Shown here: positions 1-64,000 of the stretch, one piece after another
Position numbering within the stretch: the stretch's first letter is position 1
Layout of the letters: each line of letters begins with the position of its first letter
Assembly: GCF_056712565.1 (NCBI RefSeq)
Contig: NZ_CM160072.1
Direction: 5' to 3' (one strand)
Length of the DNA stretch: 64,000 nucleotides
The notes under the pieces: generated by a model
Databases searched by the model: none
What the model saw: only the letters and a program-made list of their open reading frames with translations
Told to the model about the DNA's origin: nothing
Translations under genes and position numbers: made by a program

Positions 1-736
1 CTTCGTAAAGCTCTTTACTGATAGGGATGCTTCTGTTTTTCTTCCCCTTCGTTCTGACAAAGGTAATTCGGTATTTGGTCACCTGTGAGCGGGTAAGATT
101 TACGGCTTCACGCCAGCGTGCGCCTGTGCTTAAGCATATCTTAACTACCAGTGCCAGAATTGGGTCCTGACGTTTGCAATCAGCCAGCAATTCAACAATC
201 TGCTCATGGGTAAGCCATGCCATCTCTTTTTCTGCGATGGTGAATTTTCGCATGTTCTCCAGTGGGTTCGGATACGACCATTCGCCCAGACGGGATAGTT
301 CGCTAAAAACACTACTTAGATAGCTTTGCTCCAGGTTAATGGTGACCGGGCTTGCTCCTTTCTTCCATTTCTCGCTGAAGTAGATCTCGCCTGTCAGGCG
401 TTTATCTCGATAATGGGCAAACATTTTAGAGGTGAGATCGGTTGCAAGAGGATTGCCCAGAGCGTCAACCATCAACAGCAATTTGTCATAGACATGCTGC
501 CCAGCTGTCAGAGATTTACCATGTAGTTTGAACCATAGCTCAACCACGTCTTTCAGTGTTCGACGATCCACTGATTCACCCAGCCAGGGCTTTGCTTCGG
601 TTTCTTCCATCGTGTGGCGCTCAAAAGCCAGTGCTTCGCCTTTGGTGGCGAATTGTTTACGCACACGACGCCCACTTCGTCCGGCGGGGTAACATTCGCA
701 AAGCCATTTCCCAGTGGTGAGTTTTCGTACTGCCAT
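1..736 (-). CDS. int: Phage integrase (tyrosine recombinase, P2 family); 3' end of gene lies beyond window start
   Basis: Reverse-strand reading from ATG at 736: MAVRKLTTGKWLCECYPAGRSGRRVRKQF...; ORF runs off position 1; position next to the immunity region. Confidence 0.85.
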   Translation of the reverse strand, partial: MAVRKLTTGKWLCECYPAGRSGRRVRKQFATKGEALAFERHTMEETEAKPWLGESVDRRTLKDVVELWFKLHGKSLTAGQHVYDKLLLMVDALGNPLATDLTSKMFAHYRDKRLTGEIYFSEKWKKGASPVTINLEQSYLSSVFSELSRLGEWSYPNPLENMRKFTIAEKEMAWLTHEQIVELLADCKRQDPILALVVKICLSTGARWREAVNLTRSQVTKYRITFVRTKGKKNRSIPISKELYE

Positions 737-924
737 AAAAAATGCCCTCCAGTAGAGAGCATTTTTACTGTATGTATAACCAGTGTCAATGTATGAAATC
801 CTACGACCATACATCTCACTGAAGCCATAATGAAGTTGGCTATTCTTTTTGCTATGTGAGCATGTAACTTTTGCGGTTAACCTGCGGCTCATTTTTATTT
901 TAGACGCAGATATAAAAGCAAAAG

Positions 925-1116
925 TTATCGTGAGTTTTTAGTACAGATTTTTTTGGATTTACTAATAGTTCCATCATTGCAAACAAATTTTCCATCGGAG
1001 GTACAGTGAGAGACACCTCCCTTTTTCCCAGAACAAGGATAATTTTTAGCATAGGTAGTTAGTGGGCTTAATAACAAAGAGCATGATAAAACCACAAAAA
1101 ATACTTTACCAAGCAT
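925..1116 (-). CDS. Small secreted Cys-rich protein (63 aa), hypothetical
   Basis: ORF-track protein with N-terminal hydrophobic signal-like segment and six cysteines; AT-rich DNA between int and cI. Confidence 0.4.
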
Positions 1117-1131
1117 AGTTTCCTCCCGGTA

Positions 1132-1701
1132 TTATCTAACATATTTAACTGTTAAACTTATAATTTTACCAATTATTTCAATGTCTTCTATCTTACATTC
1201 GAAGGCTCTGTTTCCACCCTCGACGAAGATTCTTCCACCGGGTAAACGAGTAATGTCACGGATCGTTACTTCGCCATCAATACTTATTACCCATTTACCA
1301 TCACGTATGTCATCAAATTCTTTATCACAAATAAATTCAGAATTGTTATCTGTGATGACAAAAGGTTTTTTAAACGTAGAGGGTAGAAATCCCTTATCAA
1401 AAATATAAAAACCGTCTTCACGCAAGGCACCATCAGATAATACATATTTAGCAACTTCCATAGTATTTGTATTACCTGAAGTTTGCTTTGAACCATGTCC
1501 GGTTGTGAGCCAATTAAGCGAGGTGCCCGTTTCAAGGGCGCACTGGATTACCCATTCTGCTGGGAATGAGTCACGCATGTAGCGTGTGGCGAGTGTACTT
1601 TTAGAGATTCCTAAATGATCGCACAACGCCTGTCGAGTCTTGAATCCATAAGCTTCTACCATGCGCTCTATGGCGCCTCGTCCGCCTTTCTCCAAATTCA
1701 T
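1132..1701 (-). CDS. cI: CI-type immunity repressor (HTH DNA-binding); start placed at internal ATG 1701 (track ORF extends to 1806)
   Basis: HTH-like segment QALCDHLGISKSTLATRYM; divergent to apl/cII as in phage 186; choosing ATG 1701 leaves a 125-bp switch region. Confidence 0.65.
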   Translation of the reverse strand: MNLEKGGRGAIERMVEAYGFKTRQALCDHLGISKSTLATRYMRDSFPAEWVIQCALETGTSLNWLTTGHGSKQTSGNTNTMEVAKYVLSDGALREDGFYIFDKGFLPSTFKKPFVITDNNSEFICDKEFDDIRDGKWVISIDGEVTIRDITRLPGGRIFVEGGNRAFECKIEDIEIIGKIISLTVKYVR

Positions 1702-1826
1702 GGTCACTCCAAGTGAACTTTTATCTTGACGATTTCGCCGTGCGATCGTATGTTTATGGTGTTCACAAAATACAAACGATCCGTATTCGTCCTGATTAAT
1801 CATCATTAAACGAGGAATGTTGCATC
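1702..1826. promoter_or_regulatory. Putative divergent early promoter/operator (lysis-lysogeny switch) region
   Basis: Intergenic between divergent cI and apl; contains inverted repeat AGTGAAC ... GTTCACA and TTGACG / TATGTT promoter-like hexamers. Confidence 0.35.
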
Positions 1827-2048
1827 ATGAGACCTAACATTTCAATCACTCTTACCACGCCTCATGTGACTATTGAACGCTATAGCGAGCTGACAGGGCT
1901 ATCCATCGATACCATCAATGACATGTTGGCTGATGGACGCCTTATCCGTCACCGTCTGCGCAAAGATAAAAAACGCGAAAAAGTGATGATCAACATAGCA
2001 GCAATGACCGTTGATGCGCTTTCAGAATGCAATCTAAACCTTAATTAG
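1827..2048 (+). CDS. apl: Apl/Cox-like excisionase / early transcriptional regulator (73 aa)
   Basis: First gene of the rightward early operon, divergent from cI; small basic protein. Confidence 0.55.
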
Positions 2049-2074
2049 TTCGATTCTGAAATACATCAGAGGCA

Positions 2075-2590
2075 TTGACCATGTTTGATTACCAAGTTTC
2101 CAAACATCCACATTTTGATGAAGCCTGTCGTGCATTTGCACTGCGCCACAATCTGGTGCAACTGGCAGAACGTGCAGGCATGAATGTGCAGATTCTGCGG
2201 AACAAGCTGAACCCAGCTCAGCCTCATTTATTAACCGCACCAGAAATCTGGCTGCTTACCGATCTGACTGAAGATTCAACGCTGGTAGATGGTTTTCTGG
2301 CACAGATTCATTGTCTGCCATGTGTACCGATTAATGAGGTGGCAAAAGAGAAACTGCCACATTACGTCATGAGTGCAACCGCAGAGATCGGGCGTGTTGC
2401 TGCAGGTGCGGTGTCTGGCGATGTAAAAACCTGTGCCGGTCGTCGTGATGCTATCAGCAGCATTAACTCTGTAACACGACTGATGGCGCTGGCTGCTGTT
2501 TCATTGCAGGCCCGTTTACAGGCTAATCCTGCGATGGCGAGTGCAGTTGATACCGTGACTGGCCTCGGTGCTTCATTCGGTTTGCTGTGA
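2075..2590 (+). CDS. cII: CII-like lysogeny-establishment regulator (171 aa)
   Basis: Second gene of early operon; size and position as 186 cII. Confidence 0.5.
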
Positions 2591-2597
2591 GGTGCTT

Positions 2598-2894
2598 ATG
2601 CTGACGAAAGAACCATCATTTGCATCGCTGCTGGTAAAACAAAGCCCGGCAATGCACTACGGTTACGGCTGGATCACGGGTGAGGATGGAAAACGCTGGC
2701 ATCCATGTCATTCACAAGATGAATTGCTGTCTGAATTGACCACGAGGAAACGGAGAAAGTCCAAATGTATGCGGCAGAAAGTGAAGTGGTTTATCAGTTT
2801 CGTTACAGAGGGGAGAGTTATTCAGTACCTGAAGATGATTTGCTCTGTTGCTATCCGTCATTGTCGGGAGATGGCAGTTACTTTTTCACGTTAA
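2598..2894 (+). CDS. Hypothetical early protein (start uncertain; overlaps next ORF)
   Basis: ORF-track frame from ATG 2598 directly after cII stop. Confidence 0.3.
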   Translation: MLTKEPSFASLLVKQSPAMHYGYGWITGEDGKRWHPCHSQDELLSELTTRKRRKSKCMRQKVKWFISFVTEGRVIQYLKMICSVAIRHCREMAVTFSR

Positions 2895-2989
2895 AGGATG
2901 GGACGTTTTTACGGGGAGAGCAGGTTAAAGAGACGATACGAAAAAATGTATCTCCTCTTGAGCGTTACCGTAAGAACAAAGAACGATAG
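2765..2989 (+). CDS. Hypothetical early protein (74 aa)
   Basis: ATG 2765 preceded by GGAG; in early operon. Confidence 0.4.
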   Translation: MYAAESEVVYQFRYRGESYSVPEDDLLCCYPSLSGDGSYFFTLKDGTFLRGEQVKETIRKNVSPLERYRKNKER

Positions 2990-3011
2990 CTGCGTTTGGG
3001 GAATATGAAGT

Positions 3012-3353
3012 ATGGCAATTAATGGCGCTGCAGCAACTGTTCCATTAAGCCCCGGTGAACGCCTGAATGGACTTAATCACATTGCGGAGTTAAGGGCGAA
3101 AGTTTTTGGCCTGAATATTGAGTCAGAGCTTGAGCAGTTTATTAAAGATATGCGTGATCCACGGGATATCAATAATGAACAAAATAAACGGGCACTGGCT
3201 GCCATATTCTTTATGGCAAAAATTCCAGCTGAACGTCATAGCATCAGCATTAATGAGCTGACCACTGACGAAAAGCGGGAGCTGATTAAAGCAATGAATC
3301 ATTTTCGTGCAGTGGTGAGCTTATTTCCCAGACGGCTAACCATGCCGAATTAA
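3012..3353 (+). CDS. Hypothetical early protein (113 aa)
   Basis: ORF in early operon, same strand. Confidence 0.5.
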   Translation: MAINGAAATVPLSPGERLNGLNHIAELRAKVFGLNIESELEQFIKDMRDPRDINNEQNKRALAAIFFMAKIPAERHSISINELTTDEKRELIKAMNHFRAVVSLFPRRLTMPN

Positions 3354-3414
3354 CCAACTAATGAAATTAATGGCGTAAACCCGCCGGGCATCCCTTTATC
3401 TAAATTCAGGAGAA

Positions 3415-3654
3415 TTGATTATGCGTAATATTGAAACCCTCTCGACCAAAACCGGACCGGATGACGCAGGGCTTAATATTTTACTGACAGAGGCTCGTCT
3501 GGAAGAACGCCGGGCAAGAGCAGAGGCAATGGCTGCCCGCCTTGATAGCCTTGCGTGCCATATCACATCCCGCCAGCTAAACCACGTCGAAGCGGCAGAA
3601 CTGCTGCGCGTGACTGCTGAAGCAATCCAGAACGAAGCGCAGGAGATCCACTAA
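3415..3654 (+). CDS. Hypothetical early protein (79 aa)
   Basis: ORF in early operon; stop overlaps next start. Confidence 0.45.
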   Translation: MIMRNIETLSTKTGPDDAGLNILLTEARLEERRARAEAMAARLDSLACHITSRQLNHVEAAELLRVTAEAIQNEAQEIH

Positions 3655-3881
3655 TGGCTGATGCAATGGATCTCGTACAGCAGCGCGTTGAAGAAGAACG
3701 CCAGCGTCATATCCGTGCTGCCCGTGCCAAAACGCCGGGCGTGTCCCGCGTGCTTTGCATTGAGTGTGAAGCGCCAATTCCGCCAGCACGCCGCCGTGCC
3801 ATTCCAGGTGTGCAGCTTTGCATTACCTGTCAGGAAATCGCAGAGCTGAAAGGCAAACATTACAACGGAGGTGCTGTATGA
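3654..3881 (+). CDS. TraR/DksA-family C4 zinc-finger protein
   Basis: CIECEAPIPPARRRAIPGVQLCITC: two CxxC pairs typical of TraR/DksA zinc fingers; ATGA overlap with dam. Confidence 0.7.
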   Translation: MADAMDLVQQRVEEERQRHIRAARAKTPGVSRVLCIECEAPIPPARRRAIPGVQLCITCQEIAELKGKHYNGGAV

Positions 3882-4735
3882 GCACCATCCTGAAATGGGC
3901 GGGAAATAAAACCGCCATTATGTCCGAACTGAAAAAGCATCTTCCTGCTGGCCCGCGACTGGTTGAACCTTTCGCGGGTTCCTGTGCAGTGATGATGGAG
4001 ACGGAGTACCCCAGCTATCTTGTTGCGGATATTAATCCTGATTTAATCAACCTCTATAAAAAGGTTGCTGCTGATTGTGAATCGTTTATATCTCGCGCCA
4101 GAGTTTTATTTGAGATCGCAAACAGGGAGGTGGCTTATTACAACATAAGGAAGGAGTTTAATTACTCAACTGAAATTACTGATTTCATGAAAGCGGTATA
4201 TTTCCTGTATCTCAATCGTCACGGTTACCGTGGTTTATGTCGCTATAACAAGAGCGGGCATTTCAACATTCCCTACGGCAATTATAAAAATCCGTATTTC
4301 CCTGAAAAAGAAATTCGCGCATTTGCAGAAAAAGCCCAGCGAGCAACGTTTATCTGCGCCAGCTTTGATGAAACGCTGGCGATGTTGAAGGCGGGGGATG
4401 TGGTGTATTGCGATCCACCGTATGACGGTACGTTTTCCGGCTATCACACTGACGGCTTCACTGAAGATGACCAGTATCACCTGGCATCTGTTCTTGAACA
4501 TCGGTCATCAGAAGGACATCCGGTCATTGTTTCTAACAGTGACACATCCCTGATCCGTTCGCTGTATCGCAATTTTACTCACCACTATATCAAGGTAAAA
4601 CGCATCATCGGTGTGGCAGCTGGCGAGGGTAAATCAGCAACAGAAATCATTGCTGTTTCCGGGCCGCGCTGCTGGGTGGGATTTGATTATTCGCGTGGCG
4701 TGGATAGTTCTGCCGTGTACGGAGTACGTGCATGA
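3878..4735 (+). CDS. dam: DNA adenine methyltransferase (Dam-like N6-adenine MTase), prophage-encoded
   Basis: N-terminal SAM-binding region KWAGNK...EPFAGS and catalytic DPPY motif (VYCDPPYDG); start ATG 3878 after GGAG. Confidence 0.85.
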
Positions 4736-7146
4736 GCCATGCCGATATGAACAACTGCTGCGGCTTTAACGAGGCTGCCGCAGCGTTCTCATGGAACAGC
4801 CCGAAAAAGGCCATTAACCCTTATCTGGACCCGGCGGAAGTTGCGCCGGTTTCTGCGCTTTCAAACCTGATCACTCTGTACGCTGCCGATAACGAGCAGG
4901 AACAGTTGCGCCGCGAGGCACTGAGTGATCAGGTCTGGGAGCGTTATTTTTTTAATGAATCACGTGATCCTGTCCAGCACGAAATGGAGCAGGATAAGCT
5001 CATTAGCCGGGCAAAGCTGGCGCATGAGCAGCAGCGTTTTAATCCGGATATGGTCATTCTGGCGGACGTCAACGCCCAGCCTTCCCATATCAGCAAGCCG
5101 CTGATGCAACGTATTGAATACTTCAGCAGCCTGGGCAGGCCAAAGGCTTATTCCCGCTATTTACGTGAGACGATTAAGCCATGTCTGGAACGACTGGAGC
5201 ATGTACGCGACAGCCAGCTATCTGCATCTTTTCGTTTTATGGCAAGCCATGTAGGGCTGGACGGCCTGCTGATTCTGCCTGAAATGAGTCAGGATCAGGT
5301 GAAACGCCTGTCTACCCTTGTCGCTGCGCATATGAGCATGTGCCTTGATGCAGCTTGTGGTGATTTGTATGCCACCGATGACGTTAAGCCAGAAGAAATC
5401 CGCAAGACATGGGAAAAGGTGGCAGCGGAAACCCTGCGTCTGGATGTCATCCCGCCTGCGTTTGAGCAACTCCGTCGGAAAAGAAACCGCCGTAAACCCG
5501 TGCCCTATGAACTCATTCCGGGTTCGCTGGCGCGTATGTTGTGCGCCGACTGGTGGTACCGGAAATTATGGAAAATGCGTTGCGAATGGCGGGAAGAGCA
5601 GTTGCGTGCTGTCTGCCTGGTCAGCAAAAAAGCATCTCCCTATGTCAGCTATGAAGCCGTGATGCATAAACGTGAGCAGCGCCGCAAGTCACTGGAGTTT
5701 TTCCGTTCTCATGAACTGGTGAACGAAGAGGGCGACACGCTGGATATGGAAGACGTGGTAAACGCCAGCAGCAGCAACCCGGCGCACCGCCGCAATGAGA
5801 TGATGGCCTGTGTTAAAGGTCTGGAGCTTATCGCGGAAATGCGCGGTGACTGCGCCGTTTTCTACACCATTACCTGTCCGTCACGTTTCCATTCCACGCT
5901 CAATAACGGCAGACCAAACCCAACCTGGACAAATGCGACGGTAAGACAAAGCAGCGATTATCTGGTCGGCATGTTTGCTGCATTTCGTAAGGCGATGCAC
6001 AAAGCCGGGTTGCGCTGGTATGGCGTGCGGGTGGCTGAGCCGCATCATGACGGTACAGTTCACTGGCACCTGTTGTGTTTTATGCGCAAAAAAGACCGCC
6101 GCGCCATTACTGCATTGTTGCGTAAGTTTGCCATCCGTGAAGACCGCGAGGAACTGGGTAATAACACTGGTCCACGCTTTAAATCTGAGCTGATAAACCC
6201 GCGCAAAGGAACGCCGACAAGCTACATCGCGAAATACATCAGTAAGAACATTGACGGGCGTGGTCTGGCTGGCGAGATCAGCAAGGAAACGGGTAAATCC
6301 CTGCGTGATAACGCTGAATACGTTAATGCCTGGGCGTCTCTGCATCGTGTTCAGCAATTCCGCTTCTTTGGTATTCCAGGGCGTCAGGCTTACCGTGAAC
6401 TGCGGTTGTTGGCTGGTCAGGCGGCAAGGCAGCAGGGTGACAAAAAAGCAGGTGCGCCGGTACTGGATAACCCGCGCCTTGATGCCATCCTGGCTGCTGC
6501 TGATGCTGGCTGTTTTGCCACCTACATTATGAGGCAGGGCGGCGTGCTGGTTCCTCGCAAATATCACTTGATCAGAACCGCTTATGAAATCAATGAAGAG
6601 CCGACCGCCTATGGCGATCACGGTATTCGTATTTATGGCATCTGGTCACCCATTGCAGAAGGCAAGATCTGCACTCATGCAGTGAAGTGGAAAATGGTTC
6701 GTAAAGCCGTTGACGTTCAGGAGGCGGCAGCCGACCAGGGCGCTTGCGCCCCTTGGACTCGTGGCAATAACTGTCCCCTTGCTGAAAATTTGAACCAACA
6801 AGGGAAAGACAAATCAGCTGATGGGGATACCAGGACGGACATTACCCGCATGGATGACAAGGAGTTGCACGATTACCTGCACAGTATGAGCAAAAAAGAG
6901 CGCCGGGAACTGGCTGCAAGGTTACGCCTGGTGAAACCGAAACGGCGTAAAGACTACAAACAGCGAATTATAGACCATCAGCGACAGCAGCTCGTCTATG
7001 AACTGAAGTCCAGAGGATTTAATGGCAGCGAGAAAGAGGTCGATTTACTCCTTCGCGGCGGCAGTATTCCGTCAGGAGCAGGCCTGCGTATCTTCTATCG
7101 GAACCAGCGTTTGCAGGAAGATGATAAGTGGCGAAACCTGTATTAA
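4732..7146 (+). CDS. A: Replication initiation endonuclease gpA (rolling-circle, P2 A family)
   Basis: 804-aa ORF downstream of the early operon; HxH (VHWHLL) and tyrosine-rich nicking region; synteny with P2/186 gene A. Confidence 0.85.
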
Positions 7147-7238
7147 TTACGCGGGTTAACAATTCGTGCTCTTAATAATACCAGGCATATCAGGCTAATG
7201 AACGTAAAAAAACGTTTTACATCAGTAAGATTATTATA

Positions 7239-7258
7239 TACTGTAAATATAAACAGTG
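7239..7258. promoter_or_regulatory. LexA (SOS) box
   Basis: TACTGTAAATATAAACAGTG fits CTGT-N8-ACAG exactly, about 40 bp upstream of the ATG at 7300. Confidence 0.6.
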
Positions 7259-7299
7259 GTTATGTATACAGTATTGCTTGTGGTGTCATAGGAGGAAAG

Positions 7300-7488
7300 A
7301 TGCAGGACTATTTTTTGGAGTCTTTGAAGCTCCAGCGCATTGATTTTTTTCTTAAGCTTGTAGCGGCTAGTGAGTGTAGTGATGAAGAGAAGGGGCTGGC
7401 TTTGCAGTGGGTTTCTGAACTGACAGATGAACTCATGGCAAAAATCAGAACCCACGAATACAACCGCTCAATGGATGTCATCAGCTGA
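7300..7488 (+). CDS. Small hypothetical protein (62 aa), probably SOS-regulated (Tum-position gene)
   Basis: ATG 7300 with AGGAGG RBS; immediately downstream of LexA box. Confidence 0.45.
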   Translation: MQDYFLESLKLQRIDFFLKLVAASECSDEEKGLALQWVSELTDELMAKIRTHEYNRSMDVIS

Positions 7489-7498
7489 GGTGACCTTT

Positions 7499-7732
7499 AT
7501 GCGCATTGAAATAATGATCGATAAAGAGCAGAAGATTAGCCAGTCTACCCTGGACGCCCTTGAATCCGAGCTTTACCGCAATCTGCGCCCCCTGTATCCC
7601 AAAACGGTAATTCGCATCCGCAAAGGTAGCTCTAACGGTGTGGAACTGACCGGACTGCAACTGGACGAAGAAAGAAAACAAGTGATGAAGATTATGCAGA
7701 AGGTGTGGGAAGACGACAGCTGGCTGCATTAA
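7499..7732 (+). CDS. dinI: DinI-like protein
   Basis: MRIEIMIDKEQ...WEDDSWL resembles E. coli DinI (MRIEVTIAK...WESADDWF); co-transcribed behind LexA box. Confidence 0.7.
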   Translation: MRIEIMIDKEQKISQSTLDALESELYRNLRPLYPKTVIRIRKGSSNGVELTGLQLDEERKQVMKIMQKVWEDDSWLH

Positions 7733-7891
7733 GAAAAGTTGCTGGCGTCTGAACTTGGTTCTGGCGTCAGCAAGGTTGAACAACGAGTACAGTGAGGCGT
7801 TAGGTGTGGCGTTTATTTGATGAGTGAACGCCCGTTCTGCGATAGGTTCGGAGATTAAGGTTGAAACTACGGGCAAAATACCATCTTTTTC

Positions 7892-8317
7892 CTACTTAAT
7901 TGAGTCCAGTAACAAGTTACAGTTACTCTCATTGTAGAGAGAACGAGCAATTAGTGTTACCTGCTTTCCATTCATTCCCGGCTTATCCCATAACACAGCT
8001 TCTTGCGACGCCACAAATTCAGCATAATCAATTATGCGTTGTTCGTGATCTGGTTCCTCATAGCCAAAGTATGAGAGCGCATCGTTGTAAGCGTGGTAAG
8101 CTGCTTTCTGTAATATCTTGATATCGGCTGTAGGTACTTGCTCCGTGTAGCTAGGATCTAATTGTGTGCTACTGCCATAGAATGCACATGAAAGGTAAGA
8201 TATTGATTTCTGTTGAGCTTTAGTTCCTTTCTCATAGTTTTTAGCTGTTACCGCCTGAACAGGGACGCTAACAAAGCTTGCAACCAGAATTAAAATTAAT
8301 ACGTAAAAGCTTTTCAT
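7892..8317 (-). CDS. Secreted hypothetical protein (141 aa) with signal peptide; accessory cargo
   Basis: N-terminus MKSFYVLILILVASFVSVPVQA is signal-peptide-like; AT-rich; lies between dinI-like gene and cos. Confidence 0.6.
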   Translation of the reverse strand: MKSFYVLILILVASFVSVPVQAVTAKNYEKGTKAQQKSISYLSCAFYGSSTQLDPSYTEQVPTADIKILQKAAYHAYNDALSYFGYEEPDHEQRIIDYAEFVASQEAVLWDKPGMNGKQVTLIARSLYNESNCNLLLDSIK

Positions 8318-8590
8318 TTTGACCTCAGCCGAAACGTTAGAGAGACTATCGAAATTTGTAAAACCCGTGGCGATTCAGTTTGAGATCCTCCCCCTTACAT
8401 GATTTTTAATCAAATATATGCTTTTGTAAGCATACCTGTTAACCGAATTATTTATTTTTAGAGATCTTCCGACATACTGATTATGCCCGCTGAGGAGTTC
8501 ACCTTGCGTAAAGTCCGATTCGCTTTACTCGTCTGTGCATGTCTATGCTGCATGAGATTGCATGATCGTTTGAGGATCGTTTTTGCTAAG

Positions 8591-8615
8591 GCCCGCCAGA
8601 ACTGGCGGGCTTTTG
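8591..8615 (+). terminator. Rho-independent terminator-like hairpin
   Basis: GCCCGCCA-GAAC-TGGCGGGC followed by TTTTG. Confidence 0.5.
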
Positions 8616-8659
8616 CGTAGATCATGCTCCTGCATGAAAACCACTACATAAAGCGGGCA

Positions 8660-8678
8660 GGCGTGGCGGGGATACGAG
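8660..8678. other. Putative cos (cohesive-end) site of the prophage
   Basis: GGCGTGGCGGGGATACGAG resembles the 19-nt P2/186 cohesive-end sequences as I recall them (GGCGTGGCGGGGA...); lies upstream of portal Q as expected. Confidence 0.45.
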
Positions 8679-8692
8679 CGCGCGCTTGCACC

Positions 8693-8721
8693 TTGATATT
8701 CACGGTTTGGTTAAGTATTGT
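8693..8721 (+). promoter_or_regulatory. Putative sigma70 promoter of the protease operon
   Basis: TTGATA - 17 bp - TATTGT, about 40 bp upstream of ATG 8762. Confidence 0.35.
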
Positions 8722-8761
8722 CTTAGTCAGAGTCCATAACATATTACAGAATGGAGTTGTT

Positions 8762-9409
8762 ATGATTGGTCCTGAATATGTCGTAGTTGTTGGCGTGCTT
8801 AATGCAGGTTTGGTTAGTTTTTTAGGAACAGGTTTTTTTATTTCTAAGGATAAAATAATTACTTCCCGCCATGTTATTAATGGGTTTTCTTCTAACTTAG
8901 TTATTTCTCCATCTAATATAAATAACTTTAATAGTTATCAGGATACAAGTGTTGATAAATTTCAATGTATTGGAGTTGATGTTATTGATGAAGATCCAAT
9001 AAAAGACTTATGTGTGTTAAAAATTAAAAATGCACCTGTTTATGAACCTTGCCTAAAAATTGCTACTCTTGACGATGTTAATGTCGGTGAAGATGTGGGT
9101 ATTTTAGGTTTCCCACATTGTAATGAAAATAGAAAAGTATTGACATTTCAAACGGCAAAAATAGGTGCAAAAGTTTTACTTTCAAGCAGTAATATTCAAT
9201 CTAAACATGCCGTTATAAATATCCAAACCAGACCTGGTCAATCGGGATCGATTGTATTTAATTTAAAAAATGACTCGGTAATAGGCGTCTTGGTTGGCGC
9301 TTATGCAAATAATTCTGGAGGTTCTGTTTTGGTTGGAGGTATTAATCCAGCTGAACTACATCAGACAACTTATGCGGTTTCTGCAGAATATGTTAAGGAT
9401 ATGTTATGA
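8762..9409 (+). CDS. Trypsin-fold (S1/chymotrypsin-like) serine protease, 215 aa; accessory cargo
   Basis: Catalytic triad contexts in order His (ITSRHVING), Asp (DLCVLKI), Ser (RPGQSGSIVF); GGAG RBS; very AT-rich; track ORF 5' extension to 8624 would cross cos. Confidence 0.8.
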   Translation: MIGPEYVVVVGVLNAGLVSFLGTGFFISKDKIITSRHVINGFSSNLVISPSNINNFNSYQDTSVDKFQCIGVDVIDEDPIKDLCVLKIKNAPVYEPCLKIATLDDVNVGEDVGILGFPHCNENRKVLTFQTAKIGAKVLLSSSNIQSKHAVINIQTRPGQSGSIVFNLKNDSVIGVLVGAYANNSGGSVLVGGINPAELHQTTYAVSAEYVKDML

Positions 9410-9852
9410 TTGCTATACCAAATGAAGATGCTGAGTCTTGGTTGTCCACTTTAAAAACGTATCAATCTTCATCTGTCAGGAATTTTCTCGAAAATGGCGA
9501 TGAAGAAAAGGCTCTTGAGCTATGGCTAACTGCATCTGGCCCAAGTTCAGTTGCTCAATTTGGCGGTGATAATTCAAAAATGCCGGGAAGAAAAGCGTTT
9601 GTTGAGCAGTTTAAATTAGAGTTTAAGGCTTTTGTATGTGGAGGTGATAAATATGCAGAGGAGAGGGAATGTTTAGGAGCACTGACTGGTGATGTTAAAA
9701 CATACTTTGTAGGGGTGATCTCTTCGGCAATTGCGGGTTCTTTGGGGGCAACAGCAACATTTATTGCTCCAGCTGTAGTAATTATGTTGATAGCTGTCTC
9801 AAAAATGGGAATTAATGCTTGGTGTTCATTAGAGACAACGACAGAATCTTAG
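9406..9852 (+). CDS. Small protein (148 aa) with C-terminal hydrophobic membrane anchor; partner of the protease
   Basis: ATGA start/stop overlap with protease gene (translational coupling); C-terminal segment YFVGVISSAIAGSLGATATFIAPAVVIMLIAVS is hydrophobic. Confidence 0.7.
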   Translation: MIAIPNEDAESWLSTLKTYQSSSVRNFLENGDEEKALELWLTASGPSSVAQFGGDNSKMPGRKAFVEQFKLEFKAFVCGGDKYAEERECLGALTGDVKTYFVGVISSAIAGSLGATATFIAPAVVIMLIAVSKMGINAWCSLETTTES

Positions 9853-9854
9853 GA

Positions 9855-9879
9855 AAACGCCCTTTTAGGGCGTTTTTTT
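9855..9879. terminator. Bidirectional rho-independent terminator between cargo operon and portal gene
   Basis: AAACGCCC-TTTTA-GGGCGTTT followed by T-run and preceded by A-run; overlaps Q stop codon. Confidence 0.7.
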
Positions 9880-10906
9880 ATAAATCATAATGCTGAAATC
9901 GGATAGTTTTCTCACCTAACCATTCATTAACTTCCATTATTCTTTTTTGGAGTGGAATTAGTTCATTTCTAACAAAAACCTTACTCGCCTTCTCCACATC
10001 CCCAAACCCTCCAACATTATTAGGCATTATCCCCATCATTTGTGGCGGCACACGATGCGCCGCCATCATGTCGTCCCGGCTCACGTTCTTGATATTCAGG
10101 AACTCATCCTTCGCCGCCACTTCTGACAACGGGATAATCTGAAGCCCGTCCTTTTTACCGTTAGGCGAGTACATAAACAGGTTACGGAAGTTACCAGGAC
10201 CTTTGGCACTTTTCATCGCGTTGCGGAGATTGTTCACATCCTCCTGATTCTGCGCGGCATCGGTCATATACATGATGAAGCCTGCATGGCTGCCGTTGAT
10301 GTAATACTTGCGGCGGAACAGCGTGGCGGACTTATTGAGCAGGGCTGACGGAATGGCAGAAAGATAGCCGGGCAGGCCGTAGATCTCCTGGTTGATGTCC
10401 GGTTCCATCAGATGAAAAATGCTGCCTTTCGTGAACTGATACGGCTGGGTTGTCATACCGTATTGCACAAACCAGTAGGTATCCAGGTCTAACCCGCGTC
10501 GGGTGTATTTTGCCAGCGCAGGATCAAGGGCGATAACTTCACCGAATCGGTTCGTGCGTTTCTCCAGGTAGGCGTTACCAAATACCAGATAGTCCTGCAC
10601 AAAACGCGAAAAAGCCTGCTGGCTGAGCAGCGGATGAGGGATATAGGTACTGGTCAGAATGTTGCACTTTACTGCAATCGGAGAACTGTGATGCACGGCG
10701 GCGCGGAAGGTGCGCGCCAGTCCGTCAAAGCTGACGGGCGGCTCATACCAGCGATCTGTCTGTACGCATTCCACATAGTCCAGCAGTTCACGGCGGTCCA
10801 GAACAGGAACGGGATCACCGAAGCTGAATGCTTCGGCTGAAGTCTGGCTTTTATGCTGGAGCTGGTTCGTCGACGCAGCGCGGTTCTTCTTACTCTTTCC
10901 CATCAA
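9878..10906 (-). CDS. Q: Portal protein gpQ
   Basis: 342-aa ORF; first leftward late gene; size and position as P2 Q. Confidence 0.9.
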   Translation of the reverse strand: MMGKSKKNRAASTNQLQHKSQTSAEAFSFGDPVPVLDRRELLDYVECVQTDRWYEPPVSFDGLARTFRAAVHHSSPIAVKCNILTSTYIPHPLLSQQAFSRFVQDYLVFGNAYLEKRTNRFGEVIALDPALAKYTRRGLDLDTYWFVQYGMTTQPYQFTKGSIFHLMEPDINQEIYGLPGYLSAIPSALLNKSATLFRRKYYINGSHAGFIMYMTDAAQNQEDVNNLRNAMKSAKGPGNFRNLFMYSPNGKKDGLQIIPLSEVAAKDEFLNIKNVSRDDMMAAHRVPPQMMGIMPNNVGGFGDVEKASKVFVRNELIPLQKRIMEVNEWLGEKTIRFQHYDL

Positions 10907-12630
10907 AAAATCTCCACAATATTACTGGTATTGGCGGACTCGCCCTGCAGTGGTTCGTTAAACAGTGCGTGCATTGTTGCCCAGGCCAGATCGGCGTGGC
11001 TGGCTTCTTCGCTGCGGCTGGCTTCATAGGTCGGGCGGTTGCCGCTGGCGGTGGTTGCGCGACGGATTGCCATGAATGACTGCGCAATGTCGGTGTGTCC
11101 GGCGTCAAACTCCAGACGGCGGTGGCTGATAATGTCGTAGGCCTTGAGTACCAGGGCGTTTTTAACGTTGGGGTTGTAGACAAACTCCCGGACGGCAGGA
11201 AAGAACGCTTTCACGTTCTCATAAACCCCGTGACCGACACCTGTCGAGTCGATGCCGATATATGTCACGTTGTACTGTTCGGTCAGTTTTTTGATGGCGT
11301 CCGCCTGGGCGCGGAAGTCCATCCCGCGCCACTGGTGACGCTCAAGAATACGGAACTTACCGCCCGGCACGGCTGGCGGAGCCACCACCACGCATCCGGC
11401 ACTGTCGCCGTTCTGCGTACCTTTTGCCGGGTCATAACCGATCCACACTTCGCGCCAGCCAAACGGGCGCAGCGCCAGTGCATGAAAGTCGGTCCAGACT
11501 TCCCAGCTGTCCACCATGCACGCCTGCAATTCGCTGAGCGGGAACACAGATGCGAGATCGTCAACGAACTCGCACATCAGCAGGTTCTGGTATTCGTCCG
11601 GGCTGTACTCCATGCGCAACTGGTCGAGGTCGAACAGGTTACAGCCGCCGCGTACCGCATCTTCCACGGTGACTATCTGGCGGTATTGCCCGTCTGCGCA
11701 CAGCAGGCCGGGGGCCAGATTGCTGTGGGACAGGTCGATGTCCACCTTATCGGCTTTGTTGCGCCCACGGTTGAACAACGCGCCGGACCAGAACGGATAA
11801 GCACTGTGGGTCAGGCTGGATGGCGTGGAAAAATAGGTCTGTCGCCATTTCTTGTGAATAGCCATACCGGAAGCCACTTTGCGCAGCTCCTGAAATTTTG
11901 GTATCCAGAAATATTCATCCAGATACAGGTTGCCGTGATAACTCTGGGCCGTGCGGGCATTGGTGCCTAGGAAGTAAAGCGTGGCCCCGTTAGGAAGCAC
12001 CATCGGATCGCCTTTCAGCTCCACCTCCACTTCTTTGGCGAAGTCGATGATGTACTGCTTAAAGACGTGGGCCTGTGCCTTACTGGCGGAAAGGAAAATC
12101 TGGTTACGCCCGGTAAGCAGAGCGTCAATCAGGGCTTCACGGGCAAAGTAAAAGGTTGCGCCGATCTGGCGTGACTTCAGCAGGTTGCGGATGCGGTTGT
12201 TTTTTCCGGCTTCCCACCAGTGGCGCTGGTAGTTGAACATGGAGGAATGGAAGATTTCTTCCAGCTTCTCAATCTGTTCATCGGTGAAAACGTTCTTTTC
12301 CGGCTGACGGCGCGGGCCTTTGTTGCGGTTGGCGACGTTAGGGTTTAAGTCGGCTTCGTTGCCGCCATTGTTAAACTTGCCGATCCGCGCATGGCGCTCC
12401 GACTGGCGCGCCAGCAGGTCAATCTCTTTGAAATCTTTCCCTTCTTTGTGCTCCTTCATAATGAGCTGGCAGTAGCGTGCGGCGGTGGTGAGCTGCATCT
12501 GATCCAGCGGCCCATAGTCACCCCACTTGTCGCGTTTTTTCCAGCTGTTCCAGTAAGTTTTTTCTAACGGAGCACGGCTCATGACAGTGAAAGCAAAGCG
12601 TTTTCGCATCGGGGTGGAAGGTGCCACCAC
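10903..12630 (-). CDS. P: Terminase large (ATPase) subunit gpP; true start probably downstream of 12630
   Basis: 575-aa ORF following Q; ATPase motifs; 5' end overlaps the divergent capsid ORF so start is uncertain. Confidence 0.85.
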   Translation of the reverse strand: MVAPSTPMRKRFAFTVMSRAPLEKTYWNSWKKRDKWGDYGPLDQMQLTTAARYCQLIMKEHKEGKDFKEIDLLARQSERHARIGKFNNGGNEADLNPNVANRNKGPRRQPEKNVFTDEQIEKLEEIFHSSMFNYQRHWWEAGKNNRIRNLLKSRQIGATFYFAREALIDALLTGRNQIFLSASKAQAHVFKQYIIDFAKEVEVELKGDPMVLPNGATLYFLGTNARTAQSYHGNLYLDEYFWIPKFQELRKVASGMAIHKKWRQTYFSTPSSLTHSAYPFWSGALFNRGRNKADKVDIDLSHSNLAPGLLCADGQYRQIVTVEDAVRGGCNLFDLDQLRMEYSPDEYQNLLMCEFVDDLASVFPLSELQACMVDSWEVWTDFHALALRPFGWREVWIGYDPAKGTQNGDSAGCVVVAPPAVPGGKFRILERHQWRGMDFRAQADAIKKLTEQYNVTYIGIDSTGVGHGVYENVKAFFPAVREFVYNPNVKNALVLKAYDIISHRRLEFDAGHTDIAQSFMAIRRATTASGNRPTYEASRSEEASHADLAWATMHALFNEPLQGESANTSNIVEIF

Positions 12631-13930
12631 CGACGGACGCGAAATCCAGCGTGAATGGCTGGAACAGATGGCAGCCAGCTACAACCCGGCGGTGTATACC
12701 GCGCTGATTAACCTTGAGCACATCAAGTCTTATATACCGGACAGCACCTTTAACCGCTACGGCAAGGTGACGGCGCTGTTTGCTGAAGAAATCACGGAAG
12801 GTCCGCTGGCAGGCAAGATGGCGCTGTATGCCGACGTTGAGCCAACGGAGTCCCTGGTGGAACTGGTGAAAAAAGGCCAGAAATTATTCACCTCTATGGA
12901 AGTCAGCCCGAAGTTCGCTGATACGGGCAAAGCCTACCTGGTCGGCCTGGCTGCCACTGATGACCCTGCCAGTCTGGGTACGGAAATGCTGACATTCAGC
13001 GCCAGTGCAGCCCATAACCCGCTGGCAAACCGCAAGCAGAATCCTGCCATGACTGAGCAGTCCGGTCAGCTGCTGGGGCTGGGTGTTGGCAGCACCATTG
13101 CCGGAACCACTGACACCACCGCAAAAGAGCGTGAACCTGTCGATCCGACGCTGATGGTCGATGTGGAATATAAATGCGAGCAGACCAACTTTGACACGGT
13201 GCTGACCTACGCGAAGCTGGACCTGTGGGCGAAGTTTCAGGATTTCCAGGTGCGTATCCGTGACGCCATCGTGAAACGTCAGGCACTGGACCGCATCATG
13301 ATCGGCTTTAACGGCGTGAAGCGTGCGAAAACCTCCAACCGTAGTGAAAACCCGCTGCTGCAGGATGTGAACAAAGGCTGGCTGCAGAAAATCCGTGAGG
13401 ATGCACCGGATCACGTCATGGGCAGCACCACCACGGGCGGCGAAACCACACCGGGTGCGGTGAAAGTCGGTAAAGGGGGCGAATATGCCAACTTGGACGC
13501 TGTGGTGATGGATGCGGTCAATGAGCTTATCGACGTGGTCTACCAGGACGATGACGATCTGGTGGTGATTTGCGGTCGTGAACTGCTGTCTGACAAGTAT
13601 TTCCCGCTGGTCAACAAAGAGCAGGAAAACAGTGAAAAATTGGCAGCCGATATGATTATCAGTCAGAAACGCATGGGCGGTCTGCAGGCCGTGCGTGCGC
13701 CGTTCTTCCCGCCGAATGCGCTGCTGATCACCCGTCTGGATAACCTGTCCATCTACTGGCAGGAAGACACCCGCCGCCGTTCAGTTATCGACAACCCGAA
13801 ACGTGACCGGATTGAAAACTTTGAATCCGTTAACGAAGCCTATGTGGTTGAGGACTACCGCTGCGCCGCACTGGTGGAAAACATCCAGATTGGTGATTTC
13901 AGCGCCGCCGCAGCCGAAACCGGAGCGTAA
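12581..13930 (+). CDS. Capsid protein with N-terminal gpO-like scaffold/protease region and C-terminal gpN-like major-capsid region in one 449-aa ORF
   Basis: N-terminus FRIGVEGATTDGR resembles P2 gpO start as I recall it; C-terminal half LITRLDNLSIYWQE...DNPKRDRIENFES...VVEDY resembles P2 gpN; single uninterrupted frame. Confidence 0.75.
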   Translation: MTVKAKRFRIGVEGATTDGREIQREWLEQMAASYNPAVYTALINLEHIKSYIPDSTFNRYGKVTALFAEEITEGPLAGKMALYADVEPTESLVELVKKGQKLFTSMEVSPKFADTGKAYLVGLAATDDPASLGTEMLTFSASAAHNPLANRKQNPAMTEQSGQLLGLGVGSTIAGTTDTTAKEREPVDPTLMVDVEYKCEQTNFDTVLTYAKLDLWAKFQDFQVRIRDAIVKRQALDRIMIGFNGVKRAKTSNRSENPLLQDVNKGWLQKIREDAPDHVMGSTTTGGETTPGAVKVGKGGEYANLDAVVMDAVNELIDVVYQDDDDLVVICGRELLSDKYFPLVNKEQENSEKLAADMIISQKRMGGLQAVRAPFFPPNALLITRLDNLSIYWQEDTRRRSVIDNPKRDRIENFESVNEAYVVEDYRCAALVENIQIGDFSAAAAETGA

Positions 13931-13933
13931 TCC

Positions 13934-14584
13934 ATGAACCTGAGTCCCGCACGGCAGCATCGCCTGCGCGTTCAGGCTGAACAGGCCGCCCGCGAGGGCG
14001 GCAGTGTTCGCCACGCATCGGGCCATGACCTGATGCTGCTGCAACTGGCGGAAGACCGCCGCCGTCTCAAGGGCGTTCAGTCCACGGTCAAAAAAGCGGA
14101 AATCAAGGTGGAGCTGCTGCCGAAGTACGCCGCCTGGGCAGAGGGTGTCCTGGCTGCCGGAGGCGCTCAACAGGATGACGTGCTGATGTACGTGATGCTG
14201 TGGCGCATTGATGCCGGAGATTATGCCGGAGCGCTGGAGATCGGGCGTCATGCCCTGCGTCATGGCTGGGTGATGCCGCTGGGTAACCGCAACGTGCAGA
14301 CCGTGCTGGCAGAGGAAATGGCAGACGCCGCGCAGAGCGCAATGCTTGCCGCCACCGGCTTTGATGCCGATCTGTTGTTGCAGACGCTGGAGCTGACAGA
14401 CGGTCTGGATATGCCGGACCAGTCACGGGCGCGTCTGCATAAAGCGATTGGCGCTGTCCTGAGTGAAAGCAATCCGGCTTCCGCCCTTAATCATCTCAAC
14501 CATGCGTTACAGCTCGATCCCCGCTGTGGCGTGAAAAAAGACAAACAGCAGCTGGAGCGCAGACTGCGCAATGACAGCCGCTGA
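13934..14584 (+). CDS. M: Terminase small/endonuclease subunit gpM
   Basis: 216-aa ORF after capsid gene; P2 synteny. Confidence 0.8.
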   Translation: MNLSPARQHRLRVQAEQAAREGGSVRHASGHDLMLLQLAEDRRRLKGVQSTVKKAEIKVELLPKYAAWAEGVLAAGGAQQDDVLMYVMLWRIDAGDYAGALEIGRHALRHGWVMPLGNRNVQTVLAEEMADAAQSAMLAATGFDADLLLQTLELTDGLDMPDQSRARLHKAIGAVLSESNPASALNHLNHALQLDPRCGVKKDKQQLERRLRNDSR

Positions 14585-14679
14585 CAGAACGTGCCCCCGC
14601 GCACGGGCGGCACGGGGTGGCGAAAGGCACCGCCACATCAAAACCCCGTCCACCGCCCTCTATTTCAGGAGAAAGCAGC

Positions 14680-15144
14680 ATGAAGTTTGTTGCGCCAGAA
14701 CAGGCACCGGAACAGGCGGAAATCATCAGGAATACGCCGTTCTGGCCTGATGTGGACTTGTCGGAGTTTCGCAGTGTCATGCGCACTGACGGCACGGTGA
14801 CGCAGCCGCGTTTAAAGCAGGTTGCGCTGTCGGCAATTTCGGAGGTCAACGCAGAGCTGTATGAGTTTCGCAGACGCCAGCAGATGCTGGGATATGCCTC
14901 GCTGGCAGAGGTTCCGGCAGAACATCTGGACGGGAAAAGTGAGCGCATTCAGCACTATTTCAACGCGGTTTACTGCTGGGCCCGCGCCATGCTCAACGAA
15001 CGATACCAGGACTATGACGCCACGGCGTCTGGTGTGAAGCGAGGCGAGGAACTGGCGGAAGCCAGCGGTGATTTATGGCGTGACGCCCGCTGGGCCATCA
15101 GCCGGGTACAGGACGCGCCGCACTGCACAGTGGAGCTTATCTGA
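14680..15144 (+). CDS. L: Head completion protein gpL
   Basis: ATG 14680 with AGGAGA RBS; P2 synteny. Confidence 0.75.
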   Translation: MKFVAPEQAPEQAEIIRNTPFWPDVDLSEFRSVMRTDGTVTQPRLKQVALSAISEVNAELYEFRRRQQMLGYASLAEVPAEHLDGKSERIQHYFNAVYCWARAMLNERYQDYDATASGVKRGEELAEASGDLWRDARWAISRVQDAPHCTVELI

Positions 15145-15347
15145 TGAAAGTGCGTGCGCATCAGTATGACACGGTGGACGCGCTTTGCTGGCGTCATTAC
15201 GGGCGCACGCAGGGTGTCACGGAGCAGGTACTGAAGGCAAATCCGGGGCTTGCCGAATACGGCCCCTTTTTACCTCACGGGCTGCAGGTGGAGCTGCCGG
15301 ACATTCCGACTACCACCACCGTGCAGACCGTCCAGCTATGGGACTGA
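15144..15347 (+). CDS. X: Tail protein gpX (67 aa)
   Basis: Size and position as P2 X; TGATG overlap with L. Confidence 0.8.
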   Translation: MKVRAHQYDTVDALCWRHYGRTQGVTEQVLKANPGLAEYGPFLPHGLQVELPDIPTTTTVQTVQLWD

Positions 15348-15350
15348 ATT

Positions 15351-15566
15351 ATGACGCTTGAGCGAATCAGCGCCTTTATCACGTACTGCATCGCCGTTGT
15401 GCTGGCCTGGCTGGGCGATTTGTCCATCAAGGATGCCTCAACGCTGGGCGGCCTGATGATTGGTGTGCTGATGCTGGCTATCAACTGGTACTACAAACAC
15501 AAAGCCTACCAGCTTCTGCGCGACGGGCAGATCTCGCGGGAGGACTATGAATCCATCAATCGTTAA
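15351..15566 (+). CDS. Holin (71 aa, two TM segments; pinholin-like)
   Basis: Two hydrophobic stretches then charged C-terminus; directly upstream of lysozyme. Confidence 0.7.
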   Translation: MTLERISAFITYCIAVVLAWLGDLSIKDASTLGGLMIGVLMLAINWYYKHKAYQLLRDGQISREDYESINR

Positions 15567-16059
15567 ACGCTGCCTTGTCGGGGCCGTGCTGGCTATTGCT
15601 GCCACGCTGCCGGGTTTTCAGCAGCTTCACACCTCCGTAGAGGGGCTGAAACTGATTGCCGATTACGAAGGCTGTCGTCTGCAGCCGTATCAGTGCAGCG
15701 CGGGCGTCTGGACCGACGGCATTGGTAATACGTCGGGCGTCATTCCCGGCAAAACCATTACGGAGCGACAGGCAGCAAAAGGGCTGATCTCCAACGTGCT
15801 GCGTGTGGAGCGGGCGCTGGAAAGGTGTGTGAAGCAACAGCCGCCGCAGAAGGTATATGACGCTACGGTGTCGTTTGCCTTCAACGTGGGAACGGACAAT
15901 GCCTGCAGTTCAACACTGGTGAAATTACTCAATCAGCGGCGCTGGGCGGATGCGTGCCGACAGTTGCCGCGCTGGGTTTATGTGAAAGGTGTGTTTAATC
16001 AGGGGCTGGATAACCGCCGTGCGCGGGAGATGGCCTGGTGTTTACAGGGAGCAAACTGA
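15547..16059 (+). CDS. K: Endolysin (phage lysozyme) with N-terminal SAR-like hydrophobic segment
   Basis: N-terminus KRCLVGAVLAIAATLPG (Gly/Ala-rich hydrophobic) followed by lysozyme-like region EGLKLIADYEGCRLQPYQCSAGVWTDGIGNT. Confidence 0.8.
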   Translation: MNPSIVKRCLVGAVLAIAATLPGFQQLHTSVEGLKLIADYEGCRLQPYQCSAGVWTDGIGNTSGVIPGKTITERQAAKGLISNVLRVERALERCVKQQPPQKVYDATVSFAFNVGTDNACSSTLVKLLNQRRWADACRQLPRWVYVKGVFNQGLDNRRAREMAWCLQGAN

Positions 16060-16060
16060 A

Positions 16061-16438
16061 ATGAAAAAGAAATTAATCAGCGGGCTGTTTCTGATGTTAT
16101 GGATGGCGTTGTTAATCGCAGCAATGGTGTATCCGCAGGGGATTTTTCCGGTACTGGCAGCGTCCGGCGTTTGGGTAGCCTGTTTGCTGACATGGGCGGT
16201 AATTCCGGTAGCACTGGCTGCGTTAATTAAGAATGGACCGCTCTGGCAGGAGTTAAGGGCATCTTTGCTGAAGACAATTACCCGAAAAGAAAACGTATTT
16301 ACCAGTTGGGTGATGCGATTGCTGATTGTTGTAAGTCTCGCCTGGACGGGGTGGGCTATTACCCTGGTGTTTTATCTACTGACCGTTATTGCCTTCTGGA
16401 TCACCCGTAATCAGATGGCGCAACAGGTAGCAGCATGA
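16061..16438 (+). CDS. lysA: LysA-like membrane protein
   Basis: ATG 16061; multiple TM helices; P2 position. Confidence 0.6.
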   Translation: MKKKLISGLFLMLWMALLIAAMVYPQGIFPVLAASGVWVACLLTWAVIPVALAALIKNGPLWQELRASLLKTITRKENVFTSWVMRLLIVVSLAWTGWAITLVFYLLTVIAFWITRNQMAQQVAA

Positions 16439-16863
16439 ACCGGTTGCTGCTGGTTGTGCTGGCGTTATTACTGGCGGCGCTGGGCTGGCAGACGTGGCGG
16501 CTGGCTGATGCCAGCCAGACCATTAGCACGCAGGCAGACGAGCTGCAGAGCAAAAGCCAGGCACTGGCAAAGAGCAACAGCCAGCTTATCAGCCTGTCCA
16601 TTCTGGCTGAAACCAACAACCGGGAGCAGGCGCGGCTCTATGCCGACGCAGAACAGACCAGCGCACTGCTGAGACAACGACAACACCGGATTGAGGAACT
16701 GAAACGTGAGAACGAGGATTTACGCCGCTGGGCTGATACTCCTTTGCCTGCTGACATTATCCGGCTGCGGGAACGCCCCACGCTCACCGGAGGTGCAGCT
16801 TACCGTCAGTGGTTGTCCGCGAGTGACGCCGTGTCGGCTGGATCAGGCAGCGCCGCGCATTAA
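16435..16863 (+). CDS. lysB: LysB (Rz-like spanin, inner-membrane component)
   Basis: N-terminal TM, coiled-coil-like middle; embedded out-of-frame lipoprotein ORF. Confidence 0.65.
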   Translation: MNRLLLVVLALLLAALGWQTWRLADASQTISTQADELQSKSQALAKSNSQLISLSILAETNNREQARLYADAEQTSALLRQRQHRIEELKRENEDLRRWADTPLPADIIRLRERPTLTGGAAYRQWLSASDAVSAGSGSAAH

Positions 16864-16996
16864 CGGTGATCTGAACGCGTTGTTGGATGAAACGGAGGCC
16901 GCCTGGGCGGTCTGTGCAGACAAAGTGGACATGATTATTGCGTGTCAGGAGCGAAACAGTGAACAAACCACAATCCCTGCGCCACGCCCTCAATAA
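16706..16996 (+). CDS. lysC: LysC (Rz1-like outer-membrane lipoprotein spanin)
   Basis: Lipobox LSGC after signal peptide; overlaps lysB in another frame. Confidence 0.5.
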   Translation: MRTRIYAAGLILLCLLTLSGCGNAPRSPEVQLTVSGCPRVTPCRLDQAAPRINGDLNALLDETEAAWAVCADKVDMIIACQERNSEQTTIPAPRPQ

Positions 16997-17390
16997 GGCG
17001 GTGCCTTATGTCCGCAATAACCCGGACAAACTGCATCTGTTTGTGGATAACGGTTCGCTGGTTGCCACGGGGGCCAGCTCCATGTCATGGGAGTACCGCT
17101 ACACCCTGAACGTGGTGATTGAGGATTTCAGCGGCGACCAGAATCTGCTGATGGCCCCGGTTTTGCTGTGGCTGCGGGATAACCAGCCCGATGCCATCAA
17201 TAATCCGGCGTTACGGGAAAAGTTATTCACCTTTGAGGTGGATATTCTGCGCAACGATGTCTGTGATATCAGCCTTAACCTGCAACTGACGGAGCGTGTG
17301 CTGGTCAGCACTGACGGCAGTGTGTCGAGCGTTGAAGCTATAGCGGAACCTGATGAACCTGAAGAAATGTGGACGGTGAAACGTGGCTGA
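16938..17390 (+). CDS. R: Tail completion protein gpR (start uncertain, TTG 16938 or GTG 16959)
   Basis: KPQSLRHALNKAV resembles P2 gpR N-terminus; synteny. Confidence 0.7.
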   Translation: MRVRSETVNKPQSLRHALNKAVPYVRNNPDKLHLFVDNGSLVATGASSMSWEYRYTLNVVIEDFSGDQNLLMAPVLLWLRDNQPDAINNPALREKLFTFEVDILRNDVCDISLNLQLTERVLVSTDGSVSSVEAIAEPDEPEEMWTVKRG

Positions 17391-17820
17391 ACTGCAGAAG
17401 GTGGATGAGTGGCTGGCGGCCTTGCTGGCGAATCTGGAGCCTGCCACACGCCAGCGTATGATGCGGGAACTGGCGCAGGAGTTGCGCCGCAATCAGCAGA
17501 AGAATATCAGGCTGCAGCTTAACCCTGATGGCAGCGGCTTTGAGCCGCGCCGGGTAGCAGCCCGCAGTAAGAAGGGGCGCATCAAACGCCAGATGTTCGC
17601 CAAATTGCGCACTAATAAATACCTGAAAACTGCCGCCACAGCGGATTATGCCTGCGTGTATTTTGATGGAAAAGTCCAGCGCATCGCCTGTGTACACCAC
17701 TATGGACTGCGTGACCGTGTTAGTCGAAGAGGTTTAAAAGTACAGTACCCTGAGAGAAGGCTTTTAGGATTTACTAAGGATATTAGTAACTTGAACTTGG
17801 GTGTTTACTTAAAACGCTAA
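17383..17820 (+). CDS. S: Tail completion protein gpS; last ~20 codons run into AT-rich cargo DNA
   Basis: Synteny after R; 3' end from about 17760 is AT-rich and continuous with the cargo island. Confidence 0.75.
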   Translation: MAELQKVDEWLAALLANLEPATRQRMMRELAQELRRNQQKNIRLQLNPDGSGFEPRRVAARSKKGRIKRQMFAKLRTNKYLKTAATADYACVYFDGKVQRIACVHHYGLRDRVSRRGLKVQYPERRLLGFTKDISNLNLGVYLKR

Positions 17821-17909
17821 AGTAAATAGTGGGTTAAGAGAATTAGTGGAGGGAGACTTTATCGTTCTACATAAGATACCTTGCTTGAATATACTATAAA
17901 GCTCTTTTT

Positions 17910-17938
17910 TTGAGATTAATCTTGTTGTACTTTAATGT
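17910..17938 (+). promoter_or_regulatory. Putative sigma70 promoter for the OLD-like gene
   Basis: TTGAGA - 17 bp - TAATGT upstream of ATG 17966. Confidence 0.3.
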
Positions 17939-17965
17939 CTTCACCTCACTAATGGAGCTAATTTT

Positions 17966-19924
17966 ATGATAGTAGGGATTTTTTTAAGGTATTTTAAAAC
18001 ATACAACGGAAATCATTACATACCGTTATCTTCTGGAAGTCAGTTTTGTGGAATTGTTGGTAACAATGGAATTGGCAAAAGTTCTGTTCTTGAGGCTTTA
18101 GATTCGTTTATTAATAACAAACCATGGAATATTAATTCTTCATTTAAAAGAACCTCCAGTGACAGACCTTCTCCACATATTGTTCCTTTATATCTTATAA
18201 AGCGAGAGGAATTACATGAAGATCATCATGCTAAAGCTGAAATCTTAACGCAATTAGTATTAGAATATAGCAATAGTAATGCTGATGTTACATTGACGCC
18301 AACAACACGAAATATAATTAATACGTTTTTTGAACATATTAACAAATTAAAAAGAAATTTAAATCTCCAAGATTATTTTTTGATCCCTCTGGGTGTCGAG
18401 AAAGATGGTGATGTAAGTATTTCGATTCTTAATGGGAAGAGTTTATGTCGACTTTTGGAGGTTGATAATCCCGATAATAAAGTTTCGAGCGAGTTGCTTA
18501 GTAAGCACTTTGGGTATTTATTACATCATGTCCGCCATAAGTATGAATATATATATATTCCAAAGGATATAGACTCTGAATCGTTTACGAAGCTAGAAAC
18601 AAGTGAAGTACAAAAGTTGATGGGTGAGTCTTTAGAGCAGATAATTAAAGATAGAATATCTGATAGAACCATAAGTCAAATCAATACAGGGCTTGCCAAA
18701 TTTCTGGATGGTGTTGAAGAGGAGCTTGAAGAATATGGTTATAGAACATCTGGCGAGAGACAATCGCGATTAAAAAAGAAAGATGTTTATAATTTGATTA
18801 TCGAAGCATTCTTCAAAGTTAGGAAATTAAATAAAAAGCAGAATTCAGGTTGGATTGAAATTAGCTCGCTAAGTTCAGGGGAGAAGCAACGTGCAATAAT
18901 GGATATTGCATATGGGTTTCTTACCAATCATAGAGAAAATGGCGATAATCTGATTATTGGAATTGATGAGCCAGAATGTTCTCTTCATATGTCTGCATGT
19001 TTTGAACAATTTGAAAAGCTCTATTCTATTAGTGGTATATGTGAACAATTAATATTTACTTCACATTGGTATGGCTATCTTCCAACCGTCGAAAATGGAT
19101 GTACCACAACTATCCTTAAAACAGATTCAACTCATCATTTTGAATTATATGATCTTGCCAGTTATAGAGAAGAAGTCAGGAAGAAAGTAAAAACCTCTTC
19201 CCCGGGTATGCCATTTGATATAAAAATAAAAAGTGTAAATGACCTTATACAATCCATAATATCTAGCTGTTTGGCTGAGAAACCTTACAATTGGTTGATT
19301 TGTGAGGGTACTACAGAAAAAATATATCTTTCGCATTATCTAAAGGACTTGGTAGAAAATAAAAGGCTAAGGATTGTGCCTGTAGGGGGAGCTAGTGAAG
19401 TTAAAAAAATATTTAAGCATTTAGAAGCTTCTTATGAAGAGTTCAAAAAAGACCTCAAAGGAAAAGTGTTCTTACTAACCGATACAGATTCAGAGTTGGT
19501 GTCATATGATACCCCAGTTATGCCGCATGTTGTTTGTAAGCGAATTGTTAGTGTAGGTGATTCAGTGAAGTTGGTTGATATTTCTTCCAATCCAGTTTCT
19601 CCTGCAACAGAAATAGAGGATTGTCTTAATCCTGTATCGTTTATAGAGGCTTTAACATCATTTTCTTCACGTTTTCCTGAGCTTCAGGCATTGCTGCCTA
19701 ATAGTAATGTTATGATAGATGAAAGACATTCATCGTTTGCTGCGATGGATTTGTCACCCAAGAACAAAAAAACGCTTGATGCTTTTTTTGACCGTGAAGG
19801 AATTAAGTTTGATTTTTCAAAGGAATATATTTCAATCTGTGAGCGAAATGAGCGGAAAAGGCCAGAGTGGATTGCCAAAATTGAAAATTTTTTTATAAGT
19901 GATAAACCTGTAAAGTTTAATTGA
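17966..19924 (+). CDS. OLD-family ATP-dependent nuclease (ABC ATPase + TOPRIM), 652 aa; accessory defence-type cargo
   Basis: Walker A GNNGIGKSS, ABC signature LSSGEKQ, Walker B LIIGIDEPE, H-loop FTSHW; C-terminal TOPRIM-like WLICEGTTE and LLTDTDSE; same motif layout as host YbjD in this window; AT-rich. Confidence 0.85.
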   Translation: MIVGIFLRYFKTYNGNHYIPLSSGSQFCGIVGNNGIGKSSVLEALDSFINNKPWNINSSFKRTSSDRPSPHIVPLYLIKREELHEDHHAKAEILTQLVLEYSNSNADVTLTPTTRNIINTFFEHINKLKRNLNLQDYFLIPLGVEKDGDVSISILNGKSLCRLLEVDNPDNKVSSELLSKHFGYLLHHVRHKYEYIYIPKDIDSESFTKLETSEVQKLMGESLEQIIKDRISDRTISQINTGLAKFLDGVEEELEEYGYRTSGERQSRLKKKDVYNLIIEAFFKVRKLNKKQNSGWIEISSLSSGEKQRAIMDIAYGFLTNHRENGDNLIIGIDEPECSLHMSACFEQFEKLYSISGICEQLIFTSHWYGYLPTVENGCTTTILKTDSTHHFELYDLASYREEVRKKVKTSSPGMPFDIKIKSVNDLIQSIISSCLAEKPYNWLICEGTTEKIYLSHYLKDLVENKRLRIVPVGGASEVKKIFKHLEASYEEFKKDLKGKVFLLTDTDSELVSYDTPVMPHVVCKRIVSVGDSVKLVDISSNPVSPATEIEDCLNPVSFIEALTSFSSRFPELQALLPNSNVMIDERHSSFAAMDLSPKNKKTLDAFFDREGIKFDFSKEYISICERNERKRPEWIAKIENFFISDKPVKFN

Positions 19925-19931
19925 TAAATGG

Positions 19932-19951
19932 TCGCAGGGGAAACCCTGCGA
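19932..19951 (+). terminator. Terminator-like hairpin after OLD-like gene
   Basis: TCGCAGGG-GAAA-CCCTGCGA (GNRA-type loop) 8 bp after the stop; weak T-tract. Confidence 0.45.
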
Positions 19952-19958
19952 TATTCTA

Positions 19959-20006
19959 CTAACCTCTAACCTCTAACCTCTAACCTCTAACCTCTAACCT
20001 CTAACC
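19959..20006. repeat. Heptanucleotide tandem repeat (CTAACCT) x ~6.9
   Basis: Six perfect CTAACCT units plus CTAACC read directly from the sequence; intergenic between cargo gene and V promoter. Confidence 0.95.
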
Positions 20007-20034
20007 AGAGGGTTTATTTCTTTTCAAAGAAAAT

Positions 20035-20052
20035 TGTATCTTCTTTTATACA
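20035..20052 (+). promoter_or_regulatory. Putative Ogr-dependent late promoter element upstream of V
   Basis: TGT-N12-ACA dyad (TGTatcttcttttatACA), the conserved activator site of P2 late promoters; P2 has a late promoter before V. Confidence 0.5.
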
Positions 20053-20099
20053 AAATAAGCTGTTTGAAGAGGTTGTGTAAAGCATGGAAAAATAATCTT

Positions 20100-20678
20100 A
20101 TGAATACACAACTCACAGAAATCATGCGCCTTATCACCAACCTGATCCGCACAGGGGTAGTCACTGAAGTGGACAAGGAAAACTGGCTTTGTCGGGTGAA
20201 AACGGGCGACCTTGAAACCAACTGGATTAACTGGCTGACGCTGCGCGCGGGTAATGCCCGCACATGGTGGCGACCATCGGAAGGTGAGCAGGTGGTGCTG
20301 CTGAGTCTGGGAGGAAATCTGGAAACCGCCTTTGCGCTGCCCGCTGTCTATTCGAATCAGTTCGCACCACCGTCGACGTCGGCGGAAGCCTGCGTGACAG
20401 AACATCCTGACGGTGGCTGGTTTGAATACGAACCAGCCACCGGGCGCTGGTATGTCAGGGGCATCAAATCCATGGTCATTGAGGCTGCTGACAACATCAC
20501 CCTGAAAACCAGAGAGTTTGTGCTGGAGGCTGACCGCACGCGTATTAACAGCGAAGTAGTGATCAATGGTGGTGTTACCCAGGGCGGCGGTGCAATGAGT
20601 TCTAACGGAATTGTGGTTGATGCACATCAGCATACTGGCGTCCTGAAAGGCGGCGACACAACCGGAGGCCCGGTATGA
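20100..20678 (+). CDS. V: Baseplate spike protein gpV
   Basis: N-terminus and WWRPSEGEQV region resemble P2 gpV; synteny. Confidence 0.85.
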   Translation: MNTQLTEIMRLITNLIRTGVVTEVDKENWLCRVKTGDLETNWINWLTLRAGNARTWWRPSEGEQVVLLSLGGNLETAFALPAVYSNQFAPPSTSAEACVTEHPDGGWFEYEPATGRWYVRGIKSMVIEAADNITLKTREFVLEADRTRINSEVVINGGVTQGGGAMSSNGIVVDAHQHTGVLKGGDTTGGPV

Positions 20679-21034
20679 CGCTTTATAGCGGGATGAACAA
20701 TACCAGCGGCAAAGCTATTACTGATATTGACCATCTGCGCCAGTCGGTGCGGGACATTCTGCTGACACCGCAGGGTAGCCGCATTGCCCGCCGGGAATAT
20801 GGTTCCCTGCTGTCGGCACTGATAGACCAGCCACAAAATCCGGCGTTACGCCTGCAGGTCATGTCGGCAGTGTATGTGGCGCTGAGTCGCTGGGAGCCAC
20901 GGCTGACGCTGGATTCCATCACCATCAACAGCAACTTTGACGGTTCTATGGTGGTGGAGCTGACCGGGCGGCGGAATAACGGTGTACCTGTGTCCCTTTC
21001 CGTATCGACAGGAGCAGAGAATGGCAGTGATTGA
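20675..21034 (+). CDS. W: Baseplate protein gpW
   Basis: 119 aa; synteny V-W-J-I. Confidence 0.8.
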   Translation: MTLYSGMNNTSGKAITDIDHLRQSVRDILLTPQGSRIARREYGSLLSALIDQPQNPALRLQVMSAVYVALSRWEPRLTLDSITINSNFDGSMVVELTGRRNNGVPVSLSVSTGAENGSD

Positions 21035-21929
21035 CCTTTCGCAGTTGCCTGCGCCGCAGATTGTGGATGTGCCGGACTTTGAGACGCTGCTTACCGAACG
21101 CAAGGCAGAATTTGTGGCGCTTCATCCGAAAGATGAGCAGGAAGCAGTGATCCGCACGCTGGAACTGGAATCTGAACCCGTCACCAAATTGTTGCAGGAG
21201 AATACTTACCGTGAGTTGCTTCTGCGCCAACGCATTAACGAAGCCGCGCAGGCGGTGATGGTGGCTTACGCGATGGGCGGCGATCTTGACCAGCTCGCTG
21301 CCAACTACAACGTGAAACGCCTGACGGTGACACCTGCTGATAATGACGCTGTGCCGCCCGTTGCAGCAGTGATGGAAAGCGATGAAGCGTTACGCCTGCG
21401 TGTGCCTGCAGCCTTTGAGGGGCTTTCAGTTGCGGGACCAACTGCAGCTTATGAATTTCATGCCCGAAGCGCCGACGGTCGGGTGGCGGATGCCAGTGCA
21501 ACCAGTCCGGCTCCTGCAGAGGTGGTGCTTACTGTCCTGAGCCGTGAAGGCGACGGAACAGCAGAAAAAGACTTGCTGGATGTGGTGGAGAAAGCCCTGA
21601 ACAGTGAGAACGTCCGCCCGGTGGCTGACCGTCTGACGGTTCGCAGCGCAGAAATCATCCCGTACCGTGTGGAAGCCACCATTTTTCTCTATCCGGGACC
21701 GGAAGCGGAGCCGGTAATGGCAGCGGCAAAAGCCAGCCTGCAGAAGTACATCGCCAGTCAGACGCGGCTTGGTCGGGATATTCGCCGTAGTGCCATTTTT
21801 GCCGCGCTGCATGTTGAGGGGGTTCAACGTGTGGAGCTGGCTTCACCGCTGGCTGATGTGGTCCTGAACAAAACACAGGCCGCATCATGTACGCAGTGGA
21901 GCGTAACCAACGGAGGAACGGATGAATAG
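21021..21929 (+). CDS. J: Baseplate protein gpJ
   Basis: ATG 21021 after GGAG; synteny. Confidence 0.85.
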   Translation: MAVIDLSQLPAPQIVDVPDFETLLTERKAEFVALHPKDEQEAVIRTLELESEPVTKLLQENTYRELLLRQRINEAAQAVMVAYAMGGDLDQLAANYNVKRLTVTPADNDAVPPVAAVMESDEALRLRVPAAFEGLSVAGPTAAYEFHARSADGRVADASATSPAPAEVVLTVLSREGDGTAEKDLLDVVEKALNSENVRPVADRLTVRSAEIIPYRVEATIFLYPGPEAEPVMAAAKASLQKYIASQTRLGRDIRRSAIFAALHVEGVQRVELASPLADVVLNKTQAASCTQWSVTNGGTDE

Positions 21930-22527
21930 TCTGCTGCCACTGGGTTCAACTTCACTGGAGCGCCGACTGGCGCAGACCTGTAGCGGGATTTCTGATCTGC
22001 AGGTGCCGCTGCGTGACTTGTGGAATCCGGCAACCTGTCCGGTCAGTTTCCTGCCTTATCTCGCCTGGGCGTTCTCTGTGGATCGCTGGGACGAGGGCTG
22101 GACAGAAAGCGTCAAGCGCCAGGTGGTGAAGGATGCTTTTTATATTCATCAGCATAAAGGGACCACCAGTGCCGTGCGGCGGGTGGTGGAGCCGTTCGGC
22201 TTTCTGATCCGCATTATTGAGTGGTGGCAGACCGGAGAGACTCCGGGCACGTTTCGTCTGGATATCGGCGTGCAGGACCAGGGCATCACTGAAGATACCT
22301 ATCTGGAACTTGAGCGACTGATAAGCGATGCCAAACCATGTAGCCGTCACATGATCGGCATGTCCATCAACCTGCAGACCAGCGGCCCGCATTGGGTGGG
22401 AGCTGCCAGCTATCTTGGCGAAGAAATCACGATCTATCCGTATATCAACGAAACAATTATTTCCGGCGGCACCGCGCATGAAGGCGGAGCGGTCCATGTT
22501 ATTGACACAATGAGAGTGAATCCATGA
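21922..22527 (+). CDS. I: Baseplate/tail-fibre attachment protein gpI
   Basis: 201 aa; synteny. Confidence 0.8.
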   Translation: MNSLLPLGSTSLERRLAQTCSGISDLQVPLRDLWNPATCPVSFLPYLAWAFSVDRWDEGWTESVKRQVVKDAFYIHQHKGTTSAVRRVVEPFGFLIRIIEWWQTGETPGTFRLDIGVQDQGITEDTYLELERLISDAKPCSRHMIGMSINLQTSGPHWVGAASYLGEEITIYPYINETIISGGTAHEGGAVHVIDTMRVNP

Positions 22528-23930
22528 GCACAAAATTTTATACCCTGCTGACGGATATTGGCGCGGCGAAACTCGCCAGCGCCGCCGCGCTCGGTGTGCC
22601 TTTAAAAATTACCCATATGGCGGTCGGCGATGGCGGCGGAACATTGCCAACGCCGGACGCCAAGCAGACAGCATTGGTAAATGAGAAACGCCGGGCTGCG
22701 CTGAATATGCTCTATATCGACCCGCAGAACAGCAGCCAGATTATTGCTGAACAGGTGATCCCTGAAAATGAGGGTGGTTGGTGGATACGTGAAGTGGGCC
22801 TGTTTGATGAGTCCGGGGTATTGATTGCCGTGGGAAACTGCCCGGAAAGCTATAAGCCGCAACTGGCTGAAGGCAGCGGGCGTACCCAGACCGTGCGCAT
22901 GGTGCTGATTACCAGCAGTACGGACAATATCACCCTGAAAATCGACCCTGCTGTAGTACTGGCAACTCGCAAGTATGTGGATGATAAGGCACTGGAGCTG
23001 AAGGTGTATGTGGATGACCAAATGGCAAAACACCTTGCCGCAGCGGACCCACATTCACAGTATGCGCCAAAAGCCAGCCCGATATTTACCGGAACCCCCA
23101 AAGCGCCGACGCCAGCGGCGGGGAATAATACCACGCAACTTGCGACCACCGCGTTTGTTCAGGCGGCACTGACGGCCCTTATTAATGGTGCGCCAGCCAC
23201 GCTGGACACGCTAAAAGAAATAGCCGCAGCCATTAACAATGATCCGAAATTCAGTACCACCATTAACAATGCGCTGGCACTGAAAGCGCCGCTGTCGAGT
23301 CCGGCACTCACCGGAACGCCAACAGCCCCTACTGCCGCACAGTCGGTTAACAATACACAGATTGCCACTACGGCTTTTGTGAAATCGGCGATTGCAGCAA
23401 TGGTGGGGTCTGCACCTGCGGCACTGGATACATTGAACGAACTGGCGGCGGCGCTGGGGAATGACCCGAACTTTGCCACGACAATGCTTAATGCGCTAGC
23501 AGGTAAACAACCGCTGGACAATACGCTGACTAATTTGAGTGGAAAGGATGTTGCTGGTCTTCTCGCATACCTTGGTTTAGGAGAAGCGGCGAAAAGGGAT
23601 GTGGGCACAGGAGATAATCAGATACCGGATATGTCTTTCTGGTCTTCCGCATCGGGTGGCGTTAATTTCCCTAATGGATTCCAGATGCGATTCGGTGCTA
23701 TCGCTGGTAATGGTGGAAAATTATTTTCTACGCCATTTACAAATCAGTGCTATGGCATTGTTTTCGGACAAACATATGGAGCCAACTACTGGATGTTCAG
23801 CCCGATGTACAGAGCATCTGATCTGAGTAATACCAGTTTTGCATTCATTAACAAAGCCTGGTCTGGAATTCCGGGGACAGGTGCTCAGGACGCTGGTGAA
23901 TCAGTTTTTTATATTGCAGTAGGGTATTAA
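22524..23930 (+). CDS. H: Tail fibre protein gpH (constant N-terminal part joined to currently expressed variable C-terminal part)
   Basis: 468 aa with Ala/Thr-rich repeats (TTAFVQAALTAL, TTAFVKSAIAAM); crossover site inside the gene. Confidence 0.85.
   Translation: MSTKFYTLLTDIGAAKLASAAALGVPLKITHMAVGDGGGTLPTPDAKQTALVNEKRRAALNMLYIDPQNSSQIIAEQVIPENEGGWWIREVGLFDESGVLIAVGNCPESYKPQLAEGSGRTQTVRMVLITSSTDNITLKIDPAVVLATRKYVDDKALELKVYVDDQMAKHLAAADPHSQYAPKASPIFTGTPKAPTPAAGNNTTQLATTAFVQAALTALINGAPATLDTLKEIAAAINNDPKFSTTINNALALKAPLSSPALTGTPTAPTAAQSVNNTQIATTAFVKSAIAAMVGSAPAALDTLNELAAALGNDPNFATTMLNALAGKQPLDNTLTNLSGKDVAGLLAYLGLGEAAKRDVGTGDNQIPDMSFWSSASGGVNFPNGFQMRFGAIAGNGGKLFSTPFTNQCYGIVFGQTYGANYWMFSPMYRASDLSNTSFAFINKAWSGIPGTGAQDAGESVFYIAVGY
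23560..23585. other. Inversion crossover site (gix/hix-like), left
   Basis: TTCTCGCATACCTTGGTTTAGGAGAA fits the Din-invertase site pattern TTnTCnnAAACCnnGGTTTnnGAnAA (one mismatch); inverted copy at 25351. Confidence 0.6.
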
Positions 23931-23931
23931 T

Positions 23932-24375
23932 ATGGAAATGGTTTATAGCGCCTCAAATAATAGTTTTTTCGCTAAAAATGATGTGGCGAAATATGAACAG
24001 GCCGGATGGGAACTTGCTGATATTGTCGAAGTGACATATGACACTTACCTGGAATTTATTGAAGACAGAACGTTGCAAGGGAAAGTACGCATCGCGGGTG
24101 ATGATGGCCTTCCCACCTGGGGGGAAATTCCACCGCCAACTCATGAGGAACAAATTGCCGCAGCCGAACTGGAAAAGCAGCAATTGATTAATCAGGTCAA
24201 CGAATACATATACAGTAAGCAATGGCCTGGTAAAGCAGCGATTGGTCGCCTGAAAGGTGAGGAACTGGCGCAATATAATTTGTGGCTGGATTATCTGGAC
24301 GCACTGGAACTGGTTGATACCTCCAGTGCTCCAGATATTGAATGGCCTACGCCTCCGGCAGTTCAGGCCAGATGA
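23932..24375 (+). CDS. Tail fibre assembly protein (orientation-1 copy)
   Basis: 147 aa ending ...DIEWPTPPAVQAR, like Tfa chaperones; follows H. Confidence 0.75.
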   Translation: MEMVYSASNNSFFAKNDVAKYEQAGWELADIVEVTYDTYLEFIEDRTLQGKVRIAGDDGLPTWGEIPPPTHEEQIAAAELEKQQLINQVNEYIYSKQWPGKAAIGRLKGEELAQYNLWLDYLDALELVDTSSAPDIEWPTPPAVQAR

Positions 24376-24949
24376 CGTCCGGCGCTGTGCTGGTATCTGT
24401 TGCCGTCACCGCATCAATGTAATCCAGCACAGCGTTAAGTCGGGTGTTTTCTGTCTGCGTCAGCTTCCGCCCGGCCTGCAATTTCAGTTGAATCAGACTA
24501 ATGGAAGCCATTGCAGTATCAATCAGTGACTGACGCTGTGCTTCTGCCGCGTCTAGTGTGGCGCTATGCTGTGCCTCAGTATCTGTCACCCATTTCTCAC
24601 CATCCCATTCATCGTATGGCGTTAACGGGGCGATAGTGGTTGTATTTTCAGGGTAATCACCTGGTGCTGTGATTTCTTTTGATTCTCCTGTTTCGGTGCT
24701 AAAAACGATTTCACCGCGATGGTCTGGCACATATTCCCATGAGTTAAAATCTGCAGAACGGCAGATTGCATAACCAGCTTTACATGTAACTGGTGAATCT
24801 AAACAGGAATATGCAGGGATACCGACACCAATGGCAAGATATTCATTTGAAGTAGAAATATATTCCCGAGTTTTACCATCATAGTTATAGACGGTAATAT
24901 TCCCCGCCTTCGTGGCAATAATCTCGCTATTTAATACGGCGTTATCCAT
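24347..24949 (-). CDS. Tail fibre assembly protein (alternative, orientation-2 copy)
   Basis: 200 aa; C-terminus ...APDVIWPELPEA mirrors the other Tfa; opposite strand inside invertible segment. Confidence 0.7.
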   Translation of the reverse strand: MDNAVLNSEIIATKAGNITVYNYDGKTREYISTSNEYLAIGVGIPAYSCLDSPVTCKAGYAICRSADFNSWEYVPDHRGEIVFSTETGESKEITAPGDYPENTTTIAPLTPYDEWDGEKWVTDTEAQHSATLDAAEAQRQSLIDTAMASISLIQLKLQAGRKLTQTENTRLNAVLDYIDAVTATDTSTAPDVIWPELPEA

Positions 24950-25404
24950 TATGCAGCCCTTACGATATAGTTAAATGCAATATTTCGTGGACGGGTTTCG
25001 CTTCCGCCATATGATGATGTAAATCCCGAATATGCCCGGTGTCCCGCATCCGTCGTATTAGCCCAGGAAGGACCGCTAGAAGTATAGATGACCCCATTGT
25101 AATCATGGCCGTGTGCCTCAATGCTCCCGTCCTGAGCAGACAGGAGAGTCCGTCCTGAATCAATTCCTCTTCCATCATCCCACCCACGAATGAATTCGCC
25201 GCGTAAATCTGGCAATTTATTTGTCGGATAAACTTTTGCCAGTTCCGGATACTCTTCGGCAGAAAAAGCTGCACCGTTGCATTTCAGCCAGCCTGTTGGC
25301 GGTGTGACTGAAGGCCACGGAACAGGCACACCTACGGGTAATGCAGAGCCTTCTCCTAAACCAACGTTTAAGAAAATGCAGCGATTACGACTAACTGGCA
25401 TCAT
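24949..25404 (-). CDS. Alternative tail-fibre C-terminal variable segment (expressed after inversion)
   Basis: 151-aa minus-strand ORF; shares GLGE junction with H at the crossover site. Confidence 0.7.
   Translation of the reverse strand: MMPVSRNRCIFLNVGLGEGSALPVGVPVPWPSVTPPTGWLKCNGAAFSAEEYPELAKVYPTNKLPDLRGEFIRGWDDGRGIDSGRTLLSAQDGSIEAHGHDYNGVIYTSSGPSWANTTDAGHRAYSGFTSSYGGSETRPRNIAFNYIVRAA
25351..25376. other. Inversion crossover site (gix/hix-like), right
   Basis: TTCTCCTAAACCAACGTTTAAGAAAA; inverted repeat of the site at 23560; adjacent to invertase gene. Confidence 0.6.
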
Positions 25405-25431
25405 CCCCGGTTTTTATTCAAGGAGATGATC

Positions 25432-25998
25432 ATGCTTATTGGCTATGTACGCGTGTCAACAAATGACCAGAACACCGATTTGCAACGTAGTGCGCTGAAC
25501 TGCGCGGGATGTGAGCGGATTTTTGAGGACAAAATCAGTGGCACTAAGTCCGACAGACCGGGGCTTAAAAAACTGCTCAGGACACTATCGGCAGGTGACA
25601 CACTGGTTGTCTGGAAGCTGGACAGGTTGGGGCGCAGTATGCGGCATCTTGTTACGCTGATAGAAGAGTTGCGCCAGCGCGGCGTGAATTTCCGAAGTCT
25701 GACTGACAGTATTGATACCAGTACCCCAATGGGCAGTTTCTTTTTTCATGTCATGGGTGCCCTGGCTGAAATGGAACGCGAACTGATAGTTGAACGTACC
25801 AGGGCAGGGCTGGCTGCAGCTCGTGCTAAAGGCAGAGTAGGTGGACGCCGTCCTAAGTTGACTACCGAACAGTGGGCACAGATTGGGCGTTTACTCGAGG
25901 CCGGAGAATCAAGACAGCGTATTGCACTGATTTTTGATGTAGGCGTTTCTACCATTTATAGAAAATTTCCGGCAAATAAGAGCAATGAATCTCCCTGA
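25432..25998 (+). CDS. Serine DNA invertase (Gin/Pin/Hin family)
   Basis: MLIGYVRVSTNDQNTDLQR...VVWKLDRLGRSM... nearly collinear with Mu Gin as I recall it; catalytic Ser in YVRVST; AGGAG RBS. Confidence 0.9.
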   Translation: MLIGYVRVSTNDQNTDLQRSALNCAGCERIFEDKISGTKSDRPGLKKLLRTLSAGDTLVVWKLDRLGRSMRHLVTLIEELRQRGVNFRSLTDSIDTSTPMGSFFFHVMGALAEMERELIVERTRAGLAAARAKGRVGGRRPKLTTEQWAQIGRLLEAGESRQRIALIFDVGVSTIYRKFPANKSNESP

Positions 25999-26046
25999 AT
26001 CAGCTTTATTTTGATTATCCCTGAAAGCAGACAAATACCGTCATTT

Positions 26047-26064
26047 TGTGTGAATAACGGTACA
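26047..26064 (+). promoter_or_regulatory. Putative Ogr-dependent late promoter element upstream of FI
   Basis: TGT-N12-ACA dyad (TGTgtgaataacggtACA) about 80 bp upstream of FI ATG. Confidence 0.5.
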
Positions 26065-26140
26065 ACTGCGCTTAGCTGTTTGTCAGGCACAATCACTTCA
26101 ACATAGGGCGAAGCCTAATCCAATCAGGAGGTTCGCCACT

Positions 26141-27313
26141 ATGGCTCAGGATTACCACCACGGAGTGCGCGTTGTTGAAGTCAACGAAGGCACCCGATCC
26201 ATTACCACGGTGAGCACCGCCATCGTGGGTATGGTCTGCACGGGCGATGATGCCGATGCAAAAATGTTTCCTCTTAATAAACCCGTGCTGATCACTGATG
26301 TGCTGACTGCCAGCGGTAAAGCGGGCGAGTCCGGTACGCTGGCCCGTTCGCTGGATGCCATCGCTGACCAGGCAAAACCCGTGACCGTTGTTGTGCGTGT
26401 GCCGCAGGGTGAAACGGAAGAAGAAACCACGACCAATATCATCGGCGCAGTGACTGCTGAAGGTAAAAAAACAGGCATGAAAGCCCTGTTATCTGCCCAG
26501 TCACAGCTCGGCGTTAAACCGCGCATTCTCGGCGTGCCAGGTCACGACACGAAGGCGGTAGCTACTGAGTTGCTGAGCGTGGCGCAAAGCCTGCGTGGAT
26601 TTGCTTACCTGTCAGCGTATGGTTGCAAGACGGTGCAGGAAGCAATCACTTACCGTGAAAACTTCAGTCAGCGTGAAGGAATGCTGATCTGGCCCGACTT
26701 TACTGGCTGGGACACGGTGCTGAATGCCGAAGCAACGGCTTATGCCACCGCCCGTGCGCTTGGTCTGCGCGCCAAAATTGACGAGCAGACCGGATGGCAC
26801 AAAAGCCTGTCCAACGTAGGCGTTAACGGTGTCACCGGAATTTCTGCTGATGTGTTCTGGGATCTGCAGGACCCGGCAAGCGATGCGGGACTGCTGAACC
26901 AGAACGACGTCACCACCCTTATCCGCAAAGACGGTTTTCGCTTCTGGGGTTCCCGCTGCCTGAGTGATGACCCGCTCTTTGCCTTCGAAAACTACACCCG
27001 CACGGCGCAGGTGCTGACGGACACAATGGCAGAAGCGCACATGTGGGCAGTGGACAAACCGCTGAACCCGTCGCTGGCGCGCGACATTATCGAGGGCATC
27101 CGCGCCAAAATGCGCAGCCTGGTCAGTCAGGGGTATCTCATTGGTGGTGATTGCTGGCTGGATGAGTCGGTGAACGACAAAGACACTCTGAAAGCCGGAA
27201 AACTCACCATCGACTACGACTACACGCCAGTGCCGCCACTTGAAAACCTGATGTTGCGTCAGCGCATCACCGATCAGTACCTGGTGAATTTCGCCAGCCA
27301 GGTCAGCGCGTAA
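26141..27313 (+). CDS. FI: Tail sheath protein gpFI
   Basis: 390 aa; synteny FI-FII-E-T-U-D. Confidence 0.9.
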
Positions 27314-27322
27314 GGGGACAAC

Positions 27323-27838
27323 ATGGCTTTACCACGCAAATTAAAACACCTGAACCTGTTTAACGACGGGAACAACTGGCAGGGGATCGTTGAGTCGCTG
27401 ACGCTGCCGAAATTCACCCGCAAATATGAGAAGTATCGCGGCGGCGGAATGCCGGGGGCAGTGGATGTGGATCTGGGGCTTGATGACAGTGCGCTGGACA
27501 CAGAATTTTCCATTGGTGGTACTGAACTGCTGCTGTTTAAGCAGATAGGCAAAGCCACGGTGGATGGCATCCAGTTGCGCTTTACCGGCTCTATCCAGCG
27601 TGACGATACCGGGGAAGTGCAGGCCGTGGAGCTTGTGGTGCGTGGACGTCACAAAGAAGTGGATTCCGGTGAGTGGAAGACGGGCGAAAGCAACACCACC
27701 AAAGTGACCAGTACCAACAGCTACGCGAAGCTGACCATCAATGGTGAGGTGCTCTATGAAGTGGACCTTATCAACATGGTGGAAATTGTGGACGGTGTGG
27801 ACCTGATGGAAGCGCACCGCAACGCTCTCGGCCTCTGA
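27323..27838 (+). CDS. FII: Tail tube protein gpFII
   Basis: 171 aa; synteny. Confidence 0.85.
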   Translation: MALPRKLKHLNLFNDGNNWQGIVESLTLPKFTRKYEKYRGGGMPGAVDVDLGLDDSALDTEFSIGGTELLLFKQIGKATVDGIQLRFTGSIQRDDTGEVQAVELVVRGRHKEVDSGEWKTGESNTTKVTSTNSYAKLTINGEVLYEVDLINMVEIVDGVDLMEAHRNALGL

Positions 27839-27892
27839 TGTATCTGAACGGCGCGGAATGCCGCGCCAGAACCCAATTTACAGGACAACAAA

Positions 27893-28195
27893 ATGAGCGA
27901 TAAGCAGACTGAAAAGACCATTCAACTGGATACCCCTATCAAGCGCGGTAAAACAGAAATTACCGAAATTGTGCTGCGTAAACCGCAGTCCGGTGCGCTG
28001 CGCGGTACACGCCTGCAGGCCATTATGGATATGGATGTGAACGCGATGATGACCGTGATCCCCCGCATCTCCAGTCCGGCACTGACTGCACAGGAAATTG
28101 CAGAGATGGACCCGGCAGATCTCACTGCCATGTCGGTTGAGGTTGTCACTTTTTTGTTGAAGAAGTCGGTGCTTGCCGGTTTACCGACAGCCTGA
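27893..28195 (+). CDS. E: Tail assembly chaperone gpE; -1 frameshift product E+E' would extend to 28329
   Basis: 100-aa ORF before tape measure; slippery T6G at 28150-28156; -1 frame stays open to TGA 28327-28329. Confidence 0.75.
   Translation: MSDKQTEKTIQLDTPIKRGKTEITEIVLRKPQSGALRGTRLQAIMDMDVNAMMTVIPRISSPALTAQEIAEMDPADLTAMSVEVVTFLLKKSVLAGLPTA
28150..28156 (+). other. Programmed -1 ribosomal frameshift slippery site (TTTTTTG) for E/E+E'
   Basis: T6G heptamer inside E; open -1 frame downstream overlapping T start; conserved feature of P2-like tail chaperones. Confidence 0.6.
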
Positions 28196-28321
28196 CGGTT
28201 GACGATCTGGTGGCTGATATCGCCACCATCTTTCACTGGCCGCCATCCGTTACTGACGTTATGGCGCTGACCGAAGTGCTGGAATGGCGGTATAAAGCGA
28301 TTCAGAGAAGCGGGGCCAACG

Positions 28322-31300
28322 ATGAGTGATAATAACCTGCGCCTGCAGGTCATTCTTAATGCGGTTGACAAACTCACCCGCCCATTCCGTGCTGCACAGG
28401 CCAGTTCGAAAGAGCTGGCTGGCGCAATTCAGAATACCCGAAACAGCCTCAAAGAACTGAATAAGCAGGCTGGCAGAATTGATGAATTTCGCAAGACGCG
28501 CTCGCAACTAGCCATAACAGCCAACAACCTGAACGCAGCCCGCGAAGAGGCGGCAAAACTCGCCACACAATTTGCTGCCACTAACAGGCCAACCGCCGCG
28601 CAGGCAAAGTTATTCAGTCAGGCCAAAACACGAGTACAGGAACTTCAGCAGACCTATAACGGCTTGTTGGGGGCGGTCCAAAGACAACGTCAGGCACTTA
28701 AAGAATCAGGGATTGATACCAGACAACTCAGTAGTGCCCAGCGAGAACTTAAGAAAAATGCTGAAGAAACAAGGCAGGCACTGGAGGGTCAGCAAAAAGC
28801 ACTTAAACGTCTGGGTGAACAACAGGCACGGATGAACGCTGCCAGAGAACAATACTCAAGACGGCTTGAAGTGCGCGATCGCATCGCAGGAGCCGGAGCC
28901 ACTACCACGGCTGCAGGGCTGGCAATGGGTGCGCCAGTGATGGCGGCAGTAAAAAGCTATACCAGCATGGAAGATGCCATGAAAGGTGTGGCAAAGCAGG
29001 TCAATGGTCTGCGTGACGATAATGGCAACCGCACTGTACGTTTTTATGAAATGCAGGATGCCATCAAGGCTGCCAGCGAACAGTTGCCGATGGAAAACGG
29101 TGCGGTGGACTTCGCTGCACTGGTTGAAGGTGGTGCGCGCATGAACGTCGCAAACCCTGACGACAGCTGGGAAGACCAGAAACGTGACCTGCTGGCCTTC
29201 GCCAGTACGGCAGCAAAGGCGGCAACAGCCTTTGAGCTGCCAGCGGATGAACTGTCAGAAAGTCTGGGGAAAATCGCCCAGCTCTACAAAATACCTACCC
29301 GCAATATTGAACAGCTCGGCGATGCACTGAACTATCTGGATGATAACGCCATGTCGAAAGGGGCGGACATCATTGATGTGATGCAACGTCTGGGCGGTGT
29401 GGCTGACCGTCTGGATTATCGTAAAGCGGCGGCACTGGGTTCCACCTTTCTGACACTGGGCGCTGCGCCGGAGGTTGCAGCCAGTGCAGCAAACGCGATG
29501 GTGCGTGAATTGTCCATTGCCACCATGCAAAGCAAGAGTTTCTTTGAAGGGATGAATCTGCTGAAACTCAATCCTGAAGTGATTGAAAAGCAGATGACGA
29601 AGGATGCGATGGGAACTATCCAGCGTGTGCTGGAGAAGGTGAACGCACTGCCGCAGGACAAGCGTCTGTCTGCCATGACCATGTTGTTTGGTAAAGAGTT
29701 TGGTGATGACGCGGCGAAACTGGCAAACAACCTTCCGGAACTGCAGCGCCAGCTAAAACTGACAGCGGGCAATGATGCGCTCGCTTCCATGCAGAAAGAA
29801 TCCGACATTAACAAGGACTCACTTTCTGCGCAGTGGTTGCTGATCAAAACCGGAGCGCAGAACACCTTCAGCAGCCTGGGCGAGACGCTGCGCCAGCCGC
29901 TGATGGATATTCTGTACACGGTGAAAAGCATCACGGGGGCGTTGCGCCGCTGGGTGGAAGCTAACCCGGGACTGACAGGCACACTGATGAAAGTAGCCGC
30001 TGTGGTGGCTGCGGTTACCGTAGGCCTCGGCACCTTAGCGGTAGCGCTGGCTGCAGTGCTGGGGCCGCTGGCAGTGATCCGTCTGGGATTCTCTGTGCTG
30101 GGTATCAAAACGTTACCTTCCGTTACGGCAGCAGTAACTCGAACCAGCAGCGCGTTGTCCTGGCTGGCTGGCGCACCACTGGCACAGCTGCGACGCGGGC
30201 TTGCTTCATCGGGCAACGCCGCGGGTTTACTTACTGCGCCGTTGTCGTCTTTGCGCCGCACGGCATCACTGACGGGAAATGTCCTGAAAACTGTAGCAGG
30301 TGCGCCGGTTGCACTGTTGCGGTCTGGATTATCCGGTTTACGTGCGGTTGCTGTGATGTTTATGAATCCACTGGCAGCACTACGCGGTGGACTGACCGCC
30401 GCAGGCGCGGTGCTGCGAGTACTGGCATCTGGTCCACTGGCGATGTTGCGCGTTGCCCTGTATGCCGTATCTGGTCTGTTAGGTGCTCTGCTTAGTCCAA
30501 TAGGTCTTGTGGTTACAGCACTGGCGGGTGTGGCACTGGTTGTCTGGAAATACTGGCAACCCATCACCGCATTTCTCGGTGGCGTGGTGGAAGGATTCAA
30601 AGCAGCGGCTGGTCCCGTCAGTGCCGCATTCGAACCACTTAAGCCTGTGTTCCAGTGGATTGGCGACAAAGTGCAGGCGTTGTGGGGCTGGTTTACTGAT
30701 CTGCTGACGCCCGTTAAGTCGACCTCTGCTGAACTGCAGAGCGCAGCGGCAATGGGGCAACGATTCGGGGAGGCACTGGCGGAAGGACTGAATATGGTCA
30801 TGCATCCGCTGGACTCCCTGAAATCCGGCGTATCCTGGTTGCTGGAAAAACTCGGCATTGTCAGTAAAGAGGCCGCAAAGGCAAAACTGCCGGAACGCGT
30901 GACGCGTCAGCAACCTGCGACGGTGAATGCAGACGGCAAAGTGATGATGCCATCGGGTGGTTTTCCGTCATGGGGATATGGCTTTGCGGGGATGTATGAC
31001 AGCGGCGGCTATATCCCGCGCGGGCAGTTTGGCATCGTCGGTGAAAACGGGCCGGAAATTGTTAACGGCCCGGCAAATGTGACCAGCCGGAAAAATACCG
31101 CTGCACTGGCTGCTGTTGTTGCCGGAATGATGGGCGTTGCTGCCGCGCCTGCAGAGCTTCCACCGTTACATCCTTTGGCACTTCCCGCGAAAGGCGGCGA
31201 AGCGATGGTGAGTCGTGCAGCCACTGTGCCGCCCGTTCAACGGATTGAGGCACCGACGCAGATCATCATTCAGACGCAGCCAGGACAAAGTGCGCAGGAT

Positions 31301-31399
31301 ATTGCGCGGGAGGTGGCCCGTCAGCTTGATGAACGTGAACGCAGGCTGAAGGCAAAAGCCAGGAGTAACTACAGCGATCAGGGGGGATACGACGCATGA
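28322..31399 (+). CDS. T: Tail tape measure protein gpT
   Basis: 1025 aa, Ala-rich with coiled-coil N-terminal half and hydrophobic central region; synteny. Confidence 0.9.
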   Translation: MSDNNLRLQVILNAVDKLTRPFRAAQASSKELAGAIQNTRNSLKELNKQAGRIDEFRKTRSQLAITANNLNAAREEAAKLATQFAATNRPTAAQAKLFSQAKTRVQELQQTYNGLLGAVQRQRQALKESGIDTRQLSSAQRELKKNAEETRQALEGQQKALKRLGEQQARMNAAREQYSRRLEVRDRIAGAGATTTAAGLAMGAPVMAAVKSYTSMEDAMKGVAKQVNGLRDDNGNRTVRFYEMQDAIKAASEQLPMENGAVDFAALVEGGARMNVANPDDSWEDQKRDLLAFASTAAKAATAFELPADELSESLGKIAQLYKIPTRNIEQLGDALNYLDDNAMSKGADIIDVMQRLGGVADRLDYRKAAALGSTFLTLGAAPEVAASAANAMVRELSIATMQSKSFFEGMNLLKLNPEVIEKQMTKDAMGTIQRVLEKVNALPQDKRLSAMTMLFGKEFGDDAAKLANNLPELQRQLKLTAGNDALASMQKESDINKDSLSAQWLLIKTGAQNTFSSLGETLRQPLMDILYTVKSITGALRRWVEANPGLTGTLMKVAAVVAAVTVGLGTLAVALAAVLGPLAVIRLGFSVLGIKTLPSVTAAVTRTSSALSWLAGAPLAQLRRGLASSGNAAGLLTAPLSSLRRTASLTGNVLKTVAGAPVALLRSGLSGLRAVAVMFMNPLAALRGGLTAAGAVLRVLASGPLAMLRVALYAVSGLLGALLSPIGLVVTALAGVALVVWKYWQPITAFLGGVVEGFKAAAGPVSAAFEPLKPVFQWIGDKVQALWGWFTDLLTPVKSTSAELQSAAAMGQRFGEALAEGLNMVMHPLDSLKSGVSWLLEKLGIVSKEAAKAKLPERVTRQQPATVNADGKVMMPSGGFPSWGYGFAGMYDSGGYIPRGQFGIVGENGPEIVNGPANVTSRKNTAALAAVVAGMMGVAAAPAELPPLHPLALPAKGGEAMVSRAATVPPVQRIEAPTQIIIQTQPGQSAQDIAREVARQLDERERRLKAKARSNYSDQGGYDA

Positions 31400-31881
31400 T
31401 GATGGTGCTGGGATTGTACGTGTTTATGCTGCGCACCGTGCCGTATCAGGAGCTGCAGTATCAACGCAGCTGGCGACATGCGGCAAACAGCAGGGTAAAC
31501 CGTCGTCCGTCCACGCAGTTTCTGGGACCGGAAAACGACATGCTGACGCTTTCCGGTGTTCTTATGCCGGAGATAACAGGCGGCAGGCTGTCGTTACTGG
31601 CACTGGAGCAGATGGCAGAACAGGGGAAAGCATGGCCCCTGATTGAAGGAAGCGGCACGATTTACGGCATGTATGTGATTGAGGGACTGAATCAGACTAA
31701 AACGGAGTTTTTCCGCGACGGTATGCCGCGCCGGATTGAGTTCACCCTGTCGCTAAAACGGGTGGATGAATCCCTGTCCGATATGTTCGGTGATCTCAGT
31801 ACTCAACTGAATAATCTGCAGGACACGGCAACGTCTGCTTTAAGCGATATCAGTAAAACGGTTGGAGGGCTGCTGTCGTGA
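31396..31881 (+). CDS. U: Tail protein gpU
   Basis: 161 aa; synteny. Confidence 0.8.
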   Translation: MMMVLGLYVFMLRTVPYQELQYQRSWRHAANSRVNRRPSTQFLGPENDMLTLSGVLMPEITGGRLSLLALEQMAEQGKAWPLIEGSGTIYGMYVIEGLNQTKTEFFRDGMPRRIEFTLSLKRVDESLSDMFGDLSTQLNNLQDTATSALSDISKTVGGLLS

Positions 31882-32978
31882 ATTTCAGCTCTGAACTGCT
31901 TAACAAAAGCAACAAAACTCCGGCATTCAGCATCAGTATTGCAGGCAAGGATATCACCACTGTGCTGGACAACCGCCTGATGGGGCTTACGCTGACGGAT
32001 AACCGGGGCTTTGAAGCGGACCAGCTTGATCTGGAGCTGGACGACGCTGACGGAAAAATCGTGCTGCCGCGCCGTGGTGCGGTCATTACGCTGGCGCTGG
32101 GCTGGAAGGGGCAGCCGCTTTTCCCGAAAGGGGCATTCACGGTGGACGAGATTGAACACACTGGCGCACCGGACCGCCTGACTATCCGGGCGCGAAGTGC
32201 TGATTTTCGGGAAACCCTGAATACCCGCCGTGAAAAATCGTGGCATAACACCACCATCGGGGAAGTGGTTAAGGAAATAGCCGCGCGTCACAAGCTGAAG
32301 ATGGCACTGGGTAAAGACCTGTCGGATAAGCCCGTGGAGCATATAGACCAGACTAATGAGAGTGACGGCAGTTTTCTGATGCGGCTGGCGCGACAGTACG
32401 GTGCCATCGCGTCGGTGAAAAATGGCAATCTGTTATTCATCCGGCAGGGGCAGGGCAAAAGCGCCACTGGTAAACCACTGCCAGTGATCACTATCACACG
32501 CAAGGACGGCGACAGTCACCGCTTTACCCTGGCAGATCGCGGAGCCTACACGGGCGTCATTGCCAGCTGGTTGCATACCCGCGAACCTGCGAAGAAAGAA
32601 AGCACCACGGTGAAGCGTAAGCGCAGAACTAAGAAGCAGAAGAAAGAGCCGGAAGTGAAGCAGGGTGATTACCTGGTGGGTACGGATGAAAACGTGCTGG
32701 TACTCAATCGCACCTATGCCAATCGGAGTAACGCCGAACGGGCAGCGAAAATGCAGTGGGAACGCCTGCAACGTGGCGTTGCGTCATTCTCGCTACAACT
32801 GGCGGAAGGGCGGGCAGATCTCTACACGGAAATGCCTGTGAAGGTCAGTGGTTTTAAACAGCCGATAGATGATGCGGAATGGACCATTACGACTCTGACA
32901 CATACCGTCAGCCCGGATAACGGTTTTACGACCAGTCTGGAGCTTGAAGTGAGGATTGATGATTTCGAAATGGAATGA
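31878..32978 (+). CDS. D: Tail protein gpD
   Basis: 366 aa; synteny. Confidence 0.85.
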   Translation: MNFSSELLNKSNKTPAFSISIAGKDITTVLDNRLMGLTLTDNRGFEADQLDLELDDADGKIVLPRRGAVITLALGWKGQPLFPKGAFTVDEIEHTGAPDRLTIRARSADFRETLNTRREKSWHNTTIGEVVKEIAARHKLKMALGKDLSDKPVEHIDQTNESDGSFLMRLARQYGAIASVKNGNLLFIRQGQGKSATGKPLPVITITRKDGDSHRFTLADRGAYTGVIASWLHTREPAKKESTTVKRKRRTKKQKKEPEVKQGDYLVGTDENVLVLNRTYANRSNAERAAKMQWERLQRGVASFSLQLAEGRADLYTEMPVKVSGFKQPIDDAEWTITTLTHTVSPDNGFTTSLELEVRIDDFEME

Positions 32979-33068
32979 TTCTTCGCAATGGAGAACTTTT
33001 AAGTTTGCAAAATGGAATAATACGGTATCATTGTTGTGAATTTAGCAAAAATGGGGAGAACTCGAAAA

Positions 33069-33287
33069 ATGATGATTTGCCCACTGTGTGGAAGTGCCGC
33101 CCATACTCGCAGCAGTTTTCAGGTATCTTCATTGACCAAAGAGCGTTATAACCAGTGCCAGAACATTAACTGCAGCCATACTTTTGTTACCCATGAAACT
33201 TTTGTTCGTTCGATTGCAACACCAAAAGAGTCTAATCCAGTTCAGCCGCATCCAATGAAATCAGGACAGGTGGCGCTCTCTCTTTGA
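33069..33287 (+). CDS. ogr: Ogr late-gene transcriptional activator (zinc finger)
   Basis: MMICPLCGSAAHTRSS...CQNINCSHTF: Cys4 zinc-binding pattern as in P2 Ogr; last prophage gene. Confidence 0.8.
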   Translation: MMICPLCGSAAHTRSSFQVSSLTKERYNQCQNINCSHTFVTHETFVRSIATPKESNPVQPHPMKSGQVALSL

Positions 33288-33365
33288 CGCTGCCGCCATT
33301 TTGTCGCCATCGTTAAAAAACAGTGCTTCTAACATCATGATTTTAAACATCTTAAATTTCAGGCA

Positions 33366-33410
33366 ACAAAAAACCCATCAACCTTGAACCGAAATGGCGG
33401 GGTTGATGGG
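33366..33410 (-). terminator. Hairpin with T-tract on minus strand; ybjL terminator and/or part of the prophage-host junction
   Basis: CCCATCAACC ... GGTTGATGGG inverted repeat, A-run on plus-strand 5' side. Confidence 0.4.
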
Positions 33411-33522
33411 CTCCACAAAATGGGGACATCAAAGAAAAGCAGTGGCACTAATTAAGACTGATGCCCTGCGGAAAAGTTCTGCGGTTGTGCAAAAAAATTT
33501 CATTTTCAGGGCAACTTCAGTT

Positions 33523-35208
33523 TTATCCTAATCCTGGCCATACCATGACGATGATTGTCCCTGCCAGCGTCAGCAGGACGTTGGCGATTGCATAGGTGCC
33601 CGCATAGCCCAGCGCCGGGATGTTACTGCGAGCTGTATCACTGATGATCTCCATTGCCGGCGCGCAGGTGCGTGCGCCCATCATTGCGCCGAACAACAGT
33701 GCGCGGTTCATTCGCAATACATAAGCACCGAACAAGAAACAGATAACCACTGGCACAAGACTGACAATCAATCCGGCAATCAACATCTGACCGCCAATCG
33801 CGCCTAGGCCGTTATTAATACCGCTACCGGCGCTCAGACCAACGCCTGCCATAAACACCATTAAGCCGAACTCTTTCACCATGCTTAATGCACCCTGCGG
33901 AATGTAACCGAAGGTCGGGTGGTTAGCGCGCATAAATCCCAGCATAATTCCGGCGAATAACAACCCGGCAGCGTTCCCCATGCCGAAACTGAATGTGCTG
34001 AACTGGAAGGTGATCATCCCGATCATCAGCCCAATAACAAAGAAGGCGCAGAATGCCAGCAAGTCAGTGACCTGGCTGTGAATCGAGATAAAGCCGATGC
34101 GATCGGCGATGGTTTTTACGCGACGGGCATCGCCGCTGACTTGTAAAACGTCACCTTTGTTAAGCACGACGTTGTCATCTATCGGCATCTCAATCTGGCT
34201 ACGAATGACGCGGTTAAGGAAGCAACCGTGATCGGTCAACTTCAGTTGTGCGAGACGTTTGCCCACGGCGTTATGGTTTTTAACGACCACTTCTTCAGTG
34301 ACGATACGCATGTCGAGAAGGTCACGATCGAAAACTTCTTTGCCGTTACGGAAGCTGGGATCGAGTCGTGCGTGGGCGTCGGGATAGCCTACCAACGCTA
34401 TTTCATCGCCCATTTGTAGCACAGCATCACCGTCTGGATTCGCCAGAATCCCGTTACGTCGAATACGTTCAATGTAGCAGCCAGTTTGTCGATAAATACC
34501 CAGTTCACGCAGATTTTTGCCGTCGGTCCAGGCCACCAGCTCCGGGCCGACGCGGTAGGCGCGGATCACCGGTAAATAAACCTTACGGTTGGCATCAGTG
34601 TCCAGGCCACGTTCGCGGGCGATTTGCTGGGCGCTGGTCTGTAAGTCCTGATGCTGCAATTTCGGCAAGTAACGCGCACCAACAATCAAACTCACCAGAC
34701 CGATTAAATAGGTTAAGGCATACCCGAGGCTCAGATTATCCAGTGCCAGTGAGAGCTGCCTGCTTTCCATGCCGGAATGACGCAGTGTATCGCCAGCACC
34801 GACCAGAACCGGTGTCGACGTCATAGAGCCAGCTAACATACCGGCCGTCAGGCCAATATCCCAGCCAAACAGCTTACCTAACCCTAAGGCGATCACCAGC
34901 GCACTGCCAACCATCACCAGTGCTAACATTAGGTAATTTTTCCCATCGCGAAAAAAAATGGAAAAAAAGTTCGGTCCGGCTTCGACCCCGACGCAGAAAA
35001 TAAACAGCATAAAGCCAAGATTAAGCGCGTCGGTGTTAATGCTGAAATGTTGTTGGCCTAATAACAGCGATACGACTAAAACGCCAATGGAATTACCCAG
35101 TTGGATCGAACCAAGTCGTAATTTCCCGAGACATAGCCCAAGCGCGAGGACCACAAATAATAACAGAATGTAATTCCCATTTAACAATTCGGCGACGTTT
35201 ATATTCAC
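33523..35208 (-). CDS. ybjL: Putative transporter YbjL (AAE family, two TrkA-C domains)
   Basis: 561-aa membrane protein; recognised as K-12 ybjL by sequence and synteny. Confidence 0.9.
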
Positions 35209-35477
35209 GGAGGCTAACTTCTTGTTTACTAGTAAGCTGTTGAAAGAAATGGTAATTTACGATAATGTTTTTTACCAGAATTCAGGGCGCAGATTCATTC
35301 AGCGCACCTAAAAGATAGTAAAGTAACAATATATTTTACTAGTGTAATCACATTAGGTATCAACGGCTATATGAATTGCGTTGGCCTATATTAGCATGGA
35401 ATGCGAAGCGGCTTTATCTTACTGAACGCCACACTGGCGAAAAATGTGTTCGATAGACGCAGTGTCAGGAGGAACGA

Positions 35478-35855
35478 GTGAAACATAAACAACGTTGGGC
35501 GGGGGCAATCTGCTGTTTTGTCCTCTTCATTGTGGTGTGTCTTTTTCTGGCGACGCACATGAAAGGCGCTTTTCGGGCTGCCGGGCATCCTGAAATCGGT
35601 TTGCTATTTTTCATTCTTCCTGGTGCAGTTGCCAGCTTCTTTTCACATCGTAGAGAAGTCCTGAAACCTCTGTTTGGCGCAATGCTGGCGGCACCCTGTT
35701 CGATGCTCATTATGCGGCTGTTTTTTTCACCGACGCGCTCATTCTGGCAAGAGCTGGCATGGTTATTAAGTGCGGTGTTCTGGTGTGCGCTGGGGGCATT
35801 GTGTTTCTTATTTATCAGTAGTTTGTTTAAACCACAGCACAGAAAAAATCAATAA
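35478..35855 (+). CDS. ybjM: Inner membrane protein YbjM
   Basis: 125 aa, hydrophobic; K-12 synteny. Confidence 0.85.
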   Translation: MKHKQRWAGAICCFVLFIVVCLFLATHMKGAFRAAGHPEIGLLFFILPGAVASFFSHRREVLKPLFGAMLAAPCSMLIMRLFFSPTRSFWQELAWLLSAVFWCALGALCFLFISSLFKPQHRKNQ

Positions 35856-35884
35856 AGCCCTCAACGCGAGGGCTTGTCAGACGA

Positions 35885-36142
35885 TCAGGCGTCCAGATTC
35901 TCTTTCGCCCATGCAGCAAAATCGGTATAGCCGCCGATATGTTGCTGATCGACAAAAATCTGCGGCACGGTTTCTACGGGTTTACCTGCCTTTTGTTGTA
36001 GATCTTCTTTAGTGATCCCTTCCGCACGAATATCTACATACTGATACTGGAAATCATCGCGTTCATTGCTCAATTTCTCAGCCAGATCTTTTGCACGCAC
36101 ACAGTAAGGGCAACCCGGACGACCAAAAATAACGGTTTGCAT
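35885..36142 (-). CDS. grxA: Glutaredoxin 1
   Basis: MQTVIFGRPGCPYCVRAKDLAEKL: CPYC active site; start at ATG 36142. Confidence 0.95.
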   Translation of the reverse strand: MQTVIFGRPGCPYCVRAKDLAEKLSNERDDFQYQYVDIRAEGITKEDLQQKAGKPVETVPQIFVDQQHIGGYTDFAAWAKENLDA

Positions 36143-36301
36143 TATTTCTCTCCTCATAGATTTATGCCTGTAATGATCACGCTAAAATGTATTCGCTGAA
36201 AGTAGGTTTAACCTGTTGCATTAATTGATAAAAGCTATAACTGTTAAACACAATACAGTGAAAAGTTTTAGACTGAAGGCTCACTTTGCAGAGGGAAGCG
36301 T

Positions 36302-36589
36302 ATGCGCGCGATCGGTAAATTGCCTAAAAGCGTGTTGATACTGGAATTTATCGGAATGATGTTGCTGGCGGTGGCGCTGCTGTCGGTAAGCGACTCCCTG
36401 TCGCTACCTGAGCCATTTTCTCGGCCAGAAGTGCAGATTCTGATGATTTTTCTCGGTGTTTTGCTCATGCTTCCCGCTGCGGTGGTGGTTATTCTTCAGG
36501 TGGCAAAACGTCTTGCCCCACAGCTGATGAACCATCCACCGCAATATTCACGTTCAGAAAGAGAAAAAGATAATGACGCCAACCATTGA
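36302..36589 (+). CDS. ybjC: Inner membrane protein YbjC
   Basis: 95 aa; upstream of and overlapping nfsA. Confidence 0.85.
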   Translation: MRAIGKLPKSVLILEFIGMMLLAVALLSVSDSLSLPEPFSRPEVQILMIFLGVLLMLPAAVVVILQVAKRLAPQLMNHPPQYSRSEREKDNDANH

Positions 36590-37295
36590 ACTTATTTGTG
36601 GCCATCGCTCCATTCGCCATTTCACTGATGAACCCATTTCCGAAGCGCAGCGTGAGGCGATTATTAACAGCGCCCGTGCGACGTCCAGTTCCAGTTTTTT
36701 GCAGTGCAGTAGCATTATTCGCATTACCGACAAAGCGTTACGTGAAGAACTGGTGACGCTGACCGGCGGGCAAAAACACGTAGCGCAAGCGGCGGAGTTT
36801 TGGGTGTTCTGTGCCGACTTTAACCGCCATTTACAGATCTGTCCGGATGCTCAGCTCGGCCTGGCGGAACAACTGTTGCTCGGTGTCGTTGATACGGCAA
36901 TGATGGCACAGAATGCATTAACCGCAGCGGAATCGCTGGGATTGGGCGGGGTATATATCGGCGGCCTGCGCAATAATATTGAAGCGGTGACGGAACTGCT
37001 GAAATTACCGCAGCATGTTCTGCCGCTGTTTGGGCTGTGCCTTGGCTGGCCTGCGGATAATCCGGATCTTAAGCCGCGTTTACCGGCCTCCATTTTGGTG
37101 CATGAAAACAGCTATCAACCGCTGGATAAAGACGCACTGGCGCAGTATGACGAGCAACTGGCGGAATATTACCTCACCCGTGGCAGCAATAATCGCCGGG
37201 ATACCTGGAGCGATCATATCCGCCGAACAATCATTAAAGAAAGCCGCCCATTTATTCTGGATTATTTGCACAAACAGGGTTGGGCGACGCGCTAA
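36573..37295 (+). CDS. nfsA: Oxygen-insensitive NADPH nitroreductase NfsA
   Basis: 240 aa MTPTIELICGHRSIRHFTDEPIS... Confidence 0.95.
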   Translation: MTPTIELICGHRSIRHFTDEPISEAQREAIINSARATSSSSFLQCSSIIRITDKALREELVTLTGGQKHVAQAAEFWVFCADFNRHLQICPDAQLGLAEQLLLGVVDTAMMAQNALTAAESLGLGGVYIGGLRNNIEAVTELLKLPQHVLPLFGLCLGWPADNPDLKPRLPASILVHENSYQPLDKDALAQYDEQLAEYYLTRGSNNRRDTWSDHIRRTIIKESRPFILDYLHKQGWATR

Positions 37296-37355
37296 AACTG
37301 CCACGTCGATGTATGATACGCGGGCTTTTGACCAGGTCTGACAGAGAGGTGCAGA

Positions 37356-38258
37356 GTGAAAATTGCCATATTGTCCCGGGATGGAACGCTCTATTCGTGT
37401 AAGCGGCTGCGTGAAGCCGCTATACAGCGCGGTCACCTGGTTGAAATTCTTGATCCGCTTTCTTGCTACATGAACATAAATCCTGCGGCGTCTTCTATTC
37501 ACTACAAAGGCCGCAAGTTACCCCATTTTGACGCAGTGATCCCGCGTATTGGCACCGCCATTACCTTTTATGGGACGGCGGCACTGCGCCAGTTCGAGAT
37601 GCTGGGGAGCTATCCGCTCAATGAGTCGGTCGCCATTGCCCGGGCGCGTGACAAATTGCGTTCCATGCAACTGCTGGCGCGTCAGGGCATCGACCTGCCT
37701 GTCACGGGCATTGCGCATTCGCCGGATGATACCAGCGATTTAATCGACATGGTCGGTGGTGCGCCGCTGGTGGTCAAGCTGGTTGAAGGCACGCAGGGAA
37801 TTGGTGTCGTGCTGGCGGAGACGCGTCAGGCGGCCGAAAGCGTGATTGACGCTTTCCGCGGTCTGAACGCGCATATTCTGGTGCAGGAATATATCAAAGA
37901 GGCGCAAGGGTGCGATATCCGCTGTCTGGTTGTTGGCGATGAAGTAGTCGCTGCGATTGAACGGCGAGCGAAAGAGGGCGATTTTCGTTCCAATTTGCAT
38001 CGTGGCGGCGCGGCAAGCGTCGCCAGTATCACACCACAGGAGCGTGAAATCGCGATAAAAGCCGCGCGAACGATGGCGCTGGACGTTGCTGGTGTGGATA
38101 TTCTGCGTGCTAATCGCGGGCCGTTGGTGATGGAAGTGAATGCGTCGCCAGGGCTGGAAGGAATAGAAAAAACCACCGGTATCGACATCGCGGGTAAAAT
38201 GATCCGCTGGATCGAACGCCACGCTACGACAGAATATTGCCTGAAAACGGGTGGTTAG
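37356..38258 (+). CDS. rimK: Ribosomal protein S6 glutamate ligase RimK (ATP-grasp)
   Basis: 300 aa [18 protein letters not shown]... Confidence 0.95.
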
Positions 38259-38345
38259 TCGCAATCACATTACTGATCATGGTTTTGCCTGCGCTTTTTG
38301 CGTAAGCTGTGCCGGTCTTTTTATCGGAAGAGGTTGTACAAAATT

Positions 38346-49744: not shown

Positions 49745-50068
49745 ATGCAATTTTCTACAACCCCAACTCTGGAAGGCCAGACCATCGTTGAATATTGCGG
49801 TGTGGTGACTGGCGAAGCGATTTTAGGCGCGAATATTTTCCGTGATTTCTTTGCCGGTATCCGCGATATCGTTGGCGGACGCTCCGGTGCCTACGAAAAA
49901 GAACTGCGTAAAGCGCGGGAGATTGCCTTTGAGGAGCTCGGCTCCCAGGCGCGAGCGCTGGGGGCTGATGCCGTCGTCGGTATTGATATCGACTACGAAA
50001 CGGTCGGGCAAAACGGCAGTATGCTGATGGTTAGCGTCAGCGGTACGGCGGTGAAAACGCGTCGATGA
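49745..50068 (+). CDS. ybjQ: YbjQ (UPF0145 family)
   Basis: 107 aa; synteny. Confidence 0.9.
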
Positions 50069-50895
50069 GAAGAGTCTTCTGGCTGGTCGCTGCCGCTCTG
50101 TTACTGGCAGGGTGCACAGGCGAAAAAGGCATTGTCGAGAAAGAGGGATATCAGCTTGATACCCGACGCCAGGCGCAGGCGGCGTATCCGCGCATTAAAG
50201 TGCTGGTGATCCACTACACCGCAGATGATTTTGATAGCTCGCTGGCGACACTGACCGATAAGCAGGTCAGCTCGCATTATCTGGTCCCTGCGGTGCCACC
50301 GCGATACAACGGTAAACCGCGCATCTGGCAACTGGTGCCGGAACAAGAACTGGCCTGGCATGCGGGGATTAGTGCCTGGCGCGGGGCAACGCGCCTTAAC
50401 GACACCTCTATTGGCATTGAGCTGGAAAACCGTGGCTGGCAAAAATCGGCGGGAGTGAAATATTTTGCCCCGTTTGAACCGGCACAGATTCAGGCGCTTA
50501 TTCCGCTGGCGAAAGATATTATTGCCCGTTATTACATCAAGCCGGAAAACGTAGTAGCACATGCGGATATTGCGCCGCAGCGCAAAGACGATCCGGGGCC
50601 ATTATTTCCCTGGAAGCAACTGGCGCAGCAGGGGATTGGTGCCTGGCCGGATGCGCAGCGGGTGAACTTTTACCTTGCCGGGCGCGCGCCGCACACACCG
50701 GTAGAGACCGCGTCATTGCTGGAGCTTTTGGCGCGTTATGGTTATGACGTAAAGCCTGATATGACTCCGCGCGAGCAGCGGCGCGTGATTATGGCGTTCC
50801 AGATGCATTTCCGCCCGACGTTATACAACGGCGAAGCGGATGCAGAAACTCAGGCGATTGCCGAAGCGTTGCTGGAGAAATACGGGCAGGATTAG
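50065..50895 (+). CDS. amiD: N-acetylmuramoyl-L-alanine amidase AmiD (lipoprotein)
   Basis: 276 aa with lipobox LLAGC; amidase-2 type; synteny. Confidence 0.9.
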
Positions 50896-51905
50896 CGCGG
50901 CAGTTTTCCGTGGTCGCGTAGCCAGGCGGCAGTTTTCTCGATACCTTCATCCAGGGTGAGGACTGGTTGATAACCTAACTCTTCCTGCGCACGCGTAATA
51001 TCCAGCGTAAAGTCAAAATTCAACTTGGAGACGCCGTAGTGGGTCAGCGGCGGCTCTTTTGCTGACTTGCGGCCTAAACGCTCCATGCTGCGGGCGATCA
51101 TATCCAGCATCGGGTAAGGGACGGAACGAATACGACAGTCAATATTCAACTCGTCGATCAGCTTCTGCACGATGCTGCGCAGTGTGCGATGCTCGCCGTT
51201 GGTGATGTTGTACACACGCCCGGAAGGTAGCTTATCGCAGGCTTCCTGGCTTGCCAGCCACATGGCGTGCACGGCATTTTCATAGTAGGTCATATCGACC
51301 AGCGCACTGCCGCCGTGCGGTAACAGAATGCTGCCGTAGTGGTGCATCATATGCGCCAGACGGGGGATAAAGACTTTATCGTGCGGTCCGAACAGACTTT
51401 GTGGGCGCAGAATAGTAAAGCGCGTTTGTGGATTCGCCTGCGAAAGCATATTGATCACCTCTTCGCTGGCTGCTTTGCTGCGGGCAAACTCGTTGGCGAA
51501 GCGGTGAGGGCGAAAATCTTCTTTAATATCGCGATGGTGGTGATAATCGAAGTACAGGGAGGGGGAAGAGATATGAATAAAGTTACGCACACCCCAGGCG
51601 ACAGCCCATTCACCCAGGCGGCGAGTGGCGCGAACGTTAGCCAGATCGAAAGCCTGTTGTGTCCCCCAGGGCGAGGTAAAGCTGGAGCAGTGCCACAGCG
51701 TATCAATGCCCGCGAGCATCACTTTAGCTTGTGATGAAACCAGCTCGGTCAGATCCGCCGGAACAAACTCTGCGCCCATTTTTTCCAGCAATTTACCCAT
51801 TGCCTCGTTGCGACCGGTCGCTCGCACGCTGATGCCTTTCTGGCATAAAAACTCTACCGCGTTTCGACCTAAGCCGCTGGTGGCGCCGGTAACCAGTACC
51901 TTCAT
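50892..51905 (-). CDS. ybjS: NAD-dependent epimerase/dehydratase family protein YbjS
   Basis: Start ATG 51905 ([15 protein letters not shown]: Rossmann motif). Confidence 0.9.
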
Positions 51906-52003
51906 ATCAATCCACTGTTGTTGAGAAAATAACGTGCGCATTCTTCCGTGATTTCCCCCATGATGCAATGGGAAACATGAAAGAATAACGCAGGTTTTGT
52001 CGA

Positions 52004-53434
52004 TTAATCTGTGCTTTGTTCTGCCAGTCTGGCGATTCGTTTTGCCATTCCGCGAAAAATAAACAGATGCGCGGGGATCATCAATAACCAGTAAAACAAC
52101 CCTGGCATACCGTGCGGATGCCAGAATGCGCGAACATCGATAGTACGATAGTCACCTTTATCTTCCAGGGTAAAACACAGTCGTCCCAGCCCCGGCGCTT
52201 TCATGCCAAATAACAGCGTAAGTTGTTTTTCCGGTTCAACGACAATGACTTTCCAGCTATCCACCGCATCGCCAGTTTGCAAATATTCGCGCTCCGGGCG
52301 GCCTTTTGCCAGTTTATGACCGATCGCAAGGTCCATCAGCGCTCGAGTCTGCCACAAAATATTGCCAAAGAAATAACGCTCTTTACCGCCGATTTGATTG
52401 ACCACCCGCCATAGCGCCTGAAGTCTGGCAGACGTTTTAACGGTAAACCCCGCCTGTTTGGCAAAATAACCGTATTCTGGTCGCCAGCGAGCAAAAGCCT
52501 GCGCGTCATATCCCCAGTCGCTGGAGTTGACCAGTTTTTCTTCCTCTTTCAACGTGCTACGTACCGCGTCATCGAAAGCAATCAGCGGTTGTGGAATGAG
52601 TGCACGTAACGCGGTGTCATCTGCCAGCAGATCGTGTTTCAGCCCCTGAATCAACGCCCTGGCGGTGGTGGGTGGTACGGAAGTAATCACATTAAGAAAC
52701 CACACCGAAATCCAGCGGGTGGGAAAGGGGATGGGGAGCAACCAGCGGCGCTTACCGCTCACCGCCATAAAATGTTCAAACTGTTGCTGATAACTGAGCA
52801 CTTCTGGTCCGGCGGCTTCGAAGATGCGATGTTCGCTGGCTGGATGATCTAACAGCGCCACCAGATAGTGCAGCAAGTTTTCCAGCGCGATGGGCGTGGT
52901 GCGTGAACGGACCCAGCGTGGCGGCGTTAACACTGGCAGGTTGTAGACCATATCGCGCATGACCTCGAACGCCGCTGAACCTGCACCAACGATTATTCCG
53001 GCACGCAATTCGGTCACCGGGACACCCGCTTCACGAAGAATGTCCGCCGTAGCCTGACGGGCGCGCAGATGGTCCGACTGCTCATGTGGCGGGGCCTGCA
53101 ACGAACTGAGAAAGATTAATTGCTTAACTGGGACTTCACGTAGCGCATCGCGGACGTTGAGAGCCACCTGGCGCTCCTGAGCGATAAAATCGCCGCCTTC
53201 GCCCATGCTGTGCACCAGAAAATAGACCGTATCAATATCCTGCAACAGGGCCGGAAGGTTATCCGGCCAGCTGAGATCGACTTTATGGCAACTGACATTT
53301 GCCAGTTGCAGCTTTGCAAGCCTGTCGACATGACGTGCCGCCGCCAGGAGCTGATGCCCTTGCTGGCTGAGTGTGCGCACCAGATGCTGACCAATGTAGC
53401 CACTGGCACCGAGAACTAAAATGCGTTGCGGCAC
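52004..53434 (-). CDS. ybjT: NAD(P)-binding membrane-associated protein YbjT (start codon uncertain, GTG 53434 inferred)
   Basis: [15 protein letters not shown]ossmann motif near N-terminus; synteny. Confidence 0.85.
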
Positions 53435-53444
53435 GTCTCCCTCC

Positions 53445-54446
53445 TTAACGCGCCAGGAATGCGCGCCAGTGGGCGGCGACTTCCGCCAGTTGTGCACGCG
53501 AGACGTCAAGATGGGTCACCAGGCGGACAATCGGCGAGGCGTTAATCAGCACGTTTCTCGCTTTCATGTATTCGCCTAACGCGGCAGCATTTTCTTCCCC
53601 GACGCGAACAAACAGCATATTGGTGTCCTGACGCATCACATCCGTGCCTGCTTCACGCAACTGCTCCGCCATCCAGGTGGCATTGTCGTGGTCTTCCTGC
53701 AAACGTGCGACGTTATTTTTCAGCGCATACATCCCGGCGGCAGCCAGAATGCCGGACTGGCGCATCCCGCCACCTGTCATTTTCCGCCAGCGAATGGCAC
53801 GTTTAATGTAATCACGATTACCGACGAGTAATGAACCGACTGGCGTCCCAAGACCTTTCGACAGGCAAATGGTGAACGAGTCACAATATTGCGTGATCTC
53901 TTTCAGTTCGCAGCCGTAAGCCACCACGGCATTAAAGATGCGCGCACCGTCAACATGCAGCGCCAGATTGCGCTTGCGGGTAAATTCCCATGCCTCTTTT
54001 AAGTATTCACGCGGCAGCACTTTGCCGTTGTGGGTGTTTTCCAGACTGAGTAATTTGGTGCGGGCGAAATGGATATCGTCGGGTTTGATTTTCATCGCCA
54101 CTTTATCCAGCGGTAGCGTGCCGTCGGCAGCTGCGTCGATGGGTTGCGGCTGAATACTGCCCAGCACTGCTGCGCCACCGGCTTCAAACAGATAGTTATG
54201 CGCGGCCTGACCGACGATATACTCTTCGCCGCGTTCGCAGTGACTGAGCAGAGCGACCAGGTTGGCCTGAGTGCCGGTCGGCAGAAAAATGGCGGCTTCT
54301 TTACCGGAAAGCTCTGCTGCATAGTCCTGCAGAGCATTAACGGTAGGGTCGTCTCCGTAAACGTCGTCCCCAACCGGGGCGGCCATCATCGCTTCGAGCA
54401 TGGCGCGGCTCGGTCGGGTAACGGTATCACTGCGTAAATCAATCAT
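53445..54446 (-). CDS. ltaE: Low-specificity L-threonine aldolase
   Basis: 333 aa [13 protein letters not shown]...; synteny. Confidence 0.95.
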
Positions 54447-54482
54447 GGCATGTCCTTATTATGACGGGAAATGCCACCCTTT

Positions 54483-56201
54483 TTACCTTAGCCAGTTCGT
54501 TTTCGCCAGTTCGATCACTTCATCACCGCGTCCGCTGATGATTGCGCGCAGCATATACAGGCTGAAACCTTTGGCCTGTTCGAGTTTGATCTGCGGTGGA
54601 ATGGCTAATTCTTCTTTGGCGACAACCACATCCACCAACACCGGACCGTCGATGGAGAAGGCGCGTTGCAGAGCTTCATCGATTTCAGACGCTTTTTCTA
54701 CACGAATACCCGTAATGCCGCAGGCTTCGGCAATTCGGGCAAAGTTGGTGTCGTGTAGTTCGGTGCCATCAGTCAAATAGCCACCAGCTTTCATCTCCAT
54801 CGCCACAAAGCCCAGCACGCTGTTATTAAAGACGATAATTTTCACTGGCAGTTTCATCTGCACTACCGAGAGGAAATCGCCCATCAACATGCTAAAACCG
54901 CCATCGCCGCACATGGCGACCACCTGGCGTTCCGGCTCGGTTGCCTGCGCGCCCAGCGCCTGCGGCATGGCGTTAGCCATCGAACCATGGTTAAACGAAC
55001 CTAACAGGCGACGCTTGCCGTTCATTTTTAGATAACGTGCCGCCCACACCGTTGGCGTACCAACGTCACAGGTGAAAATAGCGTCATCGGCGGCAAAATG
55101 ACTAATTTGCTGCGCCAGATATTGCGGGTGAATGGCTTTCTCACTCGGTTTAGCTAAATCGTCCAGCCCTTTGCGGGCGTCGCGGTAATCTTCCAGCGCC
55201 TTATCCAGAAACTTGCGTTCGGTTTTTTCTTCCACCAGTGGCAGCAATGCGCGCAGGGTTGATTTGATATCGCCGACCAGCGCCATATCTACCTTGCTAT
55301 GCGCGCCGATGCTGGCTGGGTTGATATCAATCTGAATAATTTTGGCATCGGTCGGGTAGAACACACGGTAGGGAAACTGAGTACCGAGCAGCACTAACGT
55401 ATCGGCGTTCATCATGGTATGGAAACCTGACGAAAAGCCGATTAATCCCGTCATTCCAACATCATATGGATTATCGTATTCGACATGTTCTTTACCGCGC
55501 AGGGCATGGACTATAGGCGCTTTAATTTTCCCGGCAAACTCAACTAACTCTTTATGCGCCCCCGCACAGCCGCTGCCACACATCAGGGCGATATTGCTGG
55601 AATAACGCAGCAGTTGCGCCAGTTTGCGTAACTCTTCTTCTTCCGGTGTTACTACCGGCTGTGGCGCATGATACCAGTGGGTAGTTGCCCCTTCTGGCGC
55701 AGGTTTTAACGCCACGTCGCCCGGTAACACAACAACGGAAACGCCACGGTTAAGCACCGCTTTGCGCATAGCAATTGCCAGCACTTGTGGGATCTGCTCT
55801 GGGCTGGAAACCAGCTCGCAATAGTGACTACATTCGCGGAATAACTCTTGTGGGTGGGTTTCCTGGAAATAGCCGCTGCCAATTTCGCTGGAGGGAATAT
55901 GAGCGGCAATCGCCAGTACCGGAACGTGATTGCGGTGGCAATCGAACAGGCCGTTGATTAAGTGCAGGTTGCCGGGACCGCACGATCCGGCACAGACCGC
56001 CAGTTCTCCGCTAAGTTGTGCTTCAGCGCCAGCGGCAAACGCCGCCACTTCTTCATGCCGGGTGGACATCCACTCGATGGTGCCCATGCGATTAAGACTG
56101 TCACTAAGACCGTTCAGAGAGTCGCCCGTGACTCCCCAGATGCGTTTCACGCCTGCCGATTCGAGTGTTTTGGCGATATAAGCTGCAACCGTTTGTTTCA
56201 T
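54483..56201 (-). CDS. poxB: Pyruvate oxidase (ubiquinone), thiamine-diphosphate dependent
   Basis: 572 aa [28 protein letters not shown]... Confidence 0.95.
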
Positions 56202-56333
56202 GGTTCTCCATCTCCTGAATGTGATAACGGTAACAAGTTTAGTTCATCTGACGGAGGGGGAAGGGATGGGAGAAAAAGGAGGCACTAACGGTTAAATAGC
56301 CCGATGAAAGGAATATCATCGGGCATCAGGCGA

Positions 56334-57302
56334 TTATGCGAGAACCAAATCCCCCTGCGGATGGCAGGAGCAGGCCAGTACGTAACCTTCAGCGATTTCG
56401 GCGTCGGTCAGCGTCATTGTGCTGCTCACCGTATATTCACCGGAAATCACTTTCGTCTTACAGCAGCCGCAAACACCCGCACGGCAGGCGGCGACAACCG
56501 GAACGTTATTGCTTTCCAGCGCCTCCAGTAGCGTGGTGCCAACCGGAGCGTAAAATTCTCGTGCCGGTTGCAGTTTGGTGAATTTCAGACCACTGGTCGC
56601 CGCTTCCGCTACTGGGGTGAAGAATTTCTCTTTAAAGAAACGCGTCACGCCGAGCGCTTTCACTTCCTGCTCTACCCAATCCATATATGGAGCAGGGCCA
56701 CAGGTCATCACGGTACGTGAGGCTAAATCAGGAACGCGAGTCAGCAGTTCGCGAGTGAGACGACCAGCGATAAAGCCTTCGGTAACGTTATTTTCCGCCA
56801 CCAGCGTTACCGGATAGTTACGCCACTCATCGGCGAAAATCACATCCTGCGGCGTACGCACGTTGTAGATCACCTGCACATCGGCCTGTGGACGGTTCTT
56901 CGCCAGCCAGCGACGCATCGACATAATCGGCGTGACGCCGCAGCCTGCCGCCAGCAACAGGAATTTATCTTCTGCTTTATCGTCGCAGGTAAATTCCCCC
57001 ATCGCGTCCGAAAGCCAGAGATAATCACCGCGTTTTACATCGCGCGTCAGCCACCGGGAGCCGACACCGTCATCAATCCGCCGCACGGTCAGGGTGATGT
57101 ATTCACTCACGCCTGGCGTGGAGGAAATGGTGTAAGCACGCAGCGTTTCTGCTGAGTTTCGCACGCTGACCAGCGCATATTGCCCGGCGCGATATGGGTA
57201 GTAATCGTGGCAAATCAGGGAAATCGTCCACACATCCGGCGTTTCTTGCGTAATGTGATGAACCTGCATCCGCCACGGGCATTGATTCGTTGGCATCGTC
57301 AT
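56334..57302 (-). CDS. hcr: NADH oxidoreductase for hybrid-cluster protein (Hcr)
   Basis: Start ATG 57302 (MTMPTNQCPW...); C-terminal 2Fe-2S Cys cluster CRAGVCGCC. Confidence 0.9.
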   Translation of the reverse strand: MTMPTNQCPWRMQVHHITQETPDVWTISLICHDYYPYRAGQYALVSVRNSAETLRAYTISSTPGVSEYITLTVRRIDDGVGSRWLTRDVKRGDYLWLSDAMGEFTCDDKAEDKFLLLAAGCGVTPIMSMRRWLAKNRPQADVQVIYNVRTPQDVIFADEWRNYPVTLVAENNVTEGFIAGRLTRELLTRVPDLASRTVMTCGPAPYMDWVEQEVKALGVTRFFKEKFFTPVAEAATSGLKFTKLQPAREFYAPVGTTLLEALESNNVPVVAACRAGVCGCCKTKVISGEYTVSSTMTLTDAEIAEGYVLACSCHPQGDLVLA

Positions 57303-57313
57303 CGACAAACTCC

Positions 57314-58966
57314 TTACGCGCTCAACAGTTGCTTCATGTCTTCTTCAACAGTGGTGATAGAACGCAGGCCGAATTTCTCGTTCAGCACCGCCAGCAGGTC
57401 TGGTGTCAGGAAACCAGGTGCAGTCGGGCCGGTGACGATATTTTTCACACCCAGAGAAAGCAGCGTCAGCAGAATGACAATCGCTTTCTGTTCAAACCAG
57501 GAGAGCACCAGCGACAGCGGCAGATCGTTCACCCCACAGCCCAGTTTCTCTGCCAGCGTTACCGCCAGAATAATTGCTGAGTAAGCATCGTTACACTGAC
57601 CAGCATCTACCAGACGCGGCAGACCTTCGATATCGCCAAACTCAAGTTTATTAAAGCGATATTTACCGCAAGCGAGGGTCAGGATCAGGCAGTCATCCGG
57701 CACGCTGGTGGCGAAATCGGTGAAGTAGTGACGCTCGCCGCGTGCGCCGTCACAGCCGCCAAGCAGGAAGATATGACGCAGTTTTTCACGGCTCACCAGA
57801 TCAATCAGCGTATCGGCTGCGCCAAGCAGTGTCTGGCGACCAAAGCCCACGGTGATCAGGTGCGGAATTTCGCTGTACGGGAAGCCCGCCATCTGTTGCG
57901 CCTGGGCAATGACTGCAGAGAAATCTTCGCCATCCAGATGACGCACACCCGGCCAGCCAACGATGCTGCGGGTCCAGATACGATCGTCATAAGCGCCTAC
58001 GGTTGGGTCGATGATGCAGTTCGAGGTCATCACGATGGGGCCTGGGAAACGAGCGAACTCCACTTGCTGATTCTGCCAGCCGCTGCCGTAGTTACCGACC
58101 AGATGCTTGAATTTACGCAACTCCGGGTAACCATGCGCAGGCAGCATTTCGCCGTGGGTGTAGACATTAACGCCCGTGCCTTCGGTCTGTTCCAGCAGGT
58201 TGTAGAGATCTTTGAGATCGTGACCGGAAATCAGAATGCATTTACCCGCCGTCGCTTTGACATTGACCTGGGTTGGGGTCGGGTGACCGTATTTACCGGT
58301 TTCGCCTGCATCCAGAATGCTCATCACTTTGAAATTCATCTGGCCGATTTCCATTGAACACTCAAGAAGCGCGTTCATATCGGCAGGCCAGGTCCCCAGC
58401 CACGCCATGATTTTATGGTACTGGGCATAAATATCGTTGTCGTATTGACCGAGAACATGCGCGTGTTCCATATAGGCCGCCGCACCTTTCAGGCCATACA
58501 GGCACAGCAGACGCAGGCCGAGAATGTTTTCGCCAATCGCCGCTTTATCTTTGTTAGGGGTAAATTCTGCTGCCTGACGTTGCAGCTCGCCGAGATCGTC
58601 GCTCACCAGTTGCAGGTCAGCCATCGGGTTATCGACGCGGGCGTTGGCATCTACAGCCAGGCATTGTGCTTTCAGCGCCTCGCGCAGGGCAATCGCTTCA
58701 CGAGCGTAGCCGACAATACGCGGAGAATCGAAGTTAACGTTGGTCAGGGTTGAGAAAAAGGCACGTGGCGCAAAGCTGTCTACATCGTGGTTGATGATGC
58801 CGTATTCACGTGCTTTCACTGCCCAGGCCGAAAGCCCTTGCAGCGCCGCGATGAGTAAATCCTGAAGGTCAGAGGTTTCCGCCGTTTTACCACACATCCC
58901 CTGCGCGTATGAGCAGCCGTTTCCTGCCGGAGTACGGATAGTTTGTTCACATTGCACACAAAACAT
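57314..58966 (-). CDS. hcp: Hybrid-cluster protein / hydroxylamine reductase (Hcp)
   Basis: Start ATG 58966 (MFCVQCEQT...); N-terminal Cys cluster. Confidence 0.95.
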
Positions 58967-59062
58967 GATCACACCTTTTAAAGTTATATTTAATATACAT
59001 GTTTAAGGTTAAGACGCTTAACGCGGGGATAAAAGAGATTTTTAATGCAACTTTAAGGGAGA

Positions 59063-59076
59063 TTGATTTAGCGCAA
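59063..59076. promoter_or_regulatory. Possible FNR-type half-palindrome upstream of hcp (weak)
   Basis: TTGATTTAGCGCAA versus consensus TTGAT-N4-ATCAA (second half-site 3/5). Confidence 0.25.
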
Positions 59077-59109
59077 TTTTGGCGGCAGAGATCTACCGCC
59101 AGAGAGGTA

Positions 59110-60009
59110 TTATGCAGAGAAAAAGGCGATGAGAATCGGCACTAACAGACTAAGAATAAAACCGTGAACAATCGCCGCCGGGACCATATCCAGCCCGCCT
59201 GTACGTTGAAGAACGGGCAGGGTGAAATCCATCGACGTCGCACCGCATAAGCCCAGTGCAGTAGAGCGGCTACGGCGAATCAGCCCAGGGATTAACATAA
59301 TAGCAATCAGCTCACGGGCCAGATCATTAAAAAACGCCGCGCTCCCGATTACCGGACCAAAAGATTCGGTCAATAAAATACCGGAAAGAGAATACCAGCC
59401 GAAACCGGAGGCCATTGCCAGCGCGGTATTGATGGGAAGATCAAGAATAAAGGCGTTAATTAAACCACCAATTAATGAACTGGCAACCACCACCACGGCG
59501 ACAATCATTCCCCGGCGATTAAGGACAATCTGCTTTAAGGTCATGCCATTATTGCGCAACTGAATACCGACGAGGAAAAGTAGCAGAATTAAGGTGTATT
59601 CACTGGCTTCGGTCGCGTGTTGTAAGAAAGCCAGTCCACTCAGACCAATGGCAAAACCAATCACTACTACGCCGCACAGTTTTAGCGACTCCAGCGCCAT
59701 CGCAATACGCGACGGGAGTTTTTCTTGATGATGGTGGTTGCGCCATGGCAGGCCGCGCTCCAGCCACATCAGGGCGGCAATATTACACAGTAAAATAACG
59801 GTAATACTGACGGCAGAATAATGCAGAATTGCCAACAAGTTACTGGCGAGGTTATCGAGAAACGCCAGACTGATACCCATAAAAAAGAGAATAAGGTAAA
59901 CCATCCAACTTAATAGCTGATTAATAACTCTTAATGCAGCTTTTTGGCGAAGCGGAATGAGGTAACCCACAATCAGGGGAACCAGAATGATTAACAGCCC
60001 AGAAAACAT
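59110..60009 (-). CDS. ybjE: Lysine exporter LysO (YbjE)
   Basis: Start ATG 60009 (MFSGLLIILVPL...), polytopic membrane protein. Confidence 0.9.
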   Translation of the reverse strand: MFSGLLIILVPLIVGYLIPLRQKAALRVINQLLSWMVYLILFFMGISLAFLDNLASNLLAILHYSAVSITVILLCNIAALMWLERGLPWRNHHHQEKLPSRIAMALESLKLCGVVVIGFAIGLSGLAFLQHATEASEYTLILLLFLVGIQLRNNGMTLKQIVLNRRGMIVAVVVVASSLIGGLINAFILDLPINTALAMASGFGWYSLSGILLTESFGPVIGSAAFFNDLARELIAIMLIPGLIRRSRSTALGLCGATSMDFTLPVLQRTGGLDMVPAAIVHGFILSLLVPILIAFFSA

Positions 60010-60329
60010 GAAAACCCAGTCCTTGCAAAGAAGATTCGAAATGCGCGATGACACACTACTGAAAGCAGAAGGACGAGTAAAGTTGCAATTAAAAGGAAAT
60101 GTTATGCATCAGAGGGGGATTTTTAATTCTATATGAGTGTTTAGCGTTGTTGCGCTCCTTTCATGTGCAATGCCATATAAAGCCACTGGCGCAGGGAGCG
60201 GCCAGTCGCCGCCGCCCCCTGCACCCCCGGCCTTCGGGGAACGCCTCGGCGATTTTAACGCCACCAACACCCGTGCGGTTTGTAACGTCGAAGATAAAAC
60301 CACCAGGGCAGACAACATGCCAATGCTAA

Positions 60330-61025
60330 TTAATCGCGTTTTTCCAGTAGAGTCCGGTAAATCAGACCACCGATAATACCGCCGACAATTGGCACCACCC
60401 AGAAGAACCACAGTTGTTCTAATGCCCAGCCGCCCTGGAAGATAGCAACCGCAGTACTGCGCGCCGGGTTAACGGAAGTGTTAGTCACCGGAATACTGAT
60501 TAAGTGAATCAGGGTTAAGGCCAGACCAATGGCAATTGGCGCAAAACCAGCAGGAGCGAATTTGTCAGTTGCGCCGTGGATCACCAGCAGGAAACCTGCA
60601 CTCAATACCAGTTCAACTACCAGCGCGGAAAGCATGGAATAACCGCCTGGTGAATGCTCGCCATAACCGTTAGAAGCAAAACCGCTGGCTGCCGCGTCAA
60701 AACCCGTTTTACCACTGGCAATTAAATACAGCAGCGCCGCCGCAACAATACCGCCGACAACCTGGGCAATTACGTAGCCAACGACTTCTTTTGCCGGGAA
60801 ACGTCCGCCAGCCCATAAACCAATAGTGACCGCCGGGTTAAAATGACCACCAGAAATATGACCAACAGCAAAGGCCATTGTCAGAACGGTCAGACCGAAC
60901 GCCAACGCCACGCCGGCAAAACCAATGCCTAATTCCGGGAAGCCTGCGGCCAGTACGGCACTACCACAGCCGCCAAAAACAAGCCAGAAAGTACCAAAAC
61001 ATTCAGCTGCTAATTTTCTGAACAT
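60330..61025 (-). CDS. aqpZ: Aquaporin Z
   Basis: Start ATG 61025 ([15 protein letters not shown]...); two NPA motifs. Confidence 0.95.
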
Positions 61026-61450
61026 ATCCACCTCAATTAAAAATTGACCCTGTGAAAAATATGGTCGTTTTATAGGGTCGTCGTAAAAAAGTGACGACGG
61101 AAATAATGCGCGGCTATTTTAAAAACGAAGGCAAGTCATTCACCAGATAAATAAATCCAGTAAATTTGATTTAAGGCAACAGCGGGTTGCCCCATATAGT
61201 CATTTGTCTGATTGACAGTGTAGTGCAAGCGAAAGATTTAATCCTTTAGGCGTAATAAAAAATAATTTATCATGCTAATTATTTGATTTTGTTGTTTTTG
61301 CAGGCTTATCAGCAAGAGGGAGTATAACGCGATTATTCGCTCATTTTTCAGACATTTGCCATGCTTAAATGTGATGTCATCACGTATTAGCATGGCCTTT
61401 CCCGTTATACTGCCAGCGTAAAGGATAAGTCACATATTTCTGGAGGGGAT

Positions 61451-63109
61451 ATGATTCTTGAGCGCGTTGAAATTGTGGGTTTTCGCGGTATCAACCGTTT
61501 GTCGTTGATGCTGGAACAAAACAACGTCCTGATTGGGGAGAACGCGTGGGGTAAATCCAGCTTGCTGGACGCCTTAACCCTGCTGCTATCGCCAGAATCA
61601 GATCTCTACCATTTTGAGCGCGATGATTTCTGGTTCCCGCCGGGAGATATCAACGGGCGAGAACATCATCTGCATATTATTTTGACCTTCCGCGAATCGC
61701 TGCCAGGCCGACATCGGGTTCGCCGCTATCGGCCGCTGGTAGCGTGCTGGACGCCATGCACCGATGGTTATCACCGTATTTTTTATCGTCTGGAAGGGGA
61801 GAGTGCGGAAGACGGCAGCGTGATGACACTGCGCAGTTTTCTCGATAAAGACGGACATCCGATTGATGTTGAGGATATTAACGATCAGGCTCGTCATCTG
61901 GTGCGTTTAATGCCGGTGCTGCGCTTGCGTGATGCCCGTTTTATGCGCCGTATTCGTAACGGCACGGTGCCAAATGTCCCCAATGTGGAAGTCACCGCGC
62001 GCCAGCTCGATTTCCTCGCCCGTGAATTATCCTCACATCCGCAAAATCTCTCTGATGGGCAGATTCGTCAGGGACTTTCCGCAATGGTGCAACTTCTTGA
62101 GCATTATTTTTCTGAGCAGGGAGCTGGACAGGCGCGATATCGTTTAATGCGGCGGCGAGCCAGCAATGAGCAACGAAGCTGGCGCTATCTGGATATCATC
62201 AACCGGATGATTGACCGACCTGGAGGGCGCTCGTATCGGGTTATTTTGCTCGGCCTGTTTGCTACTTTATTGCAGGCAAAAGGCACATTGCGACTGGATA
62301 AAGACGCCCGTCCATTGTTGCTGATCGAAGATCCAGAAACCCGTTTACACCCCATTATGCTTTCAGTTGCCTGGCATCTGTTGAATCTTCTGCCATTGCA
62401 GCGCATTGCCACCACCAACTCTGGCGAGCTGCTTTCGTTAACGCCGGTAGAGCATGTTTGCCGACTGGTACGTGAGTCCTCGCGCGTTGCCGCCTGGCGT
62501 CTGGGACCGAGTGGCTTGAGTACCGAAGATAGCCGACGCATCTCCTTTCACATTCGTTTTAACCGTCCGTCATCGCTGTTTGCCCGCTGTTGGCTGCTGG
62601 TGGAAGGGGAAACGGAAACCTGGGTTATCAATGAACTGGCGCGTCAGTGCGGACATCATTTTGATGCCGAAGGGATCAAGGTCATTGAGTTTGCCCAGTC
62701 CGGACTAAAGCCACTGGTTAAATTTGCCCGGCGAATGGGGATTGAATGGCATGTACTGGTCGATGGCGATGAAGCAGGGAAGAAATATGCCGCTACGGTA
62801 CGCAGCCTGTTGAATAACGATCGGGAAGCCGAACGAGAACATTTAACGGCGTTACCGGCGCTGGATATGGAACATTTTATGTATCGCCAGGGATTTTCCG
62901 ATGTGTTCCACCGCGTGGCTCAAATCCCGGAAAATATACCGATGAATCTGCGCAAAGTTATCTCGAAAGCGATCCATCGCTCTTCCAAACCCGATCTTGC
63001 CATTGAAGTGGCAATGGAGGCCGGACGTCGTGGTGTGGACTCCGTACCGACGCTGCTGAAAAAAATGTTCTCACGCGTGCTGTGGCTGGCGCGCGGTCGG
63101 GCCGACTAA
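61451..63109 (+). CDS. ybjD: YbjD, OLD-family ATPase/TOPRIM protein (host core gene)
   Basis: Walker A GENAWGKSS, Walker B LLLIEDPE, TOPRIM-like LLVEGETE and LVDGDEAGKK. Confidence 0.9.
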   Translation: MILERVEIVGFRGINRLSLMLEQNNVLIGENAWGKSSLLDALTLLLSPESDLYHFERDDFWFPPGDINGREHHLHIILTFRESLPGRHRVRRYRPLVACWTPCTDGYHRIFYRLEGESAEDGSVMTLRSFLDKDGHPIDVEDINDQARHLVRLMPVLRLRDARFMRRIRNGTVPNVPNVEVTARQLDFLARELSSHPQNLSDGQIRQGLSAMVQLLEHYFSEQGAGQARYRLMRRRASNEQRSWRYLDIINRMIDRPGGRSYRVILLGLFATLLQAKGTLRLDKDARPLLLIEDPETRLHPIMLSVAWHLLNLLPLQRIATTNSGELLSLTPVEHVCRLVRESSRVAAWRLGPSGLSTEDSRRISFHIRFNRPSSLFARCWLLVEGETETWVINELARQCGHHFDAEGIKVIEFAQSGLKPLVKFARRMGIEWHVLVDGDEAGKKYAATVRSLLNNDREAEREHLTALPALDMEHFMYRQGFSDVFHRVAQIPENIPMNLRKVISKAIHRSSKPDLAIEVAMEAGRRGVDSVPTLLKKMFSRVLWLARGRAD

Positions 63110-64000
63110 CTACAAAACATCGTGGCCATTTGTGGCTGAATAGCGTCGAGCATCTCATAGCGCCGACGGTATTCAGCCCGTTTTTTACTGGCGATTTCGG
63201 CAATCTCTTTTCGTGCTATCTGTGCTGGAAGGCGGTAATGGCGTTCAGCATCACATACGCCGCCAACCGATTCCCAGAAAGCGTTGTAATCGGCATGGAT
63301 CTTGCCCTCTTTATCGCGATAACGCAGGCTGCGGTAAATATGCGTTTCATTGCTGACGGCAATAATCTGCTCTACCTGCAAACGTTGGGCAAACAGACAG
63401 GCCGCTTCCATCACGAGGCGTTTGGGAAATAGCCCGTGGCAGGCTTTCGTCGCATTCTGGATTTCCTGGTGTGGAATTTCCCATTTTGCGCCTTGCAGTC
63501 CGCCAATAAACATCGTCCTTTTCCCCTGATATTCACACAGGGTAAAAGTGAGCTCTGCCAGAGGAATACCTTCGCTGTTGCGGAACAGGATGGTGCTGTC
63601 ACCTTCTTTATCCATTGAGATCATCATGGTCAGCTCAAGCGTGAACTGCTCGCCGTTTTTGCCTTCCAGCTTCGCCAGTTGCAGCCCGGGGGTATTCAAA
63701 TATAAGCTGAATTCTTCCGCCGACATACACCCGCGGAGTAACGCATAATGGTAACGTAACGCCTCCAGCAATTGCTTACGGCTAAGATTCGCCGCAAGGT
63801 AAGGGCGATGTAGACGTACAGGCAGTCGCGGCTGGCGCGTTAACAACACATTGAGATTAGGCCAGTGGGAAAGTTCGTTCATCCACTCAACGCTTAAACG
63901 CGGCATAATCAACGAGCGCAGCAAAAATTTCTGGCGAAAACTACGGCGATGCCAGAATTTACCCGGCCGACACTGTCCTCGTGCCAGACTAAGAAAAAGT
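63106..64000 (-). CDS. ybjX: YbjX (DUF535 family); 5' end beyond window
   Basis: Minus-strand frame stays open upstream of the track TTG at 63924 to the window edge. Confidence 0.8.
   Translation of the reverse strand, partial: LFLSLARGQCRPGKFWHRRSFRQKFLLRSLIMPRLSVEWMNELSHWPNLNVLLTRQPRLPVRLHRPYLAANLSRKQLLEALRYHYALLRGCMSAEEFSLYLNTPGLQLAKLEGKNGEQFTLELTMMISMDKEGDSTILFRNSEGIPLAELTFTLCEYQGKRTMFIGGLQGAKWEIPHQEIQNATKACHGLFPKRLVMEAACLFAQRLQVEQIIAVSNETHIYRSLRYRDKEGKIHADYNAFWESVGGVCDAERHYRLPAQIARKEIAEIASKKRAEYRRRYEMLDAIQPQMATMFCS

Follow-up and report, generated by a model that had tools for sequence, protein, structure and literature searches.

A hypermutable CTAACCT repeat between an OLD-family cargo gene and the late gene V promoter of a P2-like Escherichia coli prophage: probably a tolerated product of slippage

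Why does a perfect run of CTAACCT heptamers stand between a cargo gene and the late promoter of gene V in a P2-like prophage, and does the number of its units matter? We addressed this question in a window of 64,000 nucleotides from contig NZ_CM160072.1 (NCBI RefSeq assembly GCF_056712565.1), the window being the whole stretch of DNA that was analysed. The window was 100% identical to E. coli SF-468 (NZ_CP012625.1, reverse strand) over both compared stretches (601 and 2,279 bases). The annotated region is a P2-like prophage, in which the genes run in the order capsid, terminase, X, holin, lysozyme, lysB/C, R, S, cargo, V, W, J, I, H; the Pfam domain Phage_tail_S was found in orthologous loci. 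The features around the array are collected in Table 1. Elsewhere in the same prophage (around 23987-25998 of the window; locus L001, 10288-12299), a gene annotated as a recombinase family protein lies beside a truncated fragment and two tail-fibre assembly genes of opposite orientation, which looks like an invertible tail-fibre (host-range) segment.

Table 1. Features of the S–V interval and its flanks, in window coordinates.
Feature	Coordinates	Strand	Characteristics
P2 gpS-type virion morphogenesis gene S	17383..17820	+	GC 0.52; left backbone flank; annotated in NZ_CP012625.1
Sigma-70-like promoter candidate for the cargo gene	17866..17895	+	TCTACA-18-TATACT, 9/12; consensus scan
Cargo gene, 652-aa OLD-family ABC-type ATPase with TOPRIM nuclease	17966..19924	+	GC 0.34, AT-rich; Pfam
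Hairpin 1	19931..19952	+	9-bp GC-rich stem, GAAA loop, just past the cargo stop codon; RNA fold
(CTAACCT)x6.86 VNTR	19959-20006	+	Perfect, G-free, hypermutable heptanucleotide repeat; RNA predicted unpaired
Hairpin 2	19998..20011	+	CCUCU-AACC-AGAGG; 5' arm and loop formed by the last 1.3 repeat units; terminator scan, MFE/centroid fold
U-rich tract GUUUAUUUCUUUU	20012..20024	+	Directly 3' of hairpin 2
Third small inverted repeat, UUUCUU-UUCA-AAGAAA	20017..20032	+	6 predicted pairs; between the U-rich tract and the pV dyad
pV activator (Ogr/B-type) dyad TGTATCTTCTTTTATACA	20036..20053	+	TGT-N12-ACA; centre 55.5 nt before the V ATG
Baseplate spike gene V	20100..20678	+	ATG at 20100; CDS annotation

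Direct reading of the array gave six full CTAACCT units followed by CTAACC. Tandem Repeats Finder agreed (period 7, 6.9 copies, 100% matches, no indels, score 96, consensus CTAACCT) and identified it as the only strong array of the window, the runner-up scoring 46. The double unit CTAACCTCTAACCT, allowing up to two mismatches, occurs six times in the window, always inside the array; 0.15 occurrences were expected from dinucleotide-preserving shuffles and none of 100 shuffles reached six. The sequence-only reading of this locus, which had described six exact units plus a partial one lying directly after the cargo terminator and about 30 bp before the dyad, is thus borne out, with measured gaps of 6 nt from hairpin 1 to the array and 29 nt from the array to the dyad. 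The V ATG follows 93 nt after the array, with the promoter in between. As TAA recurs at 7-nt intervals on one strand of the array, and TAG likewise on the other strand, any array of at least three units has stops in all six frames, so that the gain or loss of units alters spacing only; the same reading had placed the array outside genes and expected a change in spacing rather than in frame, and this holds. An Rfam scan returned only a chance-level match (E 0.67), and a string search of the literature for the 14-mer double unit did not find it in any of the papers searched. DNA curvature and H-DNA were dismissed on reasoning, as AA steps every 7 bp cancel over 21 bp and there is no mirror repeat.

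The gene upstream of the array is AT-rich and horizontally acquired. GC content is 32–35% across the module (17821-20099), against 52–55% in S and V. Its protein matches the Pfam families AAA_15 (E 2e-17), AAA_21 and OLD-like_TOPRIM (E 2e-6), and gives partial matches to the AriA and Old models of PADLOC. The cargo is present in 13 of 5,426 complete E. coli genomes, in the S–V position every time, and the exact protein is listed in at least 1040 assembly-collection blocks. The carriers include several isolates of blood, CSF or avian origin; among deposited phages, the cargo was found in none. Sigma-70-like sites such as the one listed for the cargo gene are no commoner in the region than in shuffled sequence. 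In E. coli APEC 16-1068 (locus L002, 1268-3225), the OLD-family cargo is split into CDSs of 417 nt and 1545 nt, which is consistent with a 1-nt frameshift that would inactivate the gene; this strain keeps the repeat, at 7.86 units, despite the split.

We then compared array length among carriers. The survey covered 16 fully spanned loci, namely the 13 complete E. coli genomes, one viral contig and two metagenome contigs; the short-read contigs L166 and L175, which break off within an array, are uninformative. Six alleles were observed, spanning 4.86 to 9.86 units in whole-unit steps with identical immediate flanks: 4.86 units in metagenome contig L168 (OOCB01030547.1), 5.86 in five genomes, 6.86 in one genome (SF-468) and viral contig L024, 7.86 in two genomes and metagenome contig L167, 8.86 in two genomes and 9.86 in three. 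Eight loci with no SNP across 6,400 bp of flanks had five different lengths between them, and two dog isolates one SNP apart differed by one unit. The CTAACCT array is therefore a true hypermutable VNTR, in which whole units are gained and lost much faster than the flanks are substituted. The sequence-only reading had proposed a VNTR that could be recognized by comparing copy number across related prophages, and this comparison upholds it. Every E. coli allele is perfect, which indicates ongoing slippage. An assembly artefact is unlikely, since arrays of up to 69 bp fit within single reads and two clone-mates agree. All consecutive unit numbers are represented, so there is no preference for a helical phase. 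No allele shorter than 4.86 units was seen among the 16 loci, and left-flank pattern scans for short ancestral alleles in metagenome and viral contigs returned only 3 + 1 loci, again with a minimum of 4.86. Looking up the exact protein added no further E. coli alleles, as its 25 contigs collapsed to one place. The contig with this shortest allele ends on one side in an Illumina adapter (GATCGGAAGAGCACACGTCTGAACTCCAGTCAC...) and is a raw short-read assembly product; both flanks of its array are intact.

The position of the array relative to the two transcription units was examined next. In the P2 RefSeq record, the start site of the V operon coincides with the start coordinate of the V CDS, and the activator site lies at -69 to -42. 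By homology, the V mRNA of this prophage would be leaderless, with the pV start at ATG 20100. The distance of about 55 nt from dyad to ATG is identical in P2, Fels-2, 500465-1, Cartapus and SEN8. On the P2 annotation, and counted from the inferred pV start, the array occupies -141 to -94 and hence lies upstream of everything annotated for pV. The 55-nt distance also stays constant across cargo variants (window 20036-20100; loci L162-L165 and L315), and every cargo module comes with a pV dyad and core promoter of its own sequence, so that the promoter is swapped along with the cargo. On the minus strand, an antisense sigma-70-like site (20081-20052; TTTACA-18-TATTTT, 9/12) is aimed at the array and the 3' end of the cargo gene; sites of this type are not above their count in shuffles.

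On the RNA level, the array lies between two predicted hairpins of different quality. Hairpin 1 was not called by a simple terminator scan: its stem is strong, and because its tail (AUAUUCUA) is poor in U we read it as a putative imperfect intrinsic terminator or a 3'-end stabiliser. Hairpin 2 was called by the same scan (5 bp, 3 GC pairs, then GUUUAUUUCU), though it is weak. The plus-strand RNA of the array stretch folds better than shuffles (z -3.1) with the array itself predicted to be unpaired, while folding of the minus-strand RNA is no better than that of shuffles (z -0.58).

Homologues of the cargo gene show which parts of this arrangement are kept. A 91%-identical cargo, found in a Cronobacter sakazakii prophage and two viral contigs, has a hexamer (CCTCTG) array at the orthologous spot, with about 8, 13.8 and 14.8 units. 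This Cronobacter type shares hairpin 1, the TAACCT lead-in, the downstream TATTTC-TTTCAAAG and the dyad with the E. coli locus, and the third inverted repeat is partly conserved in it. In the centroid fold predicted for its RNA, hairpin 1 again precedes an unpaired array, and the last CCTCTG unit supplies the 5' arm of a second hairpin. The E. coli (CCTCT-AA) and Cronobacter (CCTCT-G) units have only CCTCT in common. More distant relatives have no array: before V, cargo at 84% identity is followed by a 29-nt CT-rich spacer and cargo at 77% and 59% identity by one plain hairpin, and in Pantoea cargo at 73–75% identity is chromosomal, with neither hairpin nor array. The relatives that lie before V at 84%, 77% and 59% identity indicate that the module works without an array.

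We also asked how common such arrays are where other cargo occupies the same site. Of the 80 closest V-containing viral loci surveyed, 76 have both S and V. Of these, 47 are empty, with an 81-nt spacer, and the remaining 29 represent 27 distinct cargo regions of 565–2,282 bp. Tandem Repeats Finder detected a tandem array in only one of the 27, the one with the OLD-family cargo, and none in the other 26; no comparable array was present at the left cargo boundary or in the rest of the prophage in the window. The array is specific to one defence-cargo lineage and not general to cargo junctions. The locus shares with the P2 orf30 or S–V 'moron' site an insertion between S and V, AT-rich non-essential cargo and a dyad about 55 nt before the V ATG, whereas P2 itself and the 26 other cargo variants have no tandem array there. 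The P2 hotspot papers make no mention of tandem repeats, orf30 or gpV.

Considering these observations together, we regard the array as probably, on balance, a heptanucleotide microsatellite generated by slippage, a tolerated and near-neutral by-product of the module's terminator region, and not a switch, a binding array or a recombination site. Slipped-strand mispairing would add or remove whole 7-bp units. The seed was probably the 5' arm and loop of a small terminator-like hairpin, with the proto-sequence AACCTCT-AACC-AGAGGGTT. As AACC occurs twice in this proto-sequence at an offset of 7 nt, mispairing would duplicate exactly one unit and recreate the arm. Both flanking hairpins are preserved in every allele, and in the two lineages the unit corresponds to the 5' arm (plus loop) of hairpin 2. 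That the last unit is the hairpin 2 arm in both suggests that the array arose by multiplication of that arm, and the Cronobacter unit would differ because its hairpin arm differs (CCTCTGAT). From this anatomy, each allele would regenerate the arm of hairpin 2, leaving both hairpins intact, so that expansion is tolerated. Since the array is upstream of all pV annotation and past the cargo stop codon, its length would alter only an unstructured, G-free spacer between the hairpins, and the array would contribute at most as a spacer or as unstructured RNA.

This microsatellite interpretation has precedent. Heptameric SSRs are reported to be over-represented in bacteria (Mrazek et al, 2007, cited in PMC4692102), and an explanation by polymerase slippage has been put forward (PMC4692102). 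The features of long bacterial SSRs and VNTRs of the class used for MLVA typing, namely perfect 7-bp intergenic units, whole-unit changes between near-identical strains and a purity that implies slippage, are all found in the CTAACCT array. It differs from the usual VNTRs in lying in the cargo module of a P2-like prophage, in having an end unit that forms a hairpin arm and in having a sister lineage with a 6-bp unit. Four observations run against near-neutrality. First, arrays with different units occupy the orthologous position in two lineages, which is unexpected for a neutral tract prone to deletion. Second, the shortest of the 16 fully spanned loci still has 4.86 units. Third, the array has rut-like properties, including the longest G-free run and the second-ranked C>G window. 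Fourth, G-free CTAA heptamer arrays are about 10-fold more frequent in viral contigs than a permuted control, hinting at selection on the class.

The first three of these observations make a role in Rho loading or termination possible. In the strongest competing explanation, which we nevertheless consider rather unlikely, the array would be part of a tunable terminator or insulator: its RNA would load Rho in the manner of a rut site and offer alternative arms to hairpin 2, with copy number setting the efficiency. Such an element might, with the same reservation, act together with the two hairpins to keep transcription that arrives from the O operon upstream, and from the constitutively expressed cargo gene, out of the late V operon; pV transcripts would begin downstream of the array and, again tentatively, be unaffected. 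At rut sites, Rho loads onto untranslated, unstructured, C-rich and G-poor RNA of some 60–80 nt. By sequence and folding criteria, the array stretch fits this description: it lies past the stop codon, has stops in all frames and would therefore be untranslated, and is predicted to be unpaired; neither strand of the window has a G-free run longer than its 57 nt, and the 78-nt window at the array (27 C, 6 G) ranks second among C>G windows on the plus strand. Array lengths of 34–69 nt in E. coli and about 50–90 nt in Cronobacter are within the range that Rho needs. A poor U-tract after hairpin 1 and a hairpin 2 that is weak but then runs into GUUUAUUUCUUUU would suit such an arrangement, and the layout of hairpin, array, hairpin and U-tract is kept in the Cronobacter type despite its different unit. 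However, relatives with 84–59% identical cargo have a single hairpin and no array. Moreover, a survey of 106 further loci of this heptamer revealed no strand bias, the C-rich strand being co-sense in 30 and antisense in 37, and read-through RNA would be untranslated at the leaderless V start and thus exposed to Rho without any special site. A fuller version of the insulator hypothesis is more doubtful still. It holds that a tract conserved in position, whose unit can vary (7 bp in E. coli and 6 bp in Cronobacter) while the CCUCU core and the hairpin–array–hairpin layout are retained, might be a length-tunable, Rho-loading terminator insulator with which lysogens would stochastically vary the leak of defence-gene transcription into the leaderless late tail operon, or the formation of the 3' end of the defence mRNA.

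An array this close to a promoter dyad (29 nt from that of pV) also brings to mind a contingency locus acting as a rheostat, in which length would modulate the expression of the late V operon or of the cargo defence gene. The hypermutability of the locus fits this idea, and so does the comparison with Haemophilus influenzae, where a 7-bp SSR in the promoter/5' region of hmw1A and hmw2A is reported to modulate expression (Dawid et al, 1999, in PMC2651432). The same source (PMC2651432) describes SSRs of 7, 8 or 9 nt at the same regulatory place in different strains, which is paralleled by the different unit lengths at the same position in our two sister lineages, and the two systems also share a 7-bp intergenic unit that is pyrimidine-rich and G-free on one strand and varies in copy number. 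However, the hmw repeats as described in this source are in the promoter/5' region of the gene that they regulate, whereas the CTAACCT array comes after the stop codon of the upstream gene and hairpin 1 and precedes, at -141 to -94, the activator site of the downstream gene. It is neither in an ORF, nor between a -35 and a -10 element, nor between a promoter and the regulated start codon. As the alleles show no phase preference and related modules have no array, we consider a rheostat improbable, and the earlier suggestion that slippage acts through the spacing of the late promoter is weakened accordingly.

The same heptamer proved to be widespread outside this prophage. Arrays of at least three CTAACCT units were found in 28 contigs of viruses and at least 120 of bacteria, the latter from Bacteroidota, Planctomycetota, Clostridia, Cyanobacteria and others, with 8–13 or more loci in some MAGs. 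At every CTAACCT locus tested, the array lies between long ORFs, as judged by a simple ORF heuristic. As controls in viral contigs, (CTAATCC)3 gave 41 matches and the composition-matched permutation (CACTCTA)3 gave 3. Counts of 28 and 41 against 3 place CTAACCT in an abundant class of stop-containing, G-free heptamer arrays, which argues against a binding protein specific to E. coli or P2. The regular direct repeats at a cargo boundary could have pointed to a protein-binding array or to a recombination or docking site for cargo exchange at the S–V junction, and we rate both as very improbable. With a period of 7 bp, which is off the helical repeat, and with the same or near-identical heptamers intergenic in many unrelated phyla, a protein-binding array is unlikely; the orthologous Cronobacter array, moreover, differs in both unit and period. 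The idea of a recombination scar or docking site for cargo acquisition, which had been offered for this locus together with a search for the repeat at other cargo junctions, was rejected once that search found an array in only one of 27 cargo regions, with none in the other 26, in the empty sites, at the left boundary or in the rest of the prophage.

Several further observations concern this class of repeats. G-free CTAA heptamer arrays are spread across phyla in genome contigs (loci L042-L161) and viral contigs (L014-L041 and L191-L231). Seen along the CTAA strand, they abut a gene boundary at their 3' side (median distance 28 nt, as opposed to 117 nt at the 5' side; paired Wilcoxon p 4e-4). 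Many begin right past the stop codon of a gene that runs in the AGGTTAG direction, and (CTAATCC)3 arrays have the same asymmetry. One family of Bacteroidota prophages (L016, L017, L021, L025/L026, L028 at 3265-3327 on the minus strand, L029 at 4147-4853, and L089 of Mucilaginibacter gossypii), identified by a ClpP-type head protease and a structural protein related to Flavobacterium and Bacteroides phages, carries CTAACCT and CTAACCG variants. Here the array fills the whole spacer from a 782-aa virion structural gene to the ATG of a highly conserved 79-aa ORF (MDIQIANTLFDEGIF...), which has no Shine-Dalgarno sequence, and ranges from about 10 units up to about 100 (L029). The family had no DNA match among deposited phages. 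Direct repeats of another heptamer, TAACTGA, are known from intergenic regions of Beggiatoaceae, Cyanobacteria and Bacteroidetes (MacGregor, 2015, PMC4679880); each genome has many such loci, most of them a few nt ahead of a start codon (PMC4679880). Like (CTAACCT)n, these are stop-containing heptamer direct repeats that are strictly intergenic and scattered over distant phyla. In contrast to them, the E. coli array stands at one place in the window, in a 3' region well before the V ATG, and a start codon is abutted only in the Bacteroidota prophage family.

Finally, there is a very slim chance that the CCUCU units, which are close to the 16S 3' end (ACCUCCU), act at the RNA level as a multivalent anti-Shine-Dalgarno mimic that would pair with AGAGG or GGAGG as a sponge or a 3'-UTR-derived regulator, as CCTCT is the sole part common to the E. 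coli and Cronobacter units and the array RNA is predicted to be single-stranded, but the place of CCTCT in the 5' arm of hairpin 2 accounts for its conservation just as well, and the scan for Rfam families gave none.

Overall, the array is a fast-evolving marker in a prophage common in extra-intestinal E. coli and could resolve strains that are otherwise identical, a use of modest practical value. The repeat does not belong to the mechanism of cargo exchange at the S–V hotspot. The locus illustrates that a module built around a defence gene can bring along a 3' region prone to slippage. If it were true that the array tunes termination between a constitutive defence gene and a late operon, a temperate phage would provide a rare example of a contingency element that targets transcriptional insulation.

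Follow-up and report, generated by a model that had tools for sequence, protein, structure and literature searches.

Do the two tail operons of a P2/186-like prophage (Peduoviridae) of E. coli carry activator-dependent late promoters of the P2 type, and how do these promoters lie with respect to the variable DNA next to them? Late promoters of this kind, four of them in P2, share the consensus TGT-N12-ACA (PMC3931495), an inverted repeat centred at about -55 and bound by Ogr, which contacts RNA polymerase's alpha subunit (PMC3152322). Activation from such sites, centred near -55, is carried out through the alpha subunit by small Cys4 zinc-finger proteins (PMC3931495, PMC3152322). The window, the whole 64,000-nucleotide stretch of DNA that was analysed (64 kb), contains exact TGT-N12-ACA dyads upstream of genes V and FI, as an earlier note had claimed in assigning them to PV and PF. 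Promoters served by activators of the Ogr/B/Delta/Pag family also include those of 186, PSP3 and the satellite P4 (Psid and PLL), and the sites of the window are likened to these by published consensus and mechanism. Comparison with P2 and with relatives makes it very probable that both dyads serve PV and PF as sites of activator binding.

Position and sequence of the probable PV and PF dyads

The dyads, the genes that follow them and the activator gene are:

20035..20052, no strand, predicted activator-binding dyad of PV, TGTATCTTCTTTTATACA, its centre 56.5 nt before the A of the V start codon (ATG)
20100..20678, + strand, gene V, baseplate spike, heads the V operon (Pfam Phage_base_V, Apex)
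26047..26064, no strand, predicted activator-binding dyad of PF, TGTGTGAATAACGGTACA, its centre 85.5 nt before the FI start codon (ATG)
26141..27313, + strand, gene FI, tail sheath, heads the F operon (Pfam)
33069..33287, + strand, Ogr/B/Delta-family zinc-finger late activator, 72 aa, CX2CX22CX4C (PF04606 Ogr_Delta, 6.7e-22)

Both dyads stand at the heads of late morphogenetic operons, as identified by the Pfam assignments of V and FI directly downstream, and both are invariant in three E. coli genomes (SF-468, MS15052 and AF6). The activator homologue is 51% identical to P2 Ogr over 72 aa without gaps and, as in P2, the cognate gene is found at the late region's right end. The immunity region of the window is of the 186 type (CI repressor domains), unlike that of P2.

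The P2 record (NC_001895) annotates activator sites at 10239-10266 and 17555-17583 upstream of the same two genes, and placement and geometry agree with the window. The distance from dyad to V is approximately 55.5-57.5 nt in P2 and 56.5 nt in the window, that to FI is 82.5 nt versus 85.5 nt, and in both phages some 55-57 bp separate the dyad from the start, mapped or predicted. Outside the dyad there is no DNA homology. The P2 sequences themselves are imperfect, with PF and PP/PO reading TGT-N12-CCA and PV reading either TGT-N11-ACA or TTG-N12-ACA, whereas those of the window are perfect. The notion that P2's own PV and PF are exact TGT-N12-ACA sites is thus refuted, and "P2-type" is to be read as the family consensus.

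Motif statistics and conservation among relatives

With only six specified bases the motif carries little information, and chance matches in intergenic DNA have to be considered. By itself the motif shows no enrichment in the 64-kb window (10 occurrences versus 15.3 +/- 4.1 in shuffled sequence), and the PV dyad is embedded in 34%-GC DNA in which TGTAT and ATACA are common words. The other eight exact matches in the window all fall within coding sequence or host DNA. Since enrichment was not significant, position-specific and comparative tests were used instead. Upstream of V, an exact TGT-N12-ACA is present in 16 of 16 unrelated sequence clusters with its centre 54.5-57.5 nt from the ATG, and upstream of FI in 17 of 17 (centre 78.5-85.5 nt); elsewhere in the 300 nt upstream of these genes the same clusters contain almost no dyads. 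The earlier note had named lack of conservation in relatives as grounds for rejection, and on this count the dyads hold. The cluster flanks outside the dyad are unrelated (pairwise identity 29% versus 27% expected), which argues against conservation by descent of the surrounding DNA. From a shuffle background of about 2.4e-4 per position and the positional ranges of the relatives (four positions for V, eight for FI), our own arithmetic gives a joint chance of matches in both ranges of approximately 2e-6.

A symmetrised weight matrix was built from 31 relatives' sites, with the window's own clusters left out, and applied to the roughly 64,000 positions of the window. The PF dyad at 26047 ranks first (19.3 bits) and the PV dyad at 20035 second, with a moderate 13.8 bits; the spacing between the PV dyad centre and the ATG also exceeds that of most relatives by 1 bp (56.5 versus 55.5 nt). 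The third-best match, at 35824 (12.0 bits), falls within the host gene ybjM and reflects chance. As judged from these sequence comparisons, position and conservation, and not motif enrichment, settle the dyads as genuine; the chance explanation is effectively refuted, its residual probability being negligible.

A host factor could also account for one of the sites. The segment TGTGAATAACGGTACA in the PF dyad reads TGTGA-N6-GTACA, near the CRP consensus TGTGA-N6-TCACA, and would place PF under catabolite rather than Ogr control. This inner TGT-N10-ACA register is present because the PF dyad starts TGTGTG. Across the FI clusters, however, the conserved register is N12 and not N10, and TGTGA is missing from most of them. 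The half-sites of the PF dyad are moreover those of the dyad TGTGTGGTTGTCGGTACA found in relatives between the divergent genes P and O. In class I CRP activation a site centred near -54.5 would also be on the wrong helical face. Register and conservation across the FI clusters lead us to reject the CRP reading of the PF dyad, to which we attach a very small probability.

Core promoters and predicted transcripts

Activator-dependent promoters of this type are expected to lack a strong, well-spaced -35, and the following elements are predicted downstream of the dyads:

20085..20093, + strand, predicted extended -10 of PV, TG-G-AAAAAT, TGGAAAAAT, which puts +1 on the A of the V ATG or beside it
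26099..26104, + strand, predicted -10 of PF, CAACAT; AACATA is common to 12 of 17 FI-upstream clusters, with P2 geometry

No full sigma-70 consensus promoter was found on the + strand at either site; both have the activator-dependent type of core, a recognisable -10 with a weak or mis-spaced -35. Relative to the V ATG, an A at -11 occurs in 15 of 17 independent promoters and a T at -7 in 14 of 17 (p of about 1e-6 and 6e-5, respectively). The predicted PV start lies 56.5 nt from the centre of its dyad and the predicted PF start, near 26111, 55.5 nt from its own, while the dyad-to-start-codon distances at V and FI agree with the annotated promoters of P2.

The two predicted transcripts differ at their 5' ends. 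No Shine-Dalgarno sequence precedes V (-1.4 kcal/mol versus -7.5 for FI), as in P2, where the database annotation of NC_001895 puts the start on the first base of V. The V mRNA from PV thus appears to be leaderless, as annotated in the P2 record, and this reading is supported by the retention of the -10 and dyad geometry while the rest of the promoter has been replaced. A literature search returned nothing relevant on a leaderless P2 V transcript. The predicted PF leader contains the Shine-Dalgarno sequence AGGAGG at 26126-26131.

By analogy with the family, the 72-aa zinc-finger activator would bind each dyad, centred some 55-56 bp ahead of the start site, and recruit RNA polymerase via its alpha subunit. 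The core promoters would offer a usable -10 without a -35 at the proper spacing. Transcription from PV would then begin on the A of the V ATG or beside it and yield a leaderless V-W-J-I-H-tail-fibre transcript. Transcription from PF would begin near 26111, so that the FI-FII-E-T-U-D operon would be preceded by a leader of 30 nt containing a strong Shine-Dalgarno sequence.

Variable slots adjoining the probable late promoters

Variable slots of P2-like phages have been described between S and V (orf30) and between G and FI (fun(Z)) (PMC6823313), and the fun locus has been termed a second defence hotspot (PMC9519451). The TO region, by contrast, is the tin/old or A-Q locus and not the S-V slot (PMC6823313), and published hotspot surveys have centred on this A-Q (old/tin) locus (PMC9122126). 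The window has an OLD-like cassette in the S-V slot and an invertase with an invertible segment in the G-FI slot; in P2-like phages, as here, these slots hold low-GC DNA whose contents vary among relatives. The corresponding features are:

17733..20099, + strand, S-V slot cassette, 33.7% GC, with breakpoints defined against cargo-free CP019275
17966..19924, + strand, OLD-like ATPase-TOPRIM cargo gene, 652 aa (AAA_15, OLD-like_TOPRIM; PADLOC AriA 1e-21, Old 2e-11)
19959..20006, no strand, heptamer CTAACCT, 6.9 copies, copy number differing among strains
23560..25376, no strand, invertible tail-fibre segment with 27-nt gix/cix-like inverted repeats at its ends, in opposite orientation in SF-468, MS15052 and AF6
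25426..25998, + strand, serine DNA invertase (Resolvase + HTH_7), stop codon 49 nt before the PF dyad

Besides the OLD-like gene, the S-V cassette (33.7% GC versus 50-56%) takes in the final ~29 codons of S, hairpins resembling terminators, the heptamer array and the PV promoter in its entirety. The last CTAACCT copy forms a terminator-like hairpin (19998-20011) that ends 24 nt before the PV dyad. Homology with relatives that lack cargo picks up again precisely at the V ATG, close phage relatives align only from there onward, and a megablast search of the phage collection with the island and PV region gave no match. The DNA of this slot is non-homologous, compositionally foreign and variable among close relatives, as is characteristic of cargo in P2-like variable slots; the slot measures about 80 bp in 47 of 76 loci, and at least 16 other forms of it span 595-2279 bp. 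The point at which homology resumes indicates that the cassette replaced PV by its own version, and PV, on the basis of these alignments, belongs to the exchangeable S-V cassette and not to the conserved backbone. The earlier note placed both islands immediately upstream of late promoters. Both variable regions are indeed at late-operon boundaries; PV, dyad and core promoter alike, lies inside the low-GC OLD-like island.

The second region was likewise described as a cargo island, and it does occupy the G-FI, fun(Z) slot. It resembles the Gin/Cin/Pin/Hin segments (Mu G, P1 C, e14 P) in having a serine invertase beside a segment of approximately 1.8 kb, 27-nt inverted crossover sites within the tail-fibre gene, and alternative fibre C-termini with assembly genes on both strands, and both orientations are observed. 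It is therefore a Gin/Cin-type tail-fibre switch in a known slot and not cargo in the sense of the OLD-like island; it belongs to the tail-fibre operon rather than to defence cargo and is relevant here only as the neighbour upstream of PF.

The S-V slot, and often the G-FI slot, may be swapped as self-contained modules that carry their own late promoter and have the first base of the downstream operon as their right boundary, a reading for which we consider the chances even. If the V mRNA is leaderless, with +1 at the A of the AUG, any AT-rich cassette could replace another without disturbing expression of the tail genes, provided that it placed a TGT-N12-ACA dyad at -55.5 together with an extended -10 spanning -15 to -7. 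The searched literature held no description of S-V cassettes with their own PV and a right boundary at the V ATG.

Damage to this prophage copy

Comparison with relatives reveals two deletions upstream of the tail operons:

12548..12549, no strand, junction where 231 bp are deleted, with loss of P codons 1 to ~40 and of the shared PP/PO activator site
13046..13049, no strand, junction of a ~554-bp deletion, with O (matching GPO profile 2-152) joined in frame with N (matching capsid profile 53-327)

No matrix match is left in the P-O region of the window, where relatives carry their shared dyad, and the set of PP, PO, PV and PF sites is accordingly incomplete. The P-O-N region has matches in 1088 of 5426 complete E. 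coli genomes, which puts this prophage family in roughly a fifth of them. Neither deletion is seen outside the window: P, O, N and the P-O dyad are intact in the closest genomes, whose identity is 99.9-100%, the deletions are absent among the best matches in complete E. coli genomes, and the deletion junction is absent from IMG/VR.

This prophage copy is defective. The earlier note's Ogr-dependent late programme finds support in the Ogr-family gene and the conserved PV and PF dyads, but it is incomplete as a result of the 231-bp deletion and the O-N fusion, and with the PP/PO site lost this copy can express at most two tail operons under Ogr control. The PV and PF sites may thus no longer be used in this strain. 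They could be intact but idle relics, recently stranded in a strain in which no Ogr-dependent programme runs. Having lost PP/PO, a portion of P, and O and N as separate genes, this copy would no longer produce phage, and the private nature of the deletions, with intact and nearly identical genomes as closest relatives and the junction missing from IMG/VR, suits such recent damage. The identity of the sites is not in dispute on this account; the ogr homologue, the two tail operons and their promoters all remain intact, and the sites could still answer the resident activator, a superinfecting P2-like phage or a P4-like satellite. We regard idleness as a possibility, though a rather doubtful one, and retain the assignment of the dyads to PV and PF.

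Significance

Ogr-type dyads before tail genes are a textbook feature and add nothing new to P2 biology. What departs from this picture is that a defence-gene cassette swapped into the slot brings the PV dyad with it and that the activator site of the head genes is deleted in this copy, a defect that matters to anyone inferring phage production or Ogr-driven expression from sequence. With the dyads in hand, two late promoters and the operon structure of this prophage family can be annotated with confidence. The S-V slot is less studied than the A-Q hotspot and holds diverse single-gene cargo (AIPR, FRG, OLD-like, DUFs) in cassettes with their own PV. At least 16 independent cassettes provide a clean comparative case in which the activator site and -10 geometry are preserved and all else in the promoter is replaced. 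If these cassettes are indeed exchanged together with their promoter up to the first base of V, this would amount to a design rule for a defence hotspot set directly against an essential operon.

Late Promoter Dyads and Their Probable Activator

In P2 the four late promoters share the consensus TGT-N12-ACA; Ogr binds to inverted repeats whose centre lies at about -55, and it acts via RNA polymerase's alpha subunit (PMC3931495, PMC3152322, citing Christie, Grambow, Van Bokkelen, Wood). A P2-like prophage fills the window's left half, up to ~33.3 kb; the public sequences closest to it are prophages, also P2-like, from E. coli and Klebsiella. Its gene order comprises replication gene A, Q and P (minus strand), O-N-M-L-X-lysis-R-S, V-W-J-I-H with the tail-fibre region, FI-FII-E-T-U-D, and an ogr-like gene, followed on the right by host genes (ybjL-like permease, ybjM, grxA, nfsA, rimK, and potF-like genes). 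The A-Q (old/tin) hotspot, the best studied (PMC9122126), spans 7198-9852 and holds a trypsin-like peptidase gene (8624-9409), an overlapping 148-aa ORF that matches no Pfam family, and, on the opposite strand, an ORF of 141 aa. The earlier note had placed dyads upstream of V and FI, and both are confirmed in the sequence; they are listed here with the repressor and the activator gene:

1132-1806, minus strand: 186-type CI repressor
20035-20052: PV dyad, TGTATCTTCTTTTATACA, centre 56.5 nt 5' of the V start codon (20100)
26047-26064: PF dyad, TGTGTGAATAACGGTACA, centre 85.5 nt 5' of the FI start codon (26141)
33069-33287: Ogr-like activator gene, product MMICPLCGSAAH…, 72 aa, CX2CX22CX4C motif

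With just six specified bases, TGT-N12-ACA occurs in the window no more often than expected (10 observed vs. 15.3), so a match alone proves nothing. The joint chance of exact matches within the allowed position ranges, with the background taken from shuffles of the window, is ~2e-6. With a symmetrised matrix built from 31 sites of other clusters, 26047 (19.3 bits) and 20035 (13.8 bits) are the top two positions in the window; the next best (12.0 bits) falls in the host gene ybjM and was rejected. A near-dyad, TGCGTCATTCTCGCTACA (32780-32797, 8.9 bits, TGC for TGT), in the 3' part of gene D and ~270 nt 5' of the ogr-like gene, is probably due to chance.

The P2 record (NC_001895) annotates the corresponding sites (P2 coordinates):

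10239-10266: PV activator site; annotated start 10308, the same base as the V start codon (10308)
17555-17583: PF activator site; annotated start 17626-17628; FI start codon 17652
3057-3087: shared PP/PO activator site; annotated starts 3016 and 3127

Spacing from dyad to ATG is alike in P2 (~55.5-57.5 and 82.5 nt) and the window, in agreement with the claim that the dyads lie where P2 has PV and PF. Beyond the dyads, P2 and the window show no sequence similarity. The P2 sites are themselves imperfect, reading TGT-N12-CCA at PF and PP/PO (17561-17578, 3063-3080) and TGT-N11-ACA (10243-10259) or TTG-N12-ACA at PV. In the 186-type relatives examined, the dyad is perfect at each of the three positions.

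Conservation was assessed in 80 loci with close V homologues and 80 with FI homologues from IMG/VR. The V-upstream sequences form 16 mutually unrelated clusters (non-dyad pairwise identity 29%, vs. 27% expected from composition), and in each of them a single exact TGT-N12-ACA has its centre 54.5-57.5 nt from the ATG (55.5 nt in ten clusters); only one further exact match occurs within 300 nt. All 17 FI-upstream clusters likewise have one dyad each, at 78.5-85.5 nt. The consensus, when extended, reads approximately TGT-R-Y-C-A … Y-S-R-Y-ACA. The dyads are thus kept in relatives, and the alternative that they are not conserved fails. Both are genuine sites of a promoter class that is well known. 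The Ogr-like product hits the Pfam family Ogr_Delta at 6.7e-22, and its gap-free alignment to P2 Ogr gives 51% identity.

Loss of the Divergent P/O Promoter

The late programme proposed by the earlier note is of the Ogr type, as the conserved dyads and Ogr homologue indicate, but it is incomplete. Relative to CP019275, a relative without S-V cargo, and to the near-identical SF-468-type prophages, 231 bp are absent between 12548 and 12549; with them P has lost its first ~40 codons, and the P-O intergenic region most of its length, including its dyad, TGTGTGGTTGTCGGTACA. This leaves the head/lysis/tail-completion operon and the P-Q operon without activator site and start sites. A further ~554 bp are absent at 13046-13049, fusing O in frame to N (12581-13930, 449 aa). 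Neither deletion was found in the best-matching E. coli genomes or in IMG/VR. PV and PF are the only late promoters remaining, and the prophage is defective.

Core Promoters and a Putative Leaderless V Transcript

When 17 independent V promoters (P2 included) are aligned on the ATG, 15 have A at -11 (p ~1e-6) and 14 have T at -7 (p ~6e-5); T also tends to occur at -15, and G at -14. This pattern reads as a predicted -10 hexamer with extended TG, spaced so that +1 would be the A of the ATG. The window's own sequence fits (TG at 20085-20086, AAAAAT at 20088-20093). A Shine-Dalgarno sequence is absent from the regions 5' of V (mean anti-SD pairing -1.4 kcal/mol, vs. -7.5 for FI). The -10 placement, this absence, and the P2 start annotated on the first base of V support a putatively leaderless V mRNA. 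At PF, the predicted -10 (CAACAT, 26099-26104; AACATA is present in 12/17 FI clusters) would give a start at ~26111, 55.5 nt from the dyad centre, and a 30-nt leader with AGGAGG at 26126-26131. No full sigma-70 consensus occurs on the + strand at either dyad site, as expected of activator-dependent promoters.

Variable Regions Upstream of V and FI

The slots between S and V (orf30 in P2) and between G and FI (fun(Z)) were already known (PMC6823313, PMC9519451). Homology to CP019275 ends at 17732, among the final ~29 S codons, and restarts at 20099, a single base ahead of the ATG of V. The intervening 2.37 kb has 33.7% GC, compared to 50-56% for the phage backbone, and contains, in order, a candidate promoter, an OLD-like ATPase-TOPRIM gene, terminator-like hairpins, a heptamer array, and the PV promoter; E. 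coli SF-468 is 100% identical over this region. In CP019275 the PV dyad, TGTATCAGCACTGATACA, begins 4 nt 3' of the S stop codon. Given these breaks, the cassette was not inserted upstream of PV; the whole interval from the end of S to the V ATG has been replaced, and the cassette supplies its own PV. The final ~29 codons of tail-completion gene S (17733-17820) belong to the AT-rich cassette and not the conserved backbone, so that every S-V cassette also rewrites the S C-terminus; S alignments to other cargo-bearing loci stop at residues 130-144. In 47/76 loci the slot measures ~80 bp; the other forms, at least 16, range over 595-2279 bp, have 31-36% GC without exception, and mostly carry a single cargo gene that is on the opposite strand, like P2 orf30. 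The cargo falls into families that include AIPR, FRG, DUF2971, and DUF6216, or into none.

A perfect array of 6.9 CTAACCT copies (19959-20006) separates the OLD-like gene from the PV dyad, and its last copy makes up a hairpin that is terminator-like (19998-20011). By one count, copies vary among strains with the same island (window 6, SF-468 6, MS15052 5, AF6 9); match lengths step by 7 bp across the array and the dyad is invariant.

The same boundary tendency holds for PF. Homology to the window there has its left end at the crossover site (25350), just before the dyad (26015-26046), or at the FI ATG (26140/41), the last in 45/80 loci, some with an FI protein 99% identical. The second island is a Gin/Cin-type switch:

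23560-23586 and 25350-25376: inverted sites, 27 nt, bounding a 1.8-kb segment
25426-25998: serine invertase, adjoining the segment

The segment (23560-25376) is in the opposite orientation in the E. coli genomes SF-468, MS15052, and AF6, so inversion does occur; the segment belongs to the tail-fibre operon and is not defence cargo. H has 468 aa in the window, followed by a 147-aa assembly gene, and 487 aa in those three genomes, followed by a 200-aa gene. Of the proposal that both islands sit immediately upstream of late promoters, the placement of variable regions at operon boundaries stands, but PV lies inside the OLD-like cassette and the second island is a tail-fibre switch.

A general rule of promoter-carrying cassettes, linked to a leaderless V mRNA, has in our judgement an even chance of being correct. 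Ahead of the OLD-like gene is a sigma-70-like promoter candidate (TCTACA-18-TATACT, 17866-17895). If this is a promoter, the layout of promoter, cargo, terminator, and PV would insulate the V operon from lysogenic expression of the cargo.

Follow-up and report, generated by a model that had tools for sequence, protein, structure and literature searches.

A probable two-state, Din-family tail-fibre inversion cassette in a P2/186-like prophage of Escherichia coli

The present data support a model in which the region between the fibre gene H and the tail sheath gene FI is, very probably, a two-state invertible tail-fibre cassette of the Din family (Pin/Gin/Cin type), working by the mechanism known for that family and carried by what its sequence identifies as a P2/186-like (Peduoviridae) E. 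coli prophage with P2 gene order. An earlier note on this DNA had described about 1.8 kb bearing two opposed sets of fibre tip and assembly chaperone (Tfa), flanked by two inverted Din-type sites and adjoined by a Gin-like serine invertase, and each of these elements was recovered. The principal features of the module, numbered within the window (the whole stretch of 64,000 nucleotides that was analysed), are as follows.

22524-23930, plus strand: whole open reading frame of H in the present orientation, 468 aa
22524-23571, plus strand: constant N-terminal part of H (aa 1-349), outside the invertible segment
23560-23585: left crossover site, pix/gix-like, 26 bp, within H and encoding ...LLAYLGLGE; central TT at 23572-23573
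23572-25364: invertible segment of 1,793 bp, counted from one central dinucleotide to the other and delimited by comparison with SF-468
23574-23930, plus strand: variable tip Sv, now fused to H
23932-24375, plus strand: chaperone of the current tip (U/Tfa), 147 aa
24347-24949, minus strand: alternative chaperone U', 200 aa, silent in the present orientation
24949-25362, minus strand: alternative, promoterless fibre tip Sv'
25351-25376: right crossover site, 26 bp; central AA at 25363-25364
25432-25998, plus strand: Din-family serine DNA invertase, 188 aa (WP_000905071.1), with Resolvase and HTH_7 domains

The left site reads TTCTCGCATACCTTGGTTTAGGAGAA and the right site TTCTCCTAAACCAACGTTTAAGAAAA, each with one mismatch to the Din-type pattern, and the inner 15 nt, TTGGTTTAGGAGAAG, are common to both. 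When both strands of the 64 kb were searched with up to three mismatches allowed, these were the only two matches, against 0.01 expected, and none of 100 shuffled sequences held two; the same pattern picks out gixL/gixR, pixL/pixR and cixL in the reference loci. The pair was also the first listed and the longest in a search for inverted repeats (27 nt, 81% complementary), and the central dinucleotides, left TT and right AA, are those of sites in inverted orientation and fit the requirement for inversion. From the first base of the right site to the ATG of the invertase there are 81 nt, a spacing found in nearly all of 80 related loci; the left site, as TTCTC[G/A]CATACCTTGGTTTGGGAGAA, is present in most related loci. 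Probes for full sites and half-sites found no third or cryptic site in the window, and a shufflon-like system as in EPEC was rejected, the window having just two crossover sites. One relative (L066) has three.

Inversion of the segment is recorded in sequenced genomes. Among complete E. coli genomes matching at 100%, three carry the window orientation and seven the flipped one, with both junctions of the in-silico flipped sequence matched. In SF-468, 12,601 bp equal the window with 23572-25364 reverse-complemented, at 0 mismatches, and compared with the unflipped window the differences are confined to 23587-25349, between the sites; the breakpoints of homology place the crossover within the 15 identical nucleotides 23572-23586. 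Both orientations thus occur among otherwise identical prophages, and they occur in genomes with this exact invertase allele. Among 80 related IMG/VR viral contigs the orientation classes stood at 20:20, and exactly two sites were present in 60 of the 80 IMG/VR loci with this invertase; the earlier note had held that a single orientation throughout, or repeats not conserved in relatives, would speak against a switch, and neither was found. The tip pair itself is uncommon, only eight complete genomes covering at least 80% of a 3.1-kb query. It could be argued that the repeat arose by chance or that the orientation differences are assembly artefacts, as short-read assemblers can misorient segments between inverted repeats and, in IMG/VR, three contigs stop 49 nt away from a site. 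However, the repeats are just 26 bp, far below read length, the pattern is expected so rarely in a window of this size, the 3:7 division comes from ten complete genomes with exact breakpoints inside the sites, and the sites recur at fixed spacing in those 60 relatives, so that this explanation is effectively refuted. By these comparisons the segment does invert in nature, whether through its own invertase or through another Din invertase in the same cell.

The consequence of inversion for the fibre would be an exchange of its distal end. The N-terminus of H carries Pfam Phage_tail_fib (PF12571, aa 1-150, E 8e-65); the constant part is 54% identical to the N-terminus of P2 H, and a 160-aa block within H (aa 181-340) is 80% identical to the constant part of P1 S. 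Inversion in silico yields an in-frame fibre, H', of 487 aa in place of the present 468, the two products having aa 1-353 in common; both tips attach to the constant part directly after ...AYLGLGE, in keeping with the shared GLGE junction that had been claimed. The tips are unrelated in sequence: flipped H' has a tail-collar domain (Pfam Collar, PF07484, aa 361-408, E 1.6e-13) and its Sv' portion is 62% identical to e14 StfE, whereas Sv has no Pfam domain and no match among the tips of Mu, P1, P2 and e14, H aa 257-468 falling in PHROG 2557. Kinship of the tips with those of Mu, P1 or P2 was accordingly rejected, no similarity having been found. Chaperone U belongs to PHROG 188 (tail fiber assembly protein, E 5e-57) and is 56% identical to e14 TfaP across its C-terminal 100 aa, while U' belongs to PHROG 105, a tail-fibre assembly family (E 2e-95), and is 88% identical to e14 TfaE; these assignments, with the open reading frames and the in-frame flipped fusion, bear out the two opposed sets of tip and chaperone. 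Rfam and tRNA scans of the module gave no matches, and no NCBIfam family passed its cut-off for the invertase or the chaperones.

The invertase has a Resolvase domain (PF00239, aa 5-137, E 1.6e-52) followed by HTH_7 (PF02796, aa 140-183, E 2.8e-15), falls in PHROG 125 (DNA invertase), matches the Gin structure 3UJ3 at E 2.9e-91, and is 84% identical to e14 PinE, 76% to Cin and 72% to Gin. Residues Y5, R7, S9, D64, R65 and R68 are all kept and the motifs YVRVS and KLDRLGRS are intact; the loss of the catalytic serine, which the earlier note had named as evidence against a working switch, is thus not seen. The enzyme does differ, by the substitutions N20S and R102S, at two positions where Gin, Cin and PinE do not vary; among 64 close relatives Asn20 is present in 62 and Arg102 in 63. 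Din invertases are interchangeable, and the segment may instead be flipped in trans by others in the host (e14 Pin, or those of P2-like and Mu-like prophages), its own enzyme being impaired by these two changes. Genomes with this prophage each contain two to four places homologous to the module, the crossover sites are nearly identical to e14 pix, and a 2025 paper reports that PinQ of one prophage inverts the e14 segment in trans (PMC12529663). However, every catalytic residue of the resident invertase is intact, both orientations are found alongside this exact allele, and the allele is kept in a relative (L009) with just two synonymous differences where the prophage flanks are 3-4% diverged, which suggests purifying selection on the protein; inversion in trans by an outside enzyme in place of an impaired one is therefore considered unlikely. 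Position 102 aligns with K105 of gamma-delta and Q105 of Tn3 resolvase, where helix E begins; resolvase mutations that activate the enzyme and free it from accessory factors cluster there. The residue equivalent to Hin Arg103 is not mentioned in PMC4513852 or PMC3798978. It is conceivable, at a low probability, that the S20/S102 allele is a regulatory variant and not a neutral or damaged one, and that, in a prophage that has lost head genes while its fibre switch stays perfect, it could mark an element shifting to a host-serving role; if true, such a role might lie in a Pin enzyme flipping segments elsewhere in the genome or in a chimeric fibre that blocks other phages.

For expression and control of the switch, three candidate elements were located.

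25453-25516: candidate recombinational enhancer, two Fis-core-like 15-mers (G-N13-C) inside the invertase gene
20035-20052, plus strand: candidate Ogr-type late-promoter activator site TGT-N12-ACA, upstream of baseplate gene V
26047-26064, plus strand: candidate activator site TGT-N12-ACA, pF equivalent, upstream of tail sheath gene FI, at the right border of the inserted module

Enhancers of the Din family consist of two Fis sites about 48 bp apart, in cis, at the 5' end of the invertase gene. The candidate cores lie at nucleotides 22-36 and 71-85 of the gene, with centres 49 nt apart, and fall inside the annotated P1 cin enhancer (gene nucleotides 19-90); core 2 recurs in all three of gin, cin and pinE, whereas core 1 recurs only in gin and pinE, its cin equivalent ending in A. 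Codons 7-30 show less synonymous variation (0.40 bits, against 0.65 elsewhere; one-sided Mann-Whitney p 0.006), a stretch that overlaps strongly conserved codons, and the N20S codon change turns TAATG into TAGTG in the spacer of the candidate enhancer. A sigma-70 consensus scan of 22300-26300 gave no more than shuffled sequence would, and no hit in the interval from the right site to the invertase ATG; a sigma-70 promoter for the invertase and orientation-dependent promoters were rejected on this ground. The motif upstream of V sits where P2 late-promoter logic would place it and, by analogy, is presumed to start a late operon V-W-J-I-H-chaperone; the one upstream of FI has its comparison in the pF activator site annotated in the P2 record.

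Din-family inversion requires Fis and negative supercoiling, and cleavage occurs with a 2-nt stagger at the site centre. On the family mechanism, dimers of the invertase would occupy both crossover sites, and an enhancer within the initial ~90 nt of the invertase gene, with Fis bound to it, would draw them into an invertasome on supercoiled DNA. Ser9 of four subunits would each cut one strand, so that both sites are broken through the two strands, with a stagger, at their central dinucleotides, after which half of the complex would rotate by 180 degrees and the ends would be rejoined. The late promoter upstream of V would then express whichever tip and chaperone face H, and a population of lysogens could yield particles of two adsorption specificities. 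That inversion alters host range we infer by analogy with Mu and P1.

Knowledge of tail-fibre inversion switches goes back to phages Mu and P1, and E. coli prophages commonly carry them. The architecture of the Mu G and P1 C segments, which the earlier note had invoked, holds as to layout, but the nearest relative is instead the P segment of e14 with Pin. In Mu G, too, a constant Sc is followed by Sv/U and Sv'/U' cassettes between two 26-bp sites, with gin directly downstream on the same strand and an enhancer in its 5' end, where the window gene has its candidate; however, that segment is ~3 kb, the gix centre is TC/GA against TT/AA here, and the tips are unrelated. P1 C follows the same logic, with a TT core in cixL and a cin enhancer that aligns gap-free to the window gene, yet it measures 4.2 kb, and the constant part of S and cin flank it at opposite ends, cin being the neighbour of cixL and Sv'. 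The e14 P segment of E. coli K-12 (stfP/tfaP/tfaE/stfE/pinE) is alike in layout and in size (~1.8 kb), its crossover sites are almost the same, down to the central TT and, at the right site (pixR in e14), the outer half, and its DNA is 82-89% identical over 24220-25893. It differs in having no counterpart of the Sv tip or of the N-terminal half of its chaperone, and in that its fibre gene is a 5'-truncated remnant within a defective element, whereas in the window H is full-length, of P2 type and part of a P2/186-like late operon. This kinship raises a further scenario, in which one orientation would serve the host through a chimeric fibre blocking adsorption of other phages, since inversion of the e14 P segment by PinQ is reported to give a chimeric StfE2 that blocks T2 adsorption (PMC12529663), and Sv', U', the sites and the invertase are all e14-like. 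However, H lies behind the candidate Ogr-type activator site in the late operon and should therefore be silent in a lysogen, and it is full-length with a baseplate-binding N-terminus, unlike the truncated stfP of e14; this scenario is thus regarded as very improbable.

The phage-borne switch has company among P2-like prophages, in which an invertase at this position is common and already published (PMC4272514; bioRxiv 10.1101/2024.10.15.618418, where invertases are noted in the P2 Z/fun hotspot). Inversion was shown by sequencing and PCR for P2-like prophages of EPEC E2348/69 (Goldberg et al. 2014, PMC4272514), and Fin of Salmonella Fels-2, going by its citation there (ref. 43), acts on an invertible P2-like fibre segment; the EPEC and Fels-2 loci are likened to the window by their published description. 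Such segments measure ~1.8-2.2 kb and lie between the fibre genes and FI, both orientations coexisting in cultures, and the P2-like phages Cartapus, 500465-1, pro483 and KP12 have an annotated DNA invertase at the same position. Carotovoricin Er, as far as PMC4272514 cites it (ref. 46, Nguyen et al. 2001), is a phage-tail bacteriocin with a P2-type contractile tail and an invertible fibre gene, inversion of which alters the fibre C-terminus and the target range; as so described it is a domesticated tail-only particle, whereas the window keeps portal, capsid and terminase genes, if damaged, and lacks the O-operon promoter.

The gene order annotated in RefSeq for the identical region is CI, CII, A, Q, P, O, N, M, L, X, lysis genes, R and S, and then V, W, J, I, H, FI, FII, E, T, U, D and ogr. 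P2 itself has fun(Z) and no invertase between G and FI, which agrees with the placing of the module at the Z/fun position that had been suggested. The head genes of the window prophage are damaged: a 231-bp deletion has removed ~40 codons from the 5' end of terminase gpP together with the P/O promoter region, leaving no TGT-N12-ACA motif between P and O, and one of ~558 bp has fused scaffold gpO to capsid gpN, so that the prophage falls short of a complete, potentially inducible genome. Both deleted stretches are present in 10 of 10 sister genomes. A search of 5,426 complete E. coli genomes did not turn up the deletions, and IMG/VR does not contain the O-N junction. With these losses from terminase, scaffold and capsid and of the P/O promoter region, this copy probably cannot release phage, and the host-range switch may therefore serve no viable phage in it at present. 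The element might then be a head-defective relic, the host-range role of the module being over and its sequence still intact only because the decay is recent, a reading that we hold possible but doubtful. It would bear on present use and not on the identity of the module; prophages whose head genes are intact share the tail, fibre and invertase region base for base, and deletions seen in none of the complete genomes searched may have occurred very recently or may reflect an error of sequence or assembly in the source. A tailocin was also considered and rejected, as the O-operon promoter, which would drive the genes for lysis and tail completion, has been lost, and long-term decay is not seen in the head genes that are left.

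The two-state cassette is real but ordinary, its mechanism, its family and its occurrence in P2-like prophages all being established, and its importance lies mainly in annotation, with no new biology. RefSeq labels its parts only "phage tail protein", "tail fiber assembly protein" and "recombinase family protein", and in genome comparisons the flipped state resembles a rearrangement or a different fibre protein. The switch explains the "different" H proteins of identical prophages, WP_072199275 in the window orientation and WP_000104770 in the flipped one. RefSeq further calls the promoterless tip a stand-alone CDS, starting from a fortuitous ATG beyond the right site.

Otherwise identical prophages occur in both states of the tail-fibre segment, three complete E. 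coli genomes carrying it as in the window and seven carrying it flipped. The elements of the switch are as follows.

22524-23930: fibre gene H, 468 aa; its N-terminus is of the P2 fibre type (PF12571, E 8e-65)
23560-23585: left crossover site, TTCTCGCATACC-TT-GGTTTAGGAGAA, inside H, where it codes for ...LLAYLGLGE
24949-25404, minus strand: promoterless open reading frame of the alternative tip cassette (Sv'), lengthened because a chance ATG lies past the right site
25351-25376: right crossover site, TTCTCCTAAACC-AA-CGTTTAAGAAAA
25432-25998: invertase, 188 aa, with Resolvase and HTH_7 domains
25489-25491 and 25735-25737: codons 20 (N20S) and 102 (R102S) of the invertase

The flipped window was built in silico, and both of its new junctions (601 nt each) were searched in 5,426 complete E. 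coli genomes. Both were matched at 100% and full length by the same seven genomes (SF-468, MS15052, APEC E16002, APEC E18006, 10035004-3, UID2404240036, and OZ546991), while 23000-26140 is 100% identical in three complete genomes (APEC 16-1068, AH21G053, and AH19D088). In SF-468, a 12,601-bp stretch shows 0 mismatches to the flipped window, and its differences from the unflipped window lie solely within 23587-25349, strictly between the sites. These breakpoints confine the crossover to 15 identical bases that hold the central TT. The earlier note gave a single orientation and a mutated catalytic serine as grounds for rejecting the switch; both orientations are found, and all catalytic residues of the invertase are present.

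The sites themselves, described there as 26-bp inverted repeats of the Din family, lie exactly at the positions proposed. They are the sole matches to the Din pattern (three or fewer mismatches) on both strands of the 64 kb, where 0.01 would be expected and no shuffle out of 100 yielded two. Of the inverted-repeat pairs in 22000-27000, theirs is listed first and is the longest (27 nt arms). Both sites have the same inner 15 nt and differ in their outer halves; the central dinucleotide reads TT in the left site and AA in the right, so that the cores match once the sites are put in register. A half-site probe of the window revealed no third crossover site. Downstream of the left site, the plus strand encodes a 115-aa tip followed by a 147-aa assembly chaperone, and the minus strand encodes a 200-aa chaperone together with a promoterless 137-aa tip that starts from the same GLGE. 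In-silico reverse complementation of 23572-25364 (1,793 bp) yields an unbroken 487-aa fibre, H', the new tip of which carries a tail-collar domain (PF07484, E 1.6e-13) and the stop of which overlaps the start of the second chaperone. The two opposed tip and Tfa cassettes joined at GLGE are both present within about 1.8 kb, as had been claimed. Because of this chance ATG, RefSeq makes Sv' a CDS of its own (24949-25401), a 150-aa "phage tail protein". Among the flipped genomes, the other tip, silent there, is given only as a partial pseudogene or hypothetical protein.

The invertase follows the segment directly, its start codon lying 81 nt from the first base of the right site and 55 nt from the last (25376). 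Its identity is 84% with PinE of e14, 76% with Cin of P1, and 72% with Gin of Mu. The Gin crystal structure is matched at E 3e-91, in agreement with the Gin-like serine invertase that the earlier note read at this position. Against the consensus of 64 close relatives, exactly two residues differ, N20S and R102S; Gin, Cin, and PinE all keep N20 and R102. Residue 102 aligns with gamma-delta K105 and Tn3 Q105, where helix E begins and where activating mutations of resolvase fall. One RefSeq accession covers the invertase protein in both orientation classes, and the segment has been inverted in the background of the S20/S102 allele; another Din invertase acting in trans may have done the inverting. 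Inversion would proceed by the established mechanism of a Din invertase and a Fis-bound enhancer. In the P1 record, the enhancer for Cin is placed at nt 19-90 of cin, and over this stretch the present gene, gin, cin, and pinE align gap-free. Fis-core-like 15-mers (G-N13-C) occur at nt 22-36 and 71-85 of the invertase gene; the second recurs in gin, cin, and pinE, and the first in gin and pinE, the cin counterpart ending in A. Synonymous codon entropy among 73 distinct genes is 0.40 bits for codons 7-30 vs. 0.65 elsewhere (one-sided Mann-Whitney p 0.006), with codons 9-12 each using one codon in all 73 gene sequences. These features hint at a candidate cis element (enhancer) embedded in the 5' end of the invertase gene, a reading kept tentative because the compared sequences are related and the stretch also codes for the active site. 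The N20S codon turns TAATG into TAGTG within the candidate enhancer spacer.

The right part of the module (the 3' end of the current chaperone gene U, the alternative chaperone gene U', Sv', the right site, and the invertase) is e14-like, its DNA being 82-89% identical to tfaP-tfaE-stfE-pinE, with U' 88% identical to TfaE and Sv' 62% to StfE. The sites differ from e14 pixL/pixR at few positions and share the TT core, in contrast to the TC core of the Mu gix sites. The N-terminus of H is 54% identical to that of P2 H, and a 160-aa block of its constant part is 80% identical to P1 S; the constant part is itself mosaic. No counterpart of the plus-strand tip was found among Mu, P1, P2, and e14. 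Given the Mu and P1 precedent and the unrelated tips, the switch would be expected to change host range.

An IMG/VR scan for the invertase gave 80 loci, most of them at 97-99% protein identity and on P2-like contigs of 30-40 kb. Exactly two sites are present in 60 of the 80, and a contig end truncates most of those with fewer, so the repeats, whose absence from relatives would have counted against the earlier note, are conserved. The right site begins 81 nt before the ATG in nearly all, and the left site, TTCTC[G/A]CATACCTTGGTTTGGGAGAA, lies 1.1-3.6 kb upstream. Loci classed by the strand of cassettes homologous to those of the window divide evenly between orientations (20 vs. 20). Three contigs (L031, L039, and L065; position 50) end exactly 49 nt outside a site, some with mirrored flanks, which looks like assembly breakage from mixed orientations in the sequenced population. 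The S20/S102 allele recurs in a sister prophage (L009, IMGVR_UViG_2778261424_000007) with 2 synonymous differences and flanks 3-4% diverged. There, at 2790-3960, the segment is swapped for a single non-invertible cassette of glycine-rich fibre tip and chaperone; homology to the window stops just past the left-site core (23578) and restarts at the right-site central dinucleotide (25363), leaving only the outer half-sites. The L009 invertase is left an orphan, and the crossover sites mark the boundaries of the cassette exchange. A further locus (L066) has three sites (332, 2014, and 3920), two left-type in direct orientation plus a right site, resembling the three-repeat EPEC system.

The Din-type fibre-inversion architecture proposed in the earlier note therefore holds, with inverted sites, an in-frame H', a Din invertase, and natural flips all found. 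The module is a routine member of a well-described system and is already known: EPEC E2348/69 has two P2-like prophages in which inversion was detected and confirmed by PCR, the one switching between two states and the other having three sites, and the segments measuring ~1.8-2.2 kb (Goldberg et al., 2014; PMC4272514); a DNA invertase with adjacent-gene inversion is often seen at the P2 Z/fun hotspot (2024 preprint, 10.1101/2024.10.15.618418); invertases are annotated at the same place in sequenced P2-like phages (Cartapus, 500465-1, pro483, KP12, and others); and 2,941 of the 5,426 complete E. coli genomes, more than half, match some part of the 3.1-kb module.

The surrounding P2/186-like prophage spans 1 to ~33.3 kb of the window, an E. 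coli chromosomal stretch, and its gene run extends from an integrase, truncated at the window start, and CI to an ogr/Delta-like gene.

10903-12630, minus strand: open reading frame at a 231-bp deletion (terminase gpP)
12581-13930, plus strand: scaffold-capsid fusion open reading frame
20035-20052: candidate TGT-N12-ACA motif of P2-late-activator type, upstream of V
26047-26064: candidate motif of the same type, upstream of FI
33069-33287: ogr-like gene, preceding rybB
33365-33443, minus strand: rybB sRNA (Rfam RF00110, 105 bits), adjoining the prophage right end

The motifs upstream of V and FI place the switch module between the late operons V and F, a slot that in P2 itself is taken by fun(Z), consistent with the claim that canonical P2 has no invertase there. 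The right end abuts rybB and ybjL, followed by core genes (grxA, nfsA, potFGHI, artPIQMJ, poxB, hcp, and others), and the attachment site is probably at or within the rybB 3' end. Compared with all ten genomes carrying the same prophage, the window's copy is without 231 bp at 12548/12549, a loss that takes the initial ~40 codons of gpP along with the divergent P/O promoter region and the activator motif in it, and without ~558 bp at ~13046-13049, so that scaffold gpO, at aa ~154, runs in frame into capsid gpN, at aa ~60. Short microhomology is seen at both deletion junctions, which were found in none of the 5,426 complete E. coli genomes and in no IMG/VR contig. If real, the deletions would bar this prophage from head formation and from O-operon expression, and there would at present be no phage for the switch to serve.

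In the P2 old/tin hotspot, from replication gene to portal gene, lie an S1-peptidase-like protein (8624-9409, plus strand; PADLOC candidate defence PDC-M35A, E 8e-94) and a 148-aa partner (9406-9852, plus strand; PDC-M35B, E 4e-58). A 652-aa ATPase (17966-19924, plus strand), flanked by virion-morphogenesis gene S on one side and baseplate gene V on the other, matches AriA (E 1e-21) and Old (E 2e-11) and probably serves in defence as an OLD/PARIS-like gene. The gene is intact in the window and SF-468, and is annotated as two CDS in APEC 16-1068, consistent with a frameshift. At 19959-20006, a 7-bp unit, CTAACCT, is perfectly repeated in tandem 6.9 times, between a terminator-like hairpin that follows the ATPase gene and the late promoter of V; in this interval APEC 16-1068 appears, judged from coordinate offsets, to carry 7 additional bases, or one unit.

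Follow-up and report, generated by a model that had tools for sequence, protein, structure and literature searches.

Genes and features between ogr and ybjL

We analyzed a stretch of DNA of 64,000 nucleotides (the window), in which a gap of 235 bp (33288-33522) separates the last phage gene, ogr, from the host gene ybjL. The original prediction placed a prophage-host junction in this gap, with the attachment site attR left unresolved, and both limits (the end of ogr at 33287 and the 3' end of ybjL at 33523), the size of the gap, and the presence of the junction were borne out, with attR located there. Two further statements were not: that host genes begin at ybjL, and that the junction lies immediately downstream of that gene. 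The gap itself contains a host small RNA (sRNA) gene, rybB, and the phage entered at the 3' end of rybB. The genes and host elements around the junction are as follows:

33069-33287 (+): ogr, 72 aa, activator of the late genes and the final phage gene ahead of attR (Pfam Ogr_Delta, E=5e-22; RefSeq annotation in the lysogen SF-468)
33368-33446 (-): rybB, sigma-E-dependent, Hfq-binding sRNA gene, intact (mapped from the K-12 annotation b4417; RF00110)
33372-33412 (-): rho-independent terminator hairpin of RybB, with a 12-bp stem and then U6 at 33368-33373 (fold, inverted repeat, and Rfam structure line)
33453-33480 (-): predicted sigma-E-type promoter of rybB, with the -35 element AGAACTT at 33474-33480, a 16-nt spacer, the -10 element TCTTA at 33453-33457, and +1 at 33446
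33523-35208 (-): ybjL, host transporter gene beyond rybB (ORF list; K-12 and SF-468 annotation)

The RybB sRNA (Rfam RF00110) was identified at 33365-33443 on the minus strand with a score of 105.3 bits (gathering score 40) and E = 2.4e-22. The match covers the model from end to end (positions 1-79 of 79) without truncation, and no other Rfam family was detected anywhere in the 64 kb. In K-12, rcdA (ybjK) and ybjL flank rybB, which shares the ybjL strand; in the lysogen, rcdA has been moved to the far side of the prophage. Zero mismatches to K-12 were found from 33365 to 33669, an interval that covers all of rybB, its promoter region, its terminator, and the spacer up to ybjL, and therefore rybB and its promoter region are unchanged. 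RybB is characterized by Hfq-dependent repression of outer-membrane-protein mRNAs, and its 5' seed sequence (GCCACUGCUUUUCUUUGAUGUCCCC) is identical to that of K-12. The sigma-E promoter consensus is GGAACTT-N16-TCTGA, and the predicted promoter (AGAACTT-N16-TCTTA), read directly against this consensus, ends 7 nt upstream of the rybB +1 in the region identical to K-12.

The inverted repeat at 33374-33410 that had been noticed in the gap was recovered, with arms at 33374-33383 (CCCATCAACC) and 33401-33410 (GGTTGATGGG) that are complementary at 10/10 positions with 17 nt between them; we estimate that ~0.005 perfect 10-bp inverted repeats at such short spacing are expected per 235 bp. This repeat is the terminator hairpin of RybB and is host DNA. 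Folding of the minus strand gave -25.2 kcal/mol (z = -2.6), and only the last 5 nt of the terminator 3' arm fall within the att core described below. A consensus promoter and terminator scan of 33000-33700 on both strands reported no terminator, probably because the 17-nt loop exceeds the scan's loop limit of 8. We do not read this null result as absence of a terminator, as the fold and the Rfam match show one. Two gap ORFs, at 33394-33531 (45 aa) and at 33461-33595 (44 aa), were considered as genes and rejected, given their overlap with rybB, the rybB promoter region, and the 3' end of ybjL, and given that K-12 has the identical sequence but no annotated coding gene from rybB to ybjL.

The importance of the locus is chiefly one of annotation, with a gene-by-gene reading showing a featureless junction beside ybjL. 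PGAP/RefSeq carries no rybB feature in SF-468, IHE3034, EC12, O157:H7 PA20, and 55989, despite sequence identity to K-12 b4417. Annotation-based scans would present the att site at rybB as "intergenic next to ybjL."

The attR core and reconstruction of attP

The original prediction had K-12 without a prophage at ybjL, and in MG1655 rcdA, rybB, and ybjL are indeed contiguous. When the window was aligned to this prophage-free genome at ybjL, the two sequences showed no relationship to the left of the core and agreed fully from the core to the right. The original prediction was also right that attL lies left of the window; the 26-bp core occurs once in the window (33353, +), and int is cut by the left window edge. 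It further held that the core could not be defined without attL, but an empty-site genome, the attP of a free phage, and the attL of an identical lysogen together place it at 33353-33378. The elements of attR are as follows:

33288-33352: P arm of attR, phage-derived, from the ogr stop codon to the core; homologous to Klebsiella phages KP12 and 4LV2017 and absent from K-12
33290-33309 (+): 20-bp arm repeat CTGCCGCCATTTTGTCGCCA, candidate arm-type site of the integrase (Int), with a second copy in the P' arm inside the int 3' end, off the window
33330-33342 (-): weak IHF-consensus-like site AATCATGATGTTA, matching 8/9 specified positions in a consensus scan of the reconstructed attP
33353-33378: attR core TAAATTTCAGGCAACAAAAAACCCAT, 26 bp, identical to the attL core of SF-468
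33365-33378: segment AACAAAAAACCCAT that must contain the strand-exchange (overlap) region, 14 bp, the sole part of the core common to all attB alleles

The right edge of the core (33378) is the end of homology to the attP of the free phage KP12, and the left edge (33353) is the end of identity to attL. The 4LV2017 record contains an annotated 19-bp attR, equivalent to 33360-33378. Together, the KP12 attP, the attP rebuilt with the SF-468 attL (described below), and the 4LV2017 annotation fix the core edges independently of the window's own attL. We read attL from SF-468 and not from the source genome of the window, the site being ~400 nt off the window. SF-468 has zero mismatches to window positions 1-3000 and is 100% identical over 33000-33800. 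Its attL core is found at window-equivalent positions -416 to -391, that is, 391-416 nt left of the window, between rcdA and int, with the order int, a 104-bp spacer, and then rcdA. The stretch common to this attL and to attR is exactly TAAATTTCAGGCAACAAAAAACCCAT, which forms a direct repeat at both prophage ends. The attL of the window's own genome is predicted to read, in order, the rcdA stop codon, TAGA, the 26-bp core or a variant with the host allele in its left 12 bp, TTATGTAAACGGG, and the int 3' end.

Phage KP12, with its source given as sewage and a 100% identical Int, carries ogr, attP, and int in one piece. An attP rebuilt from the left arm of the window's attR, the core, and the right arm of the SF-468 attL matched KP12 at 321/331 positions without gaps. 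The two copies of the 20-bp arm repeat are 183 bp apart and 95% identical in the KP12 attP, and the same pair is present in the reconstructed attP. Besides the 20-bp repeat common to both arms (CTGCCGCCAYTTTGTCGCCA), the P' arm holds a tandem 18-bp repeat. The 20-bp repeat and the tandem P' repeats are putative Int arm-type or IHF sites. The best matches in an IHF search of attP reached only 8/9, and these sites are kept as weak candidates.

Three other sequence relationships around attR were examined and set aside. The hairpin AACCCATTTAtgTAAACGGGTT at the core edge of attP and attL was rejected as a palindrome of Int core sites, as its center falls beyond the right-hand limit of attP/attB identity. 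The P-arm repeat (33293-33301) and the RybB terminator loop (33392-33400) are complementary over 9 nt, which is compatible with chance, with ~0.3 such 9-mers expected per 400 nt by our estimate, and a 74% direct repeat (33345-33363 and 33492-33510) was judged likewise.

Crossover segment and attB alleles

We read the empty sites of K-12, 55989, IHE3034, EC12, and O157:H7 PA20 base by base. Prophage-free K-12 and 55989 carry TAAGTTTTAGATAAC followed by AAAAAACCCAT at attB, and prophage-free IHE3034, EC12, and O157:H7 PA20 carry TAAATTTCAGGCAAC followed by AAAAAACCCAT, which is the phage core. The dimorphism is confined to the left 12 bp of the core (33353-33364), where TAAGTTTTAGAT or TAAATTTTAGAT stands against TAAATTTCAGGC with 3-4 differing positions. 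The host allele TAA[A/G]TTTTAGAT is kept in the attL of E. coli W, strain 64, STEC005, Z1323HEC0108, and 98234. In the E. coli W lysogen, attL reads TAAATTTTAGATAAC... (host type) and attR reads TAAATTTCAGGCAAC... (phage type). Among these 5 lysogens with a heterologous allele, attR was read individually in E. coli W alone; the attR sites sampled from lysogens in general agree with the phage-type core. This reciprocal pattern of attL and attR indicates that exchange occurs right of the polymorphisms, within AACAAAAAACCCAT, and on sequence comparison the 5 lysogens with a K-12- or W-type host allele place strand exchange within 33365-33378. The gene rybB reaches into the att core with its last 11 nt (AUGGGUUUUUU), which make up 11 of the 14 nt of this segment. 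An exact core and a 14-bp crossover segment allow clean prophage delimitation, curing, and PCR typing at rybB.

Empty sites comprised ~2,590 of the K-12/W type and ~1,490 (~37%) identical to the phage, with these allele counts estimated from bands of identity and from rows sampled at even spacing. In O157:H7 PA20, a K-12-like rcdA flank adjoins the phage-type core. Where prophage-free genomes carry the phage-type allele, it might be a footprint of past phage traffic, left by phage-to-host transfer downstream of the sRNA terminator through non-canonical resolution, but we regard this as unlikely; the alternative is an ordinary host polymorphism that was once copied by the phage. In E. coli strain 3150, the attL belongs to a diverged phage relative at the rybB site, with a core edge of AAAAAACCCAC joined to TTATCTAAATGGATT and an int region that is ~94.6% identical. 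The altered core edge and the diverged int of this strain indicate that more than one Int/attP variant uses rybB.

Integration at the 3' end of rybB

Taken with high confidence, the gap is the attR of a ~33.8 kb P2-like prophage (Peduoviridae) integrated at an attB that overlaps the 3' end of rybB. The tyrosine integrase would have recombined attP with attB at this end of the gene. The phage attP carries a 26-bp copy of host sequence, consisting of the final 5 nt of the stem of the RybB terminator, its U-tract, and a further 15 nt downstream. As the phage core duplicates the end of rybB, integration rebuilds an unchanged rybB at attR. At attR, rybB has its full length and the K-12 sequence, and attL holds just the duplicated 11-nt 3' end, a pattern of RNA-gene reconstitution. 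The landing pad of the phage is a conserved sRNA terminator, and the sRNA gene is left intact.

The spacer between rcdA and ybjL could instead be the target, the overlap with rybB being incidental, and the arithmetic of the core gives this some footing: only 11 of its 26 positions are in rybB as annotated in K-12, and the other 15 are in the 19-nt spacer from the rcdA stop codon to the rybB 3' end. We nonetheless consider an intergenic target very improbable, given that the invariant segment bearing the crossover (AACAAAAAACCCAT) is rybB 3' end in 11 of 14 nt, that the same phage group uses rybB in Klebsiella, and that phages classically enter structured RNA genes at the 3' end and reconstitute them (Williams 2002, cited by PMC10121019 and PMC3603311).

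Disruption or truncation of rybB, which would leave lysogens without the sRNA, could be suspected from a junction inside an annotated gene and from RefSeq/PGAP lysogen annotation that has no rybB feature. PGAP, however, also omits rybB in the 4 empty-site genomes inspected, and thus the missing feature reflects an annotation habit; with a full-length Rfam match (positions 1-79 of 79) and zero K-12 mismatches over 33365-33669, covering the 79-nt gene, the promoter region, and the terminator, disruption is already refuted at the sequence level and has almost no probability left. Equally implausible, and in our reading already refuted by the empty-site alignments, is an inverted repeat at 33374-33410 that is phage-encoded (an ogr terminator or an Int core-binding palindrome) and brought by the prophage, as its position 87 nt beyond ogr, a plausible place for a terminator, is outweighed by the identity of both arms in prophage-free K-12, 55989, IHE3034, EC12, and O157:H7 PA20, by free-phage homology that ends at 33378 and covers just 5 nt of the left arm, by the lack of a T-run after the plus-strand hairpin, and by the Rfam RybB model, which explains the hairpin fully.

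In attL and attP, the core segment that supplies the end of the RybB terminator folds with a different partner, pairing with the P' arm (AACCCGUUUA...UAAAUGGGUU) to form a 9-bp hairpin followed by U6 (-9 kcal/mol). The hairpin folds in attL and attP are modestly better than those of shuffled sequence (z = -2.1 and -1.75, respectively), and strain 98234 has a variant in which a G-U pair is replaced by A-U. This hairpin would terminate the leftward cI-orf63-int operon, and if it does, phage and host would share the 3' half of a terminator. Excision would need a small Apl/Cox-like protein encoded at 1827-2048, for which no Pfam match was found, and this copy of the prophage may still be mobile. 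No evident plus-strand terminator was identified between ogr and rybB. Transcription from ogr could possibly run antisense through rybB and couple late-gene activation to RybB output.

Distribution in E. coli and related systems

The original prediction had named as its counter-case phage-like genes that are core at this locus in reference genomes. We identified the empty site, an uninterrupted rcdA-rybB-ybjL, in ~78% of complete E. coli genomes (4227/5426). The ogr-rybB-ybjL junction was present in 1114 of the 5426 genomes, approximately one fifth, and the rcdA-attL-int junction in 1032. These presence and absence counts show that the phage genes are accessory and not core.

Coliphage P2 encodes a tyrosine Int that uses arm sites, and its prophage has int beside attL, ogr beside attR, and a core of ~26-27 bp. 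The window prophage shares with P2 (attP/locI) the order of the end genes and the short core, but the two differ in Int specificity, immunity region, and target gene. Among the matches listed in the Int search, no named P2, 186, or Fels-2 record exceeded 60% identity. A megablast of the junction against a phage collection returned Klebsiella and Salmonella records only, with no named E. coli virion isolate having this att region. The record ON470620.1 ("Escherichia phage vB_EcoM-813R9") contains host rcdA and ybjJ beyond int; these host genes mark it as an excerpted prophage with flanking host DNA, as opposed to the genome of a packaged phage.

The use of rybB as a site by P2-like prophages is already known and is an ordinary arrangement, and the result at this junction adds no new biology. 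Archer et al. 2011 described the "rybB ncRNA" site of the P2-like prophages Rybb*W, Rybb*B, and Rybb*Cr in E. coli W, B, and Crooks, respectively, with Rybb*B carrying retron Ec86 (PMC3032704). The E. coli W prophage (Rybb*W) has the same insertion site, int type, ogr protein, and attR sequence as the window prophage; its junction is 99.6% identical to window positions 33000-33800, and its attR core is identical. The host attB allele of E. coli W differs, and as a result its attL and attR cores differ from each other at 3 positions. The cargo also differs, with a KAP NTPase and a GmrSD-like protein in E. coli W and a candidate PDC-M35 pair and an OLD/AriA-like ATPase in the window.

Outside E. 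coli, the Klebsiella phage 4LV2017 (Peduoviridae, Elveevirus) has ~96% DNA identity over ~72% of the first 25 kb of the window, and the Int proteins of 4LV2017 and KP12 are 99.4-100% identical to that of the window prophage. The KP12/4LV2017 group has a one-base core difference (KP12 ...CAGACAAC) and a different sequence just left of the core. Hudson et al. 2014 described a Klebsiella prophage-like island, Kpn38RybB, "precisely within" the RybB gene (PMC4048246). As in the window, integration of 4LV2017, KP12, and Kpn38RybB is at rybB, whereas the host genus and the hotspot cargo differ.

In the survey of Hochhauser et al. 2023, hotspot #29 comprises only Felsduovirus prophages in rybB, with up to two defense systems each at dedicated positions (PMC10121019). 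That hotspot was occupied in 109 genomes in >1,300 strains, compared with the junction in 1114/5426 genomes here, and the window prophage has two cargo positions of this kind. The label "Felsduovirus" of hotspot #29 differs from the ICTV assignment of 4LV2017 to Elveevirus. Genes for sRNAs in general have been discussed as phage targets by Bobay et al. 2013 (PMC3603311), and examples across the literature (PMC3603311, PMC3333887, and PMC3032704) include cyaR/ryeE in E. coli and ryeB/sdsR in Salmonella.

Gene content and cargo of the prophage

At the other end of the prophage, the window opens within int:

1-736 (-): tyrosine integrase gene, 5' part, 245 codons (Pfam Int_N, 1.8e-32; Phage_integrase, 2.5e-9)

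The gene runs off the left window edge, and ~316 nt of it are missing along with attL. The visible Int is identical at 245/245 aa to the SF-468 integrase (WP_000290937.1), and the full 350-aa int adjoins attL in both SF-468 and E. coli W. Gene order is of the P2 type, including int, repressor, replication, portal/terminase/capsid, tail, D, and ogr (RefSeq annotation in SF-468 and W), with an immunity region that is 186-like (CI, CII, Fil, and an Apl-like gene).

A cargo pair was identified at 8624-9852 (+), between the DinI-like and portal genes, encoding a 261-aa S1-peptidase-like protein and a 148-aa protein that match A and B of the PADLOC candidate defense system PDC-M35 (E = 8e-94 and 4e-58, respectively). 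E. coli W has a GmrSD-like gene at this position, and the differing cargo indicates a variable cargo hotspot. A second cargo hotspot lies at 17966-19924 (+), between the virion-morphogenesis (gpS-like) and baseplate V genes, where the window encodes a 652-aa AAA ATPase and E. coli W has a different, minus-strand gene. In PADLOC this ATPase matches AriA (1e-21) and Old (2e-11) best, pointing to an OLD/PARIS-like ATPase-Toprim protein. Between cI and int, a 63-aa ORF at 925-1116 (-) encodes several cysteines behind or within a hydrophobic N-terminus and is a hypothetical gene in the SF-468 annotation; it had no Pfam or PADLOC match, and E. coli W encodes a KAP P-loop NTPase at its position.

In the tail-fiber region (~23900-26000), oppositely oriented tail-fiber-assembly genes stand beside a serine-recombinase-family gene at 25426-25998 (+), an arrangement that suggests an invertible host-range switch. 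The SF-468 prophage differs from that of the window by ~790 bp somewhere between cI and ogr, as determined by coordinate mapping and not by alignment, and we attribute this difference to the tail-fiber region because SF-468 has an extra partial pseudogene there.
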